From contig JAZSLS010000035.1 in NCBI GenBank assembly GCA_045535465.1, positions 1-49,068 on the forward strand: a stretch of DNA of 49,068 nucleotides, in the 5' to 3' direction. Positions 1 to 49,068 of this stretch are shown here, one piece after another (positions within the stretch are counted from its first letter, which is position 1; each line of letters begins with the position of its first letter). Made by a program: the position numbers and the translations under genes. This DNA is from Eubacteriales bacterium (GTDB taxonomy: Bacteria; Bacillota; Clostridia; Oscillospirales; CAG-382). The notes below the pieces were generated by a model. That model was not told where the DNA came from, ran no database searches, and saw only the letters and a program-made list of their open reading frames with translations.

Positions 1-713
1 GGGTCTTTGCCATAGACTTCCTGATGGCGAAGCTCAAGACGGCGGGCGCCGCTGAACATTACATATACGATGCCTATGTATCCGAGTGATGCTATAACCC
101 ATTGCCCGGCTGTGCAGCAGGCACCGATGCAGATAACAAAACTGCCGGTCCACATAAGCACCTCGCCGAAATAGTTGGGGCAGCGCACTATGCGGTAGAG
201 CCCTGTGCTGACAAAACGGCCGGCGTCCTGTTTCTTGGCGGCGCTCTTTTGTGCATCGGCAATCATTTCAATGATTACTCCAATGGCGGCAATGGATGCG
301 CCTATCCATGCCCACGCCTCATTTACAGGTGCTCCGTGCCCGAGGTTGTAGAGGTAGAATGTCGCGGGGCTTATCTGCCCAATGTAAAGCAGTGCGCACG
401 ATATCCATATCATAAACATCGCAAACAGAGGCTTGCGTTTGGTATTGTCGGGTTGGTAGAGTATCTTTTTGTATGAAGCCGATCTGCGCTCGCGTATTAG
501 CAGATAGCCCGCTAAACGTATGCCATAGACAAACAGCACGCCACACAATATTGCGACAGGAAGGGTTATCTCGTCAGCAAATATTATGGCTGTTGCTACT
601 GCAAGCGCTGATATCGAAAGACCGTAGCCGATGCTGAAGAAGTAGATGAAGTATATCCACCCTAATGCTGATACAAGGAATGATATTCCTAAAAGAATGT
701 AAAGGTAGTCCAT
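1..713 (-). CDS. Host DUF1295 / steroid 5-alpha-reductase-like membrane protein (runs off left edge)
   Basis: Not in the ORF track because it has no stop in the window. Manual translation from ATG at 713 gives MDYLYILLGISFLVSALGWIY...ADAQKSAAK...FVSTGLYRIVRCPNYFGEVLMW; hydrophobic, with the GLY..R.PNYFGE motif typical of DUF1295. Confidence 0.8.
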   Translation of the reverse strand, partial: MDYLYILLGISFLVSALGWIYFIYFFSIGYGLSISALAVATAIIFADEITLPVAILCGVLFVYGIRLAGYLLIRERRSASYKKILYQPDNTKRKPLFAMFMIWISCALLYIGQISPATFYLYNLGHGAPVNEAWAWIGASIAAIGVIIEMIADAQKSAAKKQDAGRFVSTGLYRIVRCPNYFGEVLMWTGSFVICIGACCTAGQWVIASLGYIGIVYVMFSGARRLELRHQEVYGKD

Positions 714-837
714 AGCTTGTTATATTTTGGTTGGTAATACCGTCGGTACAAGTATAGTAAAAATTATAACAAGATTGAGTGGTTTTTGTTGTTTTTTTGA
801 TGCTTTGCCGGAAAACTCTTTTTGAAGAATGAAATGT

Positions 838-1026
838 CCCCTTTTTGCGGTTCCTTTGCAAGAAATTAGGAAACGCTGTCGCGTTTTTCTTGTTTTGCTC
901 TCTACCCAGTCCGTGAGCAAGCTCCCGGCTTCTTTTAGGGAGGAATTGACTTCGCTTCACTTTGTTTCGCTTGTCGATCCCTTTTTGTGGTTCCTTTGCA
1001 AGAAACAAGAACGCTGTCGCGTTTTT
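838..1026. repeat. Two imperfect ~50-bp direct repeats in host intergenic DNA
   Basis: ccctttttgcggttcctttgcaagaaattaggaaacgctgtcgcgttttt (~838-888) versus ccctttttgtggttcctttgcaagaaacaagaacgctgtcgcgttttt (~979-1026). Confidence 0.8.
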
Positions 1027-1081
1027 ATCTAATTTTATTTTATATTTCGTCGGCAAGCAAGCTTTCCACTCATATAAAATA

Positions 1082-1113
1082 AAATTAGGAAACAATTCAT
1101 TGTTTCCTAATTT
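1082..1113 (-). terminator. Probable original terminator of the tRNA-Ser gene, displaced by prophage insertion
   Basis: Inverted repeat aaattaggaaacaat / attgtttcctaattt immediately downstream (minus strand) of the att core copy, followed by T-rich sequence on the minus strand. Confidence 0.6.
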
Positions 1114-1116
1114 CTT

Positions 1117-1129
1117 GCGGAGAGAGAGG
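1117..1129. repeat. att core, left copy (GCGGAGAGAGAGG)
   Basis: 12/13 identical to GCGGAGAGGGAGG at 48307-48319, the 3' end of tRNA-Ser; lies about 140 bp from the integrase stop. Confidence 0.88.
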
Positions 1130-1270
1130 CTCTAAGACGAAAAATACCATAGAATACAATAGAATAACAAAACGGCAATTTACGCGCCTTTTGCCGGATA
1201 TTTGGATATTGTAGACTATCATAGACTGCCATATAATACCTGCCTATTCGGGTTTCTTTTTGGGTTCCCG

Positions 1271-2569
1271 CTATTTGGAAGGTTCAAAATTATCAAATTT
1301 CCCCATTTCTTCTACCTTCAACTTGTCTACTATTTTAATATAGGGTTTCATAGCCTTGTAGTCACTATGCCCCGTCCACTTCATTACGACCTCAGCAGGA
1401 ACCCCAAGGCGCAGGGCATTAACAACGAAGGTACGACGGGCGCAGTGGGTAGTAATAACGGCGTACTTCGGTAAAACTTCTTCGTACCGCTGGCTTCCCT
1501 TGAAATATACGATTCTTTGCGGGGTGTCTAAGCCGGCTATTTCCGCCATTACTTTAAGTTGTTCGTTCATTTTGGCGTTACTAATAACCGGCAGGGCCTT
1601 ATCGTTTGGCAGTTCTATATGGCTATACCTTTTGAGGATTGCCCGGCTATACTTGTTAAGTTCAATAATAAGCCCGTCTACGGTTTTTTGCGTTACCACC
1701 TTTATATAGTTTTCCCGAATATCAGACCGGCGGAGCTTAGCAACGTCCGAATAGCGAAGACCGGTAAAGCAGCAGAAGCAAAAGACATCGCGTACAGCCG
1801 AAAGCGCGGTACGCTTGGCCGGAAATTCAAAGTTAAACAGGCTAATAAGTTCTTCCCATTCTAAGTATATTATTTCCTTAGCGTTCCCGTCCACGCCTTT
1901 AAGCCTTGGCTTAAAGTTTTCGTAATCGGTAGAAGGGTTATACCCTTTATTCCACGCCCAGCGCAGGAACCAGCGAAAGAAGGAAAGATACTTAGATATA
2001 GTGGTATTACGTAGGCCTTCTTCCTGCAAGCTTATAACGAAACCTTGTAAAGCTTCTGTATTCAACCCTTCAAAACTTAGGGCCTTGCTATACTTTTGTA
2101 GATGTTCGCGCAGGCTATTAAACTTCGTATAGGTAGCTTTGCTCCAAGCGTTCTGCCTACCCATTGTTTCCATAAATTCAGAATAGGCCCTGTAAAAGGA
2201 AAGGCCGGATTCTTCCGGCTGGGGTTCGGGCTTACGTTTCCCGGTAGCTTCTTCGTAGGCCGCCTTCAATTCTTCGGGAGTTGGGGCGCGGTGTTCCAAA
2301 AGTTCAAAGCGGGTAAAAATTTCGTTTATTCGTTCTTCCGTTTTCAGTATTTCCCTGTTTATTTCGCCGGCGGATTGCCCGAAGCGGTTGCGGGTGTTTA
2401 CCGTTACCCTTTCTTCGGCGGCCTTCCACTTCGCCGGCTCTATACTATACCCTAAGCGGAGTTCTACGCGGTTCCCACCATACGAAACCCTTACACGAAT
2501 AGGCAGGGTTTCGCAAAGAACCCCGTTTACTTTCTTGGGGAATAGCGAAAACTTTATAGCTTTTTTCAT
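1271..2569 (-). CDS. int: Tyrosine recombinase / phage integrase
   Basis: Catalytic signature TGLRYSD (R), TQKT (K), THCARRTF (HxxR), TGHS (H), KPY (Y); Bacteroidetes-type N-terminal arm-binding region. Likely start ATG 2569, overlapping the upstream stop as ATGA; the ORF track extends it to 2605. Confidence 0.95.
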   Translation of the reverse strand: MKKAIKFSLFPKKVNGVLCETLPIRVRVSYGGNRVELRLGYSIEPAKWKAAEERVTVNTRNRFGQSAGEINREILKTEERINEIFTRFELLEHRAPTPEELKAAYEEATGKRKPEPQPEESGLSFYRAYSEFMETMGRQNAWSKATYTKFNSLREHLQKYSKALSFEGLNTEALQGFVISLQEEGLRNTTISKYLSFFRWFLRWAWNKGYNPSTDYENFKPRLKGVDGNAKEIIYLEWEELISLFNFEFPAKRTALSAVRDVFCFCCFTGLRYSDVAKLRRSDIRENYIKVVTQKTVDGLIIELNKYSRAILKRYSHIELPNDKALPVISNAKMNEQLKVMAEIAGLDTPQRIVYFKGSQRYEEVLPKYAVITTHCARRTFVVNALRLGVPAEVVMKWTGHSDYKAMKPYIKIVDKLKVEEMGKFDNFEPSK

Positions 2570-2874
2570 TTCGTAAACATTTTGCCGCGACCTGTAAGCA
2601 ACCAATTAGCGGAAACGGAATACCGCATAGCAAGATAATACAGGGCTTCTATATGGATTGACTTGTAGCGCGAAGTATTAACAGGGCTTGGAGTAACGCC
2701 ATAAGTAAAACGAGCTTCGCGGTACCTTGGAGAATTAAGGCCCGATTCCTTGCAGAAGCTATCCAGCGACGCAAGGCGACCCAGCGCAACAAGCGTATCT
2801 ATTGCGACAAAGAACCGGCGGTTTACGCCGTCTTCTATTGGTGTTACTACCTTAGGCTTCTTCGGCGCGCGCAT
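2566..2874 (-). CDS. Putative HTH DNA-binding protein
   Basis: 102 aa ending YSVSANWLLTGRGKMF, a tail typical of XRE/CI-like HTH domains; stop overlaps the integrase start. Confidence 0.6.
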   Translation of the reverse strand: MRAPKKPKVVTPIEDGVNRRFFVAIDTLVALGRLASLDSFCKESGLNSPRYREARFTYGVTPSPVNTSRYKSIHIEALYYLAMRYSVSANWLLTGRGKMFTK

Positions 2875-3031
2875 ATTCGGAAAGCATTAGTTCGTATTCG
2901 GCCTTTGGAACTTCGGCGGTTTCCTCCCCAGAGATAAAGGCAGCTTCTAACGCATTAAAGACGGGTTCCGGCATATAAGGAAAATAGGCCGGGTTATTAT
3001 AGTATTTCGCTACTTCTATAACGGTATTCAT
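2852..3031 (-). CDS. Small acidic hypothetical protein (59 aa)
   Basis: Manual translation MNTVIEVAKYYNNPAYFPYMPEPVFNALEAAFISGEETAEVPKAEYELMLSEYARAEEA*; below the ORF-track cutoff; overlaps the next gene's start. Confidence 0.6.
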   Translation of the reverse strand: MNTVIEVAKYYNNPAYFPYMPEPVFNALEAAFISGEETAEVPKAEYELMLSEYARAEEA

Positions 3032-3175
3032 ACGGAAGTTATTTTTAGTAAATATTCGATTTGTGCCACTTTTGTAGCGCGGACGTATATTTTATTGTTT
3101 TGAAAATTTGCGCTTAAATTTGGGGCATTTGTGCGCGTTTTCGGAACGAGTACACTCAAAACGCACTGCATTGCA

Positions 3176-3571
3176 TTATTTTGCGCTAAGCTTTTCTATA
3201 ACGGATATAAGCCTATTTATTTGTTCGTCCTTTTCCTTTAACATAGCTTGGTAGCCCTTTTGCAATTCCAGCAAGGTAGCCATATCGTTATGGCTAACGT
3301 TGTTTCCGTTACCGGCTACGGTGGTGTTGTTATCGCCCCTTACGTTGCCTAAGTTGCTCCTTAACAGCATTTCACCCTCTCCGGTCATAAGCCAAATAGG
3401 GTTAAGTTCCGGGAAGTTTTCGGTTATTGCCTTCAACTTGTCGGGTTGTACCGACTTACGTATAGAGTTCACAAAGGAAGTAGAAGTACCTATACGCCTA
3501 CAAAATTCGCGGTCACTAATTCGCAAAGTTTTTATAAACTCTTTAAGTCTTTGTTTTACACCGATTTCCAT
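3176..3571 (-). CDS. CI-like XRE-family phage repressor
   Basis: N-terminal HTH (RLKEFIKTLRISDREFCRRIG...PELNPIWLMTGEGEM) and C-terminal coiled coil; divergent from the early operon. Confidence 0.8.
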   Translation of the reverse strand: MEIGVKQRLKEFIKTLRISDREFCRRIGTSTSFVNSIRKSVQPDKLKAITENFPELNPIWLMTGEGEMLLRSNLGNVRGDNNTTVAGNGNNVSHNDMATLLELQKGYQAMLKEKDEQINRLISVIEKLSAK

Positions 3572-3603
3572 TGTTTTTTAATTAGGAGCGCAAAAAAAAA
3601 TTC

Positions 3604-3709
3604 GCAAAAATCTGCTGCAAATACTTGCATATTACACTGCTTTGCTATACATTTGCACTCGGTTACTAATACGGTTGCAAAATTAACGCAAAAAATTGCT
3701 TTACGCAAA
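3604..3709. promoter_or_regulatory. Lysis/lysogeny switch region with face-to-face Bacteroidetes-type promoters
   Basis: Rightward -7 element TACATTTG at 3648-3655. Leftward -7 element TAATTTTG (caaaatta 3678-3685) with -33 TTTG (caaa 3706-3709) 20 nt away. GCAA-N4-TTGC-like boxes at 3604, 3617 and 3688. Confidence 0.6.
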
Positions 3710-3735
3710 TTTGTAGGATAGCAAAAAGTACCTAT

Positions 3736-3981
3736 ATGGACAAAAATAACAAACTTATGTATAGTACAACATTCATAAACCAAAACTACCGTATCAAAGT
3801 ATACGGGGTAGACGTTGAAGGAAAGCGCATTAACAAGCTGGTCGGAGTAAGCGGACTTATAGAGCTTGTAGGTATTGAGTTCTTAAATAAGTTCATTACC
3901 CGCGCGATAAAAAACATAAACGCGGATAGCACACGCTGCCGCCTTCGTAGAGGATTGCAAGTTACACTATATAACAAATAA
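3736..3981 (+). CDS. Phage hypothetical protein (first early gene)
   Basis: 81-aa basic ORF, first in the rightward operon. Confidence 0.7.
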   Translation: MDKNNKLMYSTTFINQNYRIKVYGVDVEGKRINKLVGVSGLIELVGIEFLNKFITRAIKNINADSTRCRLRRGLQVTLYNK

Positions 3982-3988
3982 GTACATT

Positions 3989-4204
3989 ATGGCTATCAAT
4001 TACAGGAAACTAAAAGCTCAAGTAGGGCCGTTCACGGACGAAAACGGAAAGAAAGGCTTTCTATTCAGCGTAACCGAAGAACAAAAGGCCCGTGGTCTTT
4101 ATTGTATTTTCCAAGCAGGAGTATCTAAGCGCAGCTTCTTACGCACCTTGCTATGGTTCACACAGGAAGAAGAAGAACTTACCCGCGACTACGTAATAGG
4201 CTAA
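3989..4204 (+). CDS. Phage hypothetical protein
   Basis: 71-aa ORF, tightly packed in the operon. Confidence 0.6.
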   Translation: MAINYRKLKAQVGPFTDENGKKGFLFSVTEEQKARGLYCIFQAGVSKRSFLRTLLWFTQEEEELTRDYVIG

Positions 4205-4250
4205 CGGGTAAGGGCATTTATTTAATATTAACGTCTTATAATAATACGAT

Positions 4251-4481
4251 ATGGGCGAAACGACAATTTACAAAGAAGGATTTAACGCCGGCTACATGCA
4301 GCTTCGGCAGATGGACGTACGGCAGGCGACAAAAGACCTGTGGGCGGCCCTTGGGATTAACAACCGTAATACTTTTTCTTTCTACCGCCACGGCAAAAGG
4401 GAGCCTTCGGCCAGCCAAGCCGTAGCGATAGAACTGACATTTAGGAAGTACGGGGTAACTACTAACATTTGGGGGAAATAG
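4251..4481 (+). CDS. Cro-like small HTH protein
   Basis: 76 aa; LWAALGINNRNTFSFYRHGKREP resembles an XRE-type HTH. Confidence 0.55.
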   Translation: MGETTIYKEGFNAGYMQLRQMDVRQATKDLWAALGINNRNTFSFYRHGKREPSASQAVAIELTFRKYGVTTNIWGK

Positions 4482-4485
4482 GACT

Positions 4486-4878
4486 ATGAAGGCAAACGCA
4501 ACACTTACGCCCCGCGAAGCCGAAGTCGCCGAATTGTTGGCTTGGGGTGCTGCCAAGAAGGAAGTAGCGGATAAACTAAACATTTCCACCCGTACGGTAG
4601 AGAACACAGCCCGCAACATATACGGCAAAATTGGTATTCAGAAGGCTACGGAATTGTGCGTATGGTGGTTTTGTACCCGTTGCGGCGTTTCCTTCGACCT
4701 ATCCCCTATTAAGCGCAGCATTATAGCTGTGTTCCTACTTGTTATTTTCCTTCCCTACGAATTTACCCAGCAGGATAAAGACATATTCCGCGTAGGCAGA
4801 AGCAGGACACGCACCGAAGCAAGGGCCGCGCGCGGACGCAGAAGGAGCGAAGACGACGGCCCTACGATTGAGTTTTAA
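4486..4878 (+). CDS. LuxR/GerE-type HTH transcriptional regulator
   Basis: LTPREAEVAELLAWGAAKKEVADKLNISTRTVENTARNIYGKIGI is a canonical LuxR C-terminal HTH. Confidence 0.85.
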   Translation: MKANATLTPREAEVAELLAWGAAKKEVADKLNISTRTVENTARNIYGKIGIQKATELCVWWFCTRCGVSFDLSPIKRSIIAVFLLVIFLPYEFTQQDKDIFRVGRSRTRTEARAARGRRRSEDDGPTIEF

Positions 4879-4898
4879 CAAATAACACCCGATAGACT

Positions 4899-5126
4899 AT
4901 GAGCATAGAGAACATAACAAAGGAAATTAGGGGGGGCGTAATTGGCCTTCTTGTAATGGTAGGTTTAATTCTAATTGCCAGCGAACCTGTAGAACAGGAA
5001 GCGTGGTGCCGGGTATTCCTTACCAGCAAATTAGCGGGTTTTGGCCTTTGGGGTATTTGCGCGCTTCTTTACAAACGTTGGGAAAGTAAGGGTTTACTTC
5101 CGGAAGAATTTACCGAAGACGAATAA
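4899..5126 (+). CDS. Small membrane protein
   Basis: 75 aa with two hydrophobic segments. Confidence 0.6.
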   Translation: MSIENITKEIRGGVIGLLVMVGLILIASEPVEQEAWCRVFLTSKLAGFGLWGICALLYKRWESKGLLPEEFTEDE

Positions 5127-5437
5127 TGGCAGCAATAGACGAAAATAAACGGGTAATAGACTTAACGGTAGCGGAGTTCCGCCAGCTGTTACAGGAAACG
5201 CGGGACGTAAGCCCGCCGCCCGTTGTAGTAGATACGACCAAAAGGCGAAGCCCGTACGTTTACGGCATTTCCGGAATAGCGCAGCTATTTGGGTGCAGTA
5301 TGACGCAGGCCAACCGGATAAAGAGAAGCGGGAAGATTGACGCAGCAATAACCCAAGTAGGAAGAATGATTATAACTGACGCGGAAAAGGCCTTAGCATT
5401 AGCAGGCAAGAAAGATAAACGGACATTCAAAAAATAA
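5126..5437 (+). CDS. DUF3853-like protein (putative excisionase-like DNA-binding protein)
   Basis: YVYGISGIAQLFGCSMTQANRIKRSGKIDAAITQVGRMIITDAEKALAL matches the pattern of Bacteroides DUF3853 proteins. Confidence 0.75.
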   Translation: MAAIDENKRVIDLTVAEFRQLLQETRDVSPPPVVVDTTKRRSPYVYGISGIAQLFGCSMTQANRIKRSGKIDAAITQVGRMIITDAEKALALAGKKDKRTFKK

Positions 5438-5442
5438 AGAAT

Positions 5443-7479
5443 ATGAACAAAGTAGAACTATTAAGATTGACGCTTAAAAACTTCAAAGGTTTGAAGGAAT
5501 TAGCGGTAGACTTCGGAAACGTCACGACCATTTCCGGAGAAAACGGAACCGGAAAAACTACGGTATTCGACGCTTTTACTTGGTGCCTGTTCGGTAAGGA
5601 CAGCGCAGGCAGAACAGACAGCGGACGCGGAAGCTTTACGATTAAAACCGTAGACGCGACAGGCAGGCCGATAGAGAAGCTGGAACACACCGTTACGGCG
5701 GTTCTTTCCCTTAACGGTAGCGAAGTGGAACTTACCCGTTCCCTCGTTGAAGATTGGGTAAAGCCGCGCGGAAAGGCGGAAGTAGAGCTGAAAGGCAATA
5801 CTACACACTACTATGTAAACGGCGTAGAGGTAAAGGCAGGGCAATACCAAGCCAAAGTAACGGAGCTTATAGACGAACAGCTATTTAAGCTTATTACCAG
5901 CCCGGCGTACTTCCCTTCTTTGGATTGGCAGGCCCAGCGAAATATACTTATGACGATAGCCGGCGGTGTAACCTTCGAGGAAGTGGCAGCGGGCCGCGAA
6001 GACTTCATAGCCATCGTAGCGAAGCTTTCCGGAAAGGATATGGCCGCCTACAAAGCGGAAATAGCATACCGCAAGGGCGTGGTTAAGAAGGAACAGGACA
6101 AATGCCCCGTAGAGATTAACGCTATAACTTCCGTAACGCCACAGGCTCCGGACTATGCAGCCTTAGAAACGGAAAAGGCGACGCTTTCCGCTAAGTTGGA
6201 AGACGTAGAAAAGCAGATTATAGACATCGCCGAAACCACCCGCAAGAACTACCTGCAGGCGCAGGAAAGACAGCGCAAAATAAACGAGCTGAAAACCCAG
6301 CAGAACGAAGTAGTATTCGCCGCAAGGCAGAAGAAGCAAAGTCAAGGCTACGAAGCCAACGCACACCGTAACGAGCTTATAGTAAAACTTTCAGCCAAGC
6401 AGCGCGAATCGGATAACTACGACACAATAGAAGCCCGCGAGAAGGCCGACCTTGAACGTAGGATAAAAGAGAATAACGAGAAGATAGCCGGACTGCAGCA
6501 GCAGAGAACCGCCAAGCTTACCGAATGGGAGAATAAGAACGCGGAAGAATACCGCGCAAGCAGCGAAGGCCTTATTTGCCCGATTTATAGAACGCTTTGT
6601 AGCGACGCTTCGGTGTTGAAGACTGACGCGGAAGCCAAGACTAAGGCTAAGGCAGCCTTTGAACAGGCGAAGGAAGCAGAACTGACCCGCATTACCAGCG
6701 AAGGCCAGGCCATTAACGCCCAAATAAAGGACGCGGAGAAGTACGGCGCAGAGCTTACCCAGCAGCTGACCCAGCACAACGACACGGCTAAGCAGAAGAA
6801 ACAGGAATACGCCAACGAGATAGCGAAGCTTAGCGCAGAACTTGAAAGAACGCCGGAGGTTATTATCAGCACCGACGTAAACCCTGCAGACCTTCCGGAG
6901 TGGCAGGCATTAGAAGCCCAAATAACGGCTATTCCAGCACCGACGGAAGATGGCACAGCCGCGAATACTTCCGAGCTTATAGCCAAGAAAAACGACCTTA
7001 ATACGCAGATTAACTCCATAAACGCCAAGCTTAACCTTCGCGTAGTCATTGAGAATAACGAAAAGAAGGTAGCAGAGATTAAGGCAAGGGAAAGGGAATT
7101 AGCCCAGCAGCTGGCCGACTTGGAGAAGGAAGAATTTACCGCCGACGCACTTAACAAGGCGCGAATGGACGAAGTGGAACGCCGCGTAAACGGACTTTTC
7201 CAAAACGTACGCTTCCGTATGTATGAACGCCAGCTTAACGGTGGCGAAGTTCCTACTTGCGTAGCCTCGGTAAACGGCGTAAAGTATTCAGACCTTAATA
7301 CGGCAGGAAAGATAAACGCGGGGCTTGACATTATTAACACCCTTGGCCTATACCACGGCATAAGCGCGCCGGTATTCATTGACAACTCGGAAAGCGTAAA
7401 CAACCTATTCCCTATTACTTCTCAGCTTATAAAGCTTAGGGTAAGCACCGACAAAGAACTCAGTATTAACCAACTTTAA
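5443..7479 (+). CDS. SMC/Rad50-like coiled-coil ATPase
   Basis: LKNFKG, Walker A GENGTGKTT, long coiled coil, C-terminal signature/Walker B region LNTAG...PVFIDNSESV. Confidence 0.85.
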   Translation: MNKVELLRLTLKNFKGLKELAVDFGNVTTISGENGTGKTTVFDAFTWCLFGKDSAGRTDSGRGSFTIKTVDATGRPIEKLEHTVTAVLSLNGSEVELTRSLVEDWVKPRGKAEVELKGNTTHYYVNGVEVKAGQYQAKVTELIDEQLFKLITSPAYFPSLDWQAQRNILMTIAGGVTFEEVAAGREDFIAIVAKLSGKDMAAYKAEIAYRKGVVKKEQDKCPVEINAITSVTPQAPDYAALETEKATLSAKLEDVEKQIIDIAETTRKNYLQAQERQRKINELKTQQNEVVFAARQKKQSQGYEANAHRNELIVKLSAKQRESDNYDTIEAREKADLERRIKENNEKIAGLQQQRTAKLTEWENKNAEEYRASSEGLICPIYRTLCSDASVLKTDAEAKTKAKAAFEQAKEAELTRITSEGQAINAQIKDAEKYGAELTQQLTQHNDTAKQKKQEYANEIAKLSAELERTPEVIISTDVNPADLPEWQALEAQITAIPAPTEDGTAANTSELIAKKNDLNTQINSINAKLNLRVVIENNEKKVAEIKARERELAQQLADLEKEEFTADALNKARMDEVERRVNGLFQNVRFRMYERQLNGGEVPTCVASVNGVKYSDLNTAGKINAGLDIINTLGLYHGISAPVFIDNSESVNNLFPITSQLIKLRVSTDKELSINQL

Positions 7480-7490
7480 TAATTCAAATT

Positions 7491-7781
7491 ATGACACAGG
7501 ACAACAAAAAGCGCGGCTTCGCCGAAGAAGTAGCAGCCGTATCGCAGGAGCTTATGCAGCAAACCGAGGACAACAAAAAGAACGCCTTTATTCTTATCGG
7601 TTCTGAAAGATTGGGGGGGGTAGATAAAGAAGAAGGGGACGCTAAGGCGGTTATAGCAATAGGCGGAAACCACGGGCAGCTGGTAAACGTTTTAGCCGAA
7701 TTTATAAACAACCCGCAGACCGCAGACCTTGCCGCCGAAGCCTACAAGGTTGCGATGCTTAAAAAGATATTTAGGAAGTAA
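7491..7781 (+). CDS. Phage hypothetical protein
   Basis: 96-aa ORF in the operon. Confidence 0.65.
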   Translation: MTQDNKKRGFAEEVAAVSQELMQQTEDNKKNAFILIGSERLGGVDKEEGDAKAVIAIGGNHGQLVNVLAEFINNPQTADLAAEAYKVAMLKKIFRK

Positions 7782-7798
7782 CATTAAACAACATCACT

Positions 7799-8599
7799 AT
7801 GGCAGAAGAAACAAGTTTGTCAATAATTGACAACGCAAAGCAAAAGTTCGAGCTTGCCTGCAAAGACGCGGCCAGCTTGCAGATAGTAAACAACTTCGGC
7901 GCAGCGTTTACAGCAGTAAACGTTATAGCCCTTCTACGCGAAGCACTTAGCGACGAAGTTATGAACAAAGTCTTTATGCCCCTTATGAACACTAAGGTCG
8001 GCTTCTTGACGGACAGGACAGGAAGACCGGACAAAAGGGGTAACGTAAAACCGCCTTATGGCGTAGCAATAGTAAGGGACGCTATTATAGACGCGGTAAG
8101 TATTGGCCTTCTTCCAACCGGCAACCAATTCAATATCATAGCGGAACGTATGTACCCGACTAAGGAAGGCTATACCGCCCTTCTTCGCAAGCTTGGCGTT
8201 AAATACTTTATAGACGTTTCCCACGACAGGAGCCAAAACCCCGGTTTCGCTGAAATTCCGTGTAAGGTAAGCTACGAATATAACGGCGAAAGAAACAGCT
8301 TTACCGTAGTAGCTACCGTTAAAAAGGACGATTACAGCAGCCACGACCAAATGCGCGGCAAGGCGGAACGCAGGGCTAAGAAAGCCCTATACGAATATAT
8401 TACCGGTTGTGATTTCGGGGACGCAGACGACCAAAGCGGCGCACCTATGTACGCGGAAGTCGAAGTAGAAGACGCGGTAGCCGTAGAGGTTAAGGACAAA
8501 GCCAACAAGGGAGAAACTATGAGCTTCGGAGAGGGCGACTCGGTACCGACAGCTGAACCAGCAGGAACAGGAAAAGCACCAAGAAGGCCAGATTTTTAA
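7799..8599 (+). CDS. Putative single-strand annealing / recombination protein
   Basis: Positioned between an SMC-like ATPase and an MBL nuclease; GLLPTGNQFNII..MYPTKEGY..L and MRGKAERRAKK resemble RecT-like elements; acidic tail. Confidence 0.45.
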   Translation: MAEETSLSIIDNAKQKFELACKDAASLQIVNNFGAAFTAVNVIALLREALSDEVMNKVFMPLMNTKVGFLTDRTGRPDKRGNVKPPYGVAIVRDAIIDAVSIGLLPTGNQFNIIAERMYPTKEGYTALLRKLGVKYFIDVSHDRSQNPGFAEIPCKVSYEYNGERNSFTVVATVKKDDYSSHDQMRGKAERRAKKALYEYITGCDFGDADDQSGAPMYAEVEVEDAVAVEVKDKANKGETMSFGEGDSVPTAEPAGTGKAPRRPDF

Positions 8600-8602
8600 G
8601 CT

Positions 8603-9343
8603 ATGGAACTGAAAGTATTAGGCAGTAGCAGCTGCGGGAATTGCTACGTTCTTGAAAACGACACCGAAGCCCTCATACTTGAAGCCGGCGTTAAGTTCGC
8701 CGAAGTTAAAAGGGCCTTAGACTACAATATAACCAAGGTAGTAGGCTGTCTAATTACGCACGAACACGGCGACCATAGCGCGTATATTAACGACGTTCTT
8801 AACGCTACTATTCCCGTATTCGCTTCGGCTGGTACCATAGAGAACACCCAAATAGAAGCAAGGCATAAGCCGCAGGTTTGCACAGCCGGAAAACTTCTAA
8901 GGCTCGGCGGTTTCCGAATTATTCCCTTCGGGACTAAGCACGACTCCGCCGAACCCTTGGGGTTCTTCATTAACCACGAAGAAACGGGAAACATTCTATT
9001 CGCTACCGACACTTACTATCTGCCTTGCACCTTTGAAGGCCTTAGTAATATTTTGGTAGAATGTAATTACCGCTTAGACATATTGGACGCGAATATAGCA
9101 GCCGGCAAAATTCCGGCTGTTGTAAGGGACAGAACAATAAAGTCGCATTTCAGCTATGCCCATTGTTTAGAAGCGTTACAGGCTAACGACTTGCGGAAGG
9201 TAAATAATATAGTTCTTATACACCTTTCGGCAGGGAACAGCAACGCGGAAGAATTTAGGGCAGGAATTAAGGCAGAAACCGGAAAGAACGTCCATATCGC
9301 CGAAGCGGGCTTAGTTATTAACTTCAACAAAACACCATTTTAG
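8603..9343 (+). CDS. MBL-fold metallo-hydrolase (probable exonuclease)
   Basis: LGSSSCGN, THEHGDH, HDSAEP, ATDT, ECNY and HLS motifs. Confidence 0.9.
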   Translation: MELKVLGSSSCGNCYVLENDTEALILEAGVKFAEVKRALDYNITKVVGCLITHEHGDHSAYINDVLNATIPVFASAGTIENTQIEARHKPQVCTAGKLLRLGGFRIIPFGTKHDSAEPLGFFINHEETGNILFATDTYYLPCTFEGLSNILVECNYRLDILDANIAAGKIPAVVRDRTIKSHFSYAHCLEALQANDLRKVNNIVLIHLSAGNSNAEEFRAGIKAETGKNVHIAEAGLVINFNKTPF

Positions 9344-9344
9344 T

Positions 9345-9755
9345 ATGCTAAAAGGTTTCGACGTACATACTGCCCCACTAACGGATATAGAACGGTATAG
9401 GCTGGTTCCAGCGTTAGTAAACATTCTTAAAACCGCCAAAGGCAAAAGAAGGGCCGTTACTAATAACGATATAGCGACCATATTAAAGGACGATGGTAGA
9501 CGGCCAAGTAGCGCAAGGATAAGGAAGCTTATAAACTACATCAGAAACAACGACCTTATAATAGGCCTAATAGCTACTTCCAATGGCTACTATATAGCCA
9601 GCTGCGAAGAAGAACTTATAGAGTACGAAGACAGCCTAAGAGGACGCGAAGAAGCCATAAAAGCTGTAAGGTTGAGTATAGCGCGCCAGCGGCGCAAGCT
9701 TTACGAAGGGCTAAGACAAGAACAAACATTATTCAATAACACCAATAACGATTAA
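9345..9755 (+). CDS. Phage hypothetical protein (possible winged-HTH)
   Basis: 136 aa; AVTNNDIA...ARIRKLINYIR...IATSNGYY pattern. Confidence 0.6.
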   Translation: MLKGFDVHTAPLTDIERYRLVPALVNILKTAKGKRRAVTNNDIATILKDDGRRPSSARIRKLINYIRNNDLIIGLIATSNGYYIASCEEELIEYEDSLRGREEAIKAVRLSIARQRRKLYEGLRQEQTLFNNTNND

Positions 9756-9759
9756 GAAA

Positions 9760-10290
9760 ATGAAAAAGGAATTTTTTATGAATTACGCGGAGGGACAGCA
9801 GACCCCTACGTACAAGTTCGAGAACGAAGAAAAGGCGAAGGCGGAAGCCGAAAGATTGGCAGAAAAGCTGGGGGTTCCCGTAACCACCCTTAAAGCCGTA
9901 GATGTTACCCAGCCTAAGGACATTACCCAGCGTGTTAAGACCTACGCAGACGCTTGCGCTGTTCTTGGAGTAGAGCCGGTAAACGACGAAGAATTAGCGA
10001 AGCTTGGCTTTACCAAGGACGAAATAGCCTACCGCAAGTTAAAGACCATAGCCGAAGCCCTTAACGAAGGCTGGGTAGCGGACTTTTCAGACAGCAGTAC
10101 GTACAAGTATTGGCCGTGGTTCATTTATTCCGGCGCGTCTGCCGGCCTTTCGTTCGCGTATGCGTATAACACGGCTTCGTATACGCATGCGGCTATCGGC
10201 TCTCGGCTTTGCTATAAAACACGTAAACTCGCCGCGTTCGCGGGTTCGCAGTTCATAGATTTGTATAACGACTTCCTTCTAAGAAAATAG
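9760..10290 (+). CDS. Small early protein, second (remote) DGR target
   Basis: Contains VR2 in frame, ending GSRLC as in the tail target; no signal peptide or transmembrane segment visible. Confidence 0.88.
   Translation: MKKEFFMNYAEGQQTPTYKFENEEKAKAEAERLAEKLGVPVTTLKAVDVTQPKDITQRVKTYADACAVLGVEPVNDEELAKLGFTKDEIAYRKLKTIAEALNEGWVADFSDSSTYKYWPWFIYSGASAGLSFAYAYNTASYTHAAIGSRLCYKTRKLAAFAGSQFIDLYNDFLLRK
10126..10212 (+). repeat. DGR variable region VR2
   Basis: 87-bp ungapped match to TR 45070-45156; 16 mismatches by manual count, all at TR adenines. Confidence 0.93.
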
Positions 10291-10294
10291 AACT

Positions 10295-11122
10295 ATGGCG
10301 GCACAGGTACAAACAAGAAAAAACGAAGTACGCTTTACTACTTCCTGCTTGGAAGAGATGTACGGTAAATTTTTGGCGAAAAACGTAGTAAGGACTTGGA
10401 AGGAAGACTTTATAGACCAAAGTACGGGCGAAGTTATAAGTATTGACCGAAACGAAATTCTTTTTGAAAAGGGCGTACGAATTGACGACGACGTGCTAAG
10501 CCGTATAAACTTTTGCCTTCAATGCCAAGACATAACAGCGGTAGAGGTCAGCAACCAACGCCGATTAGCGCAGCCTATTAAGCGTACGGGCTTATGGCCG
10601 TACAAGGTAAACGCAGCAATAAGCGGCAAGAATTACGCCTTTATTTTGCAGGCGCAGGACGTAACAAAGGCAATAGCGGTAGCTACGGACTATATAGAGC
10701 TTAACTATACTTCCGGCTTCGCTATTACCGGCGCAGAGGCCTTGCAGTCGTTTATAATTTTGAACGACAGGTACAAGCCCGCGCCGCAGGAGCTGGAAGG
10801 AGAACAGGAAGACAACAACGGCGAAGAACAGCGCGACGATACCCGCTACTATAAAATTGAAGCGTTAGTTTCCATTGAGGACAACGCCAGCGAAAACGAG
10901 AACGACAACGGGGAATATAGCTACGATTTCCTTGTCAAGACCAAGGACGTAGATACGGCAAAGGTCGTAATTACAGCTTGGATAAACAACAAGTTCAAGG
11001 AACAGGCAGAAGAAGGTAAGTACGCCCGCCTTTCCATTATTTCGGCTTCTCCGTTTTCTTGCAATTCGATTATAGAAAAGGACTTCTGCTTAGCGTACAA
11101 GGAAGAAGAATATACGGAATAA
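10295..11122 (+). CDS. Phage protein with N-terminal RpoB-insert-like segment and C-terminal DUF4494-like region
   Basis: GKFLAKNVVRTWKEDFIDQSTGEVISIDRNEILFEKG resembles the Bacteroidetes RpoB segment recalled as GRKLAARVLKTWxEDFVDEDTGEVVSIERNE. Confidence 0.6.
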   Translation: MAAQVQTRKNEVRFTTSCLEEMYGKFLAKNVVRTWKEDFIDQSTGEVISIDRNEILFEKGVRIDDDVLSRINFCLQCQDITAVEVSNQRRLAQPIKRTGLWPYKVNAAISGKNYAFILQAQDVTKAIAVATDYIELNYTSGFAITGAEALQSFIILNDRYKPAPQELEGEQEDNNGEEQRDDTRYYKIEALVSIEDNASENENDNGEYSYDFLVKTKDVDTAKVVITAWINNKFKEQAEEGKYARLSIISASPFSCNSIIEKDFCLAYKEEEYTE

Positions 11123-11131
11123 CAACAACCC

Positions 11132-11153
11132 GGCTCCGCCTTCGGGCGGGGCC
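11132..11153 (+). other. GC-rich hairpin with TTCG loop (no U-tract; stabiliser or weak terminator)
   Basis: ggctccgcc-ttcg-ggcggggcc. Confidence 0.55.
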
Positions 11154-11170
11154 ATTAAAAAGCAAAGGAT

Positions 11171-11893
11171 ATGGCGAAAAGGTTTATAGATACCGACTTA
11201 TTTAAGAAACGCTTTGTAAGAAACCTTCCGGGGCCTTATAAATTGCTTTGGGTTTACCTTTTTTGCGAATGCAGTAACGCTGGTATTTGGGAAGTAGACT
11301 TAGAGATAGCCGGGCTATATTGCGGGCAGTCCTTCAAAATGGAAGACTTACGCAAAACCTTGGGCGATAGGCTTTACTTCTTCGACGGCGATAGTAAGGC
11401 CTTCATTCCGGACTTTATAGAATTTCAGTACGGAAAAGGGCTTAACAGGCAGAACCCCGCGCACCGTTCCGTAATAGACCGCTTGGAGTATTACAACCTT
11501 ATGGGGGTTCTTGAAGGCGGCTTTACCGCGCCGGAAATCCCTGCTGCAGCAGTAGCAGAACCGGAGCCAGCAGAACAGGAAGTACGGCCAGCAAGAAAGA
11601 AAACGAGAACGGCGAAAAAGTTTATACCCCCAACCCTTGAAGAAGTGGCGGCTTATTGCGAGGAACGCGGGAACGACGTAAACCCGCAAAGCTGGTTAGA
11701 TTTTTATACTTCCAACGGCTGGAAGGTAGGAAAAAACCCTATGAAAGATTGGAAGGCCGCGGTTAGAACTTGGGAACGAAACGGAATAACTAATAGTTTG
11801 AGGAATGGCAGACAACAGCAAGGAAACAACGCGGGTGGATATGACCCGCTTCCGGGAGCTTCTAAAAAGGGCGGCTTTTCCGGAACGCTTTAA
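11171..11893 (+). CDS. Phage replication initiator / replisome organiser
   Basis: N-terminal MAKRFIDTDLFKK...AGIWEVD and C-terminal FIPPTLEEV...FYTSNGWKVGKNPMKDWKAAVRTWE; directly upstream of a DnaC-like ATPase. Confidence 0.8.
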   Translation: MAKRFIDTDLFKKRFVRNLPGPYKLLWVYLFCECSNAGIWEVDLEIAGLYCGQSFKMEDLRKTLGDRLYFFDGDSKAFIPDFIEFQYGKGLNRQNPAHRSVIDRLEYYNLMGVLEGGFTAPEIPAAAVAEPEPAEQEVRPARKKTRTAKKFIPPTLEEVAAYCEERGNDVNPQSWLDFYTSNGWKVGKNPMKDWKAAVRTWERNGITNSLRNGRQQQGNNAGGYDPLPGASKKGGFSGTL

Positions 11894-12473
11894 GATAGAC
11901 CGGTATATAGAAGACGTACCGGCTATGCTAAGGGAAAGCTACATATTCGAAGTAGAACGCAGGTACAAACACTTCGTAGACGACGCGGAAACGGCCAAGC
12001 ATATAGAACAGGCAGCCAAGTGGCTGGTAGGAAACCACAAGTTCGGGCTACTTCTATACGGCAAGGTTGGCAACGGCAAAACAACGCTTTCCCGCGCTAT
12101 CGGCAGGCTTATAGGGCTTCTATACGAAAGCTACTCATACCACGAAAGAAAGAATGTAAGACACGTTACAGCCTTGGAGCTTGCCAGCATAGCGAAGGAA
12201 AATCCAAACACCTTCAACGACATCAAGACCCGCGAATTATTGGTAATTGACGACGTAGGTGTAGAACCTTCCGTAATTAAGGTTTGGGGCAACGAAATAA
12301 GCCCGTTTGTGGAAGTAATATACCACCGTTATGACCGGCAGCTATTCACGATTATAACAAGCAATTTAGACGACGAAGAACTATTTAGGCGTTACGGCCC
12401 GCGTGTAGCGGACAGATTCGCGGAAATGTTCGATAGGATAGCATTTGAAAATAATAGTTATAGAACAAAGTAA
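11805..12473 (+). CDS. DnaC/IstB-like ATPase (helicase loader)
   Basis: Walker A GKVGNGKTT, Walker B LLVIDDVG, TIITSN and RVADR motifs. Confidence 0.88.
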   Translation: MADNSKETTRVDMTRFRELLKRAAFPERFKIDRYIEDVPAMLRESYIFEVERRYKHFVDDAETAKHIEQAAKWLVGNHKFGLLLYGKVGNGKTTLSRAIGRLIGLLYESYSYHERKNVRHVTALELASIAKENPNTFNDIKTRELLVIDDVGVEPSVIKVWGNEISPFVEVIYHRYDRQLFTIITSNLDDEELFRRYGPRVADRFAEMFDRIAFENNSYRTK

Positions 12474-12476
12474 CTT

Positions 12477-13073
12477 ATGGGCAAAGTGTATATTTCGGGC
12501 CAAATAAGCGGCCTACCGATAGAAGAAGTAAAAGAGAAATTCAGCAGCGTAGAAGCGCAGCTTATAGCGCAGGGGTACGAAGTAGTAAACCCACTTAAAA
12601 ACGGATTGCCTTGGAACGCGCCGTGGGAACTACACATAGCTATGGATATTGTACTACTTATGGGGTGCGATACTATTTACCTTCTTACGGGTTGGGACAA
12701 TTCACGCGGGGCAACGCTTGAAAAGAACTTTGCCGAATTGACAAAGAAGAAGATAATTTACGAAGCTGCCCCAGCATACTCGGAGATAAAGCAGGCTATT
12801 ACGGAAGTTATGGGCGTTTCCTTCGCAGATATTACCGGAAGCTGTAAAGAATTACAACTCGTTTACGCGCGTAAGATTTTCACGCAGCTAACAAGGGAAG
12901 CGGGACTTACCGTACAAGCAATAGGCAAGCTTATCCAGCGGAGCCACGCAACCGTAATTTATTATTTAAGGACATACGAAAACGACTACAACTATACGCC
13001 GGAATTTCGGAGTATAGCCAACAAGGTCAAGGACTACCTAAAAAAGCTTAATACGCCGAATAGCGTCTTATAG
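12477..13073 (+). CDS. DUF4406-like domain fused to DnaA C-terminal-like HTH
   Basis: KVYISGQISG...VVNP...CDTIYLL.GW.NSRGATLE, then ARKIF...IGKLIQRSHATVIY. Confidence 0.75.
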   Translation: MGKVYISGQISGLPIEEVKEKFSSVEAQLIAQGYEVVNPLKNGLPWNAPWELHIAMDIVLLMGCDTIYLLTGWDNSRGATLEKNFAELTKKKIIYEAAPAYSEIKQAITEVMGVSFADITGSCKELQLVYARKIFTQLTREAGLTVQAIGKLIQRSHATVIYYLRTYENDYNYTPEFRSIANKVKDYLKKLNTPNSVL

Positions 13074-13086
13074 TAATACAAAAGAT

Positions 13087-13449
13087 ATGAAAAAGAAGAT
13101 AGCGGCGGCTTTACGCAAGATAGCCAGCTGGCTAAGCCCTGTTCCTAATTCTTTTATACAGGGAATAGAAATAGACCATATACGACTGCTTCCGGAAAAA
13201 TACGACATAGAAAAGCTGGGGGTAGCATACGAATACAACGAAATAGAGTTACATCAACGCTCTCTATTGATTTCCTACGGGCATAAAACGAAAGAATACT
13301 TTATAGAACGCGACCAGCGCAGAATAGAAGAAAGCATATTTAAGGCTATCCGAGAAAAAGGGCTTATTCAGCTATACAGGAGATATGACGAAGATACCAG
13401 AACAGAGGTAATAAGCGGGGAATTATTAGTAGGAGTAAAGAAAGTTTAG
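13087..13449 (+). CDS. Phage hypothetical protein
   Basis: 120-aa ORF in the operon. Confidence 0.6.
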   Translation: MKKKIAAALRKIASWLSPVPNSFIQGIEIDHIRLLPEKYDIEKLGVAYEYNEIELHQRSLLISYGHKTKEYFIERDQRRIEESIFKAIREKGLIQLYRRYDEDTRTEVISGELLVGVKKV

Positions 13450-13451
13450 CT

Positions 13452-14390
13452 ATGACTATACAGGAATTAGAAGCGCGCCAAAAATGGACGCTAAACCAAA
13501 AAATAGACCACGCCGTAGGAACGGTAGAAGCCTTCATAGCGAAGACCGGGAAAACCCCTTACGTTTCCTTTTCGGGCGGGAAAGACTCTACCGTATTGCT
13601 TGACCTTGTAAGGCGTTTTGTAGACAAGGATATAAAGGCGGTTTTCTGCAATACCGGGAACGAATACCCCGAAATAGTACGCTTTGTAAGGAGTACGGAG
13701 AACGTAACTATAATTCGTCCCGAAATAACATTTAAGCAGGTTATTAGCCGGTACGGCTTCCCGCTAATATCAAAGGAACAGGCGCACGGAATACGCCAAG
13801 CGAAGACTACTAAAAGCGAAAAGCTACTTTCTATCCGACTTCACGGAAGCGACCCGAAGAAAGGTTATAGAAGCGGTAAGATAGCAGACCGCTGGCAGTT
13901 CCTTATAAAAGAGCGTTTCGACGTTTCAGAGCAATGCTGCGAATACCTAAAAAAACGACCATTCGCAAGGTATAGTAGGGAAACCGGCGAAGTTCCGATA
14001 TTAGGAGTAATGGCCGGCGAAAGCGATTTAAGGAAGCAGCAATATATACGCCGGGGGGGGTGTAATTCCTTCCAAAATTCACATATAGCGAGCTACCCTA
14101 TAAGCATTTGGACTGATGCGGATATTTGGGAATACTTACGGAAGTACAACGTTCCATATTGCGAACTATACGACAAAGGCCACACGCGAACCGGCTGTAT
14201 GTTTTGCGGCTTCGGGGCGCACTTGGAGAAAGTATCGCGCTTTGAATTATTGTACGACCTACACCCAAGGGCCTATAACATATTTATGGACTACGAAAAT
14301 AACGGGTGTACATACCGCGAAGCTTTGCGGAAAATTGGGGTTCTGCTTCCCGACGAGTGCAGACAATTAAATTTATTCGATAACCAATAA
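13452..14390 (+). CDS. PAPS-reductase-family (PP-loop) protein
   Basis: SFSGGKDS PP-loop, CC..LKK and RTGCMFC motifs. Confidence 0.88.
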   Translation: MTIQELEARQKWTLNQKIDHAVGTVEAFIAKTGKTPYVSFSGGKDSTVLLDLVRRFVDKDIKAVFCNTGNEYPEIVRFVRSTENVTIIRPEITFKQVISRYGFPLISKEQAHGIRQAKTTKSEKLLSIRLHGSDPKKGYRSGKIADRWQFLIKERFDVSEQCCEYLKKRPFARYSRETGEVPILGVMAGESDLRKQQYIRRGGCNSFQNSHIASYPISIWTDADIWEYLRKYNVPYCELYDKGHTRTGCMFCGFGAHLEKVSRFELLYDLHPRAYNIFMDYENNGCTYREALRKIGVLLPDECRQLNLFDNQ

Positions 14391-14402
14391 AAATAACAAG
14401 TT

Positions 14403-14804
14403 ATGTTACAAATTGAGATTATAGGCAACTTAGGACAGGATGCCGAAATTAAGGAGTTTAACGGGCAACGGTTTATATCGTTCAGCGTAGCTCATACCGA
14501 AAGCTATACCGACGCGCACGGAGAAAGGCAGAAGCGTACCGTTTGGGTTAGCTGCCTTAAATACGGAGAAAGCGGCGTTATTAACTATCTCAAGAAGGGA
14601 ACTTCGGTATTTGTTCGCGGCGACCTTTCCGTAAAGATGTTCAGCGCAAACGGGACTTTACAGGCCGGTATAAATTGTAGGGTTATGGACTTGCAACTAC
14701 TTGGCAGAAACAAGCAGGAACAGGGACAAACAAGCGCAGCCCCAGCACCGCCTGCCCCATCATACCAGCAGCCAACCGAAGAAGGCGACGACTTACCATT
14801 TTAG
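14403..14804 (+). CDS. ssb: Single-stranded DNA-binding protein
   Basis: IIGNLGQDAE...YLKKGTSVFVRG; acidic C-terminal DDLPF. Confidence 0.93.
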   Translation: MLQIEIIGNLGQDAEIKEFNGQRFISFSVAHTESYTDAHGERQKRTVWVSCLKYGESGVINYLKKGTSVFVRGDLSVKMFSANGTLQAGINCRVMDLQLLGRNKQEQGQTSAAPAPPAPSYQQPTEEGDDLPF

Positions 14805-14832
14805 CAGAATAACCAATTAAATAATAAGACTT

Positions 14833-15732
14833 ATGGAATATAAAATTTTTAGAAGTTCAGACACTAATGTCGCAAAATTCGTATTTGAGAAAAAAGAAAC
14901 CGACACGGTTAAAGGGATAGCAGTAGAAGCCGTATTATACCGCTATAACTCCTTTAAGGAACGTACGGTAATTTGTTGTTCCACCCAATGCGGCTGCCCG
15001 GTAGGTTGTGCTTTTTGTGGTACGGGTAAGTTCTTCGTACGGAACTTAACCAGCGACGAAATAGTAGAACAGGTAGAAGTCGCGTTACATACAATAGACT
15101 GCCCTACGGACGAAATAGCAAAGTTTCAAATTATGTTTATGAGTATGGGCGAACCATTCCTTAACTATACAAATTTGGAAGGTGCTATTATAACACTTGC
15201 GGAGAAATACCCTAACGCGCAGTTATTAGTAAGCACTTCGGCCCCTAAGAGCATTACCGCAAACTTCGGAAGATTTATTAACCTCAGTAAAAAATACAAA
15301 AAGGTAGGTATTCAATTTTCAGTACACGAAAGTAGCGACGGTAGAAGGGCAAAACTTATACCTACCCCTACTTCCTTGCTTTCGGAAATTGGAATATTGG
15401 GGGAAGAATGGGCAGCCCAAACAGGAAGAAGGCCTTTCTTTAACTATTGTGTTCACGAAGGGAATAACAAGCAGGAAGATATAGAATGTTTGCTTAAAAG
15501 CTTTAACCCGTACGTATGGGAATGTACGTTATCGGTTATTTGCGAGAAGGACAACACCGTAAAGAATGCCATAGAAGAAAAGTTAGACATTATTAAGGAC
15601 TTTTCAAAGAGAATGGCTGCGGCTGGTTTTTCGCTTCGAGTATTCAACCCAGCGGGGCAAGACGACATCGGCGGCGGTTGCGGCCAACTTTGGTACTTCC
15701 AAGATTGGCTAAACAAGCAACGAAAGAAATAA
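14833..15732 (+). CDS. RlmN/Cfr-like (class A) radical SAM methyltransferase-like protein
   Basis: ICCSTQCGCPVGCAFC (CxxxCxxC plus upstream Cys), MSMGEP, SVH and C-terminal DDIGGGCGQL. Confidence 0.82.
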   Translation: MEYKIFRSSDTNVAKFVFEKKETDTVKGIAVEAVLYRYNSFKERTVICCSTQCGCPVGCAFCGTGKFFVRNLTSDEIVEQVEVALHTIDCPTDEIAKFQIMFMSMGEPFLNYTNLEGAIITLAEKYPNAQLLVSTSAPKSITANFGRFINLSKKYKKVGIQFSVHESSDGRRAKLIPTPTSLLSEIGILGEEWAAQTGRRPFFNYCVHEGNNKQEDIECLLKSFNPYVWECTLSVICEKDNTVKNAIEEKLDIIKDFSKRMAAAGFSLRVFNPAGQDDIGGGCGQLWYFQDWLNKQRKK

Positions 15733-15748
15733 CCTCAAAATAAGAATT

Positions 15749-16273
15749 ATGCACCACTTAGAAAACGAAGAACACAAGTACCAAACACCGCCGGCGATTT
15801 GCGATTATATGGTAAGTCTTATTCCGGCAGGAGCTAAGACCGTTTTAGAGCCTACGCCGGGCGTCGGAAACTTGGTAAGGGCGTTAGAGTCTTCCGGTAA
15901 ATACGAAATTACCGCGCCGGAAGACTACTTCAAGCTTGCAAAAAACACCCGCTACGATTGTATTGTTATGAACCCACCTTTTAGCAGTAAATACGCCTTC
16001 GGAGTTCCCGAAGGGTTGGAAGAAAAAGGTATGAAGTTAGGCTATAAAATTCTTAGAGAGTGTATGGAGCTTAGCGACCACGTAATAGCCCTTATGCCGT
16101 GGTTTACTATAAGCGACAGCGACGTAAGGCTCCGAGAATTGACAGCCTACGGGCTTAGGAGCATTACAGCCCTACCGCGTAAGACTTTTAATTATATACG
16201 AATACAAACTATGGTATTAGAGCTTGAAAAGGGCTATTCGGGCGAAACCACATTTAAGACAATAAAATTATGA
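15749..16273 (+). CDS. Small N6-adenine DNA methyltransferase
   Basis: Motif I VLEPTPGVGN and motif IV NPPF. Confidence 0.85.
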   Translation: MHHLENEEHKYQTPPAICDYMVSLIPAGAKTVLEPTPGVGNLVRALESSGKYEITAPEDYFKLAKNTRYDCIVMNPPFSSKYAFGVPEGLEEKGMKLGYKILRECMELSDHVIALMPWFTISDSDVRLRELTAYGLRSITALPRKTFNYIRIQTMVLELEKGYSGETTFKTIKL

Positions 16274-16845
16274 GCAAGATAGCAAAACCTACTACGGTAG
16301 TAGTAATTCTCAGTAAGGACACCTTTGAGAACGGAAAGAAGATTAACAAGCCTTCCGACTTTGCGGGGAAGGTAAAGACAGGGCGGAAACTTCATACCAT
16401 ACGCGGGAACTTCGAGTATTGGGACAAAAAGATAGTCAAGATGAAGGAAAGCGGCGGCGTATTGAGCGTAAGGCAGTGGAGCGCGGCCCCATATAGAAGC
16501 CCGCAGGAAGTTATAATAGAGGTTACAGCCGACAAAGTAGGAGTACAAAAACTTGAACTTACGCAGCGTGGCCAATATATAAACCATACAACCGAGTCCG
16601 GGGAAAGTATAGACAGCTTGGTAATGTATGAATACTACGCACAGGTAGACGGGCTTCCGGTTTCGTTATTTGAGCTTGCCAAAAACGACGGCTTAACCGA
16701 AAACGAGTTTGTGGCGTGGTTTGCCCCGGTATTTACGGCGGCGCGGGCCAAATATAAGGATTTGGCTGAAATTTCCTCAAGCGTAACTATTGACTTTGCC
16801 GTAATACACTTTACGCCCGCAAGATATGCGATAAATAGAGAATAG
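16270..16845 (+). CDS. Phage hypothetical protein (ASCH-like motif)
   Basis: GRKLHTIR resembles the ASCH GxKxxTxR motif; LAKNDGL. Confidence 0.5.
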   Translation: MSKIAKPTTVVVILSKDTFENGKKINKPSDFAGKVKTGRKLHTIRGNFEYWDKKIVKMKESGGVLSVRQWSAAPYRSPQEVIIEVTADKVGVQKLELTQRGQYINHTTESGESIDSLVMYEYYAQVDGLPVSLFELAKNDGLTENEFVAWFAPVFTAARAKYKDLAEISSSVTIDFAVIHFTPARYAINRE

Positions 16846-16959
16846 CCCCTAATTCGCCGCGTGTCGCGTTTGTTTGCTTCGGGCGGTATAAAGATACCTT
16901 ACAAGGCTTAACGGCGGCGTGTGGCGATTTTTTGTAAAAATAACTCAAATAATAAAGCT

Positions 16960-17346
16960 ATGAAAGTAAAGGAAACAATTAACGACGTTAAATTTAACGA
17001 GTATTTAGGCTACGAAATTGAAGCCTACACAAAATTAAGGCCAGCACCTCAGAAGGGCTATAAGTGGAGAAGAGCCCCTTACGACGCTTTGAACGACGCT
17101 GGCCTGTTCACGGTAGAAAACATTAAGGCAGAGTTCGAGAAAGTAGCCAACCACGAAAGCAAGTTACCGAAGGCCCAGCGCGACGCAGTGGTAAACATTG
17201 TTTTGAAGGCAGCCAGCTCGGTAGTAACATACAGGAAGCAGCTGGAAGGAAAAGCCGCCGCAGAGAAAGCGGCCAATATCGAACAAAAGACGGAACAGGA
17301 ACCTGCAAAGGAAGCGGAACCCGAAAAGAAAGTTTCCAATGAATAG
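16960..17346 (+). CDS. Phage hypothetical protein
   Basis: ATG at 16960 preferred over the GTG at 16921; charged C-terminal tail. Confidence 0.65.
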   Translation: MKVKETINDVKFNEYLGYEIEAYTKLRPAPQKGYKWRRAPYDALNDAGLFTVENIKAEFEKVANHESKLPKAQRDAVVNIVLKAASSVVTYRKQLEGKAAAEKAANIEQKTEQEPAKEAEPEKKVSNE

Positions 17347-17518
17347 TAAAGAGTTCTACGAGAAGGTTGTAAAAATGAGAGCGGCGCAAAAGAACTACTT
17401 TAAGACACGTTCTACCACTTATCTAAAAGAAAGCAAGAAGCTGGAAAAGGAGATAGACGCGGAAATAGAACGGGTTACTAAGATACAGGAAGACAGGCGT
17501 AGCCCGAAGTTATTTTAA
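17339..17518 (+). CDS. Small helical hypothetical protein (59 aa)
   Basis: Manual translation MNSKEFYEKVVKMRAAQKNYFKTRS...EKEIDAEIERV...PKLF*. Confidence 0.7.
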   Translation: MNSKEFYEKVVKMRAAQKNYFKTRSTTYLKESKKLEKEIDAEIERVTKIQEDRRSPKLF

Positions 17519-17635
17519 CCGAAAAATTATCAAGAAAAGTGCTTATTTATACTGATTTTGGCAAAATAGACAGCCATAAAGCTGCTTATTTGGACGATTT
17601 TAGCAAAATAAGCACTTCTTAACAAACTTAATAGT

Positions 17636-17806
17636 ATGGCTTCAATAGTTTTTACCATAAAGGTACGCCGCCCAAAGATAAGCCGGGAAATTAGGAAGGC
17701 GTTAAAGCAAGGCGCGGGGTATAGAATAGAGTTTACCCGCAAGCGCACAAAGACCGGCGAAGTATTAACCCCTAAAATTGTAATAGACTATGCCGCGACA
17801 CATTGA
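17636..17806 (+). CDS. Small basic hypothetical protein (56 aa)
   Basis: Manual translation MASIVFTIKVRRPKISREIRKALKQGAGYRIEFTRK...; overlaps the next start. Confidence 0.5.
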   Translation: MASIVFTIKVRRPKISREIRKALKQGAGYRIEFTRKRTKTGEVLTPKIVIDYAATH

Positions 17807-18173
17807 AAGCGCGATACAAAAAAGCTGCGTTACGTGGTTCCGGCTGCAGTACCCAAGTATAGGCCTTCTATTGTTTGCCGTTCCAAACGGCGGCGCGCGA
17901 AACGCAAGGGAAGCAGCTATTATGAAGGGCGAAGGAGTAACGGCGGGCGTTTCAGACCTTATTCTACTTTACGGCTCCGGGGACTATAACGCTCTTTGTA
18001 TTGAGTTCAAAACCCCAAGCAAAAGCAGCAAACAAACCCCGCTACAAAAAGAATGGCAAGCCCTTGCCGAGCAATACGGAAGCAAGTACGTCGTTTGCCG
18101 TTCCTTCGAGGACTTCCAGCAGGAAGTACAAAAGTATTTATTTACGGATACCGTAAAGGTAGGACGTTTATAG
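17790..18173 (+). CDS. VRR-NUC domain nuclease (Holliday junction resolvase-like)
   Basis: FAVPNGG, GVTAGVSDL, IEFK and QTPLQKEW motifs. Confidence 0.88.
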   Translation: MPRHIESAIQKSCVTWFRLQYPSIGLLLFAVPNGGARNAREAAIMKGEGVTAGVSDLILLYGSGDYNALCIEFKTPSKSSKQTPLQKEWQALAEQYGSKYVVCRSFEDFQQEVQKYLFTDTVKVGRL

Positions 18174-18359
18174 GAAAGAAAAGTTATGAAAAGAAACAAG
18201 CACAAAAGGCCGGAACTTGTAGTAGAACTTCCGGAAGACTTCAAAAAGCCTTGAAGCTTTACGATGATAACGAATTAAGCTACGTCAAGGTAATCAGCGC
18301 AAAGCCCGGCGAAACAAACGGGGTTAGTTTATAACTTTTTGAATACTTGCATTTGTTTG

Positions 18360-18393
18360 AGCGTATTATAATAATACGCTTTTTCTATTTTTG
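18360..18393 (+). promoter_or_regulatory. Late (packaging) operon promoter with palindromic operator
   Basis: Perfect palindrome AGCGTATTAT-A-ATAATACGCT (18360-18380) followed by -7 element TATTTTTG (18386-18393). Confidence 0.7.
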
Positions 18394-18429
18394 CTTACCG
18401 CTAATGTTGGCGGCCTAATAAGCAAAGAT

Positions 18430-18720
18430 ATGAAAGACAAGATTTTAAGAGCCTTGCAGACATTCAAAGGTTTTCTTTTGGCTTCGGATAAGTGGCTACA
18501 CCTTGCCGCAGGCTTCGTAATTGCCTATTTCGCGGGCTTCCTTAGCCCTGTTTTAGGCTTTATTCTTGGTGTTCTTTTAGGCGCAGGAAAGGAAATATAC
18601 GACCTTGTAACCAAGCGCGGACACGCAGAAGTATGGGACTTCTTCTTTACCGTCGTAGGCGTACTTTCGGGCCTTTTCTTCCTTTGGATTGCCCGCCTAT
18701 TGTTCCACGTTATAAGCTAA
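18430..18720 (+). CDS. Small membrane protein
   Basis: DKWLHLAAG...GAGKEIYD...D motif with several hydrophobic segments. Confidence 0.65.
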   Translation: MKDKILRALQTFKGFLLASDKWLHLAAGFVIAYFAGFLSPVLGFILGVLLGAGKEIYDLVTKRGHAEVWDFFFTVVGVLSGLFFLWIARLLFHVIS

Positions 18721-18723
18721 GCT

Positions 18724-20079
18724 ATGGCAAAGAACAGGGTAATAGAAACCAAAATAGACGCGCTAATCCCGGACGACAAGAACTTAAACCAACATACGGA
18801 ATTTGGTACTTCGCTTCTTGAAAAGAGTGTAGAAAGGTTCGGGCTTGGCCGTTCTATTTTGTTGGATAAAAACAACCGAATAATAGCAGGAAACGGCATT
18901 ACGGAAACAGCCGGCTCCAAGGGATTGGAAGACGTTATTATCGTTGAAACCACCGGCGACAAGTTGGTGGCGGTAAAGCGTACGGACATAGACCTCGATA
19001 GTAGAGAGGGCCGGGAACTTGCCTTAGCGGATAACGCTACGGCAAACGCTAACCTTTCTTGGGACGTAAAGAATATGGCCGAAGTAACGACGGAATACTC
19101 AATAGACCCACAGGAATGGGGTGTTTCGGAATTTGCACCACCAGCGGAACCGGAAAAGGAGCTTAAAGAAGACGACTTCACGCCGCCGGACACAGCCAGC
19201 ATAAAGACCAGCATAAAACGGGGGGACTTATTCGAAATACGCAAGGGGGGTATTTGCCACCGCCTACTCTGCGGCGATTCCGCCGACATAGCCGACGTAG
19301 AGCGACTTATGGCCGGAAAGGAAGCCGACCTTATTGTAACCGACCCGCCCTATAACGTAGACTACGCCAGCAAGAACGAAATGCTTAACGCAGCCGACAA
19401 AGGAAATAGAGTACAAACGGACATAGTAAACGACGCTATGGATGACGACCACTTTAAGGCCTTCCTTGAAACTATATATTCCAACTACGCTGCAGTCAGC
19501 AGGAAAGGCGCGGCTATTTACGTATTCCACGCTTCGCGCGAAGCGGTAAACTTCATTAACGGGCTAAGGCTTGCCGGTTTTGCTTACAAGCAGCAGCTTA
19601 TATGGGTAAAGAATAACATCGTAATAGGAAGACAAGACTACCAATGGCAGCACGAACCTATAATTTACGGTTGGAAAGAAGGTGGCCCTCACTACTTCGT
19701 GGCAGAAAGGAACAACCGCACCGTAATAGAAGATAAGATAGACCTTGACGCTATGAGCAAGAAGGAGCTATTAGAGTTTGCCAAGGAAATGCTTAACGAC
19801 GCGGAACACCCTACCACGGTTATACACGAAGACAAGCCCTTAGTAAACGCGGAACACCCTACTATGAAGCCCGTAAAGCTTTGCGGAAGGTTCATAAAGA
19901 ACAGCAGCCGCGCTGGGGAATTAGTAGTAGACTTCTTCTTAGGTTCCGGTTCTACGCTTATTGCTTCCCACCAATTAGACCGCAACTGCTACGGAATTGA
20001 GATAAGCCCGGAGTATTGCCAAGTCATATTAGACAGAATAAAGCTATTCGACAAAGAAGTAGAAATTACAAAACTATAA
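18724..20079 (+). CDS. ParB-like N-terminal domain fused to N4/N6 DNA methyltransferase
   Basis: IIAGNG..., ALADN; TDPPY, HPTMKP and DFFLGSGST motifs. Confidence 0.9.
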   Translation: MAKNRVIETKIDALIPDDKNLNQHTEFGTSLLEKSVERFGLGRSILLDKNNRIIAGNGITETAGSKGLEDVIIVETTGDKLVAVKRTDIDLDSREGRELALADNATANANLSWDVKNMAEVTTEYSIDPQEWGVSEFAPPAEPEKELKEDDFTPPDTASIKTSIKRGDLFEIRKGGICHRLLCGDSADIADVERLMAGKEADLIVTDPPYNVDYASKNEMLNAADKGNRVQTDIVNDAMDDDHFKAFLETIYSNYAAVSRKGAAIYVFHASREAVNFINGLRLAGFAYKQQLIWVKNNIVIGRQDYQWQHEPIIYGWKEGGPHYFVAERNNRTVIEDKIDLDAMSKKELLEFAKEMLNDAEHPTTVIHEDKPLVNAEHPTMKPVKLCGRFIKNSSRAGELVVDFFLGSGSTLIASHQLDRNCYGIEISPEYCQVILDRIKLFDKEVEITKL

Positions 20080-20083
20080 CGGT

Positions 20084-20383
20084 ATGCCAAAATTAAAACA
20101 ATACCCGGAAGAAAGATACCACGGCGTGTGCGCCTTCCTTTGCCCGGCTTGCAAGAAAGAACACTTTATACACGTAAAGAACCCCGGCTATTCTACACCG
20201 GTTTGGGAATTTAACGGAAACTTTAATAACCCCACTATAACGCCTTCGGTAAAGGTTGAAACGCCATACAAAGACAAAGTAAGCATTTGCCACAGCTTTA
20301 TAAAGAACGGGAAAATAGAGTTTTGCGGAGATTGCACGCACGAATTACGCGGTCAAACCGTAGAGCTTCCCGAAATAGAATAA
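20084..20383 (+). CDS. Cys/His-rich small protein (DUF6527-like)
   Basis: CPAC..H, WEFNGN...PTITPSV, CHSFI..G.IEFC.DCTH. Confidence 0.7.
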   Translation: MPKLKQYPEERYHGVCAFLCPACKKEHFIHVKNPGYSTPVWEFNGNFNNPTITPSVKVETPYKDKVSICHSFIKNGKIEFCGDCTHELRGQTVELPEIE

Positions 20384-20389
20384 CTGATT

Positions 20390-20914
20390 ATGCCAGCAGG
20401 AAGGAAACCAAAATACAACGATAAAATAGTAGAGCGTATATGCAAACTTATTGAATCCGACACTTATACGGTGGCGGAAATTTGCCGTATGGTAAAAATA
20501 CATAGGGCTACTTACTTCGAGTGGCTGAACACAAAACCCGAATTTGCCGACGCTATTAAAAAGGCGGAAGAAGCGCGTACTGCTTTCTTTGTAGCAGAAG
20601 CGAAGAAAAGTCTACTCAAAAAGATACAGGGCTATACCGTACAGGAACAACACAAAACAATGGTAGGAACGGGCCGCTACGACGCAAACGGCAAAGAGAT
20701 AGCCAAGGTAAAGGAGCAACGGACGGTAGATAAACATTTTCAGCCGGACACGGCGGCAATAATTTTCACGCTTTGCAACTGCGAACCGGAAAAATGGAAG
20801 AATAGGCAAGCTACGGAGCTTACAGGAAAGGACGGGGCGGACTTATTCGCCAAGCTTTCGGAAGAAGAATTAGACGCTAAGATAGCGGAACTTGAAAGGA
20901 AGTTACAACAATGA
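20390..20914 (+). CDS. terS: Terminase small subunit
   Basis: GRKPKY, N-terminal HTH, PDTAAIIFTL.N..PEKW, ELTGKDG; directly upstream of the large subunit. Confidence 0.85.
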   Translation: MPAGRKPKYNDKIVERICKLIESDTYTVAEICRMVKIHRATYFEWLNTKPEFADAIKKAEEARTAFFVAEAKKSLLKKIQGYTVQEQHKTMVGTGRYDANGKEIAKVKEQRTVDKHFQPDTAAIIFTLCNCEPEKWKNRQATELTGKDGADLFAKLSEEELDAKIAELERKLQQ

Positions 20915-22371
20915 CACGCAAGGAGAAGGTAGAGTATATAAGCGTTCTTAAAGAAAGGTTAGTAAGGCAGGCCCGTACTGACCTTCTACGCTTTACGGGC
21001 TATACTATGCCTACCTTCGACCCCGCGCCATTTCATAAACGTTACTATTCCGTTCTTGGGGACTTTGCCGAAAAGCGAATAAAAAAGCTTATGGTATTTA
21101 TGCCGCCCCAGCACGGTAAGTCCGAGGGTTCAACCCGAAGGCTCCCGTCTTTCATTCTTGGCAGACGGCCCGATACAAGGCTGGCGGTAGTTTCCTATTC
21201 AGCCCCGAAAGCCCGTAAGTTTAACAGGGAAATACAGCGAATAATAGACAGCCCCGAATACGCCGAGATATTCCCGGACACCCGCCTAAATAGCAAGAAT
21301 ATAGCAACCGTAGCCGGCAGCTGGCTAAGGAACGCGGACGAATGCGAGATAGTAGGACATAGGGGCGGCTTCAAGACGGTAGGCGTAGGCGGCCCACTAA
21401 CGGGCGAACCGGTAGACGTTCTTATTATGGACGACATCTACAAGGACGCTAAAACGGCGTGGTCGCCGGTTGTTCGCGCAGCTATTGAAGATTGGTACGA
21501 CACGGTAGCAGAAACCCGACTACACAACGACAGCCAGCAGCTAATAGTATTTACCCGCTGGCACGAACAGGACTTAGCGGGCCGATTGTTGGAGCAACAA
21601 GGTATATACGACCCCAAAAGCAACCCCGACGGGTGGGTAGTAGTTATTTACCCAGCTATACAGGATTCCGAGCCTTCCGAATACGACCCGCGCGAGATAG
21701 GCGAAGCACTATGGCCGGAACGCCACAATTTAGCCAAACTTGAAAGCATACGCAGCAGGAATCCGCACGTATTCGCCAGCCTATACCAGCAGAAGCCTAA
21801 GCCGTTGGAAGGCCTCATGTATGAAAACGAGTTTAAGGAATACGAAATACTACCGGCAACCAAGCGGCGCGTGGTAAAGAACTATACCGATACGGCGGAC
21901 GAAGGTACGGACTTCTTATGCTCTATTACATACTTGGAAACCGAAATAGGTAACTTCATTTTGGACGTACTCTATACGCAAAAGCCTATGGAATACACCG
22001 AGGTAAAGACGGCGGAAATACTTACCAAACACGCCGTAGAAGTAGCCAACGTAGAGAGTAACAACGGCGGGCGCGGCTTTGCCCGAAACGTAGAGAAGCA
22101 AGCCCGGATAATGGGTAACGGGAAGACCCGCGTAAAGTGGTTCCACCAAAGCGAAAACAAAGCGGTGCGAATATTCACCCACAGCGCGGAAGTACAAAAC
22201 CTTACCTACTTCCCGAAGAATTGGGATAAGATGTGGCCGGACTTTTATAACGCTATTACCCGCTATATGAAGGTAGGAAACAACGCACACGACGACGCGC
22301 CGGACGCATTGACCGGAACAATAGAGTTTAGGCCGAAGGAAGGTAAGAAGTCAGCCGCCGGCTATTTCTAA
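20911..22371 (+). CDS. terL: Terminase large subunit
   Basis: MPPQHGKSE (Walker A), LIMDD, TRWH, YQQ.P and HDDAPDA motifs. Confidence 0.95.
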   Translation: MTRKEKVEYISVLKERLVRQARTDLLRFTGYTMPTFDPAPFHKRYYSVLGDFAEKRIKKLMVFMPPQHGKSEGSTRRLPSFILGRRPDTRLAVVSYSAPKARKFNREIQRIIDSPEYAEIFPDTRLNSKNIATVAGSWLRNADECEIVGHRGGFKTVGVGGPLTGEPVDVLIMDDIYKDAKTAWSPVVRAAIEDWYDTVAETRLHNDSQQLIVFTRWHEQDLAGRLLEQQGIYDPKSNPDGWVVVIYPAIQDSEPSEYDPREIGEALWPERHNLAKLESIRSRNPHVFASLYQQKPKPLEGLMYENEFKEYEILPATKRRVVKNYTDTADEGTDFLCSITYLETEIGNFILDVLYTQKPMEYTEVKTAEILTKHAVEVANVESNNGGRGFARNVEKQARIMGNGKTRVKWFHQSENKAVRIFTHSAEVQNLTYFPKNWDKMWPDFYNAITRYMKVGNNAHDDAPDALTGTIEFRPKEGKKSAAGYF

Positions 22372-22395
22372 GACAATAACTAAAAAACAACAATT

Positions 22396-23898
22396 ATGAC
22401 TATTGAAGAATTAAACCAGCTATTAGCAGCAGAGGACAGCTCCGCAGCGATTAACGAGCTTAAAAACGGGCGTACCACTTCCACACCGGAAGCGGAACAA
22501 TACCTTAAAGAGCTTAACCCAGCAACCCACGACGTTATGGACGCAGCCAAGCGTAAAGACAAGTGGGTAAAGGTAGACGTTAGCGACGAAACCGACGTAA
22601 CGGAAGAAGACGAAACCAAGACCAAGAAGATAGTAACCGGGAAGGACGGCGAACAACAACACCTGCGTATAGAGCGAGTGGCCCGCGTAGCCTTGGCTAT
22701 TCAGAAACTTATCGTTAAGCGCGCGGTAGCCTTCACTTTCGGAAACCCTGTAACCCTTAACGCGGAACCGGAAGAAGGAACCAAGGAGTCCGAAGTATTA
22801 AGGGCAGTACAGCGCGTCCTCTTTGAAACCAAAAGCCGCACTATTAACCGCAAAATAGCGCGTTCTATTTTCAGCAGCACCGAAGCGGCGGAACTATGGT
22901 ACCCGGTAGAAGTTCCTACGACAAAGTACGGCTTCAAATCAAAGTTTAAGCTTAGGGTAGCAGTATTCAGCCCGTTAAATGGCGATAAACTTTACCCATA
23001 TTTTGACGAAACGGGCGATATGCTGGCCTTTTCCCGCGAATACGTTATTAAGGACAACAAGGGAAAGACTACTACTTACTTCGAAACCTATACCGATACG
23101 GACATCAGGAAGTGGGAGCAAACCACAGCGGGCTGGGTTATGTTGGACGGCTACCCGAAGCAGAACCAAATAGGCAAGATTCCGGTAATTTACGGAAGCC
23201 AGCCAGCAGTAGAGTGGGCCGACGTTCAGAACCTTATAGACCGCTTGGAAAAGCTACTTTCCAACTTCGCAGATACCAACGACTACCACGCAAGCCCGAA
23301 GATTGTAACAAAGGGCGATATTTTGGGCTGGGCCAAGAAGGGAGAAGCCGGAGCCGTTATCGAAATGGACGAAAACGGAAGCGCGGAATACTTGTCTTGG
23401 GCGCAGGCACCGGAAAGCGTTAAGCTTGAAATAGAAACCCTTTTACGCTTCATTTACACCATTACGCAAACGCCGGATATTTCATTTGAAAGCGTTAAAG
23501 GTATTAGCGCAGTTTCCGGCGTAGCGTTGAAGTTATTATTTATGGACGCGCACCTAAAAGTGCAGGACAAAATGGAAATTTTCGACGACTACCTACAACG
23601 CCGATTAGCCATTATACAAGCCTTCTTAAAGCAGATGAACGCAGGGGCCAAGGACTTCGTGGCGGCTTGCGATAGCCTTATTATTGAACCGGAAATAGTG
23701 CCGTTTATGATTGAGGACGAAGCCGGCAAGGTAAACCTTATTCTTGCTGCAGCAGGACAAAAAGCAATTATAAGCAGGAAGACTGCCGTACAGACTTTGG
23801 GCTGGGTAAAGGATAGCGACGCAGAGATAGAGCAGATAGAAGCGGAAGAAAGCGCAGTAAGCTACGCCGACTTATTGGGGCAGGAACCAACGAACTAA
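22396..23898 (+). CDS. Portal protein (SPP1 gp6-like)
   Basis: 500 aa after terL; GKIPVIY, TQTPDISF and SGVALKL motifs. Confidence 0.9.
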   Translation: MTIEELNQLLAAEDSSAAINELKNGRTTSTPEAEQYLKELNPATHDVMDAAKRKDKWVKVDVSDETDVTEEDETKTKKIVTGKDGEQQHLRIERVARVALAIQKLIVKRAVAFTFGNPVTLNAEPEEGTKESEVLRAVQRVLFETKSRTINRKIARSIFSSTEAAELWYPVEVPTTKYGFKSKFKLRVAVFSPLNGDKLYPYFDETGDMLAFSREYVIKDNKGKTTTYFETYTDTDIRKWEQTTAGWVMLDGYPKQNQIGKIPVIYGSQPAVEWADVQNLIDRLEKLLSNFADTNDYHASPKIVTKGDILGWAKKGEAGAVIEMDENGSAEYLSWAQAPESVKLEIETLLRFIYTITQTPDISFESVKGISAVSGVALKLLFMDAHLKVQDKMEIFDDYLQRRLAIIQAFLKQMNAGAKDFVAACDSLIIEPEIVPFMIEDEAGKVNLILAAAGQKAIISRKTAVQTLGWVKDSDAEIEQIEAEESAVSYADLLGQEPTN

Positions 23899-23902
23899 CG
23901 CT

Positions 23903-24352
23903 ATGGGGATAATTGCAAACTTCGATATAGACGAACTATTTAAGGGGGTTTACGAAGCGGTAGAAGCTATTACGGACGCAGTTACGCAGTCCATAATAGC
24001 AGCTTGTATGCAGACGGTAGCGAAGGCCCGCACCCTTAGAACCTATACGGATAGAACAACCCTGTTAAGGTCTTCTATTGGGTTTGTTGTTTACGACCAC
24101 GGGCAGAAGGTAGTAGACAACTTTCAAGGGGCGGGCGGAGCTTCCGCAGCCGAAGGAGTAAACAAGGGCAAGCAGGTGGCAGAAGCCGCAGCCAAGGAAC
24201 ACCCCGCCGCTATTGTAGCGGTAGTAGTAGCGGGCGCAGATTACGCTCTATACGTAGAAAGCAAGGGCTACGACGTTGTAACCGGCCCCTGCACCGAACT
24301 AAATAACCTATTAGAACAATACCTTAGGGAAGCGGTAGCTTCTTTTCAGTAA
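23903..24352 (+). CDS. HK97 gp10-like neck/tail-completion protein
   Basis: YTDRT..LRSSI and AGADYALYVE motifs. Confidence 0.65.
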   Translation: MGIIANFDIDELFKGVYEAVEAITDAVTQSIIAACMQTVAKARTLRTYTDRTTLLRSSIGFVVYDHGQKVVDNFQGAGGASAAEGVNKGKQVAEAAAKEHPAAIVAVVVAGADYALYVESKGYDVVTGPCTELNNLLEQYLREAVASFQ

Positions 24353-25926
24353 TGAGTAAGAGGACGGAACTAATACAATACTTAGCCAACATAGAACGGA
24401 AGCTAAGCAGCATATACGGCAGCACCTACCGTGCTGTCCTTGAAGTTGCGGACGTACGCAAGTCAATAGAAGCCGGGGTAAACTTTACTTGGGAAGGGAA
24501 CCCAGCGGCAGAAAAGAAGCTTACCCAGCTTCTTAACGACCTAAGCAGCAAAGCGGCCCTTCTTATAGGCAACGGAGTACAGCAGGGCTATAAACGCGGT
24601 GAGGAACACGGAACGCAGGCGGTAGTAGAACGGCTTGGCAAAGGGAAGGCACAAAAGGAAGCGGTAAGAGAGATATGCCAGCAGGCGACCAAGGAGCGAA
24701 GGGAGCAGGGAATGACCGCCCACGCATACGCAACAGCGGAGCGCGGCGGGCTTACCCTTTCTTCCCGCGTTTGGAACCTAACCGGCAATGCAAAGAAGGA
24801 GCTGGAAATAATAATACAAAACGGCATATTAGAGGGTAAAAGCGCAAACGAGATAGCCAGCAGTATAAAGGGCTACCTTAACAACCCTAACGCCCTGTTC
24901 CGGCGCGTACGCAACAAGAAAACGGGGAACTTTGAACTTAGCGAAGCAGCTAAAAAGTACAACCCCGGCCAAGGCGTATATAGGTCGGCATACAAGAACG
25001 CCCTGCGCTTGGTACGGACGGAAATGACTAACGCATACAGGCGCGCGGAGTGGGAAAGTTACCAAAATAACCCGCTTGTAACGAGTTACGAAATTAGGCT
25101 AAGTTCCAACCATACTACTACAACCACCAGCGGCAAAGTAGTACGCCTTGTTGATATTTGCGACAAGCTGGCCGGCGTTTACCCTAAGACGTTCCGGTGG
25201 GAAGGTTGGCATCCTAATTGCCGTTGCGTTATGGTTCCTATTGTTGTAACACCTAAGGACTTCGGGGAATACTTGAAAGCCCGCAGGAAGTCGCGGCAGT
25301 TGGAGTGGAAGCCGAAGACAAGCCAACAGGTAACGGACATTCCGCCGCAGCTTACCGGGTGGATTGAGCAAAACCGCCGGCGTATGTTAGCCGCACCTAA
25401 GAAGCCTTCGTTTATAGAGGATAACAAGGGCGGTATTCAGCTGGCACAGCAGCAGGAGAAAAAAAAGTTACAATTATTTAGCGGAACGCTCCAGCAGTTC
25501 GCCGCCGAGATATTGAAGACAGGGCGAAGTATAGGCAAGGTTTCGCAGGTCGGCAGGATAGACGACGCTATTAAGGCCAATATGGTAGCGAAGGGGCTAA
25601 CCATTGAAACGGAAACTATTATAGTCCTTGATAAGACTGTAATAAAGTACATAGACCACCCGAAGGCGGCCAAGGGCGCAGTAGTACCGGCAGAAAGGTA
25701 CGGGCTAATAGAACAGGCTATTAAAAACCCTTTGCACATTTACGAAGACCTCAATAGCAAAGAACTTGTTTACGTATATACCCACCCATACGAAGAAGGC
25801 AAGCTTATAAAGGTTGTAGTACAACCAAACTACAAGTATAAGGGAGCTACGGCCAACGTAGCGAAGTCTTGGGGCGTTGTAGAAGAAGGACAAATGAACC
25901 ATTCTTACTACCGTAAAATAAAATAG
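24352..25926 (+). CDS. MuF (gpF/SPP1 gp7-like) minor head protein with C-terminal extension, putative BECR-fold nuclease toxin
   Basis: RLVRTEM..AY, CD.LAG.YPK.F.W.GWHPNCRC MuF motifs, then a linker and a ~150-aa compact alpha/beta domain. Confidence 0.8.
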   Translation: MSKRTELIQYLANIERKLSSIYGSTYRAVLEVADVRKSIEAGVNFTWEGNPAAEKKLTQLLNDLSSKAALLIGNGVQQGYKRGEEHGTQAVVERLGKGKAQKEAVREICQQATKERREQGMTAHAYATAERGGLTLSSRVWNLTGNAKKELEIIIQNGILEGKSANEIASSIKGYLNNPNALFRRVRNKKTGNFELSEAAKKYNPGQGVYRSAYKNALRLVRTEMTNAYRRAEWESYQNNPLVTSYEIRLSSNHTTTTTSGKVVRLVDICDKLAGVYPKTFRWEGWHPNCRCVMVPIVVTPKDFGEYLKARRKSRQLEWKPKTSQQVTDIPPQLTGWIEQNRRRMLAAPKKPSFIEDNKGGIQLAQQQEKKKLQLFSGTLQQFAAEILKTGRSIGKVSQVGRIDDAIKANMVAKGLTIETETIIVLDKTVIKYIDHPKAAKGAVVPAERYGLIEQAIKNPLHIYEDLNSKELVYVYTHPYEEGKLIKVVVQPNYKYKGATANVAKSWGVVEEGQMNHSYYRKIK

Positions 25927-25955
25927 GGAAGCTTTACCGGCTCCCCTATTTTATT
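25917..25955 (-). terminator. Intrinsic terminator, probably bidirectional and best formed on the minus strand
   Basis: Minus strand aataaaataggggagc-cggtaaa-gcttccctattttatttt; the stem pairs fully (one G-U) only on the minus strand. Confidence 0.75.
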
Positions 25956-25956
25956 A

Positions 25957-26042
25957 AACCGAGCAAGGCAGGCGACGACCCTGCAATATGTCATCCTAAA
26001 AGGAAGACCCCGCTACCACTTTGCGACCATCAAGCCCGGTTA
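25957..26042 (-). ncRNA. tRNA-Lys(UUU)-like small RNA (cloverleaf mimic, not a canonical tRNA)
   Basis: Closing stem AACCGGGC/GCUCGGUU; D-like arm UCGC-AAAGUGGUA-GCGG; anticodon-like arm GUCUUC-CUUUUAG-GAUGAC; T-like arm GCAGG-GUCGUCG-CCUGC; own promoter and terminator. Confidence 0.7.
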
Positions 26043-26049
26043 TTTGCCA

Positions 26050-26080
26050 CAAAAGTAATAATTCTTTTTTAAGTAACAAA
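26050..26080 (-). promoter_or_regulatory. Consensus Bacteroidetes promoter driving the tRNA-like RNA
   Basis: -33 TTTG (caaa 26077-26080), 19-nt spacer, -7 TACTTTTG (caaaagta 26050-26057). Confidence 0.75.
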
Positions 26081-26218
26081 AATTCTGCCTAAAAAGTTGC
26101 TCTATACCAATAATTTATGCTTAGCTAAACTTAATTTTCCCGAATTTGCGTTTTGTGCCTTCCTTTGGCGCAGCTGGTATAATTATACCACCAAGAAGGA
26201 GAAAACGCGCGGGTCGGG

Positions 26219-26821
26219 CTAATTTTGCCCTTTTTGTAGTTTTGATAGGCGAAGCTTGTAACTTTTGACATCATACGGGACAAAACAATAGAATCCGTTA
26301 GGGCCTAAAACCTTTTCCTCGGCAACGGCGGCGGCGCGTATTGTTTCGGTAAGTTCCGGATATTCCCTTAATGCAGCTTCGGCGCGCTTTTCGTTTTCAG
26401 CAGCAAATACGGATATAGCCTTAGTAATAACCCTTACTTCTTCTTCCGGCTTGCGGTTACGGCGGTAAAGAACCATAAGCCGAGTATATGCGTGGGTGGC
26501 AGGGTACCCAAGGGCTATAACAGCTTCGTATATTGCTACGGCTTCTTCCGTATTGCCTGCCTTTTCCGCTGCTATTCCTTTCCCGTTAAGGTATGCCGTT
26601 CTTTGTAGGTTGTATTCATTCCGGGCGGCGTTCCGGAAGTTTAACCGGGCTTCCTCGGCTTCTTCTTTTGTAAATTCTATATAGTTCCTTCCTTCGCGTT
26701 TATTACGGATATATAAGCTGGAGTATTTAACGGAATTTGGGAACGCGGTAGACATAACCGAAGGGGCAAACATCCACAGGGGAAGGCGTACCTTCTTCCG
26801 GAATAGGTTACTAATTCCCAT
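26219..26821 (-). CDS. Moron gene, TPR-like helical protein
   Basis: NGKGIAAEKAGNTEEAVAIYEAVI...AYTRLMVLYRR...EEEVRVITKAI resembles TPR repeats; opposite strand to the structural genes. Confidence 0.65.
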   Translation of the reverse strand: MGISNLFRKKVRLPLWMFAPSVMSTAFPNSVKYSSLYIRNKREGRNYIEFTKEEAEEARLNFRNAARNEYNLQRTAYLNGKGIAAEKAGNTEEAVAIYEAVIALGYPATHAYTRLMVLYRRNRKPEEEVRVITKAISVFAAENEKRAEAALREYPELTETIRAAAVAEEKVLGPNGFYCFVPYDVKSYKLRLSKLQKGQN

Positions 26822-26825
26822 AGCT

Positions 26826-27230
26826 TTACTTGTTTTTTATAGTTATAAACGAAGGGCGCGCTTCCCACTTGATTAGCGGGCTGGTAAAGACAGGAACAAC
26901 GGTAAGGGTATATTCGCCCGGTTCCCCAGCAGTATAGCGGTAGGCAAAAGGGTAATTATTTGTTTCGCAGAGAAAGGCTCCGTTCAGATAGTAAGCAACC
27001 TCGGAAATATAGGCTTTGTTTTCTTCGTTACAACAAGGATAGAGGTGCAGGTCATACAGGTTCCCGGAAGTAAGAACTTCCAACGCTTCGGGGTCGCCGG
27101 CCCTTGTTTCCGTTTCAGTAAAGAACCCATACAGCGGCTCAGTAATAACGACTTTTTCCGGTTCTTGGCTTGATTGACCGCAGGAGCATAACAGGCAGAC
27201 CCCTAAAAGCCCCAATAAGTAAGACTTCAT
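26826..27230 (-). CDS. Moron lipoprotein (possible Ig-like fold)
   Basis: MKSYLLGLLGVCLLCSC lipoprotein signal from ATG 27230; beta-rich VAYYLNG...YPFAYRY...GEYTLTV. Confidence 0.7.
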   Translation of the reverse strand: MKSYLLGLLGVCLLCSCGQSSQEPEKVVITEPLYGFFTETETRAGDPEALEVLTSGNLYDLHLYPCCNEENKAYISEVAYYLNGAFLCETNNYPFAYRYTAGEPGEYTLTVVPVFTSPLIKWEARPSFITIKNK

Positions 27231-27493
27231 ACCGTACACTTTTACGCCCCAAGAACCCGAACAGGCATTAGCAAATAAATAAGCGCGGGTCTTAAAGGTT
27301 TAAGTATTTGAGGTATCGCCAAACACCTAACGAAATTAAACCAAACCCACGCTTAACCGGTATATCGGGAAAAGGATATACGATTAGCCTGCGGACGGTT
27401 TCTTTTTCGTTATTTGTAAAATTGGCGATTTTCAAATACAAAAAACCTATTCGCTTCTTCTTTAATAGCCGGTTTTCTCCCCAGCTTCGTCCG

Positions 27494-27524
27494 CAAAGTT
27501 AGCAAAACATTTGCAGCCTGCAAA
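27494..27524 (-). promoter_or_regulatory. Consensus Bacteroidetes promoter for the moron operon
   Basis: -33 TTTG (caaa 27521-27524), 19-nt spacer, -7 TAACTTTG (caaagtta 27494-27501). Confidence 0.7.
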
Positions 27525-27551
27525 CGCGAAAACCAAAAAAAGGAACCACGT

Positions 27552-27846
27552 AGGGGCTACGAAGCCCCTACGAAGCCCCTACGAAGGGGTACATACCCCC
27601 TAAATTCAGTACAAAAACCGGGGAAGGCCAAAGTTTCGCGCAGAAATTTCCTAAATTATTGATAATCATTGCAAATAAATTATAAGCAAGGGGCTTGTAA
27701 GCTCCTTTATAGCCCCTTATAAGCCCCTTAAAAGGGGCTATACTTTTATTCAAAACTATAAATTATTAAGTCTTTTAATATCAATAATTTAATGGAACGC
27801 AAACAAGGGGCTACGAAGCCCCTACGAAGGGGCTATAATAGCCCCT
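27552..27846. repeat. Iteron-like 11-bp repeat clusters (candidate replication origin)
   Basis: CTACGAAGCCC/CTACGAAGGGG tandem units at 27557-27589 and 27811-27832, related AGGGGCT/AGCCCCT units at ~27688-27740, separated by AT-rich spacers. Confidence 0.75.
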
Positions 27847-28204
27847 ATGTATATGGATATGGATAAATATATGGATAAAGAAAGGGGGTGTAGGGGGAAA
27901 ACAAAGCTTGTCGCTTCTTCCGGAAACGCCGTTCTCATTCCCGACACTTCACAATATACAAGGCTCGGAAAAGCCGGTTATTCAGCTTATGCGATAAAGG
28001 CGAAACAAAGGAAGAAACGATACCGCCCCGCTTTGCCCCTTGTTGTTTGATTTGTGCCACTTTTACCACCTTGCTGGTATAAGTGTTCAAAAAGGGGTAG
28101 AAACGCGCTAATTTGGGCTTATTTCACCTTGCGCTTTACACTGCGTTGCAGTAGTACCCCGCAGTAGGATTGTAGAAAACAAAATAATAACTTCGGCTTC
28201 TTGC

Positions 28205-28238
28205 TTTGCTTGCGTATTATTATAATACGTTACTTTTG
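28205..28238 (+). promoter_or_regulatory. Capsid/tail operon promoter with palindromic operator
   Basis: TTTG at 28205-28208, GCGTATTAT-T-ATAATACGT at 28212-28230, -7 TACTTTTG at 28231-28238. Confidence 0.72.
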
Positions 28239-28263
28239 CTTCGTTCAATAAAACCAAAAGAAA

Positions 28264-28974
28264 ATGAATTTGTACGAAATGATTTTAGGACTACTTGTGG
28301 CTCAGTTCCAAGGCGTCCGCAAAGACGGGCTTAACCAGCTGGCGCGTTCTATTGCGCTTACGGTTGATACCGAAGAAAAAGCAAAAGAGGTCGTAGGGAA
28401 GCTTACCGCCGACCAAGTTAAACAATTCGTTACGGATTGGCGAAAAGACGCAGACGCGGAAATTACCAAGGCTAACCAAACTTACGAAGCCGGCCTTAAA
28501 GAGAAGTACGACTTTGTAACCAAAGGCGGAACCCCACCCAAGCCGCAGGAACAGCCCGGAAATCTTACCGAGGAAGCCGTGCAGAAAATTGTAGCGGAAG
28601 CCGTAAAGCAGGCAACCGAAGGCCTTACCGCGCAAGTTGCAACTATGCAGGGCAACGCTCTGACCGCCACCCGAAGGGAAGAACTTGTTAAGGCATTGGG
28701 CGACAACGTACCTACAAGCTACAAGAACGCTGTTCTTGCCGGCTTTGAGGGCCGCACATTCGCAGACGACAACGCCTTTACCGAGTACTTGAACAAAACC
28801 AAGGAGAACGTAGCAGCCTTTACGCAGGAGCTGGCAGACAGGGGCCTAAGCCTTCACGAAAAGCCGGTACTTGGAACCGTGAACAAGGACGGCGTAAGCA
28901 GCGGCGTAGAAAGCTACATCAAGGACAAAGCCGACGAAGCAAAAGGCGGCGGGATGTCCGGAAAGGAAGTTTAA
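28264..28974 (+). CDS. Putative capsid scaffolding protein
   Basis: Helical, charged, 236 aa, first gene of the head operon. Confidence 0.65.
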   Translation: MNLYEMILGLLVAQFQGVRKDGLNQLARSIALTVDTEEKAKEVVGKLTADQVKQFVTDWRKDADAEITKANQTYEAGLKEKYDFVTKGGTPPKPQEQPGNLTEEAVQKIVAEAVKQATEGLTAQVATMQGNALTATRREELVKALGDNVPTSYKNAVLAGFEGRTFADDNAFTEYLNKTKENVAAFTQELADRGLSLHEKPVLGTVNKDGVSSGVESYIKDKADEAKGGGMSGKEV

Positions 28975-28993
28975 CAACTAACACGATTACGCT

Positions 28994-29575
28994 ATGGGTA
29001 TTCAGATTCAGAGAAAAAAGGATAAGCGCGTAGTAAAGGCGTTTACCCACACGCTTGCGGATATTCCGGGCGGCGTTACCGTTTCGGCGGCAGACTTGAC
29101 ACAGGCCGTGCTGCACGAAGGAACACCTATCGGAAAGGACGCTAACGGGCTTTACCACGTTGTAAAGGTGGCGGTAGTAGCAGCACAGGCGGCAGACAAC
29201 GCAACCACTTACACAGTGAAGAAGGGGCACAACTTCAAGGCGGGGGACGTAATTTTCTTCACGAAAGGCGGCAAGGCCTATACAATTTCAGCGATTGCGA
29301 CTAACTCCAGCGACGCGACCTGCGACGACATTACCGTAGGTACCACACTTGGCGCGGCAGCAGTTGGCACAGAGGTTTATCAGTCGGCAGCTAACGGAGC
29401 TACCGCCGGAGCGTTCAAATACGAGCCGCTTGCGCTTGTAGGCGAAAGCTACGACGTAGCCGACCTTGCTAACCACCTTGTAAACGCTTGGACTATCGGG
29501 CAGATTAAGGAAGCCAATATACCCCCTGTTGGCTCCGCAGTTAAGCAGGCCCTTAAAGGTATTAACTTCATTTAA
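28994..29575 (+). CDS. Putative head decoration protein
   Basis: Ala/Gly/Thr-rich beta protein between scaffold and capsid genes. Confidence 0.6.
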   Translation: MGIQIQRKKDKRVVKAFTHTLADIPGGVTVSAADLTQAVLHEGTPIGKDANGLYHVVKVAVVAAQAADNATTYTVKKGHNFKAGDVIFFTKGGKAYTISAIATNSSDATCDDITVGTTLGAAAVGTEVYQSAANGATAGAFKYEPLALVGESYDVADLANHLVNAWTIGQIKEANIPPVGSAVKQALKGINFI

Positions 29576-29594
29576 TCAGTAGGAGGACGAAGCT

Positions 29595-30698
29595 ATGTTA
29601 AGAAGCTTAATGGTTGGCATTACCGAGAGGGATATGCAGGCCGTAATGAATACTTACGACCTTAAAAACTACTACTACCCTACGCTATTCCCGTTGAAGG
29701 AGAACTACACGCTTACGTGGAAGGCTCTCGAAGCGCAGGTAGGGTTGAAAATTGCCGGCGACCTTGTAGCTCGCGGCGCAACACTTGACGCGAAGACCCG
29801 CGACGCTATCGCGCGTATTCAAGGTGACATTCCTAAGATTGCTATTAAGCGCATTAAGGACGAAAACGAGCTGAACGAATACGACATTATGGTCGCTATG
29901 ACTTCGGCGAACCCCGACCTTCGCGCGCTTGTAGAAGCTTGGGCGGAAGACACTAAGTACTGCTGGGACGGCGTAGCTAACCGCTTGGAGTGGATAGCCC
30001 TGCAGTCAATTTCGCGCGGTAAGATTGTTCTTACCAACGACAACAACAACAGCGTAATAACCGAATACGATGTAGACTACCAAATCGACGCTTCGCAGAA
30101 GTTCGGCTACGACGCTAAGTCCGGAAGTTGGGTTACTTCTACTTCGGCTAAGCCTATTTCGGTAGACTTTAAGAAGATTGTAGCGGCAGCGAAGAAGAAG
30201 GGTATTTCCCTTAAATACGCCTTTATGAATGTAGATACCTTCGCCGCTTTCGCCGCTACCGAGGAAGTAGTGAAGCTTTGCGCTTCCTTCGCCGCTAACG
30301 CCTTGGGTATTTCGCAGACACCAAGCCTGCAGCAGGTAAACGCGACCCTTGCGGGCCTTGCATACTTGCGCGGTTTGCAGATTGTCGTAATTGACCAAGA
30401 CATTACTATCGAAAAGGCGGACGGTTCACGCTTGACCGGCAACCCTTTCGCCGACAACGTAGTGATGTTTAGCGAAACCAAGGTATTAGGTAATACCTAT
30501 TGGAAGAAGCCGGCGGATATGAATATTAAGGGTTCGGTAGCCCTTAAAGCGTTGAACGGCCATACTTGCGTAAAGAAGTATTCAACCGAGGAACCGCTGC
30601 AGGAAGTTACCGTAGGATTGGCTAACGCCTTCCCTGCTTGGCTTTCTTCTTCGCGCTCTTTCTTGCTTGACGTAGCACACACAAGCTGGCAGGACTAA
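29595..30698 (+). CDS. Major capsid protein (lambda gpE-like family)
   Basis: 367 aa; GDIPKIAIKR, RLEWIALQ.IS.G motifs; position after scaffold and decoration genes; followed by a hairpin. Confidence 0.85.
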   Translation: MLRSLMVGITERDMQAVMNTYDLKNYYYPTLFPLKENYTLTWKALEAQVGLKIAGDLVARGATLDAKTRDAIARIQGDIPKIAIKRIKDENELNEYDIMVAMTSANPDLRALVEAWAEDTKYCWDGVANRLEWIALQSISRGKIVLTNDNNNSVITEYDVDYQIDASQKFGYDAKSGSWVTSTSAKPISVDFKKIVAAAKKKGISLKYAFMNVDTFAAFAATEEVVKLCASFAANALGISQTPSLQQVNATLAGLAYLRGLQIVVIDQDITIEKADGSRLTGNPFADNVVMFSETKVLGNTYWKKPADMNIKGSVALKALNGHTCVKKYSTEEPLQEVTVGLANAFPAWLSSSRSFLLDVAHTSWQD

Positions 30699-30706
30699 CC
30701 TAAGCG

Positions 30707-30729
30707 GGGGAGCCTTTCGGGGCTTCCCC
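30707..30729 (+). terminator. Hairpin after the capsid gene
   Basis: ggggagcct-ttcg-gggcttccc; lacks a clear U-tract. Confidence 0.5.
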
Positions 30730-30746
30730 ATTAACACCCTCATCCA

Positions 30747-31058
30747 ATGACCTATAAAGAATACATAACGAAGACCGTAGCGAAATTCCAAGTAGGAGCC
30801 GACGACGTGGAACTAATACTTTGCAACCAAAGTACACTAATTCCCGACCCGGAAGCACAGGTAGACGCTAAGATAGCGAAGACCGCCTTATGTAAGGAAA
30901 TAGCTACCCTTATACCGCTTGCCAACATTTCGGAAGGTGGGTATTCTATTAGTTGGAATTGGGACGCTCTTAAACTTTGGTATAACGCGACTTGCGCGGA
31001 ATTGGGACTACCCAACGCCACCAAGCCGAAAATTCGCAACAAAAGTAACGTATGGTAA
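30747..31058 (+). CDS. Head-tail connector (adaptor) protein
   Basis: Position after capsid gene; NISEGGYSISW motif. Confidence 0.65.
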   Translation: MTYKEYITKTVAKFQVGADDVELILCNQSTLIPDPEAQVDAKIAKTALCKEIATLIPLANISEGGYSISWNWDALKLWYNATCAELGLPNATKPKIRNKSNVW

Positions 31059-31438
31059 CGACTACCCACCAATACTACCAATACCTGTACGCTTTGAGTA
31101 ACGGCGAAGCCACCCAAACCGCTAACGGCTCTTGGGAAAGCAACGGCGGAACTTGGGAGCTTAAAGCGGCTTGCAGGGAAGAAACCAACGGGAAGGGTAC
31201 GGCGATACAGACTACCGACGGGCGAACCTTGGTATTTTCCTCACTTATACAGCTTCCGAAGGGAACGCCCAGAATAGACGAAGGAACCGAGGTAATAGTG
31301 ACGAAGGAAGAAGTAGACGTTACCCAGCTTGCGAACAAAGACTTTATAGCAGCGTCCAAGGCTTCGGGCTTAGTTGTAGCTTCCGGAACTTGCGAGAAAT
31401 ACGACGCGGGCCGGTTGCATTGTAGAATGTGGATATAA
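31052..31438 (+). CDS. Putative head closure protein
   Basis: Synteny; beta-rich 128 aa. Confidence 0.55.
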   Translation: MVTTTHQYYQYLYALSNGEATQTANGSWESNGGTWELKAACREETNGKGTAIQTTDGRTLVFSSLIQLPKGTPRIDEGTEVIVTKEEVDVTQLANKDFIAASKASGLVVASGTCEKYDAGRLHCRMWI

Positions 31439-31443
31439 TAGTT

Positions 31444-31857
31444 ATGCAGAGTATAGAAACCGACGATATTCTATTTACCGTTCTTAACGGTTCCGCAGCC
31501 TTGAAAGCAGAGCTTAAAGGCGGAATATACACTATGGGGGAACGCCCCGACGGTTCCACGGCGGAAGATATTGTAGTCAATAACTTGAACCTTACCCACG
31601 AAATACCCCAAAGCGGGACTTCAAACGTAAATATACACGTTCCCGACGAAAAGGTAAAGATAGGCGGCAAAGAGCAATACAAGACCGCAAGGGAAAGGCT
31701 ACGACTTCTTACCGGGCTGGTGTTAGCAGCTTTGAAGGCGGCCAACATTGAGGGTCTAACCTTTTGGGTTTCTAACGAAACGACTATTAGGGAAGAAGCT
31801 ATAAAGCAGAGCTACAACAATTTGCGCGTAGAATGGAATATACAAAGAACTAATTAA
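31444..31857 (+). CDS. Putative tail terminator protein
   Basis: Synteny before the tail tube gene; ERP...EDIVVN...NVNIHVPD. Confidence 0.55.
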   Translation: MQSIETDDILFTVLNGSAALKAELKGGIYTMGERPDGSTAEDIVVNNLNLTHEIPQSGTSNVNIHVPDEKVKIGGKEQYKTARERLRLLTGLVLAALKAANIEGLTFWVSNETTIREEAIKQSYNNLRVEWNIQRTN

Positions 31858-31868
31858 CACGTAAGAAA

Positions 31869-32393
31869 ATGGGAAAAGCAATTTATACCCTTGGACTTTC
31901 CAAGATTGAGGTGGGAGCAATAGCCGCAGACGGCGGAATGGGCGAAAGCCTTGAACAGCTTGGCTATACCTACCAAGACACCTGCAAAATGACGCAGGAA
32001 GACCCGGAAACTACCGACCATTACGCGGAAGAGGTAGACGACCCGGTAGTAAGCATCAGCCGCGGCGGAAAGACAAACTTTGCCTTTTCGATTATGAACC
32101 CTTCCGTAACGGTACTTGCCGACCTTTTGGGCGGAACAGCCGACGAAAGCAACGGCAAGTGGGAAGCACCGGACAAAATTCCGGTAGTGGAAAAGTCGGT
32201 ACGAATTACACCGGAACAGGGCCTTAAATTCGAGATTCCGCGAATGAAGCTCGTAAGCAAGATTAACGGAGATTTCAGCAAGAAGGGAATACTTCTTATT
32301 GAGGTAGCGGGAACCGTTATGCAGCCTACGAAGACCGGAGTAAAGAAAATGACGGCTACCCTTTTGACACCTGCGGCCCCTACACAGGAGTAA
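31869..32393 (+). CDS. Major tail tube protein
   Basis: 174 aa, followed by a terminator, chaperone and tape measure genes. Confidence 0.75.
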   Translation: MGKAIYTLGLSKIEVGAIAADGGMGESLEQLGYTYQDTCKMTQEDPETTDHYAEEVDDPVVSISRGGKTNFAFSIMNPSVTVLADLLGGTADESNGKWEAPDKIPVVEKSVRITPEQGLKFEIPRMKLVSKINGDFSKKGILLIEVAGTVMQPTKTGVKKMTATLLTPAAPTQE

Positions 32394-32417
32394 CAAAAGG
32401 GCTACTAAGACTAACCC

Positions 32418-32448
32418 GAAAGCCCTCTAAACTTAGAGGGCTTTCTTA
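32418..32448 (+). terminator. Intrinsic terminator after tail tube gene
   Basis: gaaagccctctaa-ac-ttagagggctttc-tt. Confidence 0.7.
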
Positions 32449-32460
32449 ATTATTGAGAAT

Positions 32461-33039
32461 ATGAGCGAAGAAAAAAGGGAACCAACCCTTACCGAAATAG
32501 AAGCTAACGAACTAAACCTGCTAATAAAGCGCGGGGTTAAGTTCGATATAACCTACAAGGTTCGTAAGAGAAAACCCGGAATAAAGGGCTTCTTCCAGCG
32601 CAAGGTAAAAGAAACCATTACGGAAGCCTTCGAGATACAGGAACCTACGCTTTCAGTTCTTGACAGGCTTAGCGAACTATGGCTACAAATAGCCATAGAC
32701 GAAGATAGCCTTAAAGCAGGCGGAACTAATACGCTTATCGAAGCCAAGAACATAGCGCACGAACATAACCGCAGGGCTGCCCGAATAGTAGCTATTGCCG
32801 TACTTGGCGAAGATTACCACGTTACCGAAGTGTTAGCCAGCGGAAGGAAGAAGACATACAACGACGACAAGGAATTAGACCGCCTTACGGAGTTGTTCCA
32901 CCGTACTATAAAACCTTCAAAGTTGGAAGGAATAGCCAATACCGTAACAGCTATGGCCAACTTAGGGGATTTTATAGGCTCTATGCGATTGATGACCGGC
33001 GCAAGGACGACACAACCGAGAAAGAAGGGCATAGAGTAA
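32461..33039 (+). CDS. Tail assembly chaperone (gpG-like)
   Basis: Position between tail tube and tape measure genes. Confidence 0.75.
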   Translation: MSEEKREPTLTEIEANELNLLIKRGVKFDITYKVRKRKPGIKGFFQRKVKETITEAFEIQEPTLSVLDRLSELWLQIAIDEDSLKAGGTNTLIEAKNIAHEHNRRAARIVAIAVLGEDYHVTEVLASGRKKTYNDDKELDRLTELFHRTIKPSKLEGIANTVTAMANLGDFIGSMRLMTGARTTQPRKKGIE

Positions 33040-33266
33040 CCGGACTAAATAGTCCTTTTGGCCGCCGGGGGTCTATTTGCGCCCACCTCGGCTGGACTTG
33101 GGACTACTTACACCACGGCGTAGCTTGGGCTATTGTTCAGCGTTTGCTGATTGACGCGCCGAACATAGCGACGGAAGGCGAAGGCGGAGAAGACGCAACG
33201 GAAGTAGCAATAACGCAGGAAAACGCCGCGACACTATTACAACAAATTAACGATTTATCACGATGA
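32967..33266 (+). CDS. -1 frameshift extension of the tail chaperone (gpGT-like)
   Basis: The -1 frame is open through candidate slippery site G GAT TTT (32967-32973) to TGA 33264-33266, encoding ...GLNSPFGRRGSICAHLGWTWDYL...; no ATG of its own. Confidence 0.65.
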   Translation, partial: GFYRLYAIDDRRKDDTTEKEGHRVTGLNSPFGRRGSICAHLGWTWDYLHHGVAWAIVQRLLIDAPNIATEGEGGEDATEVAITQENAATLLQQINDLSR

Positions 33267-36200
33267 AAGGCGGTTCTATTGAGTTCGATATAATAGCGAA
33301 CAACGGACAAATAAATAGTTCCCTAAAAGAAACGGAACGACGAATTACCGGCTTTTCTAAGACTACGGTAGCAGCGGGCGATAAGATTAACGAAATGTTC
33401 GACGTAACCCGCGAGAACATAGTAATACAAAAGCAGGTTATAAAAGACCTTGAAGCGCAGTACAAAAAACTTAAAGCGGAAATTTCCAAGGTTGCACCCG
33501 GAAAAGGGCAGGCGGAACTGATACGCGAAGCGAATGCGATTAAGGCGGAATTAGACGGAGAGCGTGCAGCACTTACCCAGCTGGAAGTAGAGGTAAAGAA
33601 GACCGAAACGGCACACGTAAACCTAAGAACACAGGTAAGGAACGCCGTACAGCAGTTGGCAGAAATGGAACAGGCAGGCCTGCGAGGAACGCAGGCTTAT
33701 AGGGAACTACAAGAGGAGTGCGGAAGGCTTACGGACGCTATGGGCGACGCGCAGCAGCAAGCGAAGATATTAGCCCACGATAACGCAGGCTTACAGGGCG
33801 TAATATCAGCAGTAAGCGGCGTAACGGGCGTTTTTAGCGCAGCGCAGGGCGTTATAGGACTATTTGCTGGGGAAAACGAAAACCTTGTTAAGATTCAGAC
33901 CCGAATACAAAGCCTTATGGCTATTACTATGGGGCTTCAACAGGCGGCGAACACCTTAAACAAGGATTCTTACTTCTCCCTTGTAACGCTTACCAAAGCA
34001 AAGCAAGCCTTTTCTGCGGTTACGTTATTCGCTGGCAAAGCCCTTGTTAAATTTGGCGTTTCTGCTAACGTAGCCCGCGTAGCAGCTACGGCCCTTACAG
34101 CAACGCTAACCCTTGGCCTATCCTTGGCTATTACAGCAGCTGTGGCGGGTATAAACAAACTTATAAAACGAAACGAAGAATTAAAGAAAAAGCAGGAAGA
34201 AGCACGGAAAGGTGCTGAGGATTGGGGAAACTCCATTAGCCAAAGTGCCGCCCCCGTTCTTGCTACATATATGAAGCTTCGGACAGCTTGGAAGGACTTA
34301 GGCGACGACGTTAAAGGGCGTAGCGAATTTATTAAGACGCATCAAAACGCCTTCGACGAATTGGGGGTTTCCTTGCAGAATATAGCGGACGCAGATAAAC
34401 TATTTATAGAGCAAACCGATAGTTTTGTAGCAGCGGTTATGAAACGCGCTACGGCTTCGGCATACGAAAGCCGTATGCAAAATAAAATATCGGAGCGCAT
34501 AGCACTTGAATCAACGGCCAAGTATAATATGGGGCATACGGTTGTTTCAAATGGCGACGGCGCGAAGGGAAATAACATTTTCGGTTATTGGCAATTTACG
34601 CAGGCGGATATAGAAAAAGCATTTGCTACAAAAGAAAGCTTACAAAAATTCTATAAAGACTACTTGCAATTCACGAAGGAAGTAAACGGAGAACAAGTAC
34701 CATACGGAAATAAGAGCAAAAATGCGTGGTTAGGAACGGCTGGCAACCTCGTAGAATTTACGGTAGGTAATGAAAATTCAATAGAACAGGCGCAGCAGTT
34801 AAGGGCCAACGTATTAAGGATTTTACAGCTATACGAAGACGCACGGAGCGACGCAGAAGCAGCAGCAAAAGCACAGGCAGAAGCGGAGTCTTTAATGGGT
34901 AAACTTGCCGGCGGGGGAAAGAAAGGTAGCAGTAGCGGAACCACGACAAACGACGACCCCTTTACGGAACAACTTAACCAGCGAAAGAAGGCCTACGAAC
35001 TATACTTTAAGTGGGTAAATTCCAAAGACGAAATACTCCAGCAGGCGGCAAAAACCGAGTTTGCCGGCATACTTGCGGAAGGTAGTAACTACTTGGATTA
35101 CCTTAACAAGCAGCGCGCGGCCCTTCTTGCGGCTATTGGGGAAGGAACCGGAACCAAGGAACAGCAAGAAAACCTGCGTAAGCTTAACAACGCGATAGCG
35201 GACGAAACGAAGGCTACCGTATTGGCAGATTTTGACGCTGCGCTGCAGGAGCAACTAAACGGCGCAAATTCCATTTTTGAGAAGCTGGCCCTGTTGGAAG
35301 AAAAGCGTAAGGAGCTTAGCGGCGACGGTTCCGACCTTGACAACGGCAAGAAGGACATAGTAGACAAAGCAGAACAGGACATAGCGGCAGAAGCCCAGCA
35401 ACAGACGCAGCAGCTACTGAACGAATACGCCGGCTACCTTTCCGAGAAAATAGAGTTTGAAGCGACATACGCTGAGAAAAGTCGCCTTCTTAACAAAGCA
35501 ATAGCAGAAGCTAAAACCGAAGACGAAAGGATGATAGCAGAAGCAGCTCTCGCAGCCCTTAACAAGAAGCGCGACGAATACAGCGTAACGCCGGAACAAA
35601 CGAACTACGAAGAACTTAAAAAGCAATACAAGTCCTACCAGCAGGAAATAGCTGACATTACGGCGGAGTACGACGAAAAAATAGCCTTAGCTAAAAAGAA
35701 CAATAACGCTGAGCTTGTAGCGGAGCTGGAGAAAGAGAAGAACAAAGCCCTAAGTTCGGCAGCGTTACAGCAGTTGCAGGACAGCGGAGCGTGGTCGCAG
35801 TTGTTCGGGAATCTTGACGACCTTACATCTAAGCAGATTACCGACCTTATAGCTAAGATAGAAGCGCAGCGGGCGCAGTTGGGCGTAGAACTTAACCCCG
35901 AAGACCTGCAAGCGGTTTTAGACAAGCTTAAAGCCGCTAAGGACGAAGTAGAAACCCGCAACCCGTTTAAGGCCCTTTCCCTTGCCTTGAAGGACTACAA
36001 GAAAGACGCAAGCAAAGCCAACCTTTCGGAAGTGTTCGGTTCCCTTGCTTCTTCTATTGACTTGGTAAAGGGGACATTCGACGCAGTTACGCAGGGCTTG
36101 GCAAGTATGGGACTTGCCGGCGACGAAGTAACGCAAGACCTTTTAGGCGATATAGGCAATATGGTAGGCGCAGCCGGCCAGCTTGCCACCGGTATAGCCA

Positions 36201-37180
36201 CCGGAAACCCGCTAAGTATCATACAGGGAAGTATAGGTCTTATTACTTCGGCGTTTGAGGTATTTAACGTAAAAGACCGCAAGGCAGAACGCGCGACAAA
36301 GAAACACGCAGAAGCCGTAAAAACGCTGGAAAAGGAATACAAAGCCCTTGAACACGCAGTAGACAAGGCATTAGGCGAAAGCGTTTACGAAAACCAAAAG
36401 GCCCTAATTTCCAATATGCGCCAGCAGCAGCTCCACCTGCAGGAGATGTGGAAGGCAGAGGAAGGAAAAAAGAAGACGGATAGCGACAAGGTAGAGGAAT
36501 ACAAGGAGCAATATGCGGAACTTGGCAGGCAGATAGAAGACACCATAGCGGAGATAGCGCAGAGCATTACGCAGACTTCCGCGAAGGACTTAGCCAGCCA
36601 GCTGTCGGACGCGATAGCCGAAACTTTTACGGACGGCTTCAATAGCGCGAAGGTAAACCAAGCAATAGAGAAGGTAGTCCAGCAAGTTATGCAGAACGCC
36701 GTAAAGAACGCCTTAAAGCTTCAATTCTTAGAAGGCCCGCTACAAGCGGCAATAGCCCAGCTTCAAAAAGATATGGGCTTTGACGCAGAAGGAAACGGAA
36801 GCTTCGACGGCCTTACGGAAGCTGAACAAGACCGGTTCCGGAATAGGGTAAAAGAGATAGCCGCCAGCTATACCGAAGCCTTGAAGATGTACGAAGACTT
36901 GTTTAAGGAGTTGGGCGACGAAGCCGGCGACCCTACCAGCACTATGGCAGGAGCTATAAAGGGAGCTTCGCAGGAAAGTATAGACCTTTTGGCGGGGCAG
37001 ACAAACGCCGTCAGAGTAAACCAAGTTGTAGAAATAGACATATTACGTCAGCAGCTTATACGCTTGGCAAGTATTGACAACAAAATAGGCGTTTCTAACC
37101 AGCTTTTAGGGCAGATTTACGACGAAGTAAAGGGTTACAGCGCGTCCGACCCATTGAGGGCGCAAGGAATAACACAATAA
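33263..37180 (+). CDS. Tape measure protein
   Basis: 1305 aa, Ala/Gln/Glu-rich helical protein with hydrophobic stretches, after the chaperone. Confidence 0.9.
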   Translation: MKGGSIEFDIIANNGQINSSLKETERRITGFSKTTVAAGDKINEMFDVTRENIVIQKQVIKDLEAQYKKLKAEISKVAPGKGQAELIREANAIKAELDGERAALTQLEVEVKKTETAHVNLRTQVRNAVQQLAEMEQAGLRGTQAYRELQEECGRLTDAMGDAQQQAKILAHDNAGLQGVISAVSGVTGVFSAAQGVIGLFAGENENLVKIQTRIQSLMAITMGLQQAANTLNKDSYFSLVTLTKAKQAFSAVTLFAGKALVKFGVSANVARVAATALTATLTLGLSLAITAAVAGINKLIKRNEELKKKQEEARKGAEDWGNSISQSAAPVLATYMKLRTAWKDLGDDVKGRSEFIKTHQNAFDELGVSLQNIADADKLFIEQTDSFVAAVMKRATASAYESRMQNKISERIALESTAKYNMGHTVVSNGDGAKGNNIFGYWQFTQADIEKAFATKESLQKFYKDYLQFTKEVNGEQVPYGNKSKNAWLGTAGNLVEFTVGNENSIEQAQQLRANVLRILQLYEDARSDAEAAAKAQAEAESLMGKLAGGGKKGSSSGTTTNDDPFTEQLNQRKKAYELYFKWVNSKDEILQQAAKTEFAGILAEGSNYLDYLNKQRAALLAAIGEGTGTKEQQENLRKLNNAIADETKATVLADFDAALQEQLNGANSIFEKLALLEEKRKELSGDGSDLDNGKKDIVDKAEQDIAAEAQQQTQQLLNEYAGYLSEKIEFEATYAEKSRLLNKAIAEAKTEDERMIAEAALAALNKKRDEYSVTPEQTNYEELKKQYKSYQQEIADITAEYDEKIALAKKNNNAELVAELEKEKNKALSSAALQQLQDSGAWSQLFGNLDDLTSKQITDLIAKIEAQRAQLGVELNPEDLQAVLDKLKAAKDEVETRNPFKALSLALKDYKKDASKANLSEVFGSLASSIDLVKGTFDAVTQGLASMGLAGDEVTQDLLGDIGNMVGAAGQLATGIATGNPLSIIQGSIGLITSAFEVFNVKDRKAERATKKHAEAVKTLEKEYKALEHAVDKALGESVYENQKALISNMRQQQLHLQEMWKAEEGKKKTDSDKVEEYKEQYAELGRQIEDTIAEIAQSITQTSAKDLASQLSDAIAETFTDGFNSAKVNQAIEKVVQQVMQNAVKNALKLQFLEGPLQAAIAQLQKDMGFDAEGNGSFDGLTEAEQDRFRNRVKEIAASYTEALKMYEDLFKELGDEAGDPTSTMAGAIKGASQESIDLLAGQTNAVRVNQVVEIDILRQQLIRLASIDNKIGVSNQLLGQIYDEVKGYSASDPLRAQGITQ

Positions 37181-37183
37181 CGT

Positions 37184-37693
37184 ATGGAATTAAATAAAGA
37201 ATTAGCATTAGAAGCCAAACGTAACGGCATTTGTACGGAATGGTTTAACAGGTTGCAGAAAACAACCGATAAGGGCGAACTTGTTAAAATGTACCTTGAA
37301 GGCATAGACTTCTGCCTAAGCAACGACTACCCCAGCCGGGCGTACATTAAGGAACATTTCGTAGGCTTCTGCGAAAAATACGGGGTATTCTTGGATGAAG
37401 CGATAGATACCGAGAACTTCCGCCACGTTGTAGCCTTGGGTACTTCTTCCGGAACCACCCGCTACATGGGCTTTGAAGTGGGGCAAGTTTTCGCTAAGCA
37501 CGACAGCAGCGTAGAAATAGAAGCTTCCGGTAATTCCTTCGTTATGGTGGACGTTTTCGACGACAGCAGCGTAAAGGTAAGGACTTTCGACAACGCGAAG
37601 GTGTGCGTAAATAGGTACGGCGGCCACGTAGAAGCCGAGAATACCGGTAATTCAGTAATTAAGGTTATCAACAAAAAGAAAAGTAATTATTAG
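37184..37693 (+). CDS. Phage hypothetical protein (tail region)
   Basis: 169 aa with short beta-repeat-like C-terminal half. Confidence 0.65.
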   Translation: MELNKELALEAKRNGICTEWFNRLQKTTDKGELVKMYLEGIDFCLSNDYPSRAYIKEHFVGFCEKYGVFLDEAIDTENFRHVVALGTSSGTTRYMGFEVGQVFAKHDSSVEIEASGNSFVMVDVFDDSSVKVRTFDNAKVCVNRYGGHVEAENTGNSVIKVINKKKSNY

Positions 37694-37695
37694 TT

Positions 37696-38904
37696 ATGGC
37701 AAACGAAAATAACATAGTTCTAAACCTTCCCTTTGACGAAAGCGCAGGTTCAAAAAAAGCTTATGATTACAGCGGCAACAGGTACGACGGCAATGTAGTA
37801 AACGCGGAGTTCGTAAGCGGAAAGCAGGGAAACTGCATTAAGTTCGACGGGCAAGGCTATTGCGAGATTGACGCGAATGTAGTACAGCTTGCCGGCGATT
37901 TTACGCTACTTGCTTGGCTCAAACGTTCAGACTATCCCGACGGCTTTACAGGTAAGCGTATAGGCTTCTTCGTACGTTGGGAAGCTATTAACGGCTATTC
38001 GGAAGAATGGTTTGATATTAACGCGGATAGTTGGGGCTATTGGGCCGTAGTAAAGCGAAACTACACTATCTACATCTACTTAGATACCCAGCTAATTAAA
38101 GAGATAGAACTGCCGGCGCAGCCTACCGGCTTCGCCTTCCTGCAAGACATTTACGGAACCAAATACGGCTACGGCCTTGTAGACGACGTTAAGCTGTATA
38201 ACGTAGCTTTCACGAAGGAGCAAATAGCCGAAAGTATTAGTTCCGTTTCCCAACTTGCGTACAGCATAGACGGGGTGGACTTCAAAGAATGGGATATTTA
38301 CGTAAGCGAAAGTTCCGGCCTTCTTGACAAGCCGAAATTAAAGGCCCCGCTTACGGTAGAGTGGGACGACTACCACGGCGAAATAGTAGACCTTAAAAAC
38401 AAGAGGTACCAGCCGCGCGAAATAACGCTTAAATGCTTTATGTACGCTACCGGTAAAATTAACTTCGTTACCAAACTTAATAAGTTCTTGGAAGTATTCG
38501 ACAAAGACGGAACCCAAAGGCTTATGGTAGATATACACCCGACTAAGCCGCTTGTTTACGAAGTCTATTTACCGGACGGAATAGCAGTTACTAAGCGTTG
38601 GAACGACGACGTTATGGTAGGAACCTTTACCTTGAAGCTTAGGGAACCCGACCCTGTTAAGCGAGTGGTAAGACACCAGCGAATAAGTGAAGGAACAAAG
38701 ACCCTTTCTATAACGCTTACCAGCAGCAAGGCGGTATCTATATTTTGGGGCGACGGGACGGTAACGGAAGACGTTTTCGGAACCGAAGTAAACGTTTCGC
38801 ACACCTACGATAATAACGGCATCTATTACGCTATTGTAGCCGGTGTTATTGAGAAAATAGAAGACTTCACTACTAACGGAATTATCGTATGGAACAAATT
38901 GTAG
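37696..38904 (+). CDS. LamG/ConA-like domain plus distal-tail-like protein
   Basis: AYDYSGN..G, FTLLAW and GLVDDVKLYN (LamG-like), followed by a Dit-like region. Confidence 0.7.
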   Translation: MANENNIVLNLPFDESAGSKKAYDYSGNRYDGNVVNAEFVSGKQGNCIKFDGQGYCEIDANVVQLAGDFTLLAWLKRSDYPDGFTGKRIGFFVRWEAINGYSEEWFDINADSWGYWAVVKRNYTIYIYLDTQLIKEIELPAQPTGFAFLQDIYGTKYGYGLVDDVKLYNVAFTKEQIAESISSVSQLAYSIDGVDFKEWDIYVSESSGLLDKPKLKAPLTVEWDDYHGEIVDLKNKRYQPREITLKCFMYATGKINFVTKLNKFLEVFDKDGTQRLMVDIHPTKPLVYEVYLPDGIAVTKRWNDDVMVGTFTLKLREPDPVKRVVRHQRISEGTKTLSITLTSSKAVSIFWGDGTVTEDVFGTEVNVSHTYDNNGIYYAIVAGVIEKIEDFTTNGIIVWNKL

Positions 38905-41900
38905 TTATACACCCCGACGGAACAACCCTACCCCTTATTACAAGGGGTAAGGCTTCCGGCGTTACCAAGGCAGAGCAAAAGGTCGCCCTTCTTGGGGAAG
39001 ATATTGTAACCCTTTCGGTAAAGAGTACCGCAAGGCTTGACTTCTATATAGGAGATAGAATAGACGTGTTCGGGAAGGTTTACACGCTTAACCAGCCCGC
39101 CGTATTGAAGAAGACCGGTACCCGAAGGCTTGAATATACGCTTACCTTTGAAGGCGTACAATACGAACTAATAGACGCTCAATGGCTGCTGCCGGACGAT
39201 ACGGTATTAGACAGCTTCACGGGCAACGTAGAAGACTTCCTTAGGCTTTTGGTAGATAACGCTAACCGCGTATTTCCGGGCCGTTGGGCCGTTGGAGCAT
39301 TCCCAGCAGATACGGAGTATAAAACCCTTACCTTTTCCGGTAAGAATTGCTTAGAGGTTCTGCAGTCCCTTTGCGGGGAATATAATACAGAATTTGAGAT
39401 TTCGCAGACTAACGGGGTTCGTACCGTAAACCTTAAAACAGCCGGCGTAAACTTCCCTTATACCTTCCGGCACGGCAGAACCGGGGGCCTTTACGAACTT
39501 TCCCGCCAAAATATAAACTCTAAGAACGTAGTTACCCGCCTTTACGTTTACGGCGGAAGCAACAACTTAGGAAGTAGTTATAGGCATAGTAAGTTATGCC
39601 TTCCGGGAAAGAATAAGAACGCTTCATACATTGAAAACGCCGCGGCTGTGGCCGCCTTCGGTTTGAAGGAGAATATAAAAACCTTTGAAAAGATTTTCCC
39701 AAACCGTTACGGGCAGGTAACAGCAGCTGGAAGTAAGTATTTCGGCTTCATAGACGGAACTATGAACTTCGACCTTAATGAGAAGGAAACCGACGGGGTT
39801 ACGACAAAGTGGCTTATTAACGGCGTTACCGCAAAAATTAAGATGACTTCGGGAAACCTTGCCGGCTACGAGTTTGACCTGCACAAGTACGACCCGGCGA
39901 CAAAGGAAATACAGGTAGTCCCGTTCACGGACGAAAACGGTATGAAGTTCCCCAGCGAAACAAGCGCGGCCTTTCAGTTCGGCGTAGGCGATACGTACTT
40001 TTTTACCGACATAAACCTGCCCGACAGCTATAAGACGGATTCCGAAGCCCAGCTTTTAGAAGAAGGAACAGATTACTATAATCAGTATTGCCAGCCCCAA
40101 GTGCAATACGCTTTAAGTATCGCGGAAAACTTCATAGCGCAGTTTGCCGGACAGCTTACCGTAGCCAACCTTTTCGCGGTTGGCGACTACATACCGGTAG
40201 AAGACGAAGATATAGGCGTAAACAAGGCCGTACGAATTACAGGGTTTACCCGCGACCTTCTGCACCCGTACAAGTATTCTATAACCTTGGGCGATTCCGT
40301 ACAAATGACGACAATAACCCGCATTATTTCGGACTTGCAGAAGGTAGACAACATTATCAAGATTAACGACCTTGCAGACCCGGCAAAAGCCCGCCGTAAT
40401 TGGCGCGCAGCACAGGAAGTGCTGGCAAATATATTCGACCCGGACGGCCACTACTATACGGACAAAATAAAGCCGCTTTCCATTGAAACGCGGATGTTAG
40501 CCGTAGGCGCGCGTTCCCAGCAGTTTGTACTGCAGAACGCCCGATTTGAACCTAATTACGAAGGGAACGCCAATGTAGTAAAATTTTTCGGTGGTTCGCT
40601 TGTTCATTACACGATAATAGAAAATGCCGTAAAAAGTTGGGAGCTTGCAAGTACCACTATTTCGGGCCTTGTCTCTGCTACTTCCTACTACATTTACGCC
40701 CGTTGCGAGAAGGCAGGTACCGCCGGAAGCATTATGATAGACACCACGCAAAGGACGGTAGACAGCGACGCTGCCTACTACTATTTCCTTATTGGAAGCC
40801 TTAGCAGCGTTATAACCGACACGGGCGGAACCAACCCCGCGCGCCTTATTTCGCTTACGTATGGTTCTACCACCATTAACGGACGCTTCGTCAATACCGG
40901 CCGAATACAAAGCAGCGGCGGCGGCGTTACCTACTTCGACCTTGATAAAGGGGAAATAGGCGGCGTAATAAAGTTCGTGAGCGCAGACGGCAGCACCAAG
41001 AATGTGGCCGACCTTGACAGCGCAGCGCAGGAAACGAAGGACTATATAAACAACACCCTACCGGGCGTATTGCAGGAGATACAGGCGCAGCTGGACGGGC
41101 AAATAGAACAATTTTTTGAAACATACGACCCAACCATCAGCAACGCCCCCGCGTCTTCGTGGACTTCTACTACCGACAAGGAAAACCACTTAGGCGACCT
41201 GTTCTATAATACTTCTTCCGGAAAGGTATTTAGGTGGGTAAAGGAAGGAAGCGCGTACAAGTGGCAGGAGTTACAGGACAGCGAAGTAGCGCAGGCCTTA
41301 GCCTTAGCAAACGACGCGCTGGAACTTGCAAAGGATAAGCGAAGGATATTTACCACAACACCTACCACCCCTTACGAAGTAGGCGATTTATGGGTACAAG
41401 GCGGAAGCGGGGATATTATGCGATGTAAGACCGCCCGCGCTTCGGGTAACTATTCTTCCGCAGATTGGGAGAAAGCCAGCAAGTACACCGATAACACCGC
41501 GCTAACGGAGTTTATAAACGGGAGCTTTGCCACAACCGTAACCGACCTTACCAACCAATTAGATGGCAAGATAGAAAGCTGGTTTCAGACCACCGACCCT
41601 GCTACGAATTGGACTACTACCACGGAAAAGAAAAAACATACGGGGGATATGTGGTATAATTCTTCCACCAACAAGCTAAAACGTTATACGGGTTCAAATT
41701 GGGCGGATATTACCGACCAAACCGCGCTGGACGCATACGCTGCAGCAGAGAAAGCGCAGGACACAGCCGACGGCAAGCGTAGGGTATTCGTTGCTCAGCC
41801 TTCCCCGCCTTATGACGTAGGCGACCTTTGGCTAACAGGCGAAGCCAGCGACGGAACCTTAAAGCGTTGTATTACCGCGAGGGCTTCCGGTTCCTATATT

Positions 41901-42890
41901 GCTAACGATTGGGCGGAAGCGGTATGCTACGACAACACACAAACCACCATAGACGGCGGTATAGTTACTTCCGGAACCGTACAGCTTGCCGGCACTAATG
42001 GAGCTATTAAGGCAGGTATTACCGGCGACGGAACCGAAGAAACAAGCGTAAGAATATGGGCCGGAGCTACGAAGAATAACAGGGGTACCGCACCTTACCG
42101 CGTACAGCAGAACGGCGAATTTTGGGCGACAAAAGCACATATTACCGGCGAAATAAACGCTACTTCGGGAGTTTTCCGCGACGTACAGATAAACGGCTCC
42201 ACTCGTAGCCCTTTCGAGTATGTCGGCGATAGTTTTGATACGGAAACTACCGACAACGTAGTAATGATTAGTTCCGGCGGCGGTTGGATTGACGCTTTTA
42301 GCCTTCCTTGGACGGCAAAGCAGTCCGGAAGAAAAATGACGATAGTAAATTATAAGTGGGGTTCTTCCATAGCATACGGAACAGCAGAGATAAACGCGCC
42401 TTCCGGTAAATACTTCTACGAAAACGGTATAGCAAAGGGTTCTCTTTCGCTTTCACGCGAGTGCGTAGAACTATTGGGCTACGGAGATAGCGGAACCTTC
42501 TACGGCTGGATTGTTCTTAAAAGGTTAAACCTTATGACTACTTACCGCTACGGAAGGCAGCTTAACGTATTGGCTATGGGTAAAGTTACCGGAACTTCCA
42601 GCGGAGCAAGTATCTCGTATAAGACATTCGACGGAACAACGCTTAGCGTAAGACGTACGGGAACGGGAAAATACGTTATTACTATGCCGTCTTCGTGGTT
42701 TTCTTCCGCAAGCCACGTATTTTGTACGGCTACCGGCGAAGGTTGCGTAGTAGATAGTTCGTCAGCTTGGGCGAAGGCTACCATTCTCGAAAAGACGACG
42801 ACTACAATAACAATAGGAGTTAGCGACGACGCGTCGGCAAACGACGGTAGCTTTAATTTCCTAATTATGAATTTGAACGATTGGTATTAG
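38889..42890 (+). CDS. Tail tip / baseplate hub and spike protein
   Basis: 1333 aa; VVTRLYVYGGS hub-like motif; internal duplicated GDLW-containing module. Confidence 0.8.
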   Translation: MEQIVVIHPDGTTLPLITRGKASGVTKAEQKVALLGEDIVTLSVKSTARLDFYIGDRIDVFGKVYTLNQPAVLKKTGTRRLEYTLTFEGVQYELIDAQWLLPDDTVLDSFTGNVEDFLRLLVDNANRVFPGRWAVGAFPADTEYKTLTFSGKNCLEVLQSLCGEYNTEFEISQTNGVRTVNLKTAGVNFPYTFRHGRTGGLYELSRQNINSKNVVTRLYVYGGSNNLGSSYRHSKLCLPGKNKNASYIENAAAVAAFGLKENIKTFEKIFPNRYGQVTAAGSKYFGFIDGTMNFDLNEKETDGVTTKWLINGVTAKIKMTSGNLAGYEFDLHKYDPATKEIQVVPFTDENGMKFPSETSAAFQFGVGDTYFFTDINLPDSYKTDSEAQLLEEGTDYYNQYCQPQVQYALSIAENFIAQFAGQLTVANLFAVGDYIPVEDEDIGVNKAVRITGFTRDLLHPYKYSITLGDSVQMTTITRIISDLQKVDNIIKINDLADPAKARRNWRAAQEVLANIFDPDGHYYTDKIKPLSIETRMLAVGARSQQFVLQNARFEPNYEGNANVVKFFGGSLVHYTIIENAVKSWELASTTISGLVSATSYYIYARCEKAGTAGSIMIDTTQRTVDSDAAYYYFLIGSLSSVITDTGGTNPARLISLTYGSTTINGRFVNTGRIQSSGGGVTYFDLDKGEIGGVIKFVSADGSTKNVADLDSAAQETKDYINNTLPGVLQEIQAQLDGQIEQFFETYDPTISNAPASSWTSTTDKENHLGDLFYNTSSGKVFRWVKEGSAYKWQELQDSEVAQALALANDALELAKDKRRIFTTTPTTPYEVGDLWVQGGSGDIMRCKTARASGNYSSADWEKASKYTDNTALTEFINGSFATTVTDLTNQLDGKIESWFQTTDPATNWTTTTEKKKHTGDMWYNSSTNKLKRYTGSNWADITDQTALDAYAAAEKAQDTADGKRRVFVAQPSPPYDVGDLWLTGEASDGTLKRCITARASGSYIANDWAEAVCYDNTQTTIDGGIVTSGTVQLAGTNGAIKAGITGDGTEETSVRIWAGATKNNRGTAPYRVQQNGEFWATKAHITGEINATSGVFRDVQINGSTRSPFEYVGDSFDTETTDNVVMISSGGGWIDAFSLPWTAKQSGRKMTIVNYKWGSSIAYGTAEINAPSGKYFYENGIAKGSLSLSRECVELLGYGDSGTFYGWIVLKRLNLMTTYRYGRQLNVLAMGKVTGTSSGASISYKTFDGTTLSVRRTGTGKYVITMPSSWFSSASHVFCTATGEGCVVDSSSAWAKATILEKTTTTITIGVSDDASANDGSFNFLIMNLNDWY

Positions 42891-42914
42891 GAAGATTTTA
42901 TTTTGTTTTCAACA

Positions 42915-42949
42915 GCGTATTATAGTAATACTCTAATTCAATAATTTTG
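42915..42949 (+). promoter_or_regulatory. Promoter/operator upstream of the DGR target operon
   Basis: GCGTATTAT-A-GTAATACTC at 42915-42933, then -7 TAATTTTG at 42942-42949. Confidence 0.6.
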
Positions 42950-42973
42950 TAGCACTTAAAAAACGTAATAGCT

Positions 42974-43243
42974 ATGAGTAAAACAAGAGGGGGCGAAGCA
43001 GTATCCGCCCAAATTGGAAAAATCGGAGCCGTAACAGGCTTAGCAAACGGGAACTTCAAGCTTGAAGGCGTCCCTTTCAACATTAAGAACGACGGCCAGA
43101 CCGCCGTAGAACTTGAAGTAAACCTTTGGGGTATGGAACCCGGCGAGTTTGTAAAGACCCGCTTTGAGGTTGGGTGGAACCCCGAAATTATACGAGAAAT
43201 CAAACAAACAAGTATTAACGCTACCCTTATTTGGGGGTATTAA
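42974..43243 (+). CDS. Phage hypothetical protein
   Basis: 89-aa ORF upstream of the DGR target. Confidence 0.7.
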   Translation: MSKTRGGEAVSAQIGKIGAVTGLANGNFKLEGVPFNIKNDGQTAVELEVNLWGMEPGEFVKTRFEVGWNPEIIREIKQTSINATLIWGY

Positions 43244-43257
43244 AAAGAAGACTAACT

Positions 43258-44574
43258 ATGGGTTTAATTATTGGCGTAGGCAATTCTAAGCCTACATTCC
43301 CTTACGACTACTTCTACGGTATTCAGTGGGACTCAACCGTAGCAGATTCCGCCTGTACAAGACTTGGAAGGCCGGAACTACACGTTAGCCTGCCTATTCA
43401 GAGCCGTATGCGCCGCTGTTTGCTTAACGATGAAGGGCAGGTCGTTACATACCTTCACGCTAACGACAGCACCAAGACCGATACAGGCGGAGCCGCAGAC
43501 CTTACCGGAGCTTCCGGACAGGTAATGGTGGAAATTCCGGCCCACTACCGCAAGTTTGAGGTAGAAGGTACCATATTCCGCTGCCTTCTTTCGGAATACG
43601 CCCTACCGGGCTTTCATTTCGTACCGCTTTCCTACCGTTCTGCATACGAAGCAAGCTTAGACCGAACCAACAATAAGCTGGCTTCGGTAGTAAACACTAC
43701 GGCGCAGTACAGGGGCGGCGGTAATAATTCCGATTGGGACGGAACCTACCGCAGTCTTTTAGGCCGTCCAGCTACCGCAATTTCGCTTACTAACTTCCGC
43801 ACATACGCGCGCAACAGGGGCGAAGCAGGACTTAACGGCGCGGGCTGGAATTGCGACGTTTACGAAATTCAGAAGGCCTGCTATTGGCTTTACGCGGTTG
43901 AGTACGCGAACCTTAACTGCCAGCTTGCCTATAACGCGGAGCCTACAAGCGAAGGCTACAAACAAGGCGGCTTAGGCAACGGCGTAACAGGTATTTCGGA
44001 TTGGAGCGGATATAACGGCTACTATCCGTTTGTGCCTTGCGGAGTTACCAACAGCTTAGGAAACAAGACGGGCGTAGTAATATATAACGCATTGAACGAA
44101 GACGGCTCTACAAGATACGCCGCGCCGGTTCCTTCCTACCGAGGACTTGAAAACCCCTTCGGCCATATTTGGAGCTGGACAGACGGCTGCAAGTGTAACA
44201 TTCAGACCGCAGAACAGGGCGGCGTAAGCGAATTTTTTGTTTGTACCGACCCTGCGAAGTTCCATAGCAGCAGCTACGACGGCTATGAGAAGCGCGGCGA
44301 ACTTCCAAGAAGCGAAGGCTACGTTAAGGCTATGCTTGTAGGCGAATACGGCGAAAATATGCCGCAGGCGGTAGGGGCTTCTTCTTCTACCTACTTCGCG
44401 GACTACTTCTATACCGCACCTTCGAGCAATAACGGACAAAGGGGCGTTTTGTTCGGCGGTTCTGCGCATAACGGCGCGCTTGCCGGCCTTTCGTTCGCGT
44501 TTACGAATTACTCGGCTTCGCGTACGTATGCGTATTTCGGCTCTCGGCTTTGCTTTATACCCGCGGCGGCATAA
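43258..44574 (+). CDS. DGR target 1: putative tail fibre / receptor-binding protein with C-terminal CLec-like variable domain
   Basis: GQVMVEIP, YRGLENPFGHIWSW.DG and FGG...GSRLC motifs; VR1 at the 3' end; likely start ATG 43258. Confidence 0.88.
   Translation: MGLIIGVGNSKPTFPYDYFYGIQWDSTVADSACTRLGRPELHVSLPIQSRMRRCLLNDEGQVVTYLHANDSTKTDTGGAADLTGASGQVMVEIPAHYRKFEVEGTIFRCLLSEYALPGFHFVPLSYRSAYEASLDRTNNKLASVVNTTAQYRGGGNNSDWDGTYRSLLGRPATAISLTNFRTYARNRGEAGLNGAGWNCDVYEIQKACYWLYAVEYANLNCQLAYNAEPTSEGYKQGGLGNGVTGISDWSGYNGYYPFVPCGVTNSLGNKTGVVIYNALNEDGSTRYAAPVPSYRGLENPFGHIWSWTDGCKCNIQTAEQGGVSEFFVCTDPAKFHSSSYDGYEKRGELPRSEGYVKAMLVGEYGENMPQAVGASSSTYFADYFYTAPSSNNGQRGVLFGGSAHNGALAGLSFAFTNYSASRTYAYFGSRLCFIPAAA
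44441..44553 (+). repeat. DGR variable region VR1
   Basis: 113-bp ungapped match to TR; 18 mismatches by manual count, all at TR adenines. Confidence 0.96.
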
Positions 44575-44615
44575 CACGAAAACACGAAAACGAAAGTAAG
44601 AAGGAGTATTTAACT

Positions 44616-44661
44616 ACGGCGGGCCGCAGATTCCGGGCCTAACAGGTTCCCGGCCCGCCGT
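44616..44661 (+). terminator. GC-rich hairpin downstream of VR1 (terminator and/or DGR target hairpin)
   Basis: acggcgggccg (44616-44626) / cggcccgccgt (44651-44661), followed by ttcaattttt. Confidence 0.55.
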
Positions 44662-44677
44662 TTCAATTTTTACGGAA

Positions 44678-45019
44678 ATGGAGAACAACAACAAACAGGA
44701 CGACGGAAGCCTCGCCTTCCTTGGGATTGAGCCGGACGCGAATAACAAACATTTCAACTGCCCGGAAACAAACCAACAAAAACTAATTAACCTCAGCTTT
44801 TGGGTAGTCGATTATTTGGACGACGTTAAGACGAAGTTCGGAAATAATAGGTTCTTGGTAAAAATTAAATTCAACCGGGAAGACCCCGAAAACGAAGCGC
44901 GCAAGTTCTTTACAAATTCGCAGGAAATAAAGTACATACTTGCAAAGATTAAGGAGCTTAACGCCTTCCCAAGAAAGGTAACTATGCGCGCTTCGGGTAC
45001 AAGGTACTACTTCGAGTAA
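44678..45019 (+). CDS. DGR-associated small protein in the accessory-gene position
   Basis: 113 aa between target gene and TR; function not recognisable. Confidence 0.65.
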   Translation: MENNNKQDDGSLAFLGIEPDANNKHFNCPETNQQKLINLSFWVVDYLDDVKTKFGNNRFLVKIKFNREDPENEARKFFTNSQEIKYILAKIKELNAFPRKVTMRASGTRYYFE

Positions 45020-45043
45020 GAAAAATAGGGGTTGTTTACCCTT

Positions 45044-45156
45044 GGGGCGTTTTGTTCGGCGGTAATGCGAATAACAGCGCGAATGCCGGCCTTTCGTACG
45101 CGAATACGAATAACACGGCTTCGAATACGAATGCGAATATCGGCTCTCAGCTATGC
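45044..45156 (+). repeat. DGR template repeat (TR)
   Basis: Intergenic, 10 AAY codon-equivalents, 28 adenines by manual count; matches VR1 and VR2 except at adenines; immediately upstream of the RT gene. Confidence 0.96.
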
Positions 45157-45265
45157 AGGAAATTTATAGGGGTAAAGACCTTGCCACTTGGCAAAAAATA
45201 ACACGTTTAACAAGGGTATTAGTAGGAATACCGAAAGTTCCCTTAAAAACCAGCAAAGAAACGCA

Positions 45266-46276
45266 GTGAAAAGAATAGGGAACCTATACGACAGGATATG
45301 CGACCTTGCAAACTTGCAGCTTGCGGACGAAAAAGCCCGCAAGGGAAAACTTCGTACCTACGGAGTCCGCGAACACGACAAGAACAGGGAAGCAAACCTA
45401 TTGAAGCTGCGCGAAGACTTGCTTAACGGTACCTACAAAACAAGTAAGTACGAGATATTTACTATTTACGAACCGAAGGAACGGGAAATATACCGTTTGC
45501 CGTATTACCCCGACAGGATATTACACCACGCTATAATGAACGTATTAGAGCCTATTTGGGTTTCGATATTCACGGCGGACACTTATAGCTGTATAAAGAA
45601 TAGGGGTATTCACGCAGCCGCCAAGAAGGTAAAGAAGGCGTTAAATGACGACCCGGAAGGGACTAAGTACTGCCTTAAAATAGATATACGCAAATTCTAC
45701 CCTACAATAGACCACGACATATTAAAGGAAGTGATACGTAGGAAAATAAAGGACGTACGACTATTAGCCCTTCTTGACGAAATTATAGATTCCGCCGACG
45801 GCGTACCTATTGGGAATTACCTAAGCCAATACTTTGCGAACCTCTACCTTTCCTACTTCGACCATTGGATAAAGGAAACGGCTAAGGTAAAGTATTACTT
45901 TCGATACGCGGACGACATAGTAATACTATCTTCCAGCAAGCAGGAACTACACGCCCTTCTAAGGGAGATACAGGCGTATATGAAGACTTTGAAGCTGGAA
46001 GTTAAAAGTAATTGGCAGGTATTCCCTACCGACGCGCGCGGTATTGACTTCGTAGGGTTTGTATTCTTCCATACGCATACACGGATGCGGAAAGGGATAA
46101 AGCAGACTTTCTGCCGCAAGTTAGCACGGATAAACAAGCGGAAGAAACCTTACGACCCTAAGGAGTTCAAGCAGGCCATTTGCCCGTGGTGGGGCTGGGC
46201 GAAGTTTTGCGATAGCAGAAATTTAATTAACAAACTTCAAAAGAAAAGTAAGTATGAAATCAAATTCAAACGTTAG
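45266..46276 (+). CDS. DGR reverse transcriptase
   Basis: YLSQ in GVPIGNYLSQYFANLYL (DGR-type), RYADD catalytic motif, KIDIRKFY and GIDFVG; likely start GTG 45266 (MKRIGNLY); the ORF track starts at 45188. Confidence 0.95.
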   Translation: MKRIGNLYDRICDLANLQLADEKARKGKLRTYGVREHDKNREANLLKLREDLLNGTYKTSKYEIFTIYEPKEREIYRLPYYPDRILHHAIMNVLEPIWVSIFTADTYSCIKNRGIHAAAKKVKKALNDDPEGTKYCLKIDIRKFYPTIDHDILKEVIRRKIKDVRLLALLDEIIDSADGVPIGNYLSQYFANLYLSYFDHWIKETAKVKYYFRYADDIVILSSSKQELHALLREIQAYMKTLKLEVKSNWQVFPTDARGIDFVGFVFFHTHTRMRKGIKQTFCRKLARINKRKKPYDPKEFKQAICPWWGWAKFCDSRNLINKLQKKSKYEIKFKR

Positions 46277-46616
46277 ACCCGATATTATTGTAGACTTGGG
46301 TAACGGAAGCTTCCATTACAACTACAACATCAAAGAAGTAGAGGTACCAGCTACCGAGGAAAGACCAGCAAGAACGGAATACAAATACGAAACCGTACAG
46401 GTTTGGGGGAACCCTACCTACGACAAGTGCGTAAAGGCCGTTCTGCGCGACAGGCGCGACGAAACGGAAGAATTTAGCCTTATCAATAAGTACAACGCCT
46501 TTACCCTTGGGCTTTCGTCCGACGAAGCAGACAAGGCAGAATACGAAGACTACCTTAGGGAAGTTCTCGACGTAAAGGCTATGGTAAAGGCCGACCTTGC
46601 CGCGGCAGGAGTATAA
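46254..46616 (+). CDS. Phage hypothetical protein
   Basis: 120 aa, overlapping the RT stop. Confidence 0.7.
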   Translation: MKSNSNVRPDIIVDLGNGSFHYNYNIKEVEVPATEERPARTEYKYETVQVWGNPTYDKCVKAVLRDRRDETEEFSLINKYNAFTLGLSSDEADKAEYEDYLREVLDVKAMVKADLAAAGV

Positions 46617-46635
46617 ACCCTAAAACGGAAAGGCT

Positions 46636-47118
46636 ATGGTAAACTTTTTAGAATTGATAGGCCCGCAACTTCTTATAGTAGCCTGCCTATACGCCCTTAT
46701 TCTATTTGTTGTATTCCTTGACCTTTTGGCAGGAATACGCAAGGCGAAGCAAAGGGGAGAATATCGGTCTTCCTACGGCCTACGCAAAACGGTAGACAAG
46801 ATTTGCCGGTACTATAATATGGTTCTTGTAATTACAGCCATTGACATAGTGCAGATGTTAGCCGTAGTGGAGCTTAACCCGCAGACCAGCCACATGCTAC
46901 CGGTGTTGCCGTTCTTTACCTTCCTTGGGGCAATTTTCGTCGGCTTTATTGAGTTGAAAAGCATTTACGAAAAGAGCGAAGACAAGGAACAGGCGAAAAT
47001 AAAGGACGCGGCTAAAATGTTGGCGCAGGTATTACAGCATAAGGACAAAAGCGAGTTAGTAGCCGGCTTCCTTGAATATATTAAGAAGGAAAAGAAGGAG
47101 GGCGGAAATGATACTTAA
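46636..47118 (+). CDS. Holin
   Basis: Hydrophobic segments with DLLAGIRKA...SYGLRKTVDK...ELKSIYE motif; upstream of the lysin candidate. Confidence 0.8.
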   Translation: MVNFLELIGPQLLIVACLYALILFVVFLDLLAGIRKAKQRGEYRSSYGLRKTVDKICRYYNMVLVITAIDIVQMLAVVELNPQTSHMLPVLPFFTFLGAIFVGFIELKSIYEKSEDKEQAKIKDAAKMLAQVLQHKDKSELVAGFLEYIKKEKKEGGNDT

Positions 47119-47536
47119 ACTTAAACGCCGATTTTTCGGGGAAACCTACACTATTGGAACCCTATATATTGACGGGGAAAGGTTCTGCGACACTTTGGAA
47201 GACAGGAACCGCGACCTTGACCGAAGCGGTAAATTCGAGGGCGACGAAAAGAAGGTTTACAGCCAAACGGCTATACCCTTCGGAACCTACGACGTAGTGG
47301 TAAACTATTCGGCAAAGTTCAAACGTAAACTACCAAGGCTTATTAACGTTCCACACTTTGAAGGAATTTTAATACACCGCGGAAACACCTCCAAAGATTC
47401 GGCGGGGTGCATTTTAGTAGGCGAAAATAAGGTAAAGGGGAAGGTTATAAATTCAACTTCTTACGAAGTGGAGCTTACCAAACGCCTAACAGCTGCACAA
47501 AACCGGAAAGAAAAAATTATAATTGAAGTAGTATGA
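47108..47536 (+). CDS. DUF5675-like protein (putative endolysin)
   Basis: TIGTLYIDG..FCDTLE, TAIP.GTY, GILIH.GN..DSAGCILVG; located between holin and spanin-like genes. Confidence 0.75.
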   Translation: MILKLKRRFFGETYTIGTLYIDGERFCDTLEDRNRDLDRSGKFEGDEKKVYSQTAIPFGTYDVVVNYSAKFKRKLPRLINVPHFEGILIHRGNTSKDSAGCILVGENKVKGKVINSTSYEVELTKRLTAAQNRKEKIIIEVV

Positions 47537-48225
47537 AACGAAAATTTCTATTCTTAGTAATTCTTGCCTTTTTGCTTTTCGGCCTAACCGGTTGCGGTTC
47601 TTTGCGTAAGGCGCAAAAGGTAGAAACCAGCAGGCAGGAAACAACGCAAGTAGAGAAACGGCGAACCCAAAAGGCAGCAGCCACCGAGAACACAGCGGAA
47701 GCACAGGTAACAGACGCTACCAGCATTATTGACGCTATAATGAGTTCAGCGACGGAAATAACATATACAAAGGTGGAGTATTTTCCGCCCTTGGAACTTC
47801 CCGACCTTCCGCAAAGACAGGATACGGAAGCCGCTGCAGCAGAAGTGCCGGAAAAGACACAGGTCAGAAAACCGGAAGCCAGCCAAGCGAAGCCGCCCGA
47901 CGCGCCCCAAGGAGCTATTAAAAGTATAGAAACCTACGCGATTAAGCACGGAGAAACGGCGAAGGCCATAAAGAAGGATTCCACCCATATAGACACCAAG
48001 AAGGAAGGAACCACGAAAGCCGAAACCGAAGTACAGGAAGAAGTGACTACCGAAACCGAAGTACAGGAAGATGTCAGCACGGAACCGGCGAAAGACCCTT
48101 ACCGCTGGCGTTATATTCTTGGAATTGTAATTATACTTGCCGTTGTGCTTATAGGCGCGTACTTCGTTCTACGGAAAAGTAAGATTTTGGGCGGGATTCT
48201 TGCCACGATAAGGAAGATTTTTTAG
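47533..48225 (+). CDS. Lipoprotein with C-terminal transmembrane helix (unimolecular spanin-like)
   Basis: Signal peptide ending FGLTGC, charged middle region, C-terminal YILGIVIILAVVLIGAYFVL. Confidence 0.65.
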   Translation: MKRKFLFLVILAFLLFGLTGCGSLRKAQKVETSRQETTQVEKRRTQKAAATENTAEAQVTDATSIIDAIMSSATEITYTKVEYFPPLELPDLPQRQDTEAAAAEVPEKTQVRKPEASQAKPPDAPQGAIKSIETYAIKHGETAKAIKKDSTHIDTKKEGTTKAETEVQEEVTTETEVQEDVSTEPAKDPYRWRYILGIVIILAVVLIGAYFVLRKSKILGGILATIRKIF

Positions 48226-48232
48226 CACGAAA

Positions 48233-48278
48233 AAACCCGAAAAGGCCCTAAATTGGGTTCCTTTTCGGGTTTCCTTTT
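48233..48278 (+). terminator. Terminator at the end of the late/lysis operon
   Basis: aaacccgaaaagg (48233-48245) / ccttttcgggttt (48260-48272), followed by cctttt. Confidence 0.6.
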
Positions 48279-48306
48279 GCTAAATCATTGAAAATCAATG
48301 TTTATC

Positions 48307-48319
48307 GCGGAGAGGGAGG
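48307..48319. repeat. att core, right copy (GCGGAGAGGGAGG), within tRNA-Ser 3' end
   Basis: 12/13 identical to 1117-1129. Confidence 0.88.
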
Positions 48320-48392
48320 GATTCGAACCCCCGGTACCTCTCAGTACGTCGGTTTTCAAGACCGGTGCAATCGACCACTCTGCCACCTCTCC
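48308..48392 (-). tRNA. tRNA-Ser (anticodon TGA)
   Basis: GGAGAGGTGGCAGAGTGGTCGATTGCACCGGTCTTGAAAACCGACGTACTGAGAGGTACCGGGGGTTCGAATCCCTCCCTCTCCG; long variable arm; CCA not encoded; -7 element TACCTTTG at 48446-48439. Confidence 0.96.
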
Positions 48393-48637
48393 AAGGTCTT
48401 TTTTAATGCGGGAATGTGGTCTTTCCCGTTTGATGGTGCAAAGGTATATCAAAAAATTGTCTTGCGCAAGAAAATCGAATAAAAAAATATATGTAGGCTG
48501 ATTTTTTGCATTTGCTTTGCCGAATGATAATAATTAATGTTATTTTTGTCTTTAATGCTGTATGAATATGTTTTATTCGGATTTCAATCAACTTTTAGTG
48601 CCGTTGCAGCAGGCGACTGCGTAAATTTGACCTTATA

Positions 48638-49068
48638 ATGAAAATCGGTTTTGACGGAAAGCGCGCTGCGCAGAATTTTACAGGGCTCGGTAACTACAGC
48701 CGTTATGCGCTCGAAGCGCTTCAGCAATATTACCCCGGTGAGGAGTATCGTGTGTATATTCCAAAGGATGTTGACAATCCAAAGTTCAAGGCTATTCTTG
48801 AGGCTTCGAACGGCGCGATGACGAGAGTGCTTCCAGTCGGCAAGATGGCGCGCAAGTTCAAGTCGCTTTGGCGTGTGTGGGGCGTGACAAAAAACCTTGC
48901 AGCCGACGGAGTGCAGGTGTATCACGGACTCAGCAATGAATTGCCGCTTAATATACGTTCGGCTTCTCCGGCGGTGAAGAGTGTTGTCACGGTGCACGAT
49001 ATAATATTCAGGCGTCTGCCCGGGTGCTATCCGCCCATCGACCGCAAGATATATGATTACAAGTTCCG
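48638..49068 (+). CDS. Host glycosyltransferase (GT4-like), runs off right edge
   Basis: Manual translation MKIGFDGKRAAQNFTGLGNYSRY...YHGLSNELP...VVTVHDIIF. Confidence 0.85.
   Translation, partial: MKIGFDGKRAAQNFTGLGNYSRYALEALQQYYPGEEYRVYIPKDVDNPKFKAILEASNGAMTRVLPVGKMARKFKSLWRVWGVTKNLAADGVQVYHGLSNELPLNIRSASPAVKSVVTVHDIIFRRLPGCYPPIDRKIYDYKF

Follow-up and report, generated by a model that had tools for sequence, protein, structure and literature searches.

A small protein of the early-type gene module as a probable remote second target of a prophage DGR

Here we describe a prophage in which VR2, located in the gene of a small protein remote from the template, is very probably a genuine target of the single DGR and, as sequence comparisons indicate, is rewritten in natural populations of the phage lineage. 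One template repeat (TR) serves two targets, VR1 in a tail-module gene and VR2, and the two have been diversified independently. The protein carrying VR2, hereafter called target 2, belongs to the phrog_11581 family, a recurrent DGR substrate, whose members serve in some phages as a remote second target, in others as the neighbour of the TR and the reverse transcriptase (RT), and in one complete phage record as a tandem pair beyond which no other target was found.

To our knowledge, DGRs are the only natural machines for the targeted hypermutation of proteins. Phage DGRs are usually read as tools for receptor switching. The present locus is a clean natural example of the less understood case, in which the hypervariable product is small and its gene stands among early genes, and many near-identical variants of it are publicly available.

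Results

Organization of the prophage

The window, that is, the whole stretch of DNA analysed here, is one entire contig of 49,068 nucleotides, and contains an integrated prophage of about 47 kb, whose ends lie near 1.2 kb (integrase) and 48.3 kb (tRNA-Ser). The integrase gene (1271-2605, minus strand; phrog_1, E 3.7e-33) forms the left end, with regulators alongside. At the right end, ARAGORN detects a tRNA-Ser(TGA) (48307-48392, minus strand), which is the probable integration site, and no att direct repeat of at least 12 nt was found between 601-1400 and 48151-48650. An earlier reading of this DNA, made from the sequence only, had placed VR2 about 12 kb from the template on the excised circle, and this distance is right if the prophage has these ends.

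The target 2 gene (9760-10290, plus strand) is separated by 4 nt from each of its neighbours. Directly 5′ of it lies a recombination block (5443-9755, plus strand; phrog_77, phrog_392, and phrog_2113), composed of an SbcC-like ATPase (5443-7479), an ORF at 7799-8599, an MBL-fold hydrolase (8603-9343), and the phrog_2113 ORF (9345-9755), which is the last gene before target 2, all on the plus strand. On the 3′ side, replication and DNA-modification genes follow on the same strand (10295-16273), beginning with a phrog_35807 ORF and including a DnaC-like loader (11805-12473), a PAPS-reductase-like gene (13452-14390), an SSB gene (14403-14804), and a methyltransferase-like gene (15749-16273), all on the plus strand; a resolvase-like gene is also present in this plus-strand block. 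After the early-type block, the order is ParB-methyltransferase, TerL, portal, major head protein, tape measure, and tail proteins, and the tail genes are followed by target 1, a 113-aa accessory ORF, the TR, the RT, and then a holin-like gene. The target 2 gene is thus part of the recombination, replication, and DNA-modification (early-type) module, and lies outside the virion module.

The TerL of the prophage is closest (72%) to that of Porphyromonas phage005. This phage is syntenic with the prophage, yet the RT search of it gave no match, indicating that the DGR and target 2 behave as an accessory set. In Porphyromonas phage005b, the RT search also gave no match, and no member of the phrog_11581 family was present among the tblastn matches. 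The hydrolase of phage005b at the position of the MBL hydrolase is annotated as ‘anti-Pycsar nuclease, Apyc1-like’. A megablast search with positions 9000-11000 of the window against the deposited phages returned no match.

Does the taxonomy of the bin inform us about the host of the phage? Target 2 and the left-flank DNA were each found in 0 of 40 relatives. The flank protein has matches in 3 of the 40, which are only 24-29% identical, and the flanking tRNA-Ser is 72-79% identical to the tRNA-Ser of the relatives, with nothing matching beyond the tRNA. Because these flank matches are weak or absent, we do not rely on the bin taxonomy for the phage host.

The DGR core

The TR spans 45044-45160 on the plus strand, and VR2 uses only 45070-45157 of it. 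VR1 (44441-44557, plus strand) matches TR 45044-45157 and departs from it at 19 positions, each of them a TR adenine. VR1 resides in the target 1 gene, which encodes a tail-module protein (43258-44574, plus strand; phrog_5302 ‘tail protein’, E 1.6e-133). The longest ORF of target 1 begins at the TTG at 43231, and its homologues (438-443 aa) begin at the position of the ATG at 43258. The RT (45266-46276, plus strand) is a single ORF, the longest form of which begins at the TTG at 45188. It matches Pfam RVT_1 (E 2.6e-22) and phrog_1423 (E 3.3e-130), and every score against the NCBIfam RT models was below the cut-off. The translation contains PIGNYLSQ and YADD; the (I/L/V)GxxxSQ and YxDD sequences are the motifs of DGR-type RTs. 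Between VR1 and the TR, in the usual position of Avd, the 113-aa accessory ORF (44678-45019, plus strand) matches phrog_19665 (E 2.9e-31). Searches of Pfam, NCBIfam, and the PDB sequences gave no match to this ORF, none of the Avd models fits it, and it is not recognisable as Avd. A phrog_19665 ORF also occurs directly after the RT in the phage record G008, described below. The TR, the RT, and the IMH-like end are intact in the prophage.

In BPP-1, a GC-rich hairpin or cruciform is located just downstream of the VR. A hairpin of this kind was not detected in our prophage, as 75-nt DNA folds starting in the IMH-like end did not outperform those of shuffled sequences (z +1.0 for VR2 and +1.9 for VR1), and the regions downstream of the VRs contain short palindromes only. 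A need for the downstream hairpin is not known for many DGRs, and this test therefore carries little weight.

Match between VR2 and the template

VR2 (10126-10212, plus strand) covers codons 123-151 of target 2. In a scripted alignment, it matches TR 45070-45156 without gaps and with 16 differences, all at TR adenines. Of the 87 bases in this part of the TR, 26 are A, and the 61 non-A positions are all unchanged in VR2. As (10126-9760) is divisible by 3, VR2 starts on a codon boundary of the ORF 9760-10290, in the same phase as VR1, and the TR reads as AAT/AAC codons in this common frame (VR1 in the ORF 43231-44574). The match, its adenine-restricted differences, and its codon phase had all been noticed in the sequence-only reading, and they are correct to the base.

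VR1 and VR2 have 71 of 87 bases in common, and their 16 mutual differences are all at TR-A sites. Five TR-A sites are changed only in VR1 and five only in VR2, while 11 are changed in both (5 of them to the same base) and 5 in neither. The proposal that the two VRs were diversified independently agrees with this distribution. The 3′ ends of both VRs read TCGGCTCTCGGCTTTGCT, in contrast to TCGGCTCTCAGCTATGCA in the TR, reproducing the distinction between IMH and IMH*-like ends that had been drawn before. The IMH-like 3′ end of VR2 (10196-10213, plus strand) thereby carries three fixed differences from the IMH*-like end of the TR, which are shared by VR1 (TR 45149 A>G, 45153 A>T, and 45157 A>T), and the same pattern is present in 5 of the 5 related phages examined. 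On the upstream side, the homology between VR2 and the TR stops abruptly at 45069. VR2 is shorter than VR1, and its end is located 25 codons before the stop codon (10288-10290), also as described earlier.

The two strands of the window were scanned with the A positions masked, in 50-nt sub-windows and with at most 3 non-A mismatches allowed. The scan returned the TR, VR1, and VR2 only, and a BLAST search with the TR against the whole 2.09-Mb assembly gave no further copy. These results exclude a chance similarity.

Natural diversification of VR2

How does VR2 vary in nature? In a collection of 5.8 billion proteins, the closest proteins are 100% identical to target 2 outside residues 123-146, and different inside. 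We aligned 20 near-identical variants, comprising P0001 and 19 listed members of the two nearest 90% clusters, with the 201-aa P0410 left out (one of these clusters has 93 members, 15 of which are listed, and the other has 5, which are all listed). The variants have 16 distinct VR peptides as compared to 6 distinct flanks, and the variable columns are 17 of 29 in the VR and 11 of 141 in the flank. The codons that vary are 124-146, while codons 147-151 are nearly fixed and codon 123 (AAT in the TR, TAT in the VR) is invariant in all 20 variants. Across 121 family members, codons whose TR counterpart contains an A average 2.0 bits of entropy (up to 3.35 bits and 15 residue types), as compared to 0.66 for the remaining VR codons and 0.53 for positions beyond the VR.

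The same locus was followed in sequencing runs. At least half of the 31-mers sampled from 9300-11300 are present in 18 of the 24 runs listed, which come from 10 studies. The highest share in any listed run is 0.93, and this shortfall from a full share would fit the presence of the flanks with a differing VR. Four runs from four studies were compared as assembled contigs, each of which offers one or few alleles per sample. At 80% likeness, copies of VR1 and of the TR, from this phage and from others, map onto VR2 as well, so that the depth bins and the pooled letters are mixed. The records used were the contigs from X4, X5, and X9 that span the full 2-kb stretch, and two 126-nt pieces from X2.

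The X4 contig has 16 differences from the window over 2001 nt, of which 14 are in VR2, and all 14 are at TR-A sites. The X9 contig has 18 differences, with 15 in VR2 and 14 of these 15 at TR-A sites; the change from T to G at 10194 is the sole non-A change among the 29 VR2 changes of the two contigs. In both, the 1914 flank bases contain only 2 to 3 differences, as compared to 14 to 15 in the 87 VR bases. The X5 contig has a VR2 identical to that of the window and 2 differences elsewhere, and may be derived from the source sample. In X2, the assembly is broken at either side of VR2, which is covered by two alternative pieces of 126 nt that have 11 and 9 differences. A broken assembly with alternative pieces is what co-existing alleles produce. 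VR2 is thus neither invariant nor adenine-unspecific: it varies across populations and relatives at TR-A sites while the flanks stay fixed, in line with what the sequence-only reading had anticipated.

Structure of target 2

The 176-aa target 2 protein matches phrog_11581 (E 1e-34, 121 bits), and VR2 lies within its conserved phrog_11581 module, which comprises residues 52-176. Searches of Pfam and NCBIfam gave no family for the protein. Target 2 lacks a hydrophobic segment (the maximal Kyte-Doolittle mean over 19 residues is 0.69), and is predicted to be a soluble protein. The earlier description of a small cytoplasmic early protein stands with respect to the placement in the early-type module and the lack of a hydrophobic segment; residence in the cytoplasm and binding to host defence or transcription factors would be further, hypothetical properties.

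The AF2 model of target 2, based on 49 homologues, has a mean pLDDT of 83. It consists of a beta-beta-alpha-beta unit (residues 5-46), a helical part with a pLDDT above 90 (residues 55-101), short strands inside the VR (residues 131-133 and 142-144; pLDDT 61-65), and two C-terminal helices. In a Foldseek search of this model, in which the VR part has a pLDDT of 61-65, against the PDB, the best E was 1.5, with none at E<=0.001 and no lectin among the best 50 rows. The BFVD search gave 5 matches at E<=0.001, all of which are uncharacterised phage proteins; several BFVD local matches of about 50 residues probably cover the helical middle part, judging from the cr113_1 match. Similarly, the family profile gave no match to the PDB sequences, with no lectin at E<=10, and no lectin-type family was present among 25 of the 38 Pfam families listed for 49 family members at E<=1. 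The lectin detection had no positive control, as the AF2 model of target 1 (36 homologues) has a pLDDT of 43.8 and was not used. In the cluster atlas, target 2 matches unnamed viral clusters only (score 0.93), and among the matches of residues 50-176 listed for the named clusters, there is one at 0.76, without a common Pfam family.

The profile-profile comparison of the target 1 and target 2 families revealed 29 shared columns, which are the VR itself and nothing else, and the phrog_5302 match on target 2 is limited to residues 123-155. The two proteins are therefore unrelated outside the VR, as had been supposed. The multi-target reading of the locus also survives in its core, as one TR serves two targets; target 1 itself is called a ‘tail protein’ by phrog_5302, and the family call does not support the earlier term ‘extracellular adhesin’.

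The phrog_11581 family in other phages

A word-indexed search retrieved 510 family proteins at E<=1e-3, and a full profile search of 1.84 billion cluster representatives retrieved 4870 at E<=1e-3 and 670 at E<=1e-30. The members are mostly 120-200 aa in length, and some hold two copies. Among 2215 candidates, no longer fused form was detected at E<=0.001, which is weak evidence. In the locus search, the single-protein query yielded 5 distant loci, and an alignment query was required to obtain more. We examined 19 phage records with a family member: 5 relatives at 67-72% identity, 4 deposited phages, and 10 distant IMG/VR records. Porphyromonas phage005b is not counted among them.

An RT match is present in 17 of the 19 records, and an A-specific TR/VR match, with the TR beside the RT, in 16. 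The three exceptions are cr109_1 and a 73%-complete record, both without an RT, and a record in which the RT match is weak (30% identity) and a TR match is missing. Each of the five close relatives has 16 to 23 mismatches within the 87-nt frame, and the 2 to 5 of these that are non-A are clustered at the 5′ edge. In the IMG/VR set, the family gene directly adjoins the TR and RT in 6 records and is remote in 2.

Three phages illustrate the gene neighbourhoods. In G008 (63 kb, CheckV 100%), two tandem family genes, the products of which match phrog_11581 at 2.2e-34 and 1.9e-30, are followed by the TR, the RT, and the phrog_19665 ORF, with DNA methyltransferases nearby, and the A-masked scan of the whole record revealed no VR beyond the two tandem members. 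Bacteroides phage Versailles has the order SbcC, recombinase, metal-dependent hydrolase, NinB/Orf, and family member, as in our prophage. In BI-TP1, in which the RT is split over three frames, the family member is located among methyltransferases, an HNH endonuclease, and a PAPS reductase.

Discussion

How would a single template serve two distant genes? On the basis of the established biology of DGRs, exemplified by BPP-1, we propose that the RT makes cDNA from the TR RNA and misincorporates at random opposite the adenines. Any VR that bears the matching IMH-like 3′ end, near the TR or far from it, would then be replaced by this cDNA. As VR2 shares only 45070-45157 with the TR, about 29 codons of target 2 would be replaceable, and about 23 of them (124-146) are seen to vary.

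Two explanations would remove either the present activity or the retroelement itself from this scheme. VR2 may be a relic, once written by the DGR and no longer diversified, in which case the differences among the relatives would be old strain differences. Such a state would be compatible with our use of runs in the form of assembled contigs with one or few alleles per sample, with the invariance of codon 123 in 20 of 20 variants, and with the failure to detect a hairpin downstream of VR2. It conflicts with the finding that 16 distinct VR peptides sit on nearly or fully identical flanks, with the concentration of differences in X4 and X9 (14 to 15 in 87 VR bases against 2 to 3 in 1914 flank bases), and with the two alternative VR2 pieces within run X2, as well as with the intactness of the RT, the TR, and the IMH-like end. 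We consider the relic highly improbable. The similarity could also have arisen by chance, or by an exchange between VR1 and VR2 through ordinary recombination or gene conversion, with no retroelement involved, which the 71 of 87 bases common to both VRs would suit. However, TR adenines account for every site at which VR1 and VR2 differ from each other or from the TR, and for 28 of the 29 differences among populations, and the A-specific pattern recurs in each relative with its own TR. Since gene conversion would not respect the TR adenines, an origin without the retroelement is effectively refuted, and rewriting of VR2 by the DGR is the reading with which we proceed. The non-A change in X9, the non-A mismatches in the close relatives, the missing BPP-1-like hairpin, the accessory ORF that fits no Avd model, and the VR2 of X5, which equals that of the window, count against this reading.

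What, then, is diversified? From the gene context, we favour, with about even confidence, a non-structural hypervariable binding protein that is made early and acts inside the cell against a variable factor of the host or of a competitor. The principal alternative accepts target 2 as a real DGR target, but regards it as a virion-associated or released binding protein, such as an accessory receptor-binding protein, a decoration protein, or a lectin freed by lysis; we rate this as possible but rather unlikely. Tropism switching is the classical role of phage DGRs, signal peptides are also missing from the structural proteins of phages, and the Versailles homologue is annotated as ‘tail protein’. 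In addition, the only DGR targets found in G008 are the two tandem family members, and a DGR with targets of this family only would also fit a receptor-binding or virion role. Against a place in the virion, the gene is embedded among recombination, replication, or DNA-modification genes in four phage types (the window, Versailles, BI-TP1, and G008), and no structural-protein family or fold was found for target 2. The ‘tail protein’ label in Versailles most likely derives from the VR similarity alone, considering that phrog_5302 matches only residues 123-155 and that the two families share 29 columns.

Extending the intracellular binding protein to the whole family leads to a more speculative and, in our opinion, rather unlikely proposal: the phrog_11581 module may constitute a DGR scaffold of its own, which cannot be recognised as a C-type lectin or as an Ig fold. 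It would characterise a very large family of phage proteins that are non-structural and hypervariable and that, in some phages, are the sole reason for the upkeep of the DGR. If this is true, then the DGRs of gut phages would have a second major job besides receptor switching. They would wage, from the replication and DNA-modification module, an antibody-like arms race inside the cell against variable factors of the host or of rival phages.

Comparison with known systems

The following comparisons draw on the available portions of the cited papers. The layout of a DGR with a remote second target is already published for related gut phages (PMC5758913; 10.1101/575076; PMC8008677; PMC12629997). 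In the catalogue of Wu et al. (2018), 45 of 372 DGRs have non-adjacent targets, those associated with phages lie within 50 kb in the same prophage, and the action of a DGR in trans was shown experimentally; being a catalogue, it contains no description of the phrog_11581 family in the text covered (PMC5758913). In four inducible species of gut prophages, a distal second VR is located near counter-defence genes (Nature 2025, PMC12629997).

In the temperate gut phage Shimadzu of Roseburia, described by Cornuault et al. (bioRxiv), the RT adjoins a tail gene that contains VR1, and VR2 is located elsewhere, in orf43, a gene of unknown function. Read analysis revealed that both VRs are actively mutated, and the VR2 alleles are more diverse and less strongly selected (10.1101/575076). 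In that phage of a Firmicute host, the activity is experimental, whereas in our prophage it is deduced from population comparison only. A tblastn search of the phage collection with target 2 returned no Roseburia phage among 13 matches, and no homology to the Shimadzu protein was detected with that query.

A close counterpart is found in Quimbyvirus/LoVEphage, where one TR serves two VRs, the first in a protein adjacent to the tail genes and the second in a small non-structural protein that is encoded away from the structural module, near methyltransferases (Benler et al. 2021, PMC8008677). The variation among near-identical genomes is A-specific, and in Quimbyvirus the second target lies in a defence-like island and the RT is split over three frames (PMC8008677). 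Target 2 is homologous to gp84 of BI-TP1, which is of the LoVEphage type, with 33% identity over 77% of the length (tblastn E 7e-15), and its matches to the LoVEphage records have E values from 1e-13 to 6e-10. The VR of BI-TP1 gp84 matches the TR beside the three-frame RT with 0 non-A mismatches in 60-nt frames, and gp84 presumably corresponds to ‘ORF 80/84’ of Benler et al. In contrast to the 71-kb LoVEphage, our prophage is about 47 kb in size, is of the integrase type, and has a single-ORF RT. VR2 is shorter than in the LoVEphage type because the family insertion before the VR is missing. Moreover, Benler et al. detected a C-type lectin domain in the Quimbyvirus counterpart by HHpred (PMC8008677), whereas none was detected in target 2, in searches that had no positive control.

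Baykov et al. described two-target cassettes, in which one TR serves two unrelated proteins, the tentaclins and DUF6273 proteins, and the VR forms a beta-hairpin (2023, PMC10743442). Our model likewise places the short strands 131-133 and 142-144 inside the VR. These systems differ in that both targets lie within the cassette, the proteins are of other families (N-terminal C-lec plus Ig domains; DUF6273), and the phages are small myoviruses of Firmicutes (PMC10743442).

In the main texts of the literature, to which our search was confined, phrog_11581 is not named in any paper retrieved, nor is the breadth of the family described. The additions made here to the published systems are at the level of the family: it is without a Pfam entry, comprises thousands of cluster representatives, and is repeatedly paired with DGRs across phage types, sometimes as the only target found and consistently beside recombination, replication, or DNA-methylation genes. 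Because of this recurrent pairing and gene placement, the family, rather than one locus, provides a good entry to the partners of non-structural DGR targets.

DGR of phage record G008 and the accessory ORF

In the complete 63-kb phage record G008, the sole detectable targets of the DGR are two tandem phrog_11581 genes, members of the family of target 2, the remote DGR target at 9760-10290 of the window. The G008 DGR region spans 11071-13516 of L139 (G008:C1), with the VRs at 11410 and 11884, the template repeat (TR) at 12060 and the RT at 12232-13245, and is neighboured by an exonuclease/FtsK-like ATPase and DNA methyltransferases. The Avd position of the window's DGR is occupied by a 113-aa accessory ORF of phrog_19665 (44678-45019), which matched none of the Avd, Pfam, NCBIfam or PDB-sequence models. 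A phrog_19665 gene is also present in G008, directly 3′ of the RT. The product of the window's ORF is possibly a DGR accessory protein that has gone unrecognised or has diverged very far.

Two sites in VR2

Two sites stand out in VR2, the variable repeat of target 2 (10126-10212). One population difference, the 10194 T>G change in the metagenome run X9, falls outside the TR adenines, at the third base of a codon that reads AAT in the TR; the TR of that phage might be a different one, or the change might be an ordinary mutation. Codon 123 (10126-10128; AAT in the TR and TAT in VR2) encodes Tyr in all 20 near-identical natural variants, despite the two adenines in the TR codon. There are two readings: the stretch replaced by cDNA has its effective 5′ boundary between codons 123 and 124, or strong selection maintains the Tyr.

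Origin of the contig

To judge from its two ends (1-1200 and 48300-49068), the contig is probably foreign to the Clostridia bin in which it is filed. Neither target 2 nor the left-flank DNA was present in any of the 40 relatives searched, and the flank protein had matches in only three of the 40, at no more than 24-29% identity. The flanking tRNA-Ser(TGA) is only 72-79% identical to the copies in these relatives, beyond which no match to their sequence was found. Isolates and MAGs of Bacteroidales carry relatives of the phage, but so do MAGs labelled Christensenella or Clostridia.

Other genes, and a comparison with Porphyromonas phage005b

Two genes upstream of target 2, the window encodes an MBL-fold hydrolase (phrog_392; 8603-9343). 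Its counterpart by position in Porphyromonas phage005b is annotated as “anti-Pycsar nuclease, Apyc1-like”. Among the matches of a minor-head/morphogenesis-type protein (24352-25926) is also phrog_16625, annotated as “Bxa ADP-ribosyl transferase” (E = 1.2e-58). In the + strand structural block, the head genes are interrupted by a pair of − strand ORFs (26219-27239), at 26219-26821 and 26826-27239; the former, the one of the two that was searched, had no PHROG match. [quoted passage not shown]

Follow-up and report, generated by a model that had tools for sequence, protein, structure and literature searches.

What occupies the slot beside the C-terminal domain of the MuF-type protein encoded at this locus, and do the two neighbors act together? 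The original prediction, made for a stretch of 49,068 nt (the window), placed there a separately promoted RNA resembling tRNA-Lys, acting as the antitoxin of a tRNA-targeting MuF toxin or as a sponge for anticodon nucleases such as PrrC. The RNA, its occupation of the slot, and its covarying structure were borne out by our analysis, but the proposed tRNA-Lys or PrrC target was not. We found that the element belongs to a family of small RNAs, hitherto uncatalogued, that are approximately 81-97 nt long and derive from the tRNA fold, and its tail-to-tail position with the RNase-like end of MuF in many unrelated phages suggests that the two work together. The features of the locus are collected in Table 1.

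Table 1. Features of the MuF-RNA locus, in positions of the window.
Feature	Position	Strand	Details
MuF-type minor head protein, 524 aa	24352..25926	+	N-terminal part matches MuF/head-morphogenesis PHROGs
MuF C-terminal domain, aa 395-524, MuF-C/PBECR-like	25534..25923	+	predicted RNase or RNA-binding
Probable terminator hairpin, A-tract before, U-tract after	25917..25955	-	16 bp in MFE fold
tRNA-shaped RNA core, 85 nt	25957..26041	-	MFE fold, covariation, model R1 104.1 bits
Acceptor-like stem of RNA	26041-26034 with 25964-25957	-	
RNA linker containing GAUGG, 6-7 nt	between acceptor-like stem and D-like arm	-	
D-like arm of RNA	26026-26010	-	
Third, anticodon-less hairpin of RNA	26008-25990	-	
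AUAUU segment of RNA	25989-25985	-	
T-like arm of RNA	25984-25968	-	
Bacteroidota-type promoter of RNA gene	26050..26080	-	-33 TTTG 26080-26077, -7 TACTTTTG 26057-26050
TPR-like gene, 200 aa	26219..26821	-	upstream of RNA, same strand; TPR_16 E = 1.3e-4, below cut-off

The predicted sequence is present on the minus strand, with promoter, 85-nt cloverleaf, and hairpin lying between 26080 and 25917. The end of the promoter is separated by 9 nt from the first paired base of the RNA. The window as a whole contains three copies of the pattern TTTG-N18-20-TAnnTTTG, where 0.67 would be expected, a count reached in 4 of 100 shuffles, and relatives have a TAnnTTTG box at the equivalent position upstream of the RNA. 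A sigma-70 scan gave no promoter, which is expected for one of the Bacteroidota type; in the Mu-type lineage, the equivalent position holds a TTGACA-type -35 element and a TATAAT -10 with an upstream TG. Each RNA gene has its own strong promoter, positioned such that transcripts would begin with the acceptor stem or shortly ahead of it. The minimum free energy (MFE) fold of the 134 nt from 26050 to 25917 consists of a four-way cloverleaf (26041-25957) followed by the 16-bp hairpin (-49.8 kcal/mol, z = -3.3), and was matched by one of 200 shuffles. The hairpin overlaps the MuF stop codon (25924-25926) and can therefore serve both convergent genes; it probably terminates transcription of the RNA and, when read from the other strand, that of MuF as well. 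It has an A-tract before it and a U-tract after it; a simple terminator scan did not call it. The CCCTATTTTATTTT tail of the RNA is conserved, and its opposite strand encodes the last MuF codons. Metatranscriptome contigs span 25806-26038, one of them ending at 26038, a distance of 3 nt from where the RNA is predicted to begin; being of low depth (2-5), strandless, and possibly DNA carry-over, they provide a weak hint of expression.

The MuF protein itself has a recognizable head-morphogenesis part and a much less familiar end. Its matches to phrog_35295 (1.3e-73) and other head-morphogenesis PHROGs span aa 11-388, and a Pfam search with the whole protein gave no match at E <= 0.01, while the N-terminal domain of the Mu-type relatives matches Phage_Mu_F. 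Among 67 window-type relatives, 59 match only to aa 362, so the C-terminus varies among homologous MuFs; sister proteins end instead in ART (26.9 bits, cut-off 22.3), M90-peptidase-like (26.8 bits, cut-off 26.2), or LPD3 (41.6 bits, cut-off 27) domains. A profile search with the C-terminal domain of the window protein recovered 101 representative clusters, among which stand-alone proteins of approximately 165 aa are numerous. We found no gathering-score match of this domain to PBECR or MuF_C (PF18810, PF18812, PF18819), its best likeness being to PBECR2 (E = 0.13, 12.9 bits, cut-off 27.1). Among 30 domain relatives, six matched MuF_C, two PBECR3, and one PBECR2 (nine at most in all), with best E-values from 9.7e-07 to 0.0044; the four such matches for which bit scores were given fall below the cut-offs (among them MuF_C 21.1 and 16.6 against 27.6, and PBECR3 23 against 30). 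The resemblance to these families is therefore a lead that falls below membership. The AlphaFold2 model of the domain is an alpha/beta fold with four C-terminal strands (pLDDT 95.5), for which Foldseek gave no PDB match at E <= 0.001 (best E = 0.37). A His motif, a histidine followed by basic residues, is kept in all 13 aligned RNA-linked proteins and is absent from Mu gp30. Together with the weak Pfam matches, this conserved histidine leads us to predict that the domain is an RNase. We did not find a conserved protein gene beside it: there is no ORF between the MuF stop and the RNA, and the genes upstream of the RNA vary between lineages. The TPR-like protein, named in the original prediction as the alternative partner, is not conserved with the domain, as its homologs, apart from that in a near-identical contig, were found in a single further contig, which does not have the RNA.

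The RNA structure is supported far beyond chance. In an alignment of 22 homologs that was fitted to the model, 95.4% of the pairing cells are satisfied, a share that falls to 31-49% with slid partners, and both-side changes are seen in 17 of the 19 modelled pairs. A MAFFT alignment (A3) gave 95.0% pairing against 31-53% with slid partners, with both-side changes in 9 of 19 pairs, and compensatory changes are present in all four helices. When 26 variants were folded as single sequences, approximately 15 gave the full cloverleaf with acceptor, D-like, third, and T-like arms as their MFE structure; most of the others form the acceptor-like and T-like arms with the D-like or third arm drawn differently, and the folds of three (L073, L167, and L193) differ altogether. 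The family has an acceptor-like stem of 7-11 bp, an invariant GAUGG linker, and a four-arm cloverleaf with a conserved GG in the D-like loop and a T-like arm of 5-bp stem and 7-nt loop. Because the D-loop GG and the T-like arm are conserved, the "elbow" of tRNA can form. The T-like arm is canonical in most lineages, with loops of UUCAACU or UUCGACU in L003, L103, L123, and the Mu-type lineage. The unusual T-loop noted earlier (GUCGUCG) is confined to the gut-phage group. Our Rfam search gave no known family covering the cloverleaf at gathering score or at E <= 10, and the one likeness was of the T arm, to that of tmRNA, at 16-18 bits.

Across its relatives, the RNA gene is convergent to, or overlaps, the 3' end of MuF genes that carry a MuF-C/PBECR-like C-terminus. 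It abuts the MuF 3' end by 25-31 nt in the lineage of the window, while among the 14 loci measured in the Mu-type lineage, 12 have an overlap of 3-14 nt with the MuF stop; the other two have gaps of 4 nt (L193) and of 1,090 nt behind an inserted cassette (L167). The pairing is thus shared by two distant MuF types, the SPP1-gp7-like type of gut phages with Bacteroidota-type promoters and the Mu type. Within the window type, the RNA was present on viral contigs at all eight loci where the match reached aa 524, but at none of the 59 where it ended at or before aa 362, and the R2 re-search of 20 of these 59 gave no matches. Scanning viral contigs for the RNA pattern and for the C-terminal domain gave the same 12 contigs, and genome contigs found through the domain had the RNA in three of three cases. 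Starting from the RNA, a convergent domain lay approximately 100 nt away at 27 of 38 RNA-bearing metagenome and genome loci. The MuF of L161 is of the Mu-F type, and its resemblance to the window protein is confined to the C-terminal domain (30% identity, E = 7e-5); it too is accompanied by the RNA. Among 24 relatives of this protein, the RNA followed all 17 whose match ran to at least aa 391 and none of the seven with N-terminal matches only. Taking both MuF types together, we detected the RNA beside 0 of 66 relatives with other C-termini. The covarying cloverleaf that had been sought beside homologous C-terminal domains exists in distant phages, and named carriers, with MuF of the Mu type, include Campylobacter phage CAM-P21 (49.5 bits), a Helicobacter apodemus prophage (58), and Pasteurella phage Pmp9 (24.7). 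Phage Mu, whose MuF C-terminus is without the His motif, has neither a gap at this place nor the RNA.

We consider it probable that the MuF-C domain has its cognate partner in this RNA. As for how the two cooperate, the most likely mode, which we hold tentatively, is that of a tRNA-shaped inhibitor, or RNA immunity. Domain and RNA would travel as one cassette, as a toxin domain does with its immunity gene. RNase activity of the kind in question is often directed at tRNA or rRNA (Iyer et al. 2017), and the RNA would present the domain with a tRNA body, comprising elbow and acceptor stem, in which a closed hairpin replaces the anticodon loop that could be cut. It may bind and block the domain as a pseudo-substrate that cannot be cleaved because it offers this body without a cuttable loop. 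Since the RNA has its own promoter, it could protect the lysogen or the producing cell, and chromosomal "orphan" copies beside CRISPR arrays might protect hosts from a virion-borne RNase. This explanation as a whole, with the RNA as blocking partner of the domain, is our preferred one, and it may well prove wrong. A bolder version, which we regard as doubtful, is that an RNA with the body of a tRNA and no anticodon constitutes a new kind of immunity, neutralizing an RNase domain of a virion protein, that the cassette moves between unrelated phages of Bacteroidota, Campylobacterota, and Pasteurellaceae, and that the orphans beside CRISPR arrays were captured by bacteria to disarm the injected RNase. 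If so, the RNase would attack a tRNA-like or CRISPR-linked RNA early in infection.

The co-occurrence data would also fit if the RNA were a cofactor or cargo of MuF, bound by the C-terminal domain for head assembly, packaging, or ejection, and perhaps delivered with the virion or processed into an active fragment. The PHROG annotation of MuF is that of a virion protein, and it has been predicted that the inactive MuF-C of phage Mu binds RNA and that MuF-PBECR fusions are delivered by the virion (Iyer et al. 2017). However, phage Mu manages without a detectable RNA, as do phage B3 and Ralstonia phage YO088_1, which have a related domain with the His motif. Copies of the RNA also exist on chromosomes away from MuF, and an opposite-strand gene with its own promoter resembles a moron or immunity gene more than a late structural component. 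We therefore regard a cofactor or cargo role as unlikely.

Some loci depart from the pairing of RNA and domain. L143 and L146 have retained the RNA and its promoter although the MuF next to them has another C-terminus; a 74-aa ORF lies in between. Intact RNAs lie beside CRISPR arrays in the chromosomal lineages L123 and L103 (six contigs of the latter type), and we found no MuF-C homolog in the sequence examined there; the arrays are of two different kinds. Together with B3 and the Ralstonia phage, these cases weaken a strict toxin-antitoxin reading. Moreover, because the RNA adjoins or overlaps the MuF 3' end, any recombination that replaces the C-terminus would bring the RNA along, so co-occurrence within a lineage may reflect linkage and not function. 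The RNA could then be independent cargo, its tRNA body serving as a decoy or sponge for some other target, for example a defense nuclease of the host that attacks tRNA, an enzyme that modifies or processes tRNA, or machinery related to CRISPR, with the MuF slot merely tolerant of insertions. Its survival of the C-terminus swap and its copies beside CRISPR arrays agree with this, as does the hot-spot character of the slot, with its variable upstream genes, inserted cassette of 1.08 kb, and extra RNA units in L072. On the other hand, MuF types with nothing but the C-terminal domain in common show the same pairing, as do phages whose gene orders differ considerably, the RNA is not seen beside the 66 sister MuFs with other C-termini, and the MuF stop is overlapped at most of the Mu-type loci measured. 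A purely physical link with the domain is in our view decidedly unlikely.

The same overlap could indicate that the element acts mainly in cis, either as a convergent unit that damps or terminates transcripts of MuF and the late operon, or as a DNA anchor for cassette exchange, with the tRNA shape only stabilizing the RNA. The RNA 3' end or its terminator overlaps the MuF stop in each of the lineages. Recombination break-points fall exactly at the 5' end of the RNA in L120 and L121 and at its 3' end in L143 and L146, and in L161 the 3' half of the RNA is directly repeated. Yet a role in cis leaves unexplained why the D-loop GG, the T-loop, and the GAUGG linker are conserved, why all four helices show compensatory changes, and why intact copies occur away from any MuF gene, and we consider it quite improbable.

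The resemblance to tRNA-Lys(UUU), by which the RNA was to decoy PrrC or a tRNA-Lys-cutting MuF toxin, depends on the third arm. The window hairpin taken alone can be drawn with a 7-nt loop CUUUUAG, but the MFE fold pairs U with A as the closing pair and leaves a 3-nt loop. In homologs whose other arms are conserved, the position of the anticodon arm is taken by a variable hairpin with unrelated loops of 3-7 nt that differ in every lineage (UUU/UUUUA, CAA, UCAAA, AUUU, GAAA, AUA, UUAU, GCAA, UUA, and others), and no 7-nt anticodon-like loop is conserved, which contradicts this mimicry and makes it very improbable. That the RNA is a working decoding tRNA of unusual shape has hardly any chance of being correct: a model built from the RNA scores real tRNAs weakly in its own genome (a tRNA-Pro at 31.5 bits and a tRNA-Leu at 21.7 bits, the only other matches), and ARAGORN forces L167 into a doubtful 92-nt "tRNA-Ala", but the RNA has no 7-nt anticodon loop on a 5-bp stem, its acceptor-to-D linker is of 5-7 nt (2 in tRNA), 1-3 nt separate the T stem from the acceptor stem of 7-11 bp (none in tRNA), no CCA is encoded, ARAGORN called only a tRNA-Ser in the window and 0 of 15 other relatives, and the Rfam tRNA model (RF00005) matched neither this region of the window (E <= 10) nor the relatives (E <= 1). 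The expectation that such an RNA would escape tRNA scanners has held.

If the RNA does block the domain, its closest analogy would be to type III toxin-antitoxin systems (ToxIN-like), in which an endoRNase toxin is held by a tandem-repeat RNA antitoxin encoded upstream in the same operon. In both cases, an RNase domain on a phage or mobile element would be neutralized through direct binding by an adjacent small structured RNA, but the RNA of our locus consists of one tRNA-shaped unit, its gene is convergent to MuF and has a promoter of its own, and the putative toxin forms the C-terminal part of a virion protein. Other tRNA-like RNAs, some of them phage-encoded, include the Y-RNA-like YrlA, the tRNA-like domain of tmRNA, and the stable RNAs C and D of phage T4. 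They too have kept an elbow and an acceptor-like stem and lost decoding. YrlA, however, ends in a Ro-binding stem, its acceptor being closed by a loop, while the present RNA ends in the acceptor-like stem, has a closed hairpin for an anticodon arm, and matched no Rfam family. To our knowledge, none of these RNAs has a fixed position against MuF.

Polymorphic MuF toxins with protein immunity have been described by Jamet et al. (2017) and, as Bxa/Bsi/BAH of Bacteroides prophages, by Alexei et al. (2024). They share with our locus a MuF N-terminus with interchangeable C-terminal effectors, as seen in the ART, M90-like, and LPD3 ends of the sister phages, and the expectation of a protective gene immediately beside the effector end. 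Here, in contrast, the only conserved neighbor is an RNA gene, with no conserved ORF for an immunity protein. The domain is also of the MuF-C/PBECR type, which is regarded as native to MuF (Iyer et al. 2017), and is not obviously an imported toxin. A tRNA-derived RNA has been found in CRISPR conflict as well, in the complex of AcrIIIA1 with a tRNA fragment (Nucleic Acids Res 2024). That complex and the tRNAs with which phages counter anticodon nucleases likewise set tRNA-shaped RNA against host nucleases or CRISPR, but these are real tRNAs or fragments of host tRNAs, and the RNA described here is a dedicated, non-decoding RNA gene.

As MuF is a widespread phage head protein, an RNA tied to its RNase-like C-terminus is a concrete and testable partner. 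Should this RNA inhibit the domain, a polymorphic effector delivered by virions would for the first time have an RNA as its immunity factor, and RNA antitoxins would gain a new architecture. The copies beside CRISPR arrays hint at a testable link between the RNA and host defense, and cultured systems are available in the Campylobacter Mu-like phage and the Pasteurella phage. The family escapes both tRNA scanners and Rfam, and a covariance model would improve phage annotation. Some smaller observations concern the slot and its records. The 1.08-kb cassette found in the MuF 3' slot is flanked by repeats of the RNA's 3' half, and L072 contains additional small RNA units together with a paralog. 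In GenBank, B3 has a short "hypothetical protein" in the equivalent slot, where we detected no RNA, and the annotation of another such short protein covers part of the CAM-P21 RNA.

Our analysis shows that the cloverleaf RNA encoded opposite the 3' end of the MuF gene belongs to a new family of tRNA-derived, anticodon-less RNAs that have their own predicted promoter and are fixed at the 3' end of MuF genes ending in a MuF-C/PBECR-like domain; the phages concerned infect three or more bacterial groups. The sequence that the original prediction had quoted for 26080-25917 on the minus strand matches the window as written. The two boxes at 26080-26050 are of the Bacteroidota two-box promoter type; 0.67 occurrences of the pattern TTTG-N18-20-TAnnTTTG would be expected in the window and three are present, with the other exact matches at 3678-3709 and 27494-27524, both on the minus strand. 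RNAfold predicted a four-way cloverleaf and a hairpin (-49.8 kcal/mol, z = -3.3), and because the last MuF codons and stop (25924-25926), read on the other strand, supply the U-tract of this hairpin, the hairpin is common to both convergent genes. A simple terminator scan and a sigma-70 scan made no call at this locus, and a search of the cloverleaf stretch against Rfam found no family at the gathering score or at E <= 10. That tRNA scanners would miss the RNA had been anticipated and was borne out by ARAGORN, whose sole call in the window is a tRNA-Ser elsewhere. Upstream of MuF lie genes for a terminase, an SPP1-type portal, and a 149-aa protein, with capsid genes after it, and the RNA has a 200-aa TPR-like gene and a 137-aa gene upstream on its own strand. 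Among GenBank phages, neither DNA nor protein similarity gave a match for window positions 25700-26900, the C-terminal domain, or P0007, a stand-alone domain protein.

Features of the convergent MuF and RNA locus in the window
Feature	Position	Strand	Basis
MuF-type minor head protein	24352-25926	+	PHROG head-morphogenesis families over aa 11-388, best 1.3e-73
Promoter boxes	TTTG 26080-26077; TACTTTTG 26057-26050	minus	sequence
RNA core, 85 nt	26041-25957	minus	sequence and RNAfold cloverleaf
Long hairpin 3' of the RNA	25955-25917	minus	RNAfold

Scans that used the invariant core of the RNA as a pattern recovered 12 viral contigs, the identical set of 12 that was recovered with the C-terminal domain, and 58 metagenomic stretches, of which we accept 35 as the RNA and regard the other 23 as chance matches rich in G+C. 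The RNA was also present in all three genome contigs reached via the domain, and 25 distinct variants were found. In a MAFFT alignment of 17 variants, double-sided changes occurred at 7 of 9 pairs of the acceptor-like helix and 2 of 5 pairs of the T helix, and 95.0% of cells were paired, compared with 31-53% when the partners were slid. With relatives from the Mu-type lineage added, in an alignment that was model-fitted and is biased towards the structure, 17 of 19 pairs had changed on both sides, including all four D-stem pairs, and paired cells amounted to 95.4% versus 31-49% with partners slid. A covarying cloverleaf next to homologous MuF C-terminal domains, for which the original prediction had proposed to look, is thus seen. 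When variants were folded singly, the same cloverleaf was the minimum-free-energy fold in about 15 of 26; most of the other folds have the acceptor-like and T-like arms with the D-like or third arm differently drawn, and three (L073, L167, and L193) are wholly different. Beyond the RNA itself, the R1 covariance model matches the genome that holds the window only at true tRNA genes, for tRNA-Pro (31.5 bits) and tRNA-Leu (21.7 bits), and the family therefore looks tRNA-derived.

MuF relatives on viral contigs form two sets. In all eight that match to residue 524 the RNA lies directly after the stop, encoded on the other strand, and none was found in those matching only to about residue 362 (0 of 59 with R1 at E <= 1; 0 of 20 re-searched with a second model, R2). 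A looser pattern scan found a further contig, L161, whose MuF belongs to Pfam's Mu-F type and resembles the window MuF in the C-terminal domain only (30% identity, E = 7e-5). Of its 24 MuF relatives, 15 have the RNA by R1 and two more by R2; all 17 that match to residue 391 or beyond have it, and none of the seven that match the N-terminal 212 residues or fewer does. By tblastn, this lineage groups with Campylobacter and Helicobacter phages that are Mu-like, and its predicted promoter has a TTGACA-type -35 and a TATAAT -10 with an upstream TG, ending 7-9 nt 5' of the acceptor stem. Of 14 Mu-type loci measured, 12 show an overlap of 3-14 nt between the 3' acceptor strand of the RNA and the MuF stop, the exceptions being a 4-nt gap in L193 and 1,090 nt in L167, where the RNA lies behind an inserted cassette. 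R2 also gave matches at 58 bits in a prophage of Helicobacter apodemus, at 24.7 bits (filters off) in Pasteurella phage Pmp9, and at 49.5 bits in Campylobacter phage CAM-P21, in the last within the gap from MuF to the next gene, where an annotated 30-aa hypothetical CDS overlaps the 5' three quarters of the RNA on the opposite strand (L191:3745-3837) and is probably not a gene. No match was obtained by R2 in phage Mu, Pseudomonas phage B3, or Ralstonia phage YO088_1, and the gaps of the latter two did not fold into a cloverleaf. The annotation of the MuF-to-G gap in GenBank records shows 30-32-aa hypothetical proteins, including one in B3 (L196:2692-2790), where the RNA was not detected. Contig L095, with a 29%-identical domain relative, has no RNA match in its mere 187 nt of downstream sequence.

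As for the domain itself, the last ~130 residues of MuF, the whole protein has no Pfam match there at E <= 0.01, and the domain alone matched only PBECR2, at E = 0.13. When 1.84 billion proteins were searched with a profile of nine domain sequences, 101 representative clusters were obtained; many are stand-alone proteins of ~165 aa, and others are the ends of 344-569-aa MuF proteins. In 30 members, Pfam identified MuF_C in six, PBECR3 in two, and PBECR2 in one, with best E-values from 9.7e-07 to 0.0044, and the four scored matches of this kind are all under the Pfam cut-offs. The domain profile A4 was not found in the 400 genomes of the phylum that were searched, and the stand-alone proteins P0007 and P0004 as single-protein queries found no related locus. 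AlphaFold2 modelled the domain as an alpha/beta structure (pLDDT 95.5), for which Foldseek returned nothing in the PDB at E <= 0.001; a RelE-type toxin chain that ranked 33rd, with E = 1.4, was not taken as evidence. A histidine with basic residues after it is kept in 13 of 13 aligned RNA-linked proteins, absent in Mu gp30, and present in the B3 and Ralstonia phage proteins. Iyer et al. (2017) note a MuF-PBECR fusion, delivery by the virion, an inactive copy in Mu, and tRNA, mRNA, or crRNA as possible targets. Sister MuFs of the window lineage (L011, L032, L036, L042, and L048/L051/L056) have ART, M90-peptidase-like, or LPD3 C-termini, or no extension in a 387-aa form, so the window's phage group holds a polymorphic MuF effector set, a pattern known from MuF toxins (Jamet et al., 2017) and from Bxa of Bacteroides prophages (Alexei et al., 2024).

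We consider it fairly probable that the RNA is a partner of the MuF-C domain. Of its possible modes of action we rank highest, though tentatively, an uncleavable tRNA-shaped inhibitor of the domain, which would be a form of RNA immunity, and that this would amount to a new kind of immunity is doubtful. We liken the family to tRNA-like small RNAs and RNA antitoxins; the full-text literature that we searched describes no tRNA-like RNA next to MuF. A term search of the main text of Dugar et al. (2013) found none mentioned. Both the virion delivery described for such fusions and the absence of the RNA from MuF relatives with shorter matches would also suit a role as a cofactor or cargo of MuF, which we hold to be unlikely.

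Several loci depart from the pairing. L143 and L146 retain the promoter and the RNA at ~95% identity, and the stretch from the RNA 3' end to about MuF residue 362 has been swapped for another C-terminus and a 74-aa ORF without a family match. Six contigs of one lineage (L103, L124, L148, L145, L152, and L155) have an intact RNA (77 bits), with an array of 30-nt CRISPR repeats starting ~65 nt past its terminator, and in L123 the RNA (68 bits) and a divergent phage-type ORF (phrog_35741) occupy a ~1-kb gap between 47-nt type II-C-like repeats. We found no MuF or MuF-C homologue in the sequence examined of these contigs. Such copies, the L143/L146 swap, the B3 and Ralstonia phages without a detected RNA, and the touching genes argue against strict toxin-antitoxin pairing, and since the MuF and RNA genes touch, loss of the RNA along with the domain upon a C-terminal swap could be mere linkage. 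The copies next to CRISPR arrays would suit an independent decoy with another target, and the co-occurrence with the full-length domain in viral contigs would suit a partner of that domain; we think the decoy improbable. With the hairpin shared between the genes on one side and intact copies away from any detected MuF on the other, a cis-acting antisense, terminator, or recombination anchor seems more improbable still.

The CRISPR-adjacent chromosomal relatives lie at L103:1-1660, L124:28-2501, L152:39-4000, and L123:1-111 and 1105-1775. Two kinds of array adjoin the RNA, one with the 30-nt repeat ending ATTGAAAT and one with the 47-nt type II-C-like repeat. Rfam DR models match the repeats on the strand of the RNA, and the ATTGAAAT end of the 30-nt repeat, as a marker of orientation, suggests an array orientation opposite to that match. 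The RNA-adjacent spacers differ between the two strain groups.

Some loci have gained further sequence. At L161:4975-6162, a 1.08-kb AT-rich cassette with ORFs of 77 and 148 aa, neither with a family match, lies between MuF and the RNA, flanked by a ~100-nt direct repeat that combines the RNA 3' half with the end of MuF, as if integration or recombination had occurred at a gene resembling a tRNA. At L120:4878-4956, in L121, and at L143:6363-6440, the promoter and the RNA are separated by an extra element of ~75 nt. Its predicted fold is a long hairpin in which L120 and L143 differ by compensatory changes, suggesting a two-part transcript that may be processed at the tRNA-like unit. A run of small units lies 5' of the RNA at L072:12170-12600 (minus strand) and in L082, with a repeated TTTGATCTATCTTTG-type promoter in front of every unit; among them, L072:12470-12566 is a second tRNA-shaped paralogue (R1 score 22.7 bits) that has a terminator of its own.

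Conserved in the family are a D arm with a GG loop, a GAUGG-containing linker, AUAUU 5' of the T arm, and a T arm whose stem has 5 bp and whose loop has 7 nt. Canonical T-loops (UUCAACU, UUCGACU, and UUCGAUU) are found in L003, L103, L123, and the Mu-type lineage, and the GUCGUCG loop of the window is, judged from these sequences, a derived state of one group. Traits foreign to tRNA are the acceptor-to-D linker of 5-7 nt, the 1-3 nt from the T stem to the acceptor, the acceptor stem of 7-11 bp, and a CCA that is not encoded. The third arm is a hairpin whose sequence is unrelated between lineages, with a frequent fourth-pair mismatch in the Bacteroidota-type group, and its loops include UUU/UUUUA, CAA, AUUU, GAAA, AUA, UUAU, GCAA, and UUA, among others. 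The likeness to tRNA-Lys seen in the original prediction is therefore an accident of the window variant, and a tRNA-Lys mimic is very improbable, since the third-arm loop varies among lineages. With its tRNA-like D and T arms but no anticodon, the RNA has only a negligible chance of being a decoding tRNA. Selenocysteine and other odd tRNAs were dropped as candidates because of their arm geometry, and tmRNA because the likeness is confined to the T arm; in searches of the relatives against Rfam, this T-arm likeness (16-18 bits) was the only match.

The RNA was not found by DNA search in the 60 relatives' genomes searched, nor with R1 in 150 genomes of the same order. The window is an entire contig (C1) of a genome bin of 2.09 Mb in 162 contigs (89.6% complete), and near-identical phage fragments have been binned under different taxa, namely uncultured Clostridia (L096), Tannerella sp. 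(L097), and Bacteroidales (L098). Given these unlike labels and the lack of an RNA relative in the same order, the host assigned by binning is doubtful, and the predicted promoter type points to a Bacteroidota host. Metatranscriptome contigs from one study cover 25806-26038, one of them ending at 26038, and a single contig from a second study covers 25744-27. These Logan contigs, strandless and of depth 2-5, with DNA carry-over possible, are a weak hint that the RNA is transcribed; 26044-26350 is uncovered, which we did not count as a result.

Elsewhere in the window, 45177-45260 on the plus strand matches the Rfam RT-17 RNA (42.1 bits; gathering score 40.4), a motif associated with reverse transcriptase genes, and so hints at a retroelement close to where the phage contig ends. 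A link between RT-17 and the tRNA-shaped RNA was dropped, as the relatives show none. The tRNA-Ser(UGA) at 48307-48392 on the minus strand (56.1 bits by Rfam), also near the contig end, may belong to the phage or mark an attachment site.
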